Assembly: GCF_034531255.1 (NCBI RefSeq)
Contig: NZ_JAVRBM010000030.1
Coordinates: 8,047 to 29,655 of the forward strand
DNA length: 21,609 nucleotides
Direction: 5' to 3'
Origin: Nostoc sp. ChiQUE01b
GTDB taxonomy: Bacteria > Cyanobacteriota > Cyanobacteriia > Cyanobacteriales > Nostocaceae
In this document: one piece after another, positions 1 to 21,609 of the stretch
Numbering within the stretch: the first letter of the stretch is position 1
Layout of the letters: every line of letters starts with the position of its first letter
Made by a program: the position numbers and the translations under genes
Notes under the pieces: model-generated
The model's database searches: none
Seen by the model: only the letters and a program-made list of their open reading frames with translations
Told to the model about the DNA's origin: nothing

Positions 1-1520
1 GTACCCTAGCCGGTCATGGTAACTCGGTAAACGCAGTTGCCCTCACCCCAGATGGTCAGTACGTAATTTCAGGTTCCCGTGACAAGACCCTCAAAGTCTG
101 GAATTGGCAAACAGGAAAACTACTGCGTACCCTAGCCGGTCATGGTAACTCGGTAAACGCAGTTGCCCTCACCCCAGATGGCAAGTACGTAATTTCAGGT
201 TCCCATGACACCACCCTCAAAGTCTGGAATTGGCAAACGGGAGAACAATTGCGTACCCTAGCTGGTCATAGTGAGTGGGTAAATGCAGTTGCCCTCACCC
301 CAGATGGCTTGTATGTAATTTCTGGTTCCCATGACAAAACCCTCAAAGTCTGGAATTGGCAGACGGGAGAACAATTGCGTACCCTAGCCGGTCATAGTGA
401 GTGGGTAAATGCAGTTGCCCTCACCCCAGATGGCCAATACGTGATTTCTAGTTCCCGTGACCACATCCTCAAAGTCTGGAATTGGCAAACAATAGAACCA
501 CTGCGTACCCTAGCAGGTCAATATCCACTCGCCCTCACTCCAGATGGCCAGTACTTGATTTCTGGTTCCGTTGACAACACCCTCAAAGTCTGGAATTGGC
601 AAACAATAGAACAACCGCGTACCCTAGCAGGTCATAGTCTTTGGGTAAATACACTCGCCCTTACCCCAGATGGCTTGTACGTGATTTCTGCTTCTGATGA
701 CAACACCCTCAAAGTCTGGAATTGGCAAACTGGAGAACTACTGCGTACCCTAACAGGTCATAGTGACAACGTATATTCACTCGCTCTTACCTCAGATAGC
801 TTGTACGTGATTTCTGGTTCCGGTGACAACACCCTCAAAGTCTGGAATTGGCAAACGGGAAAACTACTCTGGAATTGGCAAACAGGAGAAGAAATGCGTA
901 CCCTAGTTGGTCATGGTGACAAGGTAATTGCACTCGCCCTCACCCCAGATAGTCAGTACGTGATTTCTGGTTCCCATGACAACACCCTCAAAGTCTGGAA
1001 TTGGCGAACCGGAGAAGAAATGCGTACCTTAACAGGTCATAGTGACTGGGCATATGCACTCGCCCTCACTCCAGATGGCAATTACGTGATTTCTAGTTCC
1101 CGTGACAACACCCTCAAAGTCTGGAATTGGCAAACTGGAGAACTACTGCGTACCCTAACAGGTCATAGTGACTTGGTAAATGCAGTTGCCCTCACCCCAG
1201 ATGGCAAGTACGTGATTTCTGCTTCCGGTGACAACACCCTCAAAGTCTGGAATTGGCAAACTGGAGAACTACTGCGTACCCTAACAGGTCATAGTAACTG
1301 GGCATATGCACTCGCCCTCACCCCAGATGGCAAGTACGTAATTTCTAGTTCCCGTGATAACACCCTCAAAGTCTGGAATTGGCAAACTGGAGAACTACTG
1401 CGTACCCTAGCAGGTCATAGTAGCTGGATATATGTACTTGCCCTCACCCCAGATGGCAAGTACGTGATTTCTGGTTCCCGTGATAACATCCTCAAAGTCT
1501 GGAATTGGCAAACCGGGGAA
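1..1520 (+). repeat. In-frame tandem repeat array with a 126-nt period (WD40 blades)
   Basis: nt 1-126 and 127-252 are almost identical, and the same unit recurs through about 1520. Two irregular units break the pattern: a 12-nt deletion near 519-527 and a 27-nt tandem duplication at 841-867/868-894. Confidence 0.9.
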
Positions 1521-1649
1521 GTAATTGCCAGTTTCGTAGGGGATGGGGAAATATCTTGCTGTGCTGTTGCACCCGATGGCATGAGAGTTGTTGTTGGGGA
1601 TGCATCAGGAGGGGTACATTTTTTGCGATTGCAAGGCACAAAAGAGTAA
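1..1649 (+). CDS. WD40-repeat protein, C-terminal part. The 5' end lies outside the window and codon phase starts at nt 3.
   Basis: The frame is open from the window edge to TAA 1647-1649. Translation gives 12 near-identical 42-aa units (TLxGHxxxVxxxALTPDGxYVISGSxDxTLKVWNWQTGxxLR) plus a degenerate last blade (SFVGDGEISCCAVAPDGMRVVVGDASGGVHFLRLQG). The track ORF at 249 begins at an internal TTG only because the gene is truncated by the window. Confidence 0.9.
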   Translation, partial: TLAGHGNSVNAVALTPDGQYVISGSRDKTLKVWNWQTGKLLRTLAGHGNSVNAVALTPDGKYVISGSHDTTLKVWNWQTGEQLRTLAGHSEWVNAVALTPDGLYVISGSHDKTLKVWNWQTGEQLRTLAGHSEWVNAVALTPDGQYVISSSRDHILKVWNWQTIEPLRTLAGQYPLALTPDGQYLISGSVDNTLKVWNWQTIEQPRTLAGHSLWVNTLALTPDGLYVISASDDNTLKVWNWQTGELLRTLTGHSDNVYSLALTSDSLYVISGSGDNTLKVWNWQTGKLLWNWQTGEEMRTLVGHGDKVIALALTPDSQYVISGSHDNTLKVWNWRTGEEMRTLTGHSDWAYALALTPDGNYVISSSRDNTLKVWNWQTGELLRTLTGHSDLVNAVALTPDGKYVISASGDNTLKVWNWQTGELLRTLTGHSNWAYALALTPDGKYVISSSRDNTLKVWNWQTGELLRTLAGHSSWIYVLALTPDGKYVISGSRDNILKVWNWQTGEVIASFVGDGEISCCAVAPDGMRVVVGDASGGVHFLRLQGTKE

Positions 1650-1946
1650 TTCATAATTTGTAGTTGGGCTGAGATGAGCAAGGCCGATATTTGCGTCACT
1701 TAACTCTTAGAAGCTTTACATGGTAAAGCTTTCCTCTAAAATTCGGGCTTTTCAGTATTCATATTAAACTCAAATCCCAACAATGGGTCAGAAGTTGGTA
1801 TGTGCCTTTAAATCTTTAGTGTTGCTGAATCAATTTATAATGGGGTAATACTTCACGTAACCTACACTGAACGCAGTGACCGTATCCGGTTAATATCGGC
1901 ACGAAGGGCAACAAAATATGAAAGAGACGAGTACTATCGCCAGAAT
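1650..1946 (+). pseudogene. BrnT (DUF497) toxin remnant, inactivated by three in-frame stop codons
   Basis: A single frame (positions divisible by 3) reads ..SWAEMSKADICVT*LLEALHGKAFL*NSGFSVFILNSNPNNGSEVGMCL*IFSVAESIYNGVILHVTYTERSDRIRLISARRATKYERDEYYRQ. The C-terminal part matches the BrnT signature (vvyTeR.d.iRiISARkAt..Er..Y). The WxE..KA, HG..F and VF positions are also in register. The stops are TAA 1701-1703, 1737-1739 and 1809-1811, and there is no start codon. Confidence 0.6.
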
Positions 1947-1961
1947 GCACAGGACGGGACG

Positions 1962-2309
1962 GTGGTTGAAGTTTTACCGGACGGCAGCGAACAACCCATT
2001 TCCAGCCAACCTATGCGTTCTATGACGGAAGAAGAAATTATAGCTGCGGCATTCACTGACCCCGATGCTATTCCCCTGACGGAAGAGCAGCTAAAAACTG
2101 CCCGTCGTGTCCCTCGTGTCAAAACGATGCGCCGTGCCTTGCAACTGACCCAAGAGGAATTTGCAGCGCGTTATCATATCCCGCTTGGTACTTTGCGTGA
2201 TTGGGAGCAAGGACGCAGCAAACCTGACGAAACAGCACAGGCATATCTTAAGGCTATTGCGGGTAATCCCGAAGCTGTTTATCAGGCATTGCGGTTCACG
2301 CCTCAATGA
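1962..2309 (+). CDS. XRE-type HTH antitoxin-like regulator (COG2944-like, the usual partner of DUF497 toxins)
   Basis: The sequence MRRALQLTQEEFAARYHIPLGTLRDWEQGRSKPDETAQAYLKAIAGNPEAVYQAL has the HTH plus DWEQGRxxP signature. The N-terminal part (TEEEIIAAAFTDPDAIPLTEEQL) is typical of this family. The start is ambiguous: GTG 1962 (AGGA 8 nt upstream), or ATG 2013 or 2022. The frame runs on from the toxin remnant with no intervening stop. Confidence 0.75.
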   Translation: MVEVLPDGSEQPISSQPMRSMTEEEIIAAAFTDPDAIPLTEEQLKTARRVPRVKTMRRALQLTQEEFAARYHIPLGTLRDWEQGRSKPDETAQAYLKAIAGNPEAVYQALRFTPQ

Positions 2310-2405
2310 TTTCAAGAGAAGGCTTTTGTTCACCTCTTCCCGTGAGGATTTGGTAACACGCTTTGGACAAAGCACGTTGCACTAAGATAATTTTAAGACT
2401 CACGT

Positions 2406-3029
2406 ATGCTGTCACCGATGGATTTTGTTGAACCTGCTGATTGGACTAGAAGAAAAAAAGAATTTAACTCTGAAGCATGGTTGTGTCTTTATCAACAGGC
2501 ATGGATAGAAGGGTATGTGTACGGACGGCAAGAAGAGTGGAACGATATTATCGTCAATCTCCTCATTAGTCGATTTGGAAAAATTGATGAAAAATTACAG
2601 GCGTTCGTCAATCCTTTACAACAAAATTTGGCTACATCCAGTCTTAGCATTTTATTATCATTTCTCTCGACCCTTTCGGATGAAGAATTCTTGAAACGCT
2701 TGCATAATGGAAGTTTGATGAATGATCTCACTCGTAACATTACGTTTAAATCATCTTCAAATGCTTCCAGTAAAAATTTGAAAAACAATAAAAAATACTC
2801 TACGTTGCAAGCAGAACAAACGGGCTGGCAAGATGGTCAACAAACAGGGATGGCAGAAGAGCGAAATGATATTATCCGCAATCTTCTCGTTAGTCAGTTT
2901 GGGGTTATTGATGAAGAATTAGAGGCAACCGTCAATCCGTTAACAGCATTACCTACGTCTGAGTTTAGTAGTTTACTGTTATCGCTCTCGAATCTTTCAC
3001 GGGAACAGCTTCTCGCACGTTTTGGGTAG
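2406..3029 (+). CDS. Protein with two tandem DUF4351-like repeats
   Basis: Two internal copies are present: EEWNDIIVNLLISRFGKIDEKLQAFVNPLQ..LSILLSFLSTLSDEEFLKRL and EERNDIIRNLLVSQFGVIDEELEATVNPLT..FSSLLLSLSNLSREQLLARF. Both resemble the C-terminal DUF4351 module of cyanobacterial Rpn/PD-(D/E)XK proteins. No nuclease domain is present. Confidence 0.6.
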   Translation: MLSPMDFVEPADWTRRKKEFNSEAWLCLYQQAWIEGYVYGRQEEWNDIIVNLLISRFGKIDEKLQAFVNPLQQNLATSSLSILLSFLSTLSDEEFLKRLHNGSLMNDLTRNITFKSSSNASSKNLKNNKKYSTLQAEQTGWQDGQQTGMAEERNDIIRNLLVSQFGVIDEELEATVNPLTALPTSEFSSLLLSLSNLSREQLLARFG

Positions 3030-3063
3030 AAGGGGCTACATTAGCTTTTTTCTAAAGCCCCTT
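3030..3063. terminator. Hairpin between convergent genes (candidate bidirectional terminator)
   Basis: AAGGGGCT (3030-3037) and AGCCCCTT (3056-3063) form a perfect 8-bp stem around an 18-nt T-rich loop. The 3' arm overlaps the stop codon of the 3062..9007 gene. There is no clear U-tract after the stem on either strand. Confidence 0.35.
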
Positions 3064-6000
3064 ATCGCTGTTTCAACGCTGAAATCTCCTGCATGAATTG
3101 CACACCAGAATGTTCAGCCAGCTTGAGAAAATGCTCTACATCTTTCTCCCGCACTGTTGTCCGCTCAAGGCTATCGCCGTTGACTTGCAATATTGTCTCT
3201 GCTTTGCTGCCTGTTCGTGCTTGCACTGTCAGTTTGTCCCCTTGCTGCGTGCATTCATAGCGCCCATGCTTCAGGCTAACCCCGCCCCAGATGTCCAATT
3301 GCGCCTCTGTTGCCAGCAAGAGCTGCACCGTCTCCAATAATACCTGTCCCCGTTCCTGGTACGGGCGATACTTCGCCAAATCTCCTTCAATAATGTTTTG
3401 AAGATAGCGCGATAGGGGTGCGGACTCCTGGGCATTCTCCAACGTTTGCATGTGATGTCTACGTTCTGATTCCAGTCCCAAGTCACGAACTGCTTGGAGC
3501 CAGGTTTGTATGCTGAGGGCATCAGATGCTTCCGCATTCTCTTCGTTAGCTTCTGGCAGAGAATTTTCAGGGATAGTTTCACTCTGCGACGATATGCTGA
3601 ATGTTAAGGCAAGTGCAGGATTTTCGAGAGATTGTTCCTCACTATCTGTGAAGGTAAACTCCCTCTCTCCCCTGGTTTGTGAATTTAGGGATAACTGCTT
3701 CCGCATCGCCTCCCCAAATCCTTGATGCAGCAGGTTTCTGGAAAACGTGGTGGCATAAGAGCGATCGCAGTTTCGCCATTCCCTACCCAACGAAGTGACG
3801 GCTGTTTCAGCCAGGGTTAAGCCGCCATCCGTGTCGATGGTGAAAATCATCTCACTATTAATAAAAGTATCGCCGTTCTCGGTCAGATAATGCGTCAGGT
3901 ATAACCGATCATCATGCCGCTCGATGACCAGGGGGATAAACGGCTCATTCTCGATTTTGTGATGAAACTCTTCTCCCTTCATCACCGTCGAAGATAATCC
4001 CCCTCGTTCCAGCAGTTTGGCGATATTCTTCTCTGGCGTACCCCGTTGTGCCGCAGGAGGAGTGATCGCTGACGGCAGCTTGTTCACCGAATCAGTGCTG
4101 ATACCTGACTCCATATCTGGTTCAGGAACAGGAGAAGGAGTTTCAGGGACAGCTACAGGCATTTCAGCCACTTCAGCAAACGTCCCCAACGCTATCCCCA
4201 GCATCGCCCGTGCTGCTTCCCTCTGCTCATAGGCAGCCAGCGCATAATCCCGCTCTCGCATCACGAACGCCAGCACCGCTTCCAGTGCCTCTCCATCCAC
4301 CAGACATTCCATGCGATCGCCCACCGAATAAAACTCCGCTCCAGCAGCTTCTAGCAATTCCTCATCCAGATAATATTTACCGCCAGCATCTTTCGCTTTC
4401 GGTGTTTGTAGCAGGAAGGTTCCCCCCTGCCCTAGCTTGATGGTCAAGTGCTTATCCGCCGTTTTAAGCTGTCCGCCCTGTTCTGTCAGGAATCGCCACG
4501 CATCCTCAACGGTTGGCATGGTCACGCCCATTTGCTCCAGGGCAGCTTCGGCATCAAACCCCCGCGAGGTCAACAAGCCCTGACGAATGTTACCGTGGGC
4601 ATCCGTAAAATTGACCATCTTGCCGGGAAACTTCTCCCACGCCCGCAGCAGGTTCCCCGTGAACATCTGCCGTTTCTCCCGCGTCCGCGTTTGGTAATAG
4701 TCGAACAGATCGTAAACCGCTGTTCCCTCTGGCGTTTTATCAGTCCCTTCCACACGAACCGCATTCTCTTTGCCCGTGTTCACCTGCGACAGCGGCAGGG
4801 ATAGCTCCTGCACGGAATCTGCCAGCAACAACCGTATCTCCCAGGAGGACGGCGCAACAGGGTTGGCAGCAACACCCGTATGGTTTACACCCGCCACCAC
4901 CCCATAAAACACATCGTTTTTCTCGGTCGTCAGACACACCGCCTGCCCCACTGTCAACGCCTGCATCATATGCGTCACCTGATAAAACTGGTTATCAATG
5001 GTGGAGCTTCTGTCAGCCGGGACTTGCAATTTATACTGCCTTGCCTGCTCCTCAAGTGCTTCGATATCCGCCTTGACTTGCTCACAGGAGGCTTGCTGAA
5101 TGCTGCTTTGTGTCGCATCAGTTACCGTATCGGGCGGCGATAATCCTAAAGAGTCATGCAGCTTTTGCACCACCATTAGCGTTGTGTAGGGCTTGCGCGG
5201 CGTTTTCACATCAACAATTTCCGCATACACCGCCCCTGTAAACGGTGAATGACTGTTGGCATCGCTAGGCAACACCTCCATCCGTGCCAAGGTTTTAGCA
5301 TCGAGGTTGAGGGTGCTGGCTTCCAGAATCGATTCGCCCATTGCCTCCTGTGTCGCTACGAACTCCGTATATTTTTTCTCAATCAGGTCGTAAAGGGCTG
5401 ACTGCTCGGCAATAGGTAACAGGGGAATCCTGCCCGTCACCTTGCGGATTGAATCACCAGCGGATAAAGTGCCATGTAAAGGGTTGTGTGATGCTTGCAG
5501 TGGGTAATCAAGTCTTTCGTGAATATCAGGGTAAGCTTTCATCAGTTCGATGATTACCCGATCGCCGTACTCATTCATAAAATCCGGTACATTCTCCAAT
5601 GAAAACGCCCCAGACCGGGCGGCTGTGGTATTGGCATTGAGCGATGCCATCTTCCGCGCCAGCACTGCTCCCGGACGCTTTTCCGCTGGGATGTCTGCCA
5701 TCAGCAGTGTGAAATTGGGTGGCACAACCTGCCCAGTACGATGCACCCGCCCTAACATTTGCATGAACGAATTAATATCTGCTTCGGGTTGCGCCACAAT
5801 CATGTGCCGCTGCCGTTGGTCACGAAACCGCTCTGAGGCATGAAGCGAAATCCCTGTGGAACCAGAGCGGTTGAGCAGAATCACGTCAAGCTGTCCATCG
5901 TTAAAAGCGTTAACCGTCCGCACTGCCGCTTCTTTGCTACGCTCTGCGTTGCCGCGTCGCTGGTAAACCGTTGTGCCATCAGCGTTGTAGAGCGCGATAT

Positions 6001-9000
6001 GCTCCCGCCCCGTCACTTCCCCTACCCGATAACCCTCCTGGTTCAGCCGAAACGTAATGTAATCAATGGGACTGACCGGAATCTGGCTGAAATCAGTCTC
6101 GTTAATCAAATCCTGGATGGCGTGATATCTCGCTGTTGCTGCTATGCCCAATTCTTCATCAGTCAGTCTGTGGCAGGTCTTTTCACCATACGGATTCCCT
6201 AAAATGACATCACGGCTACGGTCTAAATACCGATGTAAGATTGTGCCGAAATCAGCATCCAGGGTATCGCCTGGGCGCAAATCTAGCATCTCAGCTTGAC
6301 GACCAATCATACTGCCCATTGTGTTTGACAGTGCCAGCACTGGCTTCTCCGGTTCTGGCTGACGCAGCAGGGATAGGGATTGCTGTACTGTTTCTTCGGC
6401 TTTGAGGGCAAACAACATCTGGTCAACAATGTTGTGCATCAGACTGGTAAAATTGGTACTGGTTGCCCCAGCCGCCCCTGTAGCATTATCCCCAAACGCC
6501 CGTTTTGCTTCGGCTTTCAGGTCTTTGTCCATTCCCTCAACCACATCCTGCTTCAGGCGGTCAAACTCCATAATCTCTGCCATAATCAGCGAGATGTTTT
6601 CCGCAACATCATGGTTGACCGGGGCAACAACCGAGTCAAACCGTACCCCTTCAAACGACCGCTCCCGGCGAATATATTGCCCTGATTCGGTCAACATTGA
6701 GGCGAGAGTTTGCTGCAACGGTACACCCCCCGATGCCACCAGTTCGGTCAGGTTCGCCATATTACTGAGGGCAAGCCGCATATCAGTACGAGAGTACAAA
6801 TCCATTACTTGCGGATTCTTGGCATAAGTGGCACTCGAATACACCACCCCAAGCGATCGCTGCACCAATTCCCGCACAAAATCCGCCCGGTTGGAAGCAC
6901 CCGCCGACTTGGCATTTTTATTGTTGGAGCCTCCCGCCTCATGGCTCTCATCCAGAATCACCAAGCTGTTGGGGGCAAACTGGCGCAGAAAATCCCGGCG
7001 ATAGGGTTCCTGCCTTTTGACCGTTTGCAATTGGGAGTACGTTGTAAAAATGGCATCGTACCTGCCTAAGTCTCCATCTGCCTGTATGCGTTTGAGTACC
7101 TGATGATGCTGTTTAGTGTTGGTTGACAGGGTGCGTCCATCTGGCAGCGGTAAGGTTAAATCGGGATTCGTGACCAACGGATTAAACCTCGGCATCCCGA
7201 TATCTTCTAAATCCCGAATCATGTCTGCATAGAGAGCTGGGTCTTTGGTCACAAAAATAGGTGTCCGCCCCGTAACATTCGCATAGCGAATCATCCCTGC
7301 TACAACGCGCCCCTTCCCAATCCCCGTTTGATCACCCAGGATAAACCCGCCACCTTTCTCCAGATTGGACACGGCCAGGGCAATCGCGTCCACCTGTTCC
7401 GCACTGAAGTGCTGGTGCAACTCCTCTGTTGTCCCATAAGCAAGGCGGTCAGCGACATACGCATCCAGTTCTGCCACCTGGCGCTCTAACTTCAACAGGG
7501 CTTGGTTAACACCCGTTTGCATGTTGGCGGGAACCAGTGTACCGATTGCCCGTGCCCCACTTTTGGGGTGATAGGGAAGCTGTTTCGGTTGTTCTACCGT
7601 AGTAGCAGGTCGATTGTTCCTATCAGCCACTCCTCCAGTGTCGGCTGTACGTCCGGCGTGTTGAATTTCCACAGTAGTCGTTCTATCCGTTCGCTGTTCG
7701 TTTCCACCTGCACCGGAAACGAGATTGCCAGAAATTGCAGCCGCAATTCGATAATGTCGCTCTCGAACACCAGGAACCGCGCCCAAGCTGTCTGCCATTC
7801 CTGTATCCCTTGGGGCGTGTGGGGTATCTCCGGTAACATCGGTCTGCGCTGATAAATTGAGAACGGGCGCGTCCTCACTAGGAGCATCTCGTGTGTCTCC
7901 TCTACCGACGCTTCCGCCTCCTCCATCCACATCTCGATCAGCCATTCCAAGCGACGGCACAGCAGTTCCTGATAACGGTTCTGACTCAACTGGGTTTCGT
8001 TCGCTGGTACTAGCACTGTGAAAACTCGCTCCTCCTCCAGGGGCGACCACACGTTCGGATCGGGAAAGTACGTCATCGAGAAATTCTCCCAGTTCATCAA
8101 AAGTTCGGTACAGACGCGGTACGTCCGCCGCAGGTAAGCGTCGGTCTGACTTTCCCCGACCATCAATCACGATCATATCGATGGGAAAGCCTGCCCCTTG
8201 TTTCCGGTAGAGATTGCCAAAAATCGAAAAATGGTCAACCACGTTGAAGTTTTGATACAGGGTATAGTAAAAACCCCGGCTCTCCCGGCTGTTATAGCGA
8301 TCGCTGCGGATATCTTCATCCATGCCCAGCTTGCCGCCCAAAATTAGCACCGCTCTGCCATCCGGCTTCATCGCTGACAACCCTTGCAGGGCAATGGCAT
8401 GGTCAATCTGGGTAGTCTGGAACTTGCCAAACTGAAACTGCTTTGGTCTTCCTGGTGATGCATCCACCGTCCCAAACGGGGGATTCATAATCACAACATC
8501 GTGCAGCTGACTCGGTGTAAAACGGCTGGCATCTGCTTCTGTCACCGTATAGCCCTGCTCCCGCAAATCCCCTGCCCGTGCCGGGTTTAACTCGTTGACC
8601 GTCACCTTGTCCGGGGTTGCTCCCAGCAACAACGCTCCATGCCCCGCACTCGGTTCATACACTGTTGTATCTGAATTGACACCAGCCAAGACAGAGGCAA
8701 GATAGGCAATGGGTAACGGGGTGCTGTACGCTTGCTGGGCAACACTGGTGCTAGAGCGCACATTTAGGGCTGGCTGGCGATTGTGCAATTCAACAAGCTG
8801 GCGATAAGCATCCTGCGGTGTCGCTGCTCCCGTTACAATATCCTGAGCAACACGAACTAAGGCGGATTCGACAACTTCATCCACCTGTTTGGCGAGTGGC
8901 GAACCAGGCGATACATATTCCCCAATGTATGGCACAGCAAACGCTCTCGCCTCGGTAATCGTAGAAAATCTACCTCCCGATGCAAAATGTTCCGTCAGGG

Positions 9001-9007
9001 CATCCAA
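3062..9007 (-). CDS. Giant fusion protein: N6-adenine DNA methyltransferase, low-complexity linker, SNF2/strawberry-notch-like helicase and a long C-terminal extension (P1 DarB-like architecture)
   Basis: Single 1981-codon ORF.
- Methyltransferase: motif I is VYEPSAGHGALLLG (aa 116-129) and motif IV is NPPF (nt 8485-8474).
- Helicase: Walker A is GDQTGIGKGR (7336-7307), DExH is LDESHEAGG (DESH 6952-6941), and motif VI is QMLGRVHRTGQ (about 5761-5729).
- Start: the only start candidate after the upstream stop is TTG at 9007. There is no in-frame ATG before the NPPF motif, and the first in-frame GTG (codon 25) lies inside the conserved N-terminal region. Confidence 0.9.
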   Translation of the reverse strand: MDALTEHFASGGRFSTITEARAFAVPYIGEYVSPGSPLAKQVDEVVESALVRVAQDIVTGAATPQDAYRQLVELHNRQPALNVRSSTSVAQQAYSTPLPIAYLASVLAGVNSDTTVYEPSAGHGALLLGATPDKVTVNELNPARAGDLREQGYTVTEADASRFTPSQLHDVVIMNPPFGTVDASPGRPKQFQFGKFQTTQIDHAIALQGLSAMKPDGRAVLILGGKLGMDEDIRSDRYNSRESRGFYYTLYQNFNVVDHFSIFGNLYRKQGAGFPIDMIVIDGRGKSDRRLPAADVPRLYRTFDELGEFLDDVLSRSERVVAPGGGASFHSASTSERNPVESEPLSGTAVPSLGMADRDVDGGGGSVGRGDTRDAPSEDAPVLNLSAQTDVTGDTPHAPRDTGMADSLGAVPGVRERHYRIAAAISGNLVSGAGGNEQRTDRTTTVEIQHAGRTADTGGVADRNNRPATTVEQPKQLPYHPKSGARAIGTLVPANMQTGVNQALLKLERQVAELDAYVADRLAYGTTEELHQHFSAEQVDAIALAVSNLEKGGGFILGDQTGIGKGRVVAGMIRYANVTGRTPIFVTKDPALYADMIRDLEDIGMPRFNPLVTNPDLTLPLPDGRTLSTNTKQHHQVLKRIQADGDLGRYDAIFTTYSQLQTVKRQEPYRRDFLRQFAPNSLVILDESHEAGGSNNKNAKSAGASNRADFVRELVQRSLGVVYSSATYAKNPQVMDLYSRTDMRLALSNMANLTELVASGGVPLQQTLASMLTESGQYIRRERSFEGVRFDSVVAPVNHDVAENISLIMAEIMEFDRLKQDVVEGMDKDLKAEAKRAFGDNATGAAGATSTNFTSLMHNIVDQMLFALKAEETVQQSLSLLRQPEPEKPVLALSNTMGSMIGRQAEMLDLRPGDTLDADFGTILHRYLDRSRDVILGNPYGEKTCHRLTDEELGIAATARYHAIQDLINETDFSQIPVSPIDYITFRLNQEGYRVGEVTGREHIALYNADGTTVYQRRGNAERSKEAAVRTVNAFNDGQLDVILLNRSGSTGISLHASERFRDQRQRHMIVAQPEADINSFMQMLGRVHRTGQVVPPNFTLLMADIPAEKRPGAVLARKMASLNANTTAARSGAFSLENVPDFMNEYGDRVIIELMKAYPDIHERLDYPLQASHNPLHGTLSAGDSIRKVTGRIPLLPIAEQSALYDLIEKKYTEFVATQEAMGESILEASTLNLDAKTLARMEVLPSDANSHSPFTGAVYAEIVDVKTPRKPYTTLMVVQKLHDSLGLSPPDTVTDATQSSIQQASCEQVKADIEALEEQARQYKLQVPADRSSTIDNQFYQVTHMMQALTVGQAVCLTTEKNDVFYGVVAGVNHTGVAANPVAPSSWEIRLLLADSVQELSLPLSQVNTGKENAVRVEGTDKTPEGTAVYDLFDYYQTRTREKRQMFTGNLLRAWEKFPGKMVNFTDAHGNIRQGLLTSRGFDAEAALEQMGVTMPTVEDAWRFLTEQGGQLKTADKHLTIKLGQGGTFLLQTPKAKDAGGKYYLDEELLEAAGAEFYSVGDRMECLVDGEALEAVLAFVMRERDYALAAYEQREAARAMLGIALGTFAEVAEMPVAVPETPSPVPEPDMESGISTDSVNKLPSAITPPAAQRGTPEKNIAKLLERGGLSSTVMKGEEFHHKIENEPFIPLVIERHDDRLYLTHYLTENGDTFINSEMIFTIDTDGGLTLAETAVTSLGREWRNCDRSYATTFSRNLLHQGFGEAMRKQLSLNSQTRGEREFTFTDSEEQSLENPALALTFSISSQSETIPENSLPEANEENAEASDALSIQTWLQAVRDLGLESERRHHMQTLENAQESAPLSRYLQNIIEGDLAKYRPYQERGQVLLETVQLLLATEAQLDIWGGVSLKHGRYECTQQGDKLTVQARTGSKAETILQVNGDSLERTTVREKDVEHFLKLAEHSGVQFMQEISALKQR

Positions 9008-9195
9008 AAATGCAGACGTGACACGTTACCTCTGAAAATATTGATGTGATGAATAATTTCAATTAATAAAAAATAAAGAAAAATTGCAATAAAAATCATC
9101 AATTGCGGCAGACGATACCACCAGAAATCAGAGAGAAGCTTGAACGTGCATGTCTGGCACACTTCACTCTGAATTTCTAGGGTATCTGCTTAAAA

Positions 9196-9579
9196 TCAAG
9201 GCAAAGTTGGATGAATCATGCCATTTGCTGCAAGACTGTTAGCAATCCAATAAACACCTGTGTGATGAAATTTTCCTTGTTCTGCTAATTGTTGAACTTC
9301 TGCAATAATCACATCACAGTCTTCATCGCTTAATACAGCCCCATAAACACCACAGTCTCGACGGACAAAATCACGGGTTACATAATCAATCTCTCTCCTA
9401 TCAGTAATATTGATGACTGAATATAATTCATCAATTTCTGCTGAAGAAAGAGGAGAAACATTTATAAAATGGTCAGGAAATATTTCTGCCATATCCATAT
9501 TCTCTGCTTGTTGTTGAAACAACCGTAAAGACGCAAGGATGGTGGCTATTTCCCTTTTACGAAGTTGGTTTGTATTCAT
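9196..9579 (-). CDS. Hypothetical protein (127 aa from the internal ATG)
   Basis: The track ORF is 9196..9669. ATG at 9579 (MNTNQLRKRE..) is preceded by GAGGCGAGG and avoids overlap with the upstream gene. I recognised no family. Confidence 0.55.
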   Translation of the reverse strand: MNTNQLRKREIATILASLRLFQQQAENMDMAEIFPDHFINVSPLSSAEIDELYSVINITDRREIDYVTRDFVRRDCGVYGAVLSDEDCDVIIAEVQQLAEQGKFHHTGVYWIANSLAANGMIHPTLP

Positions 9580-9604
9580 TGTGAAAACCTCGCCTCGATA
9601 TTTT

Positions 9605-9850
9605 TCAAAAAGGAACATCGAGTGCTGACAGCAGCGCAAAGCACTCATCAAAAGAGCCAAAAAACACATTGTCTGCTTGATAACCCTCGATTATTTTTAA
9701 GACTTTCTCTTCCGTTTGGATGAGCGAGAAAACCTCTTTTTCATCAGTGTCATCAACATCAGGCATTTCATAGCTGCAAGCGGGACATTCTATGGGAGAA
9801 TCCGCTAAATCAAATTCATGTCTACAAAAAGGACATATCATGGCATTCAA
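9605..9850 (-). CDS. Small zinc-ribbon protein (81 aa)
   Basis: The N-terminus has CPFC..(13 aa)..CPAC, followed by an acidic tail. It is co-oriented and tightly packed with its neighbours, and overlaps the upstream gene by 29 nt. Confidence 0.55.
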   Translation of the reverse strand: MNAMICPFCRHEFDLADSPIECPACSYEMPDVDDTDEKEVFSLIQTEEKVLKIIEGYQADNVFFGSFDECFALLSALDVPF

Positions 9851-10241
9851 AAAGGTTTAATTGTCTGCTTGAAATCTCCTGTGGATGCTCCTTCTCGATA
9901 GCGTCATAGGCTAACGTCAGGCTGATAATCATGTCGTTCCACCATGCGGGAGGGGTTTTTGTGGTTTTGACCTCTTCCACATAGAAATTGATATGCTCAA
10001 AAGATGCCAATAAAGCTGTATAACAATCAAAAGCCAGATGGTTTAAACGCTCTATAATACGTCTTTTGGTCGCTGCTTTTGCTGTTATCCAATAAATACT
10101 ATGCCAGGTGTCATCGTATTGTTTGGCATAAGAAATGGCTAAGGCTAGTTGCTCTTTAGCAGAGGTAATAAAGGTATTATCATCCTCTAATTCTTTCAAT
10201 TGATCGAGAGCGCAAGCCATACAACAATAAGAAGAGTGCAT
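9822..10241 (-). CDS. Hypothetical helical protein (139 aa)
   Basis: The ORF is the second gene of a four-gene minus-strand cluster. I recognised no family. Confidence 0.5.
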   Translation of the reverse strand: MHSSYCCMACALDQLKELEDDNTFITSAKEQLALAISYAKQYDDTWHSIYWITAKAATKRRIIERLNHLAFDCYTALLASFEHINFYVEEVKTTKTPPAWWNDMIISLTLAYDAIEKEHPQEISSRQLNLFECHDMSFL

Positions 10242-10262
10242 TTTGAACGTCTCCTCTTCTCA

Positions 10263-10715
10263 TCAAGAAAAATTAGTCTTGTCCTCCCTTAAAACTTCTT
10301 CCAGTGCCCGTTTAACTGCTGTCTCATGGTCTGGAAGCTGTTTTTTGATAAGAGAGATAACCCACTGTGTTCCTTTCCCTCTTCCAGTGAGTTGAATTGA
10401 TGAATCAATAACGCCAACGTCTTGAAGATGAGAGGCAACTTTCCTGGCTTTTTCAAGGGTTAAATGCCTGACAGTTTCTATGGCATCAGGTTGAATATGT
10501 CCAGCATTAGGTATTTCCTGAACGTCTTTTTCTTCTTCGGTTCTTATTTCGGCTTCCTGTGGTTTTTTAACAGGTTCAACAAAGGACACGGGTTTTTGTA
10601 CTGTTGAAATGGCAGAACCAGCAGAAGCAGGCGTATAAAAAAGCCAGCAGTAGAACGAAAAAATAATTACAAAAAGTTCTACAGCGAAGCCAGAACCAGT
10701 TTCGATATGTGACAT
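10263..10715 (-). CDS. Hypothetical membrane-anchored protein (150 aa from the internal ATG)
   Basis: ATG at 10715 is preceded by GAGGAA. The hydrophobic segment FAVELFVIIFSFYCWLFYTPA looks like one N-terminal transmembrane helix, followed by a charged linker and a C-terminal globular part. The track ORF extends to 10742. Confidence 0.55.
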   Translation of the reverse strand: MSHIETGSGFAVELFVIIFSFYCWLFYTPASAGSAISTVQKPVSFVEPVKKPQEAEIRTEEEKDVQEIPNAGHIQPDAIETVRHLTLEKARKVASHLQDVGVIDSSIQLTGRGKGTQWVISLIKKQLPDHETAVKRALEEVLREDKTNFS

Positions 10716-10796
10716 GGTGCATTCCTCAATATTTTGAATCACGATACTGAAGCGATGAAAACAAAATTGAACCCAAAATATCGTGTTATTGGGTAT

Positions 10797-10830
10797 GAAA
10801 AAATAACTGTCTGCAATAGAAGGCAGACAG
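10797..10830 (-). terminator. Intrinsic-terminator-like hairpin on the minus strand, upstream of the small-gene cluster
   Basis: CTGTCTGC (10807-10814) and GCAGACAG (10823-10830) form a perfect 8-bp stem with an 8-nt loop. On the minus strand the stem is followed by TTATTTTTTC (complement of 10806-10797). Confidence 0.4.
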
Positions 10831-11108
10831 AGTACGCTGAAAAAGAATCAAGCGAATTTTAAGAAACTGTGCGCTTATTTAATGAGAAATACAATTTCTG
10901 ATTAACACAAATAAATCTTGATATTTTTATCTCTTAGTTGAATGGTATTTATGATATATTTCTGCTTTCTTAGGTATAGAAAACGGAGCAATAATTTTAT
11001 CTTTTCTTCTTTGGCTTTTTGTGGTTTTTTCGTGAGCAGTTCTGCCTATCAGGAGTCAGTTTGCCCACGAAAATAACTCCTCTTCCTGTCCTGCTTCAAC
11101 AGGTGAGA

Positions 11109-11930
11109 ATGCTTCGGAAAAAAATTGTCCAGCTTGAGGCGGAAGGGTTGTGTCTGTTCGGCGCATGGTTGGAAAAGAACCGTCCAGGCAGTGTCCGAAG
11201 CCGCAGGCAGGTGTACTGGCAGCTTCGTTGCCGCACGGGCACATTACCCAATCGCAAGCAGTTGATGCATCTGGACAAAGAACAAGTCCCTATCTACCAA
11301 CAGGCAATTGCGAGAGGCAGGAAGATAAAGGCTTGCCAGCGACAGATACGGGATACCGAGCGTCGCATAGAAAGGCTGGTAGCGCGAGCCGAGCAACGCG
11401 GGATTGTGGTGCGTAATGTGTTGGGCGACCCCGATGCTTCGCCAGAATGGTACACACCTCCTGGCTATATTTCCCTTGTCCGCCAAGTGTTAGGGCATAT
11501 TGACCTTGACCCTGCAAGCAACAGCATGGCACAGGCGTGGATTCAGGCAGATGTTTACTACACGAAACAAGATGACGGTTTGCGGCAGCCGTGGTTTGGG
11601 CGCGTCTGGTGCAACCCACCCTACGGCAGTCCCGAAACCCGCTTGATGGCGCAACAGTTTCTGGAGAAAGCGATCGCGGCATATCAGGATGGTATGGTTG
11701 TGGCGGTAATCCTGCTCCTCAACCGCACAGGGGCAGCATGGTACAAGACTTTGCAACAACAGGTCACTGCTCTGTGCGAAGTGACGAAGCGGATAGCTTT
11801 CTTAGATGAAAATGGCGTACCCCAACCATCGCCCCGTTACTACAGCGACTTTTTATACCTGGGTCAAGAGCCAGAGCGGTTTCTGGATATCTTTAGCAGC
11901 ATTGGCACGGTACGGCAACTTGCACCCTAA
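11109..11930 (+). CDS. Phage-type DNA N6-adenine methyltransferase (Dam family, PF05869-like) with an N-terminal extension of about 95 aa
   Basis: The sequence PEWYTPPGYISLVRQVLGHIDLDPASN..DGLRQPWFGRVWCNPPYG..VILLLNRTGAAWY..KRIAFLD matches the EWYTP / DLDP / NPPY / R-x-x-F layout of this family. ATG 11109 is preceded by AGGTGAGA. The track start, TTG 11019, is an alternative. Confidence 0.8.
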   Translation: MLRKKIVQLEAEGLCLFGAWLEKNRPGSVRSRRQVYWQLRCRTGTLPNRKQLMHLDKEQVPIYQQAIARGRKIKACQRQIRDTERRIERLVARAEQRGIVVRNVLGDPDASPEWYTPPGYISLVRQVLGHIDLDPASNSMAQAWIQADVYYTKQDDGLRQPWFGRVWCNPPYGSPETRLMAQQFLEKAIAAYQDGMVVAVILLLNRTGAAWYKTLQQQVTALCEVTKRIAFLDENGVPQPSPRYYSDFLYLGQEPERFLDIFSSIGTVRQLAP

Positions 11931-12005
11931 TTTTTAAACGCCCTCTCCCACACTCTTAAAGAAAAGGGTGAAAATAGGGCGCGGACAGCCGCGCAAGAAT
12001 GGATG

Positions 12006-12164
12006 TGCCAGAGGCGCGGGCTGGGTCAAGGACAAGCCCTGCGGGTGCGCGGGGGGTCTCCCCAATTTTTTGCTTTCAGTATGTGACAAACACCGTGTCG
12101 CAAAAAACCGGGAGATACCCCTCCCCCCGCGCATCCTTGACCCAACCCTTCATCGCCCCTGGCA
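12006..12164 (-). other. Extended imperfect GC-rich hairpin (candidate single-strand initiation, single-strand promoter or secondary oriT-like element)
   Basis: The nested complementary arms are:
- 12006-12016 with 12154-12164 (10 of 11 bp).
- 12022-12032 with 12134-12144 (11 of 11 bp).
- 12046-12056 with 12123-12133 (11 of 11 bp).
- 12058-12062 with 12110-12114 (5 of 5 bp).
- 12066-12073 with 12100-12107 (8 of 8 bp).
Only the left arm has a bulge, 13 nt at 12033-12045. The element lies in the 276-nt non-coding spacer directly upstream of ardA. Confidence 0.6.
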
Positions 12165-12206
12165 AGCACAGAAGCATGAGCGAGAAAAAAAGAAAGGAAC
12201 TTAGCC

Positions 12207-12749
12207 ATGCTGAAGACGAAAAACAATAACAAAGCAGACCCGCAAATCTACATAGCTTGCCTTGCTGCTTATAATGCAGGGTATCTGCATGGGGAATGGG
12301 TGGATGCTACCCAGGATATTGACATCATCAGGAAAGAGATTAGCAGAATTCTAGAAACGTCTCCCGTAGCAGATGCTGAAGAGTACGCGATCCATGATTA
12401 TGATGAATTCTACAGTGCAGAGAGCATACTAGGCGAATATCCCAACCTTGAAGAAGTGGTTAAAGCCGCTGAATTTATTGCCGAACATGGAGAATTAGCC
12501 GGAAAGCTAATTGCTCACTATGGTGATCTTACGGAAGCCCTCGAAGCAATGGAAGAACGTTATCACGGGTGTTACCGAAGCCTAGCCGACTATGCTGAAC
12601 AATTCACTGAAGATACCTCAAGTGACATCCCTAAGCACCTGCAATACTACATCGACTACAAAAAAATGGCGCGGGACTGGGAATATAGCGGCGACATTTT
12701 CACCATAGAACTGGGTTTTGAAGAAGTCCACGTTTTTTCAAATCACTAA
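12207..12749 (+). CDS. ardA: Antirestriction protein ArdA (DNA-mimic inhibitor of type I restriction)
   Basis: The sequence PQIYIACLAAYNAGYLHGEWVD..EEYAIHDYDEF..YYIDYKKMARDW..VHVF matches the ArdA (PF07275) signature. AAAGGAA lies upstream of the ATG. The protein is acidic. Confidence 0.85.
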   Translation: MLKTKNNNKADPQIYIACLAAYNAGYLHGEWVDATQDIDIIRKEISRILETSPVADAEEYAIHDYDEFYSAESILGEYPNLEEVVKAAEFIAEHGELAGKLIAHYGDLTEALEAMEERYHGCYRSLADYAEQFTEDTSSDIPKHLQYYIDYKKMARDWEYSGDIFTIELGFEEVHVFSNH

Positions 12750-12828
12750 CAAGAATGGGGCTGCCAATCACCACAACCGCAGCCCCACCTCCTAAACATC
12801 ACTACAAATTTTTAGGAAGTCTCCACAC

Positions 12829-13311
12829 ATGAAAACCTTTCCCAATTTTCAGACCTATAAAATGTTTCGCCTGTCCAATTTTGGCATGAGAACCGCCCGT
12901 TATGCCTTCAGCCGAATGAAAGCAGAACAGACTATAACAGCATTACCCTATCCCACTGCATCACTGGAGCATAACACTTGCTTTGTATGGAAAGGATTTA
13001 CCATTCACATTCAGGTTTTTTATGACGAGGATGCAGATTACTCCTGGCTTGGTCAATTCTCCGACACGCCAAAAGAAGATGCTATTCCCCATGAGCCAGG
13101 AAACCACCGTACCTACAATTATTTCAACCGAGCTTGCACGATTACTGAGTATCAAGAAGAGTACAGCCGATTGGGGTATGCACAGCATGAAAGCTGGCTT
13201 TTAGCTAAAAAAGCAGTGCAAGAAGACTACAAGCGGATGCTTCACTATAACGAATCTGGAAGCCCCTACATTGAATTAACGGCAAGCAAAGAGAACATCA
13301 CCCCTTGGTGA
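12829..13311 (+). CDS. Hypothetical protein, apparently split by a frameshift (the coding signal continues in another frame to 13432)
   Basis: The 160-aa ORF has AGGAAG upstream of the ATG. After TGA 13309-13311, the frame shifted by +1 stays open from 13280 to TAA 13430-13432. That frame reads GEATISIADWDYVQETIIDDDLVEAAIADAEQNLKQLCTCL and has no start codon of its own. Confidence 0.55.
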   Translation: MKTFPNFQTYKMFRLSNFGMRTARYAFSRMKAEQTITALPYPTASLEHNTCFVWKGFTIHIQVFYDEDADYSWLGQFSDTPKEDAIPHEPGNHRTYNYFNRACTITEYQEEYSRLGYAQHESWLLAKKAVQEDYKRMLHYNESGSPYIELTASKENITPW

Positions 13312-13474
13312 AGCGACTATCAGCATTGCTGATTGGGATTACGTGCAAGAGACAATTATTGATGACGACCTGGTTGAAGCAGCGATCGCTGACGCTGAAC
13401 AGAATTTGAAACAGCTTTGTACCTGTTTGTAATGAAATCAATTTTCCATGACTTTTATCTAAAGGAATCCTAAA

Positions 13475-13807
13475 ATGACTAAAATCACCTCCCCCACCAA
13501 ACGTGAAATCCTGGAACAAGAAATTTTATCTGTTTTCAGAACATTTGACAGCAACGCTTCTCCCCTGCTGGTCAAAGAGATTGCCGAATGCGCCATAAAC
13601 TTCTTTTATGACCCGGATAAAGCTATAGCAATTGTTTGGAGTATAGAAGATATAAATGCTATCCGAGAAGACCTTAATGATGAACAAGCATTTATGGTTT
13701 TGGAAGATGCCTATAACAATTATGTCGAAGATAGTCCTATAACGTGGAAAGTTTTGAAATTCGTAGCTGATGATTTGTTTCCACGGGAAGAAGCAGAAGA
13801 AACATGA
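13475..13807 (+). CDS. Small, strongly acidic hypothetical protein (110 aa)
   Basis: AAAGGAA lies upstream of the ATG. By my count there are about 24 D/E against 10 K/R. I recognised no family. Confidence 0.6.
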   Translation: MTKITSPTKREILEQEILSVFRTFDSNASPLLVKEIAECAINFFYDPDKAIAIVWSIEDINAIREDLNDEQAFMVLEDAYNNYVEDSPITWKVLKFVADDLFPREEAEET

Positions 13808-13930
13808 AACGCTTTTACCGCAGCAAGTTTTTTAGAACCTACCAAGAAGTATTTCAGGCAACACCTGATGATGTAGAATTTGATGCTTTGATAAATTATT
13901 AATTCTAATAATATTAAAAAGGATAGCCTT

Positions 13931-14431
13931 ATGACTTTAACTCATAAACCCTTCTCAGTACAAATATTTTTAATTGATGCAAACCCCGATGGAATGCTAA
14001 CAGCCGAAATTCCATTTCAATGGACAGGTCATGTGTTATCTTTTCCAAGAAAAGACATCAAACGAGTTTTGGAACGTGAAGAAGCCCAGCAGCCTGGCAT
14101 TTATCTATTGGTTGGGGAGAGAGAAGAACAAAAAACACTTTATGTAGGTAAGGGCGGTGAACTCTTAGAGCATATTAAAGAGCAAGAACAACAAGAATGG
14201 TGGTCAACGGGGGTATTGTTGATCAATCAAGAATATCCCTTGAGTATGTTGTATCTATCCTACCTACAAGACCAACTTAGAAAAAAAGCAGAGAACGGAA
14301 ACAAGGTTATTTTAGCTAACCCTCTTGACGTTGAACCATTAAGACTAGACGAGTCGGCAACGGTTGCAATGGAAGGATTTTTAGATAAATTTATCTTTGT
14401 CCTTTTGGTATTAAACTTTAAATTCTTTTAG
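13931..14431 (+). CDS. GIY-YIG-like N-terminal module protein, truncated (the usual C-terminal DUF4357 part is missing)
   Basis: The sequence FSVQIFLIDANPDGMLTAEIPFQWTGHVLSFPRKDI..PGIYLLVGE..TLYVGKG..WW..YLSYLQDQL..MEGFLDKFIFVLLVLNF follows the layout of the family that is normally about 290 aa with a DUF4357 C-terminus. Here the ORF stops right after the ..VL..F segment. Confidence 0.55.
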   Translation: MTLTHKPFSVQIFLIDANPDGMLTAEIPFQWTGHVLSFPRKDIKRVLEREEAQQPGIYLLVGEREEQKTLYVGKGGELLEHIKEQEQQEWWSTGVLLINQEYPLSMLYLSYLQDQLRKKAENGNKVILANPLDVEPLRLDESATVAMEGFLDKFIFVLLVLNFKFF

Positions 14432-14469
14432 AAACTGAATCATTAATTGACTATAAAAATTTTCATTTC

Positions 14470-14512
14470 AAGGCTGTTCCATCACCGGAGTAGCCTTTTG
14501 TGTTTCTTCTTT
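14470..14512 (+). terminator. Candidate intrinsic terminator for the plus-strand block
   Basis: AAGGCTGTTCC (14470-14480) pairs with GGAGTAGCCTT (14487-14497) at 9 of 11 positions. The stem is followed by TTGTGTTTCTTCTTTGTGATTTTT. It lies between convergent genes. Confidence 0.45.
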
Positions 14513-14555
14513 GTGATTTTTAGCGCACACCACGATCAACCACAGCTATGAAGAA

Positions 14556-15200
14556 TCATTCTTCCTGCTCTTCCTGTATCATCATCTCGTTATCGTGATT
14601 TGTATGACAGGTTATCTTCAGCCCACCCACCCCCATGACATTTGACCCGCATTTCGAGCAAGTGTATTTAAAACGGGTTTTGGTACGAGCTTGCCAAGTG
14701 TAATGGTGCTGGAGTGGAAAAAATTTCTCTTGGGCTTTGGGACAGGCCAGAGCATATTTTCCATTCTCGATAATTGTGTGTTTGACGTGCTGCCCAAACA
14801 TTTTTTCACAGGACAGCCCCATCTCCGCCATTTTCAATGTCCATTCCTTGTTACAATACCCTGGATGTTCTGGAGGCGTGCCATACGTATACTGCCATAA
14901 ACAAATCATCTGGCGTACTAGTATTTGAAAAATCAGGTCATCCCCACGCTTGAGCAGTTCAGGGTTCAAGCTAATTTCATCAACAGTAACGGAACTACCC
15001 CGATTCCAGCTTTTGTAGCGAAAGAAGCCTAGAGATTTACCTCTGGCATTGAAGTTCAGGATGCAAGGGGGAAGAATGCCATCGAACAACACCCTATTGA
15101 AGTAGTCGAAGGCATCCTGGTAACTGAGCCACAATTCCAGATGCGGTTTGGTGAAAAGAGGTGTGCCTGTAGCTACGGGCAGGGTTGGTATTGCTTGCAT
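14556..15200 (-). CDS. SprT-like domain protein with the metalloprotease motif lost
   Basis: The sequence FDYFNRVLFDGILPPCILNF..LGFF..ISLNP..ILVRQMICLWQ..GYCNKEWTLKMAEMGL..YTCSKCGSNVMGVGGLKITC is colinear with plasmid SprT-like proteins (..LVHEMVHLWQ..GYHNKEW..YxCxCG..WGKP). VRQMIC (14918-14901) stands where VHEMVH is expected. Confidence 0.75.
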   Translation of the reverse strand: MQAIPTLPVATGTPLFTKPHLELWLSYQDAFDYFNRVLFDGILPPCILNFNARGKSLGFFRYKSWNRGSSVTVDEISLNPELLKRGDDLIFQILVRQMICLWQYTYGTPPEHPGYCNKEWTLKMAEMGLSCEKMFGQHVKHTIIENGKYALACPKAQEKFFPLQHHYTWQARTKTRFKYTCSKCGSNVMGVGGLKITCHTNHDNEMMIQEEQEE

Positions 15201-15359
15201 GTCTGTGCTTCCCTGATTGATGTTACTTGATTGCCAAACCAGGGACTTTTTGTATGCTGTATCACAGCCTACTTCAGTGAATAGTTTTATACAGGGTAAG
15301 GCAATGAAGTTTCTTCCAAAAAGTTATCAGTCTTTTTTCTCTTGCTTAAATAAAATTTT

Positions 15360-15376
15360 TTACATAAATTATGTAA
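15360..15376. promoter_or_regulatory. 17-bp perfect palindrome (candidate operator)
   Basis: The sequence is TTACATAA-A-TTATGTAA. It lies in the AT-rich spacer between the TraD-like gene and the SprT-like gene. Confidence 0.35.
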
Positions 15377-15498
15377 AATCCAACTTGTATCCGTTTCGCC
15401 ACAAATTAACAGAATTATGGTGTACACCATAAAAACAGAAAGCGGATACCTCTCCCCCAATGGTTTCTTCTTTCCTTCGCAGTAAAATTTCTTTCCTT

Positions 15499-16152
15499 TT
15501 AAATCCCCTCAAACATCTCTTTCATTTTGTCCTGGGATATTTCGGTTAGAGTTTTAGGCTTATCTGCAACTGGCTGTTTAGAAATAACTTGCATCGTCTC
15601 TTGGGTTTCTGATTCCTGCTCCACACGCTGAGGTGTTACCTTCTGCTGTTGTGCTGCCCTGTCCCTTATGTCCTGATTTTCTGTTTTCTCCTCCCGTAAT
15701 CCGTCCTCACTTGCCAGTGTCTGAAGTGCCTCCTGGTAGTATTGGGCCTCCTCCTGCTGGCGTTTAACTGAGTTGGTGCTGTGCTGTCCTTTCTTCCCGT
15801 TAGTCTGTTCATCTTGAAATTGCCGGGGTTGGGTCGTAGTTGCAGACACAGACAGTGTTTTCTTCTCTGGTGTTACTGTCTCGCGGGGAGGAAGTCCAAA
15901 CAGATCGCGATCGCGGTCAATGAGGTACTGGTCTAATCCCTGCATTACCATGTCTTCAGTTAGCCACCCCCATTCCACCATCTTGTCGAGCAGGGCACCC
16001 TTGATGAACTTGCGGCGATTTTCGAGGCTGCGTTCTGCTTTCTGGACTTTGTGTTCTTGTTTACGTTCAGCACGTTTTTCCTGCTTGAGTTTTTCGCTAT
16101 AGTGGCTAAGAAGTTCATTGAGACGGTCAATGCGTTTGGCGCGGCTAGGCAT
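15499..16152 (-). CDS. Ti-plasmid TraD-like relaxosome accessory protein
   Basis: An N-terminal coiled-coil is followed by ENRRKFIKGALLDKMVEWGWLTEDMVMQGLDQYLIDRDRDLFGLPP. This matches the TraD (PF06412-like) pattern RKRDTRRKIllGAavl....L..dR.LFGL. The gene is divergent from the relaxase gene across the predicted oriT. The C-terminal half is Q/E-rich and low in complexity. Confidence 0.6.
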   Translation of the reverse strand: MPSRAKRIDRLNELLSHYSEKLKQEKRAERKQEHKVQKAERSLENRRKFIKGALLDKMVEWGWLTEDMVMQGLDQYLIDRDRDLFGLPPRETVTPEKKTLSVSATTTQPRQFQDEQTNGKKGQHSTNSVKRQQEEAQYYQEALQTLASEDGLREEKTENQDIRDRAAQQQKVTPQRVEQESETQETMQVISKQPVADKPKTLTEISQDKMKEMFEGI

Positions 16153-16289
16153 GAGGTGAGTCCTCCCGAAACAAGCGGCAGACGATGTATTTTTGATGAT
16201 GAACGGAGAATTACCGCGTTACGAAAACCACACGGTAGGGGACAGTTTGTTTTTTCCCAACAATAATTAGTGCGGTCAAAGAAAAGCGC

Positions 16290-16340
16290 GGCTGCCGCTG
16301 TGGTTGCGCGGACACGCGCTGGGGTTTGGGGGCGGCAGCC
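16290..16340. repeat. 9-bp inverted repeat on the leading side of the predicted nick
   Basis: GGCTGCCGC (16290-16298) pairs with GCGGCAGCC (16332-16340). The loop contains the small hairpin GCGCG-GACA-CGCGC (16306-16319). Confidence 0.6.
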
Positions 16341-16422
16341 TCCAAGCGCAGTTATACATTAAGGGACGCTTCGCTTTGAAAAGCTACCTCGCAAGCTCGG
16401 CATCTTTTCAACCCTTAATGTA
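16341..16422 (-). other. Predicted oriT core: inverted repeat plus a nick region like that of MOBQ-family (RSF1010/R1162-type) relaxases
   Basis: The outer repeat is a perfect 11 bp (16355-16365 / 16412-16422) and the inner repeat is 8 bp (16376-16383 / 16404-16411). On the minus strand the repeat is followed at once by TAACTGCGCTTGG, compared with TAAGTGCGCCCT in R1162/RSF1010. The element sits about 145 nt upstream of the relaxase gene and in the same relative orientation as in RSF1010. Confidence 0.6.
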
Positions 16423-16565
16423 CTGCGGCAAAGGGGGTTCCCCTCTGCACACCCCAACCACAGGGCGACTATTTGTATGTAACATAGTCGTAACACGTCT
16501 GTAGATTGTTTGTTGTAATTCGTTAAAATTTAGGAAAATTCCCACCCATTGGTGAATGAAATGGG

Positions 16566-19500
16566 GTGATAACAGTGCAAGCAGGGTATTTTCGGGAAGA
16601 AGTAAAAATTGTTTCACGCGGTAATAACCAGAACGTCATTCGCAAAGCTGCCTATGATGCAGGGGTACGACTGGTCGATACGCGGGACGGAAAAGTGTAT
16701 GACTTTTCTAACAAGCGGGATGTGTATAGTACTGAAATTCTCGCCCCCGCGAATGCTCCTGACTGGATGCTGGATCGGTCAAAACTGTGGAACGGTGTTG
16801 AACAAACAGAAGACAAATCCCGTCGCCGCGAGGATGCCCAGCTAGCACGGGAAGTGATTTTGTGTTTCCCGGCCTGCCTCAGCCATGATGAGAAAATCGC
16901 CGCTGCCCGTGAGTATGTGCAAAGCGAGTTTGTCTGGAAGGGCATGGTGGCAGATGTGGCGTACCATTTCAACGGCAAGACTGCCCATAACCCGCATGTC
17001 CATGTTCTCCTGACGATGCGCGATATTGATGGTAAGGGTTTTGGCAAAAAGAATCGCTCGTGGAACAACCCGGCAGAATGGAAAGACCGGGGCGAAAACA
17101 TTGAAGGGTGGCGCAAACGGTGGGCAGATACCCTCAACAAACACCTGGAGCGGGGTGGGTACGATGTACGGGTAGACCATCGCGGCAATCTGGCACAGAA
17201 TACTGACCGCCTGCCCCAAGTTCATGAAGGAGCCAATGTCACCAACCTGCGCCGTCGTCATGCCCAAAACCCGGACAAATATCAACAGAATTTTGATAAC
17301 AACCAGGTCATCCAGCACAACGAAGACATCAAGCACCGTAACGCCGAGCGGGAAGAATTGAAACAAACGATCAAAGCGTTGCAGTCAGAACTTCGCCACG
17401 AACACATCAAGCAAGCGCATTACGAGCAACGCCGGGAAGAACGTATTCTGAAACGGCAGATGCTGTCAGCGGAAAAAACTACCGAGCAAGACAACAGTCC
17501 TTATACTCTTGACCGTACCAGAACCTACGAAACAGCGACCAGCGTTGCCACCACCCTCACCCGGCAACTGCCAGCCTCGGAGTTTCATCAGCGAGCAAAC
17601 GCGCTTGTCACTTCTACCATGCAACACGATTCTTCTTCCACGCAAAATCCCTCTGCCATCCAGATTCGCAAAGATGACCCACCGGGCTGGAAACCGCGCA
17701 GACGCGAACCAAATGAGCCAACCGACTGGACATGGCGACTGGTACGCGAGCAACTGGAAGCAATGGGCGGTGATGGGAATTTTGAGATTGGCATTCTTGA
17801 CCGTGCCAGCGAAAAGATGCAGAACAAGACTTGGCACAAGCATGACATTCTTCGGGTTGATCCAGAAACCAAACGCACGCCGATTCTGAATTACCTCAAA
17901 TACGAAAACAGCCAGGGCAAGGATATTTTTATCCGTCTTGCCCCAACCAAAGACAGTAAACAACAAGGCTTGGTGCTGATTGATGATATCGACCCGGTAA
18001 CGGTGGAAGACCTGAAGGACAAGGGACTTGCCCCTGCCGTAGTCATCGAAACCTCATACAAGAATTGTCAAGCCTGGATACGGGCATCCAAAGAACCCAT
18101 CGAACGAGAAACTGCCACCCACCTGGCGAAACTGTTGACCAGAGAAGCGGGTGGCGACCCTGGTAGTGCTTCTTACCAGCATTACGGGCGGCTAGCTGGC
18201 TTCACGAACCGGAAACCTGACCATCAGGATATGTACACAGGCAGGCATCCGTATGTAAAACTGCTGTCAGCTTACGGAACAACCGCCCCAGAGGGGGAAC
18301 AGTGGCTGGCACAGGCGCAGTCAGCCGCAGCGATCGCACGGGAGAAACAACAAGAGGCAGCCGCCCTGCGTGACCAACGTGGCAACAGGGAAGCAACTGA
18401 ACAGGAGAAAGAGAAAGCCCTCAGAGCGTTCGAGAGCAGCTATGCTCATGCCTTGCGCCACTATGGCACAAACAAGGATTACAGCGCACGGGACTGGGCA
18501 CTGACCAAAAATCTTGCCAAACTGGGCTATAGTCAGGATGCCCTCCAGTACGCCCTGCGCTGGGGCAGTCCCGATCTGGAGAAGCGGAAACCGGGACATG
18601 AAGATGATTATGTCGCTCGCACGGTTGCCAAAGTGTTTGAGCATCCAGAGGTATTGCAGGCGATCGCTGAACGGGAAGCCAGACGAAAGAAACGAGAACA
18701 GGAGAATCAGCGCCAGCAACCATTACCCCTGACACAACCCACAGAAAAACAAAATCCTACAGAACCGCCATTCCCCTCCCCTACTCCCACACCATCATCG
18801 TCACAGGCAAAGGAGCAAACTGCTGTACCAGAACAATCCTTGACCGAAGACGAACGCCAGCTTATCGAAGCCATGAAATGGCTGAATGATGGCAAGGAAC
18901 GAGGTAAGCAGGAGCGGCGGCCGGAACACCATCTTCCTGTCCGTCCTCCTGCCAATGACAAACAATCCTATGCTGATAGAGCAGAGCCAGCAACCCCGAT
19001 GCCGGATACAGGGGAGAAAGTTTCATTGGACGCAGAGGCAGAGATCGTCAACACCTTCCCCACCCCTGCTTCATCCGACCAAAACCCCTCCTCGAAAGGG
19101 TCAGCCAAAGTTCCCGTGTACTGGAACAGTTATTATCGCTGGCTCCAGACACAGCAAATCGTCCGCCAGCCCAAACCTGCCAGAATTGACCCCGGTACTG
19201 CCTCCGCCAAACGACCCCCTGTCCCCATCAAAGCAGAACCCGTCGGCGACCTCGACGCTGACAGCGTTGCTGCCATCATTAATGCCGCGCACCAGTCGAA
19301 AAATGCGACCCAGCAACTTCGTACCGCCTCCTGGGCGTACCAGAACTTTAACCAGGACGAAGGACGCTGGAACAAGTGCAAACTGGAATATTTCCGGGAA
19401 CTGCACCGTGTTCACCAAGCCTTCGGACGTGATGAGGCATTAAACCCGAAAACTGATATCGAAATCGCCCTTAAGCTGCGGATGGCGGGGTTTTCCGTCA

Positions 19501-19865
19501 CGCAGATTTACCGCACTATCCAGGAAGCCAGCCCGGTTGCAACATCCCTACCGTCGCAAGAACATCAGTTTGTGTACTTGAAAAAAGCGATCCAACCCTA
19601 TCTGCAATCCTCCCAAACCCGGACAGTCGCCAATAATTTTCAGTACGAGCGGGAACGGCAGGCAAAGAGAACCATCACAGACCCCACCCAATTGCAAAAC
19701 CATCTTGCTGAACGCCGCCTGGAAAAACTCGGACTGGCAACCCCTGTGTCAACCCAAACCCAAAATCCAACACCCCAACAGACGCGATCGCCCCAGCCAC
19801 AACCTAACCATCGACCATCCCCTTTACCCCAGCACAAGCGTGATGATTGCGAGCCAGAGCGGTAA
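16566..19865 (+). CDS. MOBQ-family relaxase (MobA/MobL, TraA-like) fused to a RepB'-type primase domain, with a Pro/Gln-rich C-terminal region
   Basis: - Relaxase: SRGNNQNVIRKAAYDAG (Tyr codon at 16653-16655), LWNGVEQTE, DAQLAREVI, and the His triad HNPHVHVLLT (16986-17003).
- Primase-like segment, about 17750-18340: GKDIFIRLAP..GLVLIDDID..APAVVIETSYKNCQAWI..GGDPGSASYQHYGRLAGFTNRKP.
- Start: GTG 16566 or GTG 16575, the latter with GGGGTGA upstream. Confidence 0.9.
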   Translation: MITVQAGYFREEVKIVSRGNNQNVIRKAAYDAGVRLVDTRDGKVYDFSNKRDVYSTEILAPANAPDWMLDRSKLWNGVEQTEDKSRRREDAQLAREVILCFPACLSHDEKIAAAREYVQSEFVWKGMVADVAYHFNGKTAHNPHVHVLLTMRDIDGKGFGKKNRSWNNPAEWKDRGENIEGWRKRWADTLNKHLERGGYDVRVDHRGNLAQNTDRLPQVHEGANVTNLRRRHAQNPDKYQQNFDNNQVIQHNEDIKHRNAEREELKQTIKALQSELRHEHIKQAHYEQRREERILKRQMLSAEKTTEQDNSPYTLDRTRTYETATSVATTLTRQLPASEFHQRANALVTSTMQHDSSSTQNPSAIQIRKDDPPGWKPRRREPNEPTDWTWRLVREQLEAMGGDGNFEIGILDRASEKMQNKTWHKHDILRVDPETKRTPILNYLKYENSQGKDIFIRLAPTKDSKQQGLVLIDDIDPVTVEDLKDKGLAPAVVIETSYKNCQAWIRASKEPIERETATHLAKLLTREAGGDPGSASYQHYGRLAGFTNRKPDHQDMYTGRHPYVKLLSAYGTTAPEGEQWLAQAQSAAAIAREKQQEAAALRDQRGNREATEQEKEKALRAFESSYAHALRHYGTNKDYSARDWALTKNLAKLGYSQDALQYALRWGSPDLEKRKPGHEDDYVARTVAKVFEHPEVLQAIAEREARRKKREQENQRQQPLPLTQPTEKQNPTEPPFPSPTPTPSSSQAKEQTAVPEQSLTEDERQLIEAMKWLNDGKERGKQERRPEHHLPVRPPANDKQSYADRAEPATPMPDTGEKVSLDAEAEIVNTFPTPASSDQNPSSKGSAKVPVYWNSYYRWLQTQQIVRQPKPARIDPGTASAKRPPVPIKAEPVGDLDADSVAAIINAAHQSKNATQQLRTASWAYQNFNQDEGRWNKCKLEYFRELHRVHQAFGRDEALNPKTDIEIALKLRMAGFSVTQIYRTIQEASPVATSLPSQEHQFVYLKKAIQPYLQSSQTRTVANNFQYERERQAKRTITDPTQLQNHLAERRLEKLGLATPVSTQTQNPTPQQTRSPQPQPNHRPSPLPQHKRDDCEPER

Positions 19866-20045
19866 AAAGTTGTTTTATTGAGAATTATGTAACACTTATG
19901 TAGTATTTTAGAAGGAAATCGAGACAGCAGATGCTGCTAACACATACTGCCTCTAGGATTCACGACTTGTGCCGCTTGAAGATGATCTTCAGCGTGAACA
20001 AGTAAGGAATCCACAGGACTATCTTCAACAGAGTCTGTTTTTCTT

Positions 20046-20098
20046 TTGTATGGGAGCATGGGATTGTGTCCCTCTCACCCCACCCTTCTTGTATGGGA
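20046..20098 (+). repeat. Direct repeat TTGTATGGGA, two copies, upstream of repA (weak iteron candidate)
   Basis: The identical 10-mers are at 20046-20055 and 20089-20098, both preceded by a T/C-rich run. Only two copies are visible. Confidence 0.3.
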
Positions 20099-20306
20099 AA
20101 CACAGCCAGATCAAACTTCGTGATCAAAACCTGTCTCCTGCCCTGCCAGGGACGATGGAGCATTGCCAGTATTGTTCTAGCTTATAAAATAAAAACTATC
20201 CGCTAGAACAAGGTCGTCGAAAATGCGTCAATAATCTTGAAAACCCTTTAGTTGTTGAAAGTGGGTAACACTTGGGGAAACAATCTCAAATTTTGACGAA
20301 AAAGAT

Positions 20307-20341
20307 AAAGCCCTGTGTTGGCGAAAACCAGACGGGGCTTT
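20307..20341. promoter_or_regulatory. Stem-loop in the repA leader (attenuator, or terminator of a minus-strand countertranscript)
   Basis: AAAGCCCTG (20307-20315) pairs with CGGGGCTTT (20333-20341), 9 bp including one G-T pair. The stem is followed by ATCGTTTTG on the plus strand and by ATCTTTTTCG on the minus strand. It lies 33 nt upstream of the repA ATG. Confidence 0.4.
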
Positions 20342-20373
20342 ATCGTTTTGCTCTAAAAGTACGGAGACCTTCA

Positions 20374-21534
20374 ATGGAGCGGAAATCCGGCATCGTCAAG
20401 AGGATTCAGCAGGCATCACAAGCGATCGCTCAAGCACCCCCCACCTTGGCGGAACTGGCGTTTACACCAAGAGAACTGGTGCAGGCTACCCTGCCCCATC
20501 GTGATCCAGGGAATGTGCCTGTATGGGTAAGACGAAATGGGCAGTATGGCTTATCGATTCAGCCAGGATGGGACATCGCTAAAAACTGCTCGATTGGGTA
20601 TCCTTTTGGCACTCTTCCCAGGTTGTTAATGTTCTGGCTGACGGCAGAGGCTGTAAGAACAAATAATAAACTGATTAAGTTAGGAGAAAGCCATACACAT
20701 TTTTTGAAAGGATTAGGATTAGACCCTGACAGAGGCGGAAAATGCAGCGATTCTTTTCGCGTTAAAAACCAGTGGCTACGATTAACCAATGCAAAAATAT
20801 CATTTCAATATTGGGGAAATTTTAACGGTAAACAACATCAATCTTTTTTAAATTTAGCTATTGCTGAACGTTCTGTTGTGTGGTGGGAAGAAAAAGGAAA
20901 GGGACGTTTAGAAGAAGAGGGAGGATTTATTGAACTTACGGACAGGTTTTTCCAAGCCATAACACAAAGTCCCATTCCTTTAGATTTTAGAGCATTACAA
21001 GCGATTAAAAATTCACCGTTAGCGATTGATGTCTACTCATGGGCTACGTTACGCGCCTATGCGGCTCAACAGAAAGATAAGCCCCATACTGTTGCCTGGG
21101 AGGTACTGCTAAATCAATTTGGCAGTGATTATCGAGACGTGAAAGACTTTAAAAGATACTTCAAATTAGCCTTGGAGAAGGTTCAATGCGTTTATCCCTG
21201 GCTTCAATTTGAGTATATTAAAGGTGGTATTACTATTAAACCAAGCTCTCCCTCTGTTAGTTACAGGTCTTTAAAGAAAAATTCTAAATTGATAACCGCA
21301 GAAACGTCAGAGAAGGCACTGCTGACTTCAAAGAGTAATCACGAACTAAATCTTTGTGTTTCTTCTAAAGCATTTGAAGAAGCGGTATTTCTCATTACTA
21401 ATGCAGACACAGGCTGGTGCAAATACGCTTTAGAGAAACAGTTCTATGACTATGCCCGAAAGAAGGGCATCCCCAAAAATGTTGATAAAGCGTTTCTGGG
21501 CTTTGTGAGAAAAAAGGTCACGCAAAAACCTTAA
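20374..21534 (+). CDS. repA: Plasmid replication initiator, RepA_C (PF04796-like) family
   Basis: The sequence FTPRELVQATLPHRDP..WVRRNG..GYPFGTLPRLLMFWLTAEAVRT..IKLGESHTHFLKGLGL..GG..ISF..FFQAI..PIPLDFRALQAIKNSPLAIDVYSWATLR..QFGSDY..FK..VYPWL matches the family layout. ATG 20374 is preceded by GGAGA. The track start at 20272 is a TTG upstream of the leader hairpin and is less likely. Confidence 0.85.
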   Translation: MERKSGIVKRIQQASQAIAQAPPTLAELAFTPRELVQATLPHRDPGNVPVWVRRNGQYGLSIQPGWDIAKNCSIGYPFGTLPRLLMFWLTAEAVRTNNKLIKLGESHTHFLKGLGLDPDRGGKCSDSFRVKNQWLRLTNAKISFQYWGNFNGKQHQSFLNLAIAERSVVWWEEKGKGRLEEEGGFIELTDRFFQAITQSPIPLDFRALQAIKNSPLAIDVYSWATLRAYAAQQKDKPHTVAWEVLLNQFGSDYRDVKDFKRYFKLALEKVQCVYPWLQFEYIKGGITIKPSSPSVSYRSLKKNSKLITAETSEKALLTSKSNHELNLCVSSKAFEEAVFLITNADTGWCKYALEKQFYDYARKKGIPKNVDKAFLGFVRKKVTQKP

Positions 21535-21609
21535 TTCAATTTTTACCAATTGCTTATAGAAAGCAGGGATGGGGTCATTCCTGAATCCATACTTTTTACC
21601 GCTAAAATA

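Follow-up and report, generated by a model that had tools for sequence, protein, structure and literature searches.

A plasmid stretch of Nostoc sp. ChiQUE01b very probably enters the new cell first in conjugation, and this plasmid, which is mobilisable and of the MOBQ type, is likely to have its leading region at positions 11109-16346, where a hairpin would drive early expression of the anti-restriction gene ardA. The DNA analysed (21,609 nt, referred to as the window) covers positions 8,047-29,655 of the forward strand of contig NZ_JAVRBM010000030.1 in assembly GCF_034531255.1. A sequence-only reading of positions 11,109-16,422 had described five plus-strand genes between 11109 and 14431, all pointing towards oriT, and we found the ORFs at these positions and on this strand (Table 1). 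A block of five co-oriented genes is by itself not beyond chance, and the weight of the island reading therefore comes from a comparison with related Nostocales plasmids of eight lineages (loci labelled L003, L005-13 and others) and not from the co-orientation alone.

Table 1. Features of the leading region and its surroundings (positions in the window; a slash within a nic sequence marks the nick)
Feature	Position	Strand	Remarks
Dam-like orphan N6-adenine methyltransferase	11109..11930	+	Pfam Dam PF05869, E 3e-13, 50.2 bits, cut-off 28.1
Conserved hairpin cassette, Dam-ardA spacer	12002..12206	-	~160-nt imperfect hairpin (12006-12164) plus side hairpin
ardA (anti-restriction DNA mimic)	12207..12749	+	Pfam PF07275, E 5e-42, positions 1-154 of 155
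Member of ~200-aa family, frameshifted copy	12829..13432	+	12829-13311, then +1 frame to 13432; shift near 13300
Acidic 110-aa ORF, pI 4.15	13475..13807	+	small family, Nostocales only
166-aa ORF, GIY-YIG-like motif GIY...YVG	13931..14431	+	short homologue of N-terminal half of PADLOC PDC-S14
Terminator-like hairpin closing plus-strand block	14470..14497	+	consensus scan: 11-bp stem, then T-rich tail
SprT-like/zinc-ribbon ORF	14556..15200	-	conserved, mobilisation module; phrog_6361 match
MobC-like relaxosome accessory gene	15499..16152	-	BLASTP vs RSF1010-type MobC: 45% identity, 60 aa, E 2e-12
Structured oriT region	16286..16465	.	nested inverted repeat and conserved block; DNA fold z = -6.8
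oriT core	16345..16359	-	predicted nic between 16347 and 16346, 5'-TAACTGCG/CTTGG-3' (minus strand, 16354-16342)
MOBQ relaxase fused to RepB-type primase	16566..19865	+	Pfam MobA_MobL E 3e-59, RepB_primase E 6e-20, RepB_primase_C E 1.5e-20
repA	20272-21534		relaxase side of oriT, opposite the island; RepA_C-type replicon

Origin and polarity of transfer

The predicted minus-strand nic is identical in seven of eight bases to the mapped nic of RSF1010, TAAGTGCG/CCCT (PMC4814116). The nic-like core, AGCGCAGTTA(T/C)ACATT, was found exactly or with one mismatch in all eight lineages; for the whole 15-mer of oriT there is no mismatch in L003, L005-8 and L011, and a single one in L009, L010, L012 and L013. 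The structured oriT region has a nested inverted repeat (ACATTAAGGG...CCCTTAATGT, with inner hairpin TTGAAAAG/CTTTTCAA), whose arms beside the nic core covary between lineages, and a conserved block (GGGG..CCCCTCTG.AC.CCCCAA). No other 200-nt windows in the 21.6 kb are as structured as this oriT and the spacer between the Dam-like gene and ardA.

The palindromic oriT carries another nic-like motif, ACTGCG(C/G)C, which is less conserved and belongs to the plus strand, right of the inverted repeat; in L005 and L012 this copy is equally good (TAACTGCG/CC). A nick at this site (…AATGTACTGCG/GC…) would reverse the polarity, so that the relaxase gene and repA would enter first and the ardA block would lag. 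We regard this as highly improbable, since the right-hand motif varies in sequence (T/C and C/G/T) and stands at a variable distance from the repeat (6-8 nt), uncompensated, whereas the left-hand core GCGCAGTTA(T/C)ACATT is kept across the eight lineages. The minus strand is also the one on which both the oriT (in seven of the eight) and the hairpin family described below fold better. Furthermore, RSF1010 carries mobC on the nicked strand, 3' of the nick, and the relaxase gene on the opposite strand, 5' of the nick; the MobC-like gene of the window is placed likewise. Its homologues adjoin oriT in all related loci. The earlier proposal of a minus-strand nick is thus supported by the nic match, the conserved core and the placement of mobC, from which we infer the position of the nick.

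With the predicted polarity the relaxase gene would enter last, and it lies together with repA across oriT from the island, in agreement with what had been proposed for these two genes. The nearest annotated relative of the relaxase is the MobQ relaxase of the Calothrix sp. 336/3 plasmid (50% identity), and no type IV secretion genes were found in the window. That the block at 11109-14431 would be the first DNA to enter needs qualification: it does lie to the left of oriT on the entering strand, but the mobC homologue and the SprT-like ORF, two minus-strand genes that separate it from oriT, would precede it, and these two first genes are not templated by the transferred strand. The SprT-like protein has VRQM in place of the HExxH motif, and its homologues (43-46% identity) stand beside mobC in L003 and L005-13, inverted in half of the lineages.

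A conserved hairpin cassette upstream of ardA

In the spacer upstream of ardA a hairpin comes first; behind it stand a short leader, then a Shine-Dalgarno sequence and then the start codon of ardA. As minus-strand DNA, positions 12000-12175 fold with -53 kcal/mol (z = -6.9). The hairpin belongs to a non-coding family with 14 copies in eight lineages, a number that, like the cell counts given below, overstates the independent events because the copies share ancestry. All copies are found on the mobC side of oriT, 3.4-9.7 kb from nic and in one orientation; the 13 intact copies score 134-203 bits forward against at most 31 bits in reverse (nhmmer), and the copy in L005 is split (80 + 53 bits). 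Side and orientation are fixed despite rearrangement of the SprT-like, relaxase and cargo genes between lineages. The sequence-only reading had called for a comparison of gene orientation relative to oriT in related plasmids. This comparison holds for the cassettes, which are all on the leading side and all point the same way, but for the ORFs as such the bias is weak: by crude ORF calls across the lineages, the transferred strand is the template for 64 of the 96 ORFs within the leading 10 kb and for 18 of the 35 across oriT.

The cassettes can be aligned as far as the ATG, with a small leader hairpin and the Shine-Dalgarno sequence included, and the genes directly behind the copies encode ArdA, ArdC (three times), an orphan N6_N4 methylase (twice), DUF6876 and two unknown families. 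Pairing in the stem is maintained by compensatory changes, seen on both sides in 25 of 42 stem pairs, with a covariation score of 0.383 (at most 0.116 in slid controls; none of 500 shuffles reached the observed values). In plus-strand coordinates the stem mismatches are A·C in 27 cells and G·T in 3 (about 15 and 3 column pairs), and read on the minus strand the A·C mismatches become G·T wobbles; each of the 13 aligned copies is more stable as the minus strand, by 3.5-14.5 kcal/mol. A -35-like TTGAC, of which the TTG is invariant, is located in the stem. No convincing -10 hexamer was found in the cassette: only a CAT is conserved at the stem base, where a scan for the sigma-70 consensus was negative. 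The cassette is predicted to act on the minus (transferred) strand as a promoter of single-stranded DNA.

The cassette could be read as an ordinary double-stranded promoter and 5' leader, or as an RNA-level regulator (antisense RNA or attenuator), that was spread by recombination and involves no single-stranded-DNA step. The fixed distance to the start codons, the TTGAC motif, the small leader hairpin and the modular occurrence ahead of unrelated genes are all in line with this. Nevertheless, we consider it quite unlikely: a double-stranded promoter does not need a 160-nt stem kept by compensatory changes, all copies are confined to one side of oriT and one orientation, and the double-stranded form offers a poor -10 (TGGCAA or TGGCTT). 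A structure in the 5'-UTR of the RNA is argued against because the wobbles fall on the minus strand and not on the mRNA strand, both by the mismatch counts and by the folding of every aligned copy.

A priming role is also unlikely, though it shares much of the evidence. Here the hairpins would be single-strand initiation (ssi) sites, at which the relaxase-fused RepB-type primase or host priming factors start the complementary strand, or they would be replication roadblocks only, and the genes would use ordinary promoters once double-stranded. The relaxase indeed carries RepB_primase domains, and MobA of RSF1010 likewise has a RepB primase that is active in the recipient; the known ssiA and ssiB sites of RSF1010 are, however, only about 40 nt long, much shorter than the element in the cassette. 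A priming site would account just as well for the folding of the transferred strand, the confinement to the leading side and the single orientation. On the other hand, each copy keeps a fixed distance to the leader, Shine-Dalgarno sequence and ATG of a different gene, which is superfluous for a pure priming site, and no copy was found in the window near repA or a likely oriV, although activity of this primase would be expected there. In favour of a priming or roadblock role, Frpo also primes DNA synthesis (PMC12672017) and the ssp2 promoter works as a roadblock (PMC13478746). We follow the promoter reading of the cassette below.

Genes of the island

The identities given earlier to the Dam-like methyltransferase and ArdA were confirmed by Pfam (Table 1). 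The Dam-like protein starts at an ATG within an ORF that opens at 11019, has a conserved N-terminal extension of ~110 aa and the NPPY motif, and also matches the PADLOC orphan methyltransferase and phrog_111 (DNA methyltransferase, E 2e-30). In L005-7 its homologue is found across oriT, on the opposite side. No copy of the hairpin family was found upstream of the gene, and the region there is weakly folded (z = -2.9). ArdA, encoded by the first gene behind the cassette, has a pI of 4.47 and matches the phrog_2059 anti-restriction protein. The proposal of an early-expressed island is therefore best carried by ardA, with its covarying hairpin that favours the minus strand, and less by the Dam-like gene, which lacks a cassette; early expression of the island genes may well apply from ardA onwards.

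The ORF at 12829, described before as a split hypothetical, has a real frameshift relative to its intact homologues of 199-200 aa (P0002, 75% identity; P0003, 61%), as seen in a three-frame translation and identically in an independent Logan contig. At 50% identity its family falls into about 320 clusters, all of them lacking a Pfam domain, and it occurs next to ArdC (L009) and next to SSB and DUF6876 (L029). The ORF at 13475 has homologues of 35-48% identity in L005-8 (two each), L009, L012 and L013, and in L005-8 one of the two directly follows the homologue of the 12829 ORF. With only nine clusters in 5.8 billion proteins this family is small; for the ORF, AF2 predicts a five-helix bundle (pLDDT 76), to which no known fold matched significantly. 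Both ORFs had been put forward as candidate anti-defence genes. Their families do recur in the same islands, beside ArdC, SSB and DUF6876, but the 12829 copy is broken here, and the 13475 ORF is a candidate establishment or anti-defence gene.

The ORF at 13931 had been called a GIY-YIG fragment. Its product corresponds instead, as a short homologue that is conserved, to the N-terminal half of the candidate defence protein PDC-S14 (PADLOC PDLC04923, E 3.6e-40, profile positions 23-186 of 320), with a match to phrog_12629 (E 6e-28, positions 6-170 of 303) and none to Pfam. A recent truncation was rejected, as the homologue in L013 (170 aa) has the same C-terminus. The uncharacterised ORFs of the island may have anti-defence functions.

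Order of entry and relation to known leading regions

In the proposed sequence of events, the relaxase would nick the minus strand at the predicted nic and the nicked strand would enter the recipient 5'-first, leftwards; mobC would therefore come first, then the SprT-like ORF and then the plus-strand block, beginning with its last gene. In the incoming strand, still single, the hairpin would fold and recreate a double-stranded promoter-like stem that contains the -35-like motif and has its base where a -10 is expected, so that host RNA polymerase could transcribe ardA ahead of complementary-strand synthesis. The transcript would probably extend through the three downstream ORFs to the terminator-like hairpin, and ArdA would block type I restriction while the plasmid turns double-stranded. 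Because it lies upstream of the hairpin, without a cassette of its own, the Dam-like methylase would need its own promoter, even though it is in the same co-oriented block, and its early expression is the least supported part of this scheme.

The arrangement resembles the leading regions of IncF and IncI1 plasmids (F, ColIb-P9 and pESBL, with the single-stranded-DNA promoters Frpo, ssi and ssp), in which co-oriented genes pointing towards oriT are templated by the transferred strand (F annotation) and anti-restriction genes and orphan methylases belong to the cargo. The repertoire reported for leading regions is the same as that of the genes behind the cassettes here (PMC11541004). Also shared are GC-rich, long imperfect hairpins just before gene starts, in several copies per plasmid, that are more stable on the transferred strand (PMC11541004, PMC12672017, PMC13478746). 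In the leading region of F, the four strongest hairpin windows are all upstream of leading genes, with a transferred-strand bias of 5-12 kcal/mol. The cassette shows no similarity to this Frpo-carrying region by nhmmer and no match in Rfam. Differences are the host (phylum Cyanobacteria, order Nostocales), the MOBQ relaxase with fused primase and a window free of type IV secretion genes, as opposed to conjugative MOBF/MOBP plasmids, the length of the hairpin (~160 nt plus side hairpin against ~300 nt), the absence of ssb and psiB from the window and the lack of a recognisable -10.

In the anti-defence islands of Samuel et al. 2024 (PMC11541004), too, the first ~10 ORFs counted from oriT include ArdA, a methyltransferase and small uncharacterised ORFs, for which the transferred strand is the template. 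The island described here is, however, small (five genes, one broken), and two oppositely oriented mobilisation genes separate it from nic. The term "cyanobacteri" is absent from the main text of that paper, and a later leading-region survey consisted for 99% of Enterobacterales plasmids, with six small mobilisable plasmid taxonomic units dropped (PMC13478746).

With RSF1010/R1162 (IncQ, MOBQ1) the plasmid shares the MobA_MobL relaxase fused to a RepB primase, the divergent mobC across oriT, and an inverted repeat followed after about 8 nt by TAA(G/C)TGCG/C. It differs in a relaxase only ~31-36% identical to the RSF1010-type MobA/RepB region of the IncQ plasmid examined (L004), a larger nested palindromic oriT with a mirrored nic-like motif, the extra conserved SprT-like gene and the RepA_C-type replicon. 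No comparable leading island was found in L004, in which the genes behind mobC are a resistance gene and one of a toxin-antitoxin system. The closest annotated relative, Calothrix sp. 336/3 plasmid NZ_CP011383, has the same oriT core, the same MobC and SprT-like arrangement and one cassette in the same orientation about 3.4 kb from nic, followed by small plus-strand ORFs; its cassette precedes an N6_N4 methylase instead of ardA, and none of the five island proteins is common to both.

To our knowledge, hairpins that switch on genes in incoming DNA while it is still single-stranded have so far been described almost only from E. coli-type plasmids. The leading-region anti-defence island is known as a kind of system; what is new is a cyanobacterial hairpin cassette that resembles a promoter of single-stranded DNA.

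Gene layout and transfer polarity

The ORF coordinates and strands proposed by the sequence-only reading were confirmed by the ORF listing, by Pfam and by an independent Logan assembly, of which 19.4 kb is identical to the window. The island of five plus-strand genes, from the Dam-like methyltransferase gene to the 166-aa ORF, comprises ORFs 3-7 counting from the predicted nick (nic), within the leading-region range of the first tens of ORFs, and the plus-strand block is ended by a terminator-like hairpin (14470-14497). Its recognised anti-defence content consists of ArdA and the Dam-like enzyme (both by their Pfam families, the latter also as a PADLOC orphan methyltransferase). The two genes closest to nic are oppositely oriented and are not templated by the predicted transferred strand. 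A megablast search of PLSDB with positions 10500-17000 gave no match, and no iterons were detected near repA. At the other end, the WD40-like gene is made up (in window 1-1525) of about 12 tandem units of 126 nt (42 aa) that are 85-88% identical as DNA, and this repeat array continues past the window start.

Features of the window, from the ORF listing and Pfam
Feature	Position	Strand	Basis
WD40-like repeat gene	249-1649	+	ORF listing, Pfam
1981-aa methylase/Sno-type helicase/DUF6908 protein	3062-9007	-	
Three small ORFs without assigned function	9196-10742	-	
Dam-like methyltransferase	11109-11930	+	PF05869, E 3e-13
ArdA	12207-12749	+	PF07275, E 5e-42
Frameshifted ORF	12829-13432	+	
Acidic 110-aa ORF	13475-13807	+	
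166-aa ORF	13931-14431	+	
SprT-like ORF	14556-15200	-	
MobC-like ORF	15499-16152	-	
Structured spacer (oriT)	16153-16565		
MobA_MobL relaxase fused to RepB-type primase	16566-19865	+	
RepA_C replication gene	20272-21534	+	

The minus strand at oriT reads 5'-CCCTTAATGT-A-TAACTGCG|CTTGG-3', and the junction falls between 16347 and 16346. In the biochemically used RSF1010 substrate an inverted repeat is followed by TAAGTGCG/CCCTCCC (PMC4814116), and the nic core of the window, about 8 nt past its inverted repeat, matches RSF1010 TAAGTGCG|CCCT in 7 of 8 bases. The layout agrees as well: in the IncQ1 plasmid examined, drawn with the strand known to be nicked as the upper one, mobC is on that strand, 3' of the nick, and mobA/repB are on the opposite strand, 5' of it, and in the window the mobC homologue is found 3' of the predicted nick (minus strand) and the relaxase gene 5' of it (plus strand). 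The homology of the MobC-like ORF to RSF1010-type MobC (45% identity over 60 aa, E 2e-12) was not detected in the Pfam search. The relaxase domain belongs to MobA_MobL (PF03389, E 3e-59), the closest annotated matches being MobQ and Ti-type TraA relaxases.

An oriT 15-mer, AGCGCAGTTATACAT, was found exactly in the related plasmid loci L003 (from Calothrix sp. 336/3), L005-8 and L011 and with one mismatch in L009 (Brasilonema), L010, L012 and L013. The nic core is thus conserved in 8 lineages, the 15-mer adjoins a mobC homologue every time, and the inverted repeats beside it diverge between lineages yet remain complementary (ACATTAAGGG/CCCTTAATGT, ACATTCGA/TCGAATGT, ACATTGC/GCAATGT and ACATTAGC/GCTAATGT). 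Alignment of positions 16346-16430 with their homologues showed oriT to be a nested palindrome in which the nic-like motif recurs in mirror image (GCGCAGT...ACTGCGC), and in L005 and L012 both sides of oriT read TAACTGCG|C. Because of this mirrored copy on the plus strand, the strand of the nick can only be inferred. A nick on the plus strand, which would give the opposite transfer polarity, is disfavoured by the synteny with RSF1010 and by the pattern of oriT conservation: the mirrored ACTGCG(C/G)C varies both in sequence and in its spacing to the repeat, and the left side is invariant without compensation. Folding as the minus strand is the more stable in 7 of the 8 oriTs. The nick is very probably on the minus strand, a prediction based on the RSF1010-like nic and the position of MobC. 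As the earlier reading had it, and in line with oriT conservation, the minus strand would then enter the recipient leftwards from 16346, so that the five plus-strand genes of the island would use the entering strand as template and point at oriT, an orientation identical to that of the annotated leading genes of F.

A scan of viral contigs for the oriT pattern gave 0 matches, blastn of oriT against PLSDB returned only spurious short matches or the Calothrix record itself, and a scan of genome contigs with the relaxase N-terminus yielded one short Crocosphaera contig with too little flank. Relaxase residues ~886-1080, a C-terminal domain past the primase, match stand-alone ORFs located directly beside oriT in L005 (9132-9665) and L012 (11885-12511) and about 11 kb off on the leading side in L009 (2973-3545).

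Other observations concern the neighbours of oriT. The SprT-like ORF always adjoins mobC, and half of the lineages have it inverted relative to oriT. It has a SprT-like scaffold and a C-terminal Cys-rich ribbon; in place of HExxH, all four members of alignment A2 carry VRQM or VRCM. The 1981-aa protein combines an N6-adenine methylase motif (NPPF) with a Strawberry-notch-type helicase (AAA_34/Helicase_C_4) and DUF6908; its homologues (62-64% identity) in L009 (14640-20600) and L013 (12043-16536) immediately follow oriT, the place of the relaxase gene in the window, and in L005-7 it is reduced to a 111-aa N-terminus/C-terminus remnant. A more distant metagenomic contig (L014) contains homologues of ArdA (49% identity, 2799-3320) and of the SprT-like protein (38% identity, 9820-10404); neither a MOBQ relaxase nor an oriT core nor a hairpin copy could be recognised on it.

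The hairpin cassette upstream of ardA

A sliding-window DNA fold of the whole 21.6 kb placed the strongest structures (200-nt windows) at oriT and in the 276-nt spacer that separates the Dam-like gene from ardA (-55 and -52 kcal/mol per 200 nt), the remainder of the window reaching -38 kcal/mol per 200 nt or weaker. The spacer contains an imperfect hairpin (12006-12164, -53 kcal/mol, z = -6.9) with a GC content of 58%, which is rich compared to its surroundings; the single-stranded-DNA promoters of F are likewise reported to be GC-rich (PMC13478746). BLAST and an nhmmer profile identified 14 copies in 8 lineages, including every related plasmid lineage (one each in the window, L003, L010, L011 and L012, two in L009, three in L005 and four in L013). 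The 13 intact copies scored 134-203 bits in the forward direction versus at most 31 in reverse, and the split copy of L005 scored 80 + 53 bits forward. The apical loop of this last copy (L005 3075-3458) is split by about 140 nt of inserted sequence, which forms a palindrome of its own (CCTTTCAAGGGTAGGG...CCCTACCCTTGAAAG) and resembles a small MITE.

The hairpin itself was also considered as a MITE-like selfish repeat, and this was rejected since all copies are joined to a Shine-Dalgarno sequence and an ATG and have one polarity relative to oriT; the zero copies elsewhere in the ~250 kb of related loci scanned contradict it too. A scan of the whole window at the Rfam gathering threshold gave no family, blastn of the hairpin against PLSDB returned only spurious short matches or the Calothrix record itself, and the profile of 13 copies had no match (E up to 10) in a 20-kb F leading region that holds Frpo1 and Frpo2, two of the known single-stranded-DNA promoters of F.

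The alignment of 13 copies (A3) is clearly that of a maintained structure: 90% of the cells are paired, both sides change in 25 of the 42 stem pairs, and the covariation score is 0.383 versus at most 0.116 with slid partners, values that were reached in 0 of 500 shuffles. The non-Watson-Crick cells are strongly skewed, with 27 A·C versus 3 G·T in plus-strand coordinates (spread over ~15 versus 3 column pairs), and such an excess of A·C means G·T wobbles on the minus strand. The minus-strand fold was favoured in all 13 copies, by 3.5-14.5 kcal/mol. A similar bias was found in the F plasmid used as a benchmark, where the four strongest hairpin windows of the leading region are all located just upstream of leading genes and the transferred strand is favoured by 5-12 kcal/mol. 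Both the covariation and the wobble bias speak against a conventional double-stranded promoter and against an RNA element, the bias towards the minus strand arguing specifically against a 5'-UTR RNA structure.

All 14 copies lie on the mobC side of oriT, 3.4-9.7 kb from nic, and in one orientation relative to the oriT core, and this polarity is kept although half of the lineages have an inverted SprT-like gene and others have a relaxase gene that is inverted or replaced. Given the covariation, the minus-strand wobbles and this strict polarity, the hairpin appears to be selected as a structure on the very strand that the independent oriT argument names as transferred. Past the stem, the copies can be aligned as far as a common ATG, across a small hairpin that also covaries and a Shine-Dalgarno stretch rich in purines. 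The stem carries a TTGAC, of which TTG is invariant in both arms, and ends some 16-17 bp further on at a conserved CAT; inspection of the alignment by eye and a sigma-70 consensus scan yielded no convincing -10/TATAAT-like hexamer at the stem base.

A long imperfect hairpin on the transferred strand, located in the leading region upstream of genes templated by that strand, matches the features of the Frpo, ssi and ssp elements of F- and IncI-type plasmids. From these comparisons we consider it likely that the block is a leading-region anti-restriction island in which the ardA operon is driven by the hairpin acting on the incoming single strand: the entering minus strand would fold into the hairpin, and the ardA operon would be transcribed from single-stranded DNA. 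In the main rival reading, the hairpins would serve as priming sites or roadblocks in the synthesis of the complementary strand, perhaps via the relaxase-linked primase. This would fit the strand and polarity data equally, but it leaves unexplained why the hairpins are invariably fused to ribosome-binding sites and start codons and why no copy is found near repA. Promoter activity, the role that we favour, and priming could also coexist in one hairpin, as they do in Frpo.

Genes of the island and genes behind the other copies

Besides ardA in the window, the genes that start at a cassette encode ArdC (three copies), an N6_N4 DNA methylase (two), a DUF6876 protein (one) and members of two families without known function, of ~205 aa (five) and ~122 aa (two). 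The same functional mix has been reported for leading regions (PMC11541004). Across the lineages, 64 of the 96 ORFs in the leading 10 kb are templated by the transferred strand versus 18 of the 35 on the other side, a weak bias in crude ORF counts.

The ArdA of the window matches positions 1-154 of the 155 of the PF07275 profile and has a net charge of -23 and a pI of 4.47, as predicted for a full-length, strongly acidic anti-restriction protein of the DNA-mimic type. Directly after the ardA stop a perfect 8-bp GC-rich stem (GGGGCTGC...GCAGCCCC, 14-nt loop, 12759-12788) without a T-tail separates ardA from the next ORF and may have an mRNA-stabilising or attenuating role. The Dam-like enzyme scores above the Pfam threshold and below that of the NCBIfam phage equivalog (33.7 bits versus a cut-off of 97), and its conserved N-terminal extension is also present in L005-7. 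The sequence-only reading had counted the whole block as expressed early. For ardA this gains from the conserved cassette directly upstream as predicted promoter; the Dam-like gene is the weakest member of the set, because it lies upstream of the hairpin, because neither a cassette nor a large hairpin was found in front of it and because its homologue in L005-7 is located across oriT, on the other side.

The ORF at 12829 is a frameshifted member of a family of ~200-aa proteins (about 320 clusters at 50% identity, without a Pfam domain), intact homologues of which are 75% and 61% identical. The +1 frameshift near 13300 is present in the window as well as in the Logan contig, and the NCBI annotation has a 149-aa product only (protein record P0001); a pseudogene, an assembly error shared by both or programmed frameshifting may account for it. 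Family members neighbour ArdC in Brasilonema and SSB and DUF6876 on an unrelated Rep3 plasmid contig. Sequence searches of Pfam, NCBIfam and PDB gave no match for the families of the 12829, 13475 and 14556 ORFs, and the AF2 model obtained for the 12829 family, at pLDDT 39, could not be used.

The family of the 13475 ORF is very small and confined to Nostocales, and the homologue of this ORF comes after that of the 12829 ORF in L005-8. The same domain forms the C-terminal half of paralogues of 181-189 aa (L005 4402-4947 and L012 6204-6770), the extra N-terminal domain of which carries the motif QVRAMLHGSMFGW.TP.ADPDFY and has no Pfam match. The model of the 13475 ORF is a five-helix bundle (pLDDT 76) that resembles no PDB or BFVD fold significantly, the best hit (E 7e-3) aligning over 57 residues with an uncharacterised phage protein.

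The 13931 ORF had been described as a GIY-YIG-like fragment. It indeed matches only the N-terminal half of PADLOC PDC-S14 (E 3.6e-40, profile positions 23-186 of 320), does not show the full-length GIY-YIG architecture of ~300 aa and gave no match in a Pfam GIY-YIG search. The word fragment is less apt, as the short form is itself conserved (166-170 aa): the homologue in L013 (8539-9051) is equally short (170 aa) and has the same C-terminus and no YVG motif. The two copies do not have the second GIY-YIG motif in common, and this suggests that the role of the short PDC-S14 homologue is non-catalytic, possibly that of a decoy.

Relation to known leading regions

The concept of expression from the incoming strand is not new: Frpo has been known since 1997, anti-defence islands were described in 2024 and new classes of single-stranded-DNA promoters of pESBL and F in 2025 (PMC11541004, PMC12672017, PMC13478746). 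The experimental evidence for such early expression comes from enterobacterial IncF and IncI plasmids, and in a recent survey of leading regions 99% of the plasmids were from Enterobacterales and small mobilisable groups were dropped (PMC13478746). In our literature searches, no paper came up in which plasmids of Nostoc or other cyanobacteria are connected with leading regions or with single-stranded-DNA promoters. New here are an unrelated family of hairpins found in Cyanobacteria, its occurrence on plasmids with a MOBQ relaxase-primase and a purely comparative line of evidence (covariation, strand-specific wobble, strict polarity), unusually clean for work on sequences, that points to selection on the transferred strand. 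This suggests that in another phylum, on mobilisable MOBQ plasmids, the same strategy arose with a hairpin of unrelated sequence.

The cassette is a candidate for the first cyanobacterial single-stranded-DNA promoter, its profile provides a handle with which leading regions and early genes of cyanobacterial plasmids can be located, and the genes behind it point to a few families without annotation that are candidates for anti-defence factors. Genetic manipulation of Anabaena and Nostoc is hindered mainly by restriction, and such factors would therefore be useful. More tentatively, the cassette may represent a previously undescribed, cyanobacteria-specific class of single-stranded-DNA promoters, not homologous to Frpo, that defines an early regulon of MOBQ plasmids in Nostocales. 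If so, each gene driven by a cassette would be marked as an establishment or anti-defence factor. This would apply to DUF6876 and the families of ~205 aa and ~122 aa and, from their place in the operon, to those of the 12829 and 13475 ORFs and to the truncated PDC-S14 homologue, which might imitate a defence protein of the host as a decoy. The cassette could also serve as an early-expression module for conjugation into restriction-rich cyanobacteria.

Follow-up and report, generated by a model that had tools for sequence, protein, structure and literature searches.

A conserved three-way-junction hairpin ahead of ardA on a cyanobacterial plasmid as a candidate single-stranded DNA promoter

A 159-base hairpin of nested arm pairs lies directly upstream of ardA on a cyanobacterial plasmid, within the 21,609-nt stretch of DNA analysed here (the window), with a conserved structure, a pairing bias towards the minus strand and a set position and orientation relative to the putative oriT and to anti-restriction and methylase genes. 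Read from its sequence, the hairpin would be a leading-region cis element, a single-stranded DNA promoter of the Frpo/ssp kind that acts on the transferred minus strand and gives early expression of ardA, a reading to which we would assign a probability of about 0.55. In IncI1 and F plasmids, experiments have confirmed promoters of this kind ahead of ardA, klcA, ardB and methylase genes (PMC12672017; PMC9849209; 10.64898/2026.01.09.698686). The element shares no sequence with the known ones and is absent from Rfam, and it most likely represents a new sequence family of this recently recognised kind of promoter.

Structure of the hairpin

The hairpin is the only one of its size in the window and has a GC content of 62%, compared with 48% for the window. 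It lies in a region that holds nothing but short, mutually overlapping ORFs and ends 42 nt before the ATG of ardA (12207), as a preliminary description of the sequence had stated; the coordinates which that description gave for the nested arms were all confirmed, as were its ardA, its plus-strand TTGACC, its 8-bp apical stem (12066-12073 with 12100-12107) and its two perfect 11-bp stems, one being P3 and the other lying within P2 (12022-12032, TGGGTCAAGGA, with 12134-12144, TCCTTGACCCA; Table 1). The outer stem P1 pairs at 10 of 11 positions and its GCCAG/CTGGC is conserved in the cyanobacterial copies, and in the left arm of P2 a C:A mismatch of the plus strand corresponds to a minus-strand G:T wobble. 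The 13-nt bulge that had been placed on the left arm only (12033-12045) is correctly located but turns out to be a mini-hairpin rather than a loose bulge, its sequence being kept in the window, in L011, L134, L137, L138, L051 and L079 and in ~100 metagenomic elements among the matches listed, and the structure is therefore a three-way junction; the right arm also has small internal loops, TTCAT at 12149-12153 and another at ~12117-12122. On the plus strand the loops of the mini-hairpin read UNCG.

Folding of the minus strand with DNA parameters, as had been suggested, gave -53.0 kcal/mol (z -6.2), the plus strand gave -48.6 kcal/mol (z -5.3) and the plus strand as RNA -89.4 kcal/mol (z -5.5), with 0 of 200 shuffles as good in each case. 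Terminator-like sub-hairpins at 12051-12063 (plus) and 12129-12109 (minus) are followed by T runs inside the apex on both strands, and each apex arm alone resembles an intrinsic terminator; these terminator-like parts belong solely to the replaceable apex of a far larger conserved fold. No Rfam family was matched at gathering score by the window or by 17 family loci, and an E-value scan of the window gave only sub-threshold matches to generic hairpins (microRNA precursor).

Table 1. Features of the hairpin, the ardA operon and the transfer region, in window coordinates
Feature	Position	Strand	Remarks
Whole nested hairpin, three-way junction	12006..12164	-	functional fold probably on the minus strand (fold z, covariation, G:T bias)
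Candidate single-strand promoter -10, CACATC	12002..12007	-	16 nt past TTGACC, TGG before it, at stem base
Outer stem P1, left arm TGCCAGAGGCG	12006..12016		pairs with 12154-12164
Stem P2, left arm GGGCTGGGTCAAGGA	12018..12032		minus-strand complement of 12024-12029 is the -35-like TTGACC
Side mini-hairpin	12033..12047	-	plus CAAGCCC-TGC-GGGTG; minus CACCC-GCA-GGGCTTG, GNA triloop, C:G closing
Stem P3, left arm TGCGCGGGGGG	12046..12056		pairs perfectly with 12123-12133
Apex, type W	12057..12122		TCTCCC/GGGAGA stem, TTTTTTGC/GCAAAAAA stem and 26-nt loop
Stem P3, right arm CCCCCCGCGCA	12123..12133		pairs with 12046-12056
Stem P2, right arm TCCTTGACCCAACCC	12134..12148		contains plus-strand TTGACC, 12137-12142
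Outer stem P1, right arm CGCCCCTGGCA	12154..12164		pairs with 12006-12016
Conserved leader	12165..12206	+	CACAGAAGC, predicted start region ~12170-12178; Shine-Dalgarno-like AAAGGAA 12193-12199
ardA	12207..12749	+	first gene of the operon; ArdA, PF07275, E 5e-42
ORFs after ardA	12829-13311, 13475-13807, 13931-14431	+	same operon
Terminator-like hairpin	14470-14497		after ORF 13931-14431
Putative oriT	16346..16420	-	inverted repeat and nick-like motif AATGTATAACTGCGC; RSF1010 geometry checked
MobA/MobL relaxase fused with RepB'-type primase	16566..19865	+	

Conservation and covariation

Of the eight homologues of the hairpin that were found, six lie on cyanobacterial plasmids with MobA-RepB' relaxases; the family occurs in cyanobacterial MOBQ plasmids, with relatives in plasmids of Agrobacterium, Sinorhizobium and Bradyrhizobium. 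The operon headed by the hairpin begins with ArdA (L007 and L004), with an ArdC-like gene (L134) or, on the Calothrix 336/3 plasmid (L011), with an N6/N4 methylase; in Scytonema (L137), Aetokthonos (L138) and L136 the hairpin stands at the equivalent operon head, and in L051 and L079 it precedes small ORFs that are followed by MobA. The copies in L134 and L136 were found by nhmmer, having been missed by a regex search, and that of L007 is degenerate and folds no better than shuffles. The type W apex is common to the window, L134 and L136, another conserved apex is present in L011, L137, L138 and L007, and the stems are retained in the first three of these.

Pairing has been maintained by covariation. 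In an alignment of seven sequences 87.6% of cells are paired compared with 70.8% in shuffles, none of 500 shuffles reaching this value, and slid controls gave 32-51%; with nine sequences, double (compensatory) changes are seen in 23 of the 37 consensus pairs, and the P3 helix carries compensatory changes. The distance from hairpin to start codon is fixed, the hairpin lying 41-45 nt upstream. In the long-apex subgroup, furthermore, the hairpin always heads the operon closest to oriT, has one orientation to the nick motif and is followed by a leader that is itself conserved, on plasmids whose relaxases are only ~40% identical.

No such hairpin is present in L005, whose ArdA is 75% identical and whose sequence upstream is A/T-rich. 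PLSDB searched by blastn with a 2.4-kb region returned one distant ardA only, and an ArdA scan of genome contigs returned only three proteobacterial loci (L001-L003), where the hairpins upstream of ardA are not homologous, L001 being an equivocal analogue and L002 having none. Elements of pAgK84 and pSINME02 share the type-C apex motif but form multi-stem folds at a z near 0. The idea that the type-C apex resembles the primosome assembly site of ColE1/pBR322 was tested and rejected, the likeness being marginal (z 3.2 at best) and not reproduced in other copies.

Strand bias and the putative oriT

The wobble pairs of the fold are biased to one strand, with 22 G:T wobbles on the minus strand and 7 on the plus strand, the plus-strand equivalents being A:C; in the four best-conserved copies of the seven-sequence alignment the figures are 12 and 0, and one minus-strand wobble is kept in seven of nine sequences. 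In the wider family, 57 of 65 non-redundant members among the matches listed have their more stable fold on the minus strand, and transitions that yield G:T number 228 against 119. The G:T bias and the GNA/GNRA-type loops are equally compatible with a minus-sense RNA.

At the putative oriT the candidate nick-site sequence is AATGTATAACTGCGCTTGG, and the motif AATGT(A/G)TAACTGCGC(T) shares its strand with the G:T-rich fold in six of six plasmids. These include L134 and L136, which carry the module in inverted orientation on the far side of mobA and retain the relation of motif and fold strand. The nicked strand of RSF1010 is directed away from mobA. Since the minus strand bears the putative nick motif it would be the transferred strand and the template of ardA, an identification of nick site and strand that draws on the analogy with RSF1010 and on conservation of the motif. 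The hairpin is a stable stem-loop on what is probably the transferred strand, in the leading region and upstream of genes that this strand would template. The earlier proposal of a leading-region hairpin that works in single-stranded form on the minus strand as it enters the recipient is strengthened by the covariation, the G:T bias and the constant orientation to the nick motif.

Promoter layout and proposed mechanism

A fold of the Frpo type has as its non-template arm the 3' arm of the transferred strand, here the complement of the left arm. The preliminary description had found no acceptable -10 for a promoter, having searched the plus strand; the complement of the left arm reads TTGACC, 16 nt and CACATC, with TGG immediately before CACATC, and nine of nine copies have the layout TTGnnn-16 nt-(C/T)A with invariant spacing, so that the promoter reading is stronger than had been judged. 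The hexamer itself, CACATC, has an A at -11 and a TG-like motif upstream and is still non-canonical because it has no T at -7. A T at this position of the -10 element is normally essential. The candidates in other cyanobacterial copies (CACACA, CAAACA, CATTCC and TATACC) have no T at -7 either, and in several copies the -10 stretch is paired with no mismatch bubble. In the wider family, whose metagenome search pattern itself fixed the -35-like CCTTGA, TAnnnT at a spacer of 15-20 nt occurs in 21 of 107 on that arm compared with 1 of 83 on the opposite arm, and the hexamer that recurs at the -10 position, yAnnCT, does so on that arm only, both among the matches listed. A good independent analogue is L003, an unrelated Thiotrichales ardA locus in which the template-strand 3' arm of the hairpin carries TTGACG-16-TAAAAT opposite mismatches.

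No sigma70-like promoter was found on the plus strand between the upstream neighbour, a Dam-like gene, and ardA, and the left arm of the hairpin contains a terminator-like hairpin, from which it would seem that a double-strand route to ardA transcription is absent. Small genes without assigned function lie near the hairpin.

We envisage that nicking at oriT upstream of mobA (~16347/16346, minus strand) would send the minus strand into the recipient 5' end first, and that some 4.2 kb in the segment 12164-12006 would fold as the three-way junction. On its 3' arm (complement of 12002-12032) TTGACC, the 16-nt spacer and, at the stem base, TGG-CACATC would then form a duplex or fork resembling a promoter, at which host RNA polymerase may initiate near 12170-12178 using the incoming strand as template; the conservation of the leader is taken from alignments and this start position is predicted from geometry. 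ArdA and the products of the three small downstream ORFs would therefore be made ahead of the complementary strand, and in double-stranded DNA the fold and with it the promoter would vanish. The F elements ssp1 and ssp2 are reported as primer sources or as barriers to complementary-strand synthesis, and the hairpin may have such an additional role.

Short relatives

The core of the structure, TCAAGG-N-CAAGCCC-loop-GGGTG...CCTTGAC, is present in at least 120 metagenome contigs and in 1-4 copies on Bradyrhizobium plasmids, often 23-450 nt from the ends of IS110, IS21 or tandem-integrase genes. Many core matches are at contig ends. Pfam scans of the neighbours of the short-type elements gave a heterogeneous, IS-rich set with no clear leading-region signature, and calls of the first ORF 3' of these elements were too noisy in high-GC DNA. 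Given these heterogeneous contexts the core may have a role or a mobility that the single-stranded DNA promoter model does not explain.

It is a speculative idea, and a doubtful one at present, that the window hairpin belongs to a very large undescribed superfamily of three-way junctions, defined by a TCAAGG/CCTTGAC stem, a C-GNA-G mini-hairpin and a variable apex, with promoter boxes complete on one strand only. Such a superfamily would be spread over mobile elements of cyanobacteria, alphaproteobacteria and other high-GC soil bacteria as a portable single-stranded DNA promoter and establishment module, and IS110, IS21 and tandem-integrase elements would preferentially lie beside it or insert into it.

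Alternative explanations

The same fold could be a priming signal (ssi) and have no promoter role, the folded minus strand being read by the RepB'-type primase of the relaxase, or by a host primase or primosome, to start the complementary strand. The relaxase of the window is fused to such a primase, four of the closest homologous hairpins are also on plasmids with relaxase-primase fusions, the C:G-closed GNA triloop of the mini-hairpin is as in the RSF1010 ssiA hairpin (the ssiA sequence was confirmed), and Frpo elements are known to give primers too (Masai and Arai 1997, cited in PMC12672017). However, local alignment to ssiA scores 14-18 compared with 15.8 +/- 2.8 for shuffles, which is not significant, and the hairpin also adjoins a MobA of 389-391 aa that has no primase domain (L051 and L079). 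An ssiA-like stretch is found elsewhere, at 20060-20100 on the minus strand, where its 11-mer at 20078-20088 is not conserved in related plasmids; moreover priming needs neither a fixed distance of 41-45 nt to the start codon nor a conserved leader. The suggestion of the preliminary description that the relaxase-fused primase acts here was thus not upheld, and a purely priming role is unlikely. Placing the function in the established plasmid instead of in transfer, one could see a plus-strand RNA or double-strand element, that is a structured 5' leader, a processing site or a terminator or insulator between the Dam-like gene and ardA, as might be expected from the great stability of the plus-sense RNA, from the terminator-like hairpins with T runs on both strands of the apex and from loops that read UNCG on the plus strand. 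This is quite improbable, as the wobbles are G:T on the minus strand and A:C on the plus strand in the proportions given above, one of them being conserved in seven of nine sequences, the terminator-bearing apex is swapped for an unrelated conserved apex in L011, L137 and L138 with the stems kept, no promoter was found that would feed such a leader, and no Rfam family was matched.

The number of metagenome contigs with the core, its multiple copies on Bradyrhizobium plasmids, its proximity to IS110, IS21 and tandem-integrase gene ends and its frequency at contig ends would all suit a mobile or repeated palindromic module, MITE- or REP-like or an insertion target of IS110 type, with no dedicated role for ardA; yet the window holds a single copy, and the constancy of position, nick-motif orientation and leader in the long-apex subgroup, across such divergent relaxases, makes this very unlikely. 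Least probable, and hardly to be credited, is a double-stranded operator or cruciform through which a plasmid regulator represses ardA. A long near-perfect palindrome directly 5' of a gene, with small genes of unassigned function nearby, might be read in this way, but the compensatory changes keep pairing and not sequence across most stems, and the asymmetric mini-hairpin and strand-specific wobbles would be meaningless to a duplex operator.

Comparison with known systems

The single-stranded DNA promoter reading invites comparison with Frpo and ssi1-3 (ssp1) of F and ColIb-P9, with which the hairpin shares a long imperfect stem-loop of the transferred strand, placed in the leading region ahead of genes for early anti-defence or establishment that have this strand as template (Masai and Arai 1997; PMC9849209; PMC11541004). 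Also shared are the -35- and -10-like boxes on the 3' arm facing the stem base, an asymmetric extra segment on that arm and an A/T-rich stem in the apex. There is, however, no sequence similarity, the hairpin is half the length (159 nt compared with ~330 nt) and forms a three-way junction, a conserved GNA mini-hairpin taking the place of the A/T-rich UP-like stretch of Frpo, its -10 is non-canonical, and its host is a cyanobacterium with a MOBQ relaxase and fused primase whereas the Frpo relaxases are MOBF or MOBP; it is moreover an element known from sequence. Membership of Frpo/ssi class 1 is defined by a BLAST E <= 1e-6 to five references (PMC11541004), and blastn-short with four of the five (ColIb Frpo1, ColIb Frpo2, F ssiD and F ssiE) against the window and all homologous loci gave only chance matches of 12-14 nt elsewhere.

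A GC-rich hairpin directly upstream of anti-restriction or methylase genes is likewise a feature of pESBL class 2 (ardA, klcA) and class 3 (M.EcoGIX methylase) and of F ssp2 (ardB and methylase), which are distinct from Frpo in sequence, ssp2 having 68.6% GC (PMC12672017; PMC13478746; 10.64898/2026.01.09.698686). They too may have an added role as replication roadblock or primer source. Blastn of the window hairpin against PLSDB, where IncF and IncI1 plasmids are to be expected, gave chance matches only and none to an enterobacterial plasmid; start sites and roadblock are experimental for these elements, whereas for the window hairpin they are predictions.

With ssiA and ssiB of RSF1010/R1162 there are in common the IncQ-type MobA-RepB' association, a small hairpin of C-GAA-G type and action as single-stranded DNA. 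Those are 40-nt sites inside oriV with no sequence similarity to the hairpin, which is a 159-nt junction upstream of genes and of a kind also found with no primase domain nearby. The single-strand origins ssoA and ssoU are orientation-specific folds of single-stranded DNA, 150-200 nt long, in which RNA polymerase reads promoter-like boxes; they make a short primer RNA and not mRNA, are defined by the RSB and CS-6 motifs and do not lie ahead of genes. RSB and CS-6 are not evident in the window hairpin.

Implications

Single-stranded DNA promoters known from experiment have so far come almost only from enterobacterial IncF and IncI plasmids. If the present reading is true, a distinct family with covariation support would take the strategy of anti-defence before the second strand well past those models, and its signature could be searched for to find leading regions and new anti-defence genes in poorly studied phyla. 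The family would also be a natural test of what RNA polymerase needs of a -10 element on a pre-folded template, and it could serve to boost early anti-restriction expression from vectors conjugated into cyanobacteria.

Architecture and gene neighbourhood of the hairpin

The hairpin upstream of ardA is a conserved, structured and strand-specific part of the leading region, and its most likely function, judged from sequence and at a probability of roughly 0.55, would be that of a single-stranded-DNA promoter for ardA (PF07275, E 5e-42) and the three ORFs behind it. The preliminary description of the nested inverted repeats was confirmed in every coordinate, as were the 42-nt gap between the hairpin and ardA and the non-coding nature of the region, across which there are just short overlapping ORFs. 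Folded as single-stranded DNA the + strand reaches -48.6 kcal/mol (z -5.3), and the minus strand, whose folding had been proposed as a check, reaches -53.0 kcal/mol (z -6.2); the + strand folded as RNA gives -89.4 kcal/mol (z -5.5), and for each of these none of 200 shuffles was as good. The hairpin has 62% GC against 48% for the window, within whose 21.6 kb there is no second hairpin of comparable size. Terminator-like hairpins with T runs are found inside the apex on both strands (12051-12073, +; 12129-12100, -) and just left of the main hairpin (11994-11979, -), and in the duplex form these could insulate ardA from upstream transcription and block leftward transcription.

The window is part of a 94-kb contig of Nostoc sp. 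ChiQUE01b. The very large Sbno-like helicase, with AAA_34, Helicase_C_4 and DUF6908 domains and a 2132-aa counterpart adjoining a methylase gene in a Brasilonema locus (L136:89-6487), may be a polyvalent establishment protein. The relaxase-primase fusion ORF, with a GTG at 16566, encodes 1099 aa and the public annotation only a 644-aa RepB-domain protein (P0121, 59% coverage), which could reflect initiation inside the ORF, as with RSF1010 RepB', or a split annotation.

Features of the window and related loci, with candidate promoter hexamers (-35, 16-nt spacer, -10)
Locus	Feature	Position	Strand
Window	Sbno-like helicase, 1981 aa	3062-9007	-
Window	small ORFs	9196-10742	-
Window	Dam-like methylase	11019-11930	+
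Window	hairpin	12006-12164	
Window	hairpin outer stem, 10/11 pairs		
Window	perfect 11-bp helix	12022-12032 / 12134-12144	
Window	13 extra nt on left arm		
Window	perfect 11-bp helix	12046-12056 / 12123-12133	
Window	apical stem, TTTTTTGC / GCAAAAAA		
Window	ardA	12207-12749	+
Window	three small ORFs	12829-14431	+
Window	terminator-like hairpin	14470-14497	+
Window	two ORFs	14556-16152	-
Window	intergenic region	16152-16566	
Window	putative oriT inverted repeat with asymmetric conserved nick-like motif, intergenic, upstream of mobA	16346-16420	-
Window	MobA/MobL relaxase fused to RepB' primase	16566-19865	+
Window	RepA_C initiator	20272-21534	+
L011	putative oriT	~11805-11880	
L137	putative oriT	~8811	
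L138	putative oriT	~8823	
L134	putative oriT	~12700-12790	
L136	putative oriT	~12730-12815	
Window	TTGACC-16-CACATC		
L134	TTGAAT-16-CATTCC		
L136	TTGCGC-16-TATACC		
L011	TTGAAA-16-CAAACA		
L137	TTGTGA-16-CACACA		
L138	TTGCAA-16-CACACA		
L007	TTGCAC-16-TACGCC		
L051	TTGACT-16-TACGGT		
L079	TTGACT-16-TACTGT		
L014-L133	short-apex relatives beside IS110/IS21/integrase genes, e.g. L027, L044, L128, L015, L038, L095	L027:1259-1340	
L014, L023, L067; L047, L054; L139	further short-apex examples	L139:7001-7166	

Homologues of the hairpin

Close relatives of the window ArdA are rare; in the locus of the 87% identical protein (L004) the sequence is cut inside the right arm, with right tail and leader kept, at 73% (L007) the copy is degenerate and at 75% (L005) there is no copy of the hairpin. 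The informative homologues were reached via the relaxase, not ArdA. The Calothrix 336/3 plasmid (L011), with a syntenic relaxase 39.5% identical to that of the window, has, 41 nt upstream of a DNA methylase gene, a 176-nt nested hairpin (L011:8216-8391) with a folding energy of -59.6 kcal/mol for the minus strand (z -5.9) versus -54.9 for the plus, and in Scytonema tolypothrichoides (L137) and Aetokthonos hydrillicola (L138) the hairpin heads the same operon. Window-type copies were found by nhmmer in two further cyanobacterial plasmid loci, L136 and L134, the latter copy immediately preceding an ArdC-like gene. In two small metagenomic MOBQ replicons (L051, L079) the hairpin is followed by small ORFs and then by a MobA without primase domain.

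Common to the homologues are the outer stem GCCAG/CTGGC, a TCAAGG/CCTTGA stem, a side mini-hairpin CAAGCCC-loop-GGGTG and a GC-rich inner stem, and the leader CACA(A/G)AAGC...GGAAAGGA-N8-ATG is also conserved. The apex is of type W in the window, L134 and L136 and of type C in L011, L137, L138 and L007. By blastn the type-C apex motif, CCCAGCTTCCTCC...CGCTGCG..CGTGCAGCCGG, also matches intergenic regions of two MOBQ/MPF_T plasmids, Agrobacterium pAgK84 (L012:4930-5140) and Sinorhizobium pSINME02 (L013:4930-5110), where it precedes small ORFs and a ParB-like gene and takes part in multi-stem folds rather than a single hairpin. The ColE1 primosome assembly site was set aside as a match for this apex, the likeness being just marginal.

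Conservation of structure and strand

RNAalifold on the seven-sequence alignment gives 38 pairs, and double changes are seen in 20 of these; 87.6% of cells are paired, versus 70.8% after shuffling (0/500 shuffles equal) and 32-51% in slid controls, and with nine sequences there are compensatory changes in 23 of 37 pairs. Non-Watson-Crick transitions in the consensus pairs give G:T on the minus strand 22 times and would-be G:T on the plus strand 7 times, the counts being 12 and 0 in the four best-conserved cyanobacterial copies of the seven-sequence alignment, and a junction T:G wobble is kept in seven of nine sequences. Among 65 non-redundant members of the wider family a strand-neutral comparison of the arms gives 228 versus 119, and the minus strand folds better in 57 of the 65, the mean difference being -4.0 kcal/mol. 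Covariation and strand bias speak against both a + sense RNA and a duplex operator; they fit minus-strand DNA and minus-sense RNA alike and do not separate the two, and no promoter for a minus-sense RNA is evident here.

Putative oriT and the transferred strand

The intergenic region preceding mobA holds an inverted repeat, GCGCAGTTATACATTAAGGG...CCCTTAATGTACTGC, whose minus-strand reading, AATGTATAACTGCGC, the Calothrix plasmid shares without a change; the same nick-like motif recurs with one base variable in four more related plasmids, the motif across all six being AATGT(A/G)TAACTGCGC(T). It is similar to the RSF1010 nick region, GTAAGTGCG/CCCT, the slash marking the nick position known from the R1162/RSF1010 literature. 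The RSF1010 oriT-mobC-ssiA segment used has a 100% match to real IncQ plasmids, and in it the inverted repeat and nick motif are on the strand running 5' to 3' away from mobA. From this strand rule and the asymmetry of the motif we infer that the minus strand is the transferred strand, with a nick near 16347/16346 and the leading region toward lower coordinates; the template of ardA would therefore be the transferred strand, and the hairpin would lie about 4.2 kb from the putative nick site.

In the window, L011, L137 and L138 the minus strand carries the motif, upstream of mobA, with the hairpin module to its left; in L134 and L136 the + strand carries it, downstream of mobA, with the hairpin module inverted and to its right. 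In all six plasmids the G:T-rich fold belongs to the motif-bearing strand, which is also the template for the gene that follows the hairpin. A rearrangement that leaves this relation intact is to be expected of a transferred-strand element.

An ssiA-like stretch, TTTCCCATACAAGAAGGGTGGGG, including an exact 11-mer, GAAGGGTGGGG, is found on the minus strand at 20060-20100, between the primase gene and repA and near inverted repeats at 20172-20357. The related loci compared do not share this stretch, which may belong to oriV or be the cognate site for RepB' priming.

Promoter layout and the wider short-apex family

Frpo-type folds have the 3' arm of the transferred strand as non-template arm, and in the present hairpin that arm is complementary to the left arm. 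On it all nine copies keep TTG, the 16-nt spacing and A at -11, and the cyanobacterial copies have TGG just before the candidate -10 hexamer. T at -7 is limited to L051 and L079 and the window -10 is non-canonical; its hexamer straddles the stem base, so that positions -10 to -7 are unpaired. The ardA transcript is predicted to start at ~12170-12178, inside the conserved CACAGAAGC. There is no sigma70-like promoter on the + strand between the Dam-like gene and ardA, and the left arm carries on that strand a terminator-like hairpin (12051-12063) plus T run, which together make expression of ardA from the duplex form of the plasmid look unlikely.

Metagenome contigs were also scanned with the pattern TCAAGGNCAAGCCCN{3,4}GGGTG, which at least 120 contigs match. 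About 85-90% of the matches listed have CCTTGAC 8-24 nt past the mini-hairpin plus complementary flanks, and among them the arm corresponding to the window minus strand repeatedly shows a yAnnCT hexamer (such as CACGCT, CATGCT, CACCCT, TACGCT or TATACT) 16 nt after TTGACN. TAnnnT at 15-20 nt is present in 21/107 cases on that arm versus 1/83 on the other among these matches, the -35 being in part imposed by the search pattern and the -10 not. On the minus-equivalent strand the loop of the mini-hairpin is a C:G-closed GNA triloop, a very stable DNA motif; on the opposite strand it reads UNCG.

The contexts of short-apex elements are heterogeneous and rich in genes of mobile elements (rve 11, IS110 8, IstB 5 and phage integrase 8 among the matches listed). 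At ~11 of the loci listed the end of an IS110-like transposase gene is 23-250 nt from the element. In one subgroup the end of IS21 istB (istAB) is at a distance of 350-450 nt, another is flanked by tandem integrases, and Bradyrhizobium plasmids, with 1-4 copies each, are the source of a subgroup. Such hairpins may be targeted by IS110-type elements, or the module may itself be mobile.

Comparison with known systems

In F and IncI1 plasmids single-strand promoters are an established feature; class 1 comprises Frpo1/2 and ssi1-3, class 2 lies upstream of ardA and klcA, and class 3 upstream of the M.EcoGIX methylase, with start sites mapped (PMC12672017). The GC-rich ssp2 of F precedes ardB and a methylase and in addition makes complementary-strand synthesis stall (10.64898/2026.01.09.698686; PMC13478746), and Frpo-like candidates are common in anti-defence islands (PMC11541004). 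The window hairpin appears to resemble the F and IncI1 promoters in every respect that we could test. There is no sequence similarity to the four of five reference Frpo/ssi elements compared; the hairpin has no match among enterobacterial plasmids in PLSDB and no family in Rfam, and its architecture differs in being a three-way junction with a conserved mini-hairpin where Frpo has an A/T-rich UP-like stretch.

An unrelated Thiotrichales locus has a 156-nt nested hairpin (L003:5814-5969; fold z -8.4) ~30 nt before ardA, with TTGACG-16-TAAAAT on the 3' arm of the template strand opposite a mismatched stretch, a textbook Frpo-like layout. A metagenomic ardA (66% identical; L009:821-4660) lies between umuD/umuC-like genes and an SSB gene, in agreement with the anti-defence island layout described for leading regions.

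The earlier suggestion of a site for the RepB'-type primase is not supported, as the hairpin has no similarity to ssiA and is present without a primase nearby; priming or a roadblock are possible as additional or alternative activities. The preferred reading as a single-stranded-DNA promoter sits least easily with the non-canonical -10 and the IS-associated relatives. Such a promoter would be of a kind already known, but one that has so far not been described in this phylum and plasmid type.

Follow-up and report, generated by a model that had tools for sequence, protein, structure and literature searches.

Genes and features of the locus

We analysed a 21,609-nt stretch of Nostoc sp. ChiQUE01b DNA (hereafter the window), the features of which are collected in Table 1. 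Two divergent genes, one for a relaxase-primase and one for a MobC-type protein, flank a 413-nt intergenic region that holds a perfect inverted repeat (IR1), a putative nick core and a second, smaller hairpin (IR2).

Table 1. Coordinates of the features in the window (a slash within a sequence marks the predicted nick)
Feature	Position	Strand	Description
WD40-repeat protein	249-1649	+	466 aa, about 10 WD40 repeats
DUF4351 protein	2406-3029	+	
Strawberry-notch-type helicase ORF	3062-9007	-	1981 aa; AAA_34, Helicase_C_4, DUF6908
Predicted leading-region gene cluster	11019-14431	+	All transcribed toward oriT, 2-5 kb from the predicted nick
Dam-type N6-adenine methyltransferase	11019-11930	+	Pfam Dam, 3e-13
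ArdA anti-restriction protein	12207-12749	+	Pfam ArdA, 5e-42
Three unassigned ORFs	12829-13311, 13475-13807, 13931-14431	+	Third matches phrog_12629, E = 6e-28
mobC	15499-16152	-	217 aa; encodes a relaxosome accessory protein; divergent to the relaxase gene
Predicted nick core	16346-16355	-	5'-ATAACTGCG/C-3'; single TAA[GC]TGCGC in the window; register homologous to the RSF1010, pSK41 and pTiC58 cores
Outer helix, nick-side half	16347-16351		CGCAG on +, CTGCG on minus; five bases 5' of the predicted nick
IR1, nick-proximal arm	16355-16365		TACATTAAGGG on +; 11/11 complementary to 16412-16422
Insert inside IR1	16366-16411		46 nt; inner hairpin P2 and GCGAAGC mini-hairpin
GCGAAGC mini-hairpin	complement of 16374-16368	-	Within the IR1 insert
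P2 inner hairpin	16376-16388 / 16399-16411		Within the IR1 insert
IR1, distal arm	16412-16422		CCCTTAATGTA on +; 11/11 complementary to 16355-16365
Outer helix, far half	16423-16427		CTGCG on +, CGCAG on minus; 5' flank of IR1
IR2	16432-16444		Small second hairpin AGGGG-GTT-CCCCT, relaxase side; read from sequence
MOBQ relaxase and RepB'-type primase fusion	16566-19865	+	1099 aa; Pfam, NCBIfam, BLAST
RepA_C-type replication gene	20272-21534		Pfam

The relaxase-primase ORF is intact and contains the Pfam domains MobA_MobL (aa 24-231) and RepB_primase (aa 462-689). Its score with the NCBIfam MobQ model was 203.7 (cutoff 200) and that with the TraA_Ti model TIGR02768 was 187.7 (cutoff 590), and the protein has no helicase domain. 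The relaxase and primase domains showed 28% (E = 7e-19) and 36% (E = 2e-47) identity to RSF1010 MobA, respectively. Residues Y30, E96 and H134/H144/H146 align with Y25, E74 and H112/H120/H122, the catalytic residues of MobA (PMC6856555), and Y30, H134, H144 and H146 were invariant in our alignment A1. The best solved structure for the relaxase was that of NES, a staphylococcal nicking enzyme (4HT4, E = 1e-30). The C-terminal ~400 aa (aa ~700-1099; 18666-19865) are Pro/Gln-rich in parts, have no counterpart in RSF1010 MobA and matched nothing in Pfam, NCBIfam or PHROG. The closest relaxase in PLSDB was that of Calothrix sp. 336/3, with 50% identity, and the relatives in PLSDB and in a large protein collection had relaxase identities of 50% or less.

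The divergent gene had been labelled TraD-like in the initial annotation, which likened the locus to the traA/oriT/traCD layout of Ti plasmids. Neither part of this reading held. The protein belongs to no Pfam or NCBIfam family, gave no alignment with pTiC58 TraD and nothing meaningful with TraC, and we dropped the label. It is instead a homolog of the IncQ-type MobC, with 45% identity to RSF1010 MobC over 60 aa in BLASTP (E = 2e-12), and its 150 tblastn matches in PLSDB plasmids were all annotated as 'mobilization protein (C)'. Tblastn searches of the window with pTiC58 TraC, TraD and TraG found nothing, and RSF1010 MobB gave no match at E <= 1. Because the divergent gene encodes a MobC homolog and the relaxase is fused to a primase, as in RSF1010 MobA, and not to a helicase as in Ti-type proteins, the gene layout is best read from the sequence as mobC - oriT - mobA::repB as in RSF1010, not as traA/traCD.

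The replication gene of the window is of the RepA_C type in place of IncQ RepA or RepC, according to Pfam scans of the larger ORFs. Genes for WD40-repeat and DUF4351 proteins are associated with cyanobacteria. Since both are present here and the best plasmid match was from Calothrix sp. 336/3, the plasmid lineage is probably cyanobacterial. Large Strawberry-notch-type helicase proteins are common on conjugative elements; the N-terminal ~530 aa of the ORF of this type in the window have no family match. On the mobC side of the intergenic region, the methyltransferase gene, ardA and the three unassigned ORFs form a probable leading-region cluster. Its orientation is the one that anti-defence and methylase genes are reported to take in leading regions (PMC11541004), provided that the minus strand is the transferred strand.

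The inverted repeat and the predicted nick site

The initial annotation had proposed an oriT at a perfect 11-bp inverted repeat, and every coordinate of this anatomy was confirmed. The arms TACATTAAGGG and CCCTTAATGTA are complementary at 11 of 11 positions, with 46 nt between them. The inner repeat TTGAAAAG/CTTTTCAA (16376-16383 / 16404-16411) is likewise present and extends to 13 nt at 85% (16376-16388 / 16399-16411). The minus-strand sequence given as directly following the repeat was also correct; it reads TAACTGCGCTTGG (complement of 16354-16342) and places TAACTGCG/C immediately after IR1.

Among the inverted repeats of the 21.6-kb window with loops of up to 60 nt, only IR1 was perfect over 11 bp or more. 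In first-order Markov simulations, 0.39 such repeats arose by chance per window and ~0.0075 per 413-nt intergenic region. TAA[GC]TGCGC occurred once in the window when both strands were scanned, and this single occurrence abuts IR1 exactly. IR1 alone is weak evidence, but IR1 together with the core at the exact offset is not a product of chance. The single-stranded fold of the minus strand had a z score of -4.4, and 0/200 shuffles folded as well.

For reference, the oriTs of RSF1010, pSK41 and pTiC58 were verified against sequence records. MobA(1-186) cleaves CAGTTTCTCGAAGAGAAACCGGTAAGTGCG/CCCTCCC, and a 10-bp inverted repeat hairpin lies upstream of the RSF1010 nic site (PMC4814116). The MOBQ consensus is NWACCNNTAAGTGCGCCCTYNN (PMC3832669). 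The RSF1010 oriT-mobC sequence matched IncQ plasmids at 100%, and in an annotated IncQ record the direction from repeat to nick runs into mobC and away from mobA. Together, PMC4814116 and the orientation of the IncQ record bear out the R1162/RSF1010 anatomy that the initial annotation had set out, in which the inverted repeat is followed by a core nicked 8 nt further on, on the strand complementary to the mobA coding strand. Its comparison of the window with this anatomy was equally sound: 7 of the 8 nt of the RSF1010 core recur at the same offset, and the order of nick core, repeat and relaxase gene and the strand relationship are those of RSF1010, with 82 relaxase loci independently giving the same strand and register (see below). 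The alignment with known MOBQ oriTs, which had been suggested as a check, gave the same grammar and strand layout for RSF1010, pSK41 and pTiC58.

The minus strand ATAACTGCG/CTTGG matched TAAGTGCGC at 8 of 9 positions, in columns that are invariant in our family alignment A2. The core carries C where every verified experimentally mapped site has G or T (TAACTGCG vs TAAGTGCG or TAATTGCG), and the sequence after the predicted nick is CTTGG, not CCCT. The CCCT tail is partly kept in the window (C-TT), likewise in many family members. By homology, the minus strand is predicted to be cut where the complements of 16347 (G) and 16346 (C) meet; the relaxase gene starts 220 nt downstream of this site.

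Three features lie beyond those of the initial annotation: an outward extension of the palindrome, the GCGAAGC mini-hairpin in the insert, and IR2. An IR2-like hairpin was found 5' of the flank in 18/32 family loci, a descriptive count without a shuffle control. No Rfam family was found anywhere in the window, and no terminator-like site at IR1.

Further out, the oriT core is enclosed by a distal inverted repeat, CTGTGGTTG/CAACCACAG, at 16298-16306 and 16455-16463 (also 16226-16232). The 7-mer TGTGGTT/AACCACA occurs three times in the intergenic region; for the entire window, ~1.3 occurrences are expected in each orientation. The pair also flanks the Calothrix oriT (L001 4642-4648 and 4911-4917), and it was absent from the Crocosphaera locus (L003) and from the intergenic region of L084. 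This repeat may be a candidate binding site for MobC or another accessory protein.

Comparison across relaxase loci

A blastn search with 15400-17400 gave no match in PLSDB, and the comparison was therefore made through the relaxase protein. We gathered 82 loci with relatives of the relaxase domain, namely the Calothrix locus (L001), the Crocosphaera locus (L003) and 80 metagenomic loci; a scan of genome contigs yielded one locus, L003. These loci came from searches seeded with the window relaxase and show the behaviour of the family, not the function of this copy. One locus, L085 (P0051), had just 182 nt upstream and no core, and was uninformative.

In the 700 nt upstream of the 82 relaxases, TAA[G/C]TGCGC was found 38 times, each time on the strand opposite to the relaxase gene, and was absent from the relaxase strand itself; the other 308 kb of these loci contained it once. 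Of the 38 cores, 35 had a perfect hairpin of 6-11 bp that ended 0-3 nt ahead of their TAA. The core T-A-A-x-T-G-C-G-C was invariant in the 34-locus alignment A2, and the hairpin arms varied. The IR1 stem was nonetheless maintained across the 34 loci: 94% of the cells were paired vs 5-60% in slid controls, 7 of 8 homologous stem pairs changed on both sides, and the covariation score was matched by 0/500 shuffles. The window is in register with this family grammar, and the fit is strong evidence, at the level of sequence comparison, for the predicted oriT assignment, nicked strand and nick register.

Predicted pairing between nick pentamer and far flank

In the minimum-free-energy fold, the palindrome extends outward from IR1. 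The five bases 5' of the predicted nick pair with the far flank across a 3-nt TAA bulge (outer helix in Table 1). Within the family, the flank follows the core. A CGCAG flank was found only in the two loci with a CTGCG core (the window and Calothrix), and CGCAC where the core is GTGCG. Further matching pairs of core and flank were GTGGG/CCCAC, GCGTG/CACGC, GTGCT/AGCAC, GCGCG/aGCGC and, in pTiC58, TTGCG/CGCAA, with a few exceptions (L061, L041). The 5' flanks were out of register in the expanded MAFFT alignment A3, so a structurally anchored test was used in place of column-based pair counting, with sites also taken from pTiC58 (L086 2501-2540) and pSK41 (L087 1499-1540). A class's own flank was its best match for 7 of 9 core classes, and 17 of the 362,880 class-label permutations scored as well (p about 5e-5).

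This covariation suggests selection for pairing between the pentamer just 5' of the MOBQ nick and the far hairpin flank, with ATAA bulged, a proposal better supported than the priming role considered below for the insert. It would imply that a functional conformer hides the nick site at the foot of a lengthened stem from which ATAA bulges. The pairing, if formed, would need to melt before cleavage; the role of the outer helix is a putative one. In RSF1010, a GCGCAC located still further upstream (L002 2975-2980), past a second hairpin, could allow a similar junction to close. A limited literature search found no description of core/flank covariation. The covariation could provide an in-silico rule by which MOBQ nick sites are located and the nicked strand is chosen. 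Nested repeats at an oriT are not new: pIP501 is described as having two repeats, a perfect IR1 and an IR2 that is imperfect and segmented. Only the branched hairpin and the core/flank covariation across the family merit following up here.

The branched hairpin

When the minus strand was folded, IR1, P2 and the GCGAAGC mini-hairpin formed a three-way junction. The 44-nt insert of Calothrix has the same branched architecture, with a z score of -6.2. Among the 35 family hairpins, only these two have large IR1 loops (46 nt in the window, 44 nt in Calothrix); the loop is 2-18 nt long in the other 33 and 2-3 nt in 30 of the 35. In L084, the best protein relative, the loop is a plain one of 3 nt.

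C-GNA-G triloops tip many of the family IR1 hairpins, often as the exact GCGAAGC mini-hairpin, and GAA loops are also present in the RSF1010 and pSK41 hairpins. GCGNAGC is described as an unusually stable DNA mini-hairpin (PMC13037366). The window has kept GCGAAGC inside the insert, 2 nt from the nick-proximal arm, which suggests that an extra hairpin probably entered 5' of an ancestral loop.

In RSF1010, a 6-bp stem works as well as the 10-bp stem, and only the base of the stem is contacted (PMC4814116). Since cleavage there needs only the stem base, the insert, which lies high in the stem, should by analogy be compatible with function and not block nicking. Any role of its own is putative. 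We consider it rather unlikely that the oriT hairpin was elaborated to a three-way junction in this cyanobacterial clade to load or prime the fused RepB'-type primase. The idea derives from position: the junction would sit at the 3' end of the transferred strand, and a primer made there could be extended across the entire strand. Moreover, judging from the sequence, the primase appears to have no obvious alternative start site, the replicon being non-IncQ and ssiA/ssiB-like sites not being seen. We located ssiA and ssiB in RSF1010 and then compared them with the window and the insert. Neither had significant similarity in the window, where we found just scattered 11-mers at E >= 0.13, and the insert showed no resemblance to these RepB' priming sites. 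Priming from the insert is therefore speculative.

Two further candidates were seen in this comparison. An octamer shared near IR2, GTGTGCAG, was rejected, being neither collinear with ssiA nor conserved in Calothrix. A weak match to an 'ssi grammar' at 14464-14510 (+), the sole one in the window, consists of CATTTC, a hairpin with a 6-bp stem (AAGGCT...AGCCTT) and TTGTG; this match, located between two ORFs and on the non-transferred strand, is probably due to chance. For finding branched-hairpin relatives in cyanobacteria, ATAACTGCGC beside relaxase-primase genes can serve as a search pattern.

Assignment of the locus and alternative explanations

The locus combines a nick core, an adjoining repeat ~8 nt from the predicted nick, an intergenic position, the strand layout and the relaxase motifs of the MOBQ class, and its layout agrees with the general properties of oriTs (bioRxiv 10.1101/2024.01.30.577996). 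In all likelihood, 16342-16444 is the core of a MOBQ-class conjugative transfer origin.

There is a slim chance that this oriT is a decayed or orphan copy that has fallen out of use. The core is off consensus at one position and in the CCCT tail, the window has no T4SS or coupling protein, and the databases hold no close relatives. However, the relaxase-primase ORF is uninterrupted throughout its 1099 aa and has kept every catalytic residue, MobC is intact, and the repeat is perfect (11/11). Furthermore, the change in the core is compensated in the flank and is common to Calothrix, which argues for continued selection.

It is harder still to believe that the palindrome is not itself a nick site but serves chiefly as an operator of the divergent promoters of mobC and the relaxase gene, to which a dimeric regulator binds in duplex form. 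Palindromes are typical of operators, this one sits between divergent genes, and relaxase binding at the pIP501 oriT autoregulates the tra promoter. An operator, however, leaves the invariant and asymmetric ATAA-xTGCG-C core, which matches mapped nick sites, unexplained. Many family hairpins are tipped by C-GNA-G loops, and such loops favour single-strand hairpins. In addition, the one weak promoter-like site found near IR1 is clear of the repeat. A regulatory role is likely to exist alongside nicking and is then no true rival to a transfer origin.

Nicking of the + strand 3' of the other arm (ATGTA-CTGCG/G, near 16427/16428), by which the relaxase gene would enter the recipient first, is highly improbable: the near-palindrome does place CTGCG right after the IR1 arm on the + strand too, and the same holds in Calothrix (CACTGCGCC) and Crocosphaera (AGTGCG), but the sequence after the + strand pentamer is not conserved, 0/38 strict cores lie on the relaxase-coding strand and the invariant ATAA spacer is present on the minus-strand side only. 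In RSF1010, pSK41 and pTiC58 alike, the nicked strand is the one opposite the relaxase gene, and the ardA/methylase cluster is placed and oriented as expected for minus-strand transfer. The nicked strand is for these reasons predicted to be the minus strand.

Proposed mechanism of transfer

With a MOBQ-class oriT nicked on the minus strand, MobC and the relaxase-primase would assemble on oriT as a relaxosome, in which the relaxase would recognise the base of the IR1 hairpin and the 3' single-stranded ATAA-CTGCG of the minus strand. Tyr30 would cleave the bond that joins G (complement of 16347) to C (complement of 16346), staying covalently attached to the 5' end. The window yielded neither a coupling protein nor a T4SS or MobB homolog, and transfer would hence depend on functions encoded elsewhere. 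A helper T4SS would export the minus strand 5' to 3'. The gene mobC would enter the recipient first, then the ardA/methylase cluster, and the relaxase gene and IR1 last. After transfer, IR1 would refold and present the core for rejoining in the termination reaction, and the fused primase would presumably prime complementary-strand synthesis in the recipient. Henderson and Meyer reportedly found in 1996 that the R1162 primase is active in transfer. We infer both the direction of transfer and the need for a helper from this arrangement.

In the literature searched, we came across no description of a cyanobacterial oriT of this type. The analysis provides a well-supported call of the oriT and its nicked strand for a plasmid lineage without a close relative in PLSDB or the large protein collection. 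With the leading side of the plasmid fixed in this way, the ardA/methylase cluster can be read as establishment and anti-restriction genes. In practical terms, an oriT of ~100-170 bp together with mobC and the relaxase could be used for mobilisable cyanobacterial vectors.

Comparison with known transfer systems

One close counterpart is RSF1010/R1162 (IncQ-1, MOBQ1). Both systems have a divergent mobC, the oriT and a relaxase-primase fusion, with homologous MobC, relaxase and primase (E = 2e-12, 7e-19 and 2e-47, respectively) and the nicked strand opposite the relaxase gene. In both, an inverted repeat is followed by TAA-xTGCG/C, with the nick 8 nt past the repeat. They differ in several respects. 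The window core has C for G at position 4 and CTTGG for CCCT after the nick, and its hairpin consists of 11-bp arms with a 46-nt branched insert, as opposed to 10-bp arms with a GAA loop in RSF1010. The relaxase domain is 28% identical to that of MobA and the protein has ~400 additional C-terminal aa. Of a strict IncQ-1 module, the window contains the relaxase-RepB' primase fusion and the divergent mobC; a mobB nested in mobA was not found, nor was an IncQ replicon (RepA, RepC and an oriV with ssiA/ssiB), and the replicon is of the RepA_C type.

The oriT of pSK41 reads aGCAC-GCGAACG-gaa-CGTTCGC-ATAA-GTGCG/CCC, and its nicked strand is opposite the relaxase gene. This plasmid and pLW1043, with the NES relaxase, share with the window the grammar of flank, hairpin, ATAA and pentamer, with partial outer pairing (GCAC/GTGC). 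NES is also the closest solved relaxase to the window protein. In the pSK41/NES family, the core is constant, and the repeat varies and sets specificity (PMC4993578). The TraA protein of pIP501 is an IncQ-type relaxase that cuts at GpC (PMC4981023), and the perfect IR1 and imperfect, segmented IR2 of pIP501 are comparable with IR1 and IR2 of the window. In contrast to the window, pSK41 and pIP501 are conjugative Firmicutes plasmids with relaxases that lack a primase fusion and with a simple hairpin, and pSK41 has no adjacent IncQ-type MobC.

The pTiC58 oriT reads CGCAA-g-GCGTCGC-gtca-GCGACGT-ATAA-TTGCG/CCCTTGG, again with the nicked strand opposite the relaxase gene. It has the same grammar and strand layout as the window, and even a CTTGG-like tail, and its core and flank form a third covarying state (T with A). 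However, TraA of pTiC58 is a relaxase-helicase, whereas the window relaxase carries a primase. The divergent operon of pTiC58 is traC-traD(-traG), whereas the divergent gene of the window is without similarity to TraC or TraD, and TraG is absent. The two hallmarks of a Ti-type Dtr system, a TraA relaxase-helicase and a divergent traC-traD(-traG), are thus both missing from the window.

The plasmid unnamed1 of Calothrix sp. 336/3 (NZ_CP011383) is an uncharacterised relative, and its record has no oriT annotation. Upstream of its mobQ lie a ATAACTGCG/C core and a CGCAG flank as in the window, together with a 44-nt IR1 insert with a three-way-junction fold, an IR2 rich in G and the distal TGTGGTT/AACCACA repeats. 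It differs from the window in its IR1 arm (ACATTGC vs TACATTAAGGG) and in the sequence of the insert, and the two gave no DNA-level BLAST match.

Judged by its sequence, the element appears to add one more member, from a plasmid lineage that has been sampled poorly, to the well-known MOBQ oriT class, with nothing to surprise a conjugation specialist. Its oriT is very probably an ordinary member of the RSF1010/pSK41/Ti class, unusual only in its much enlarged, branched hairpin.
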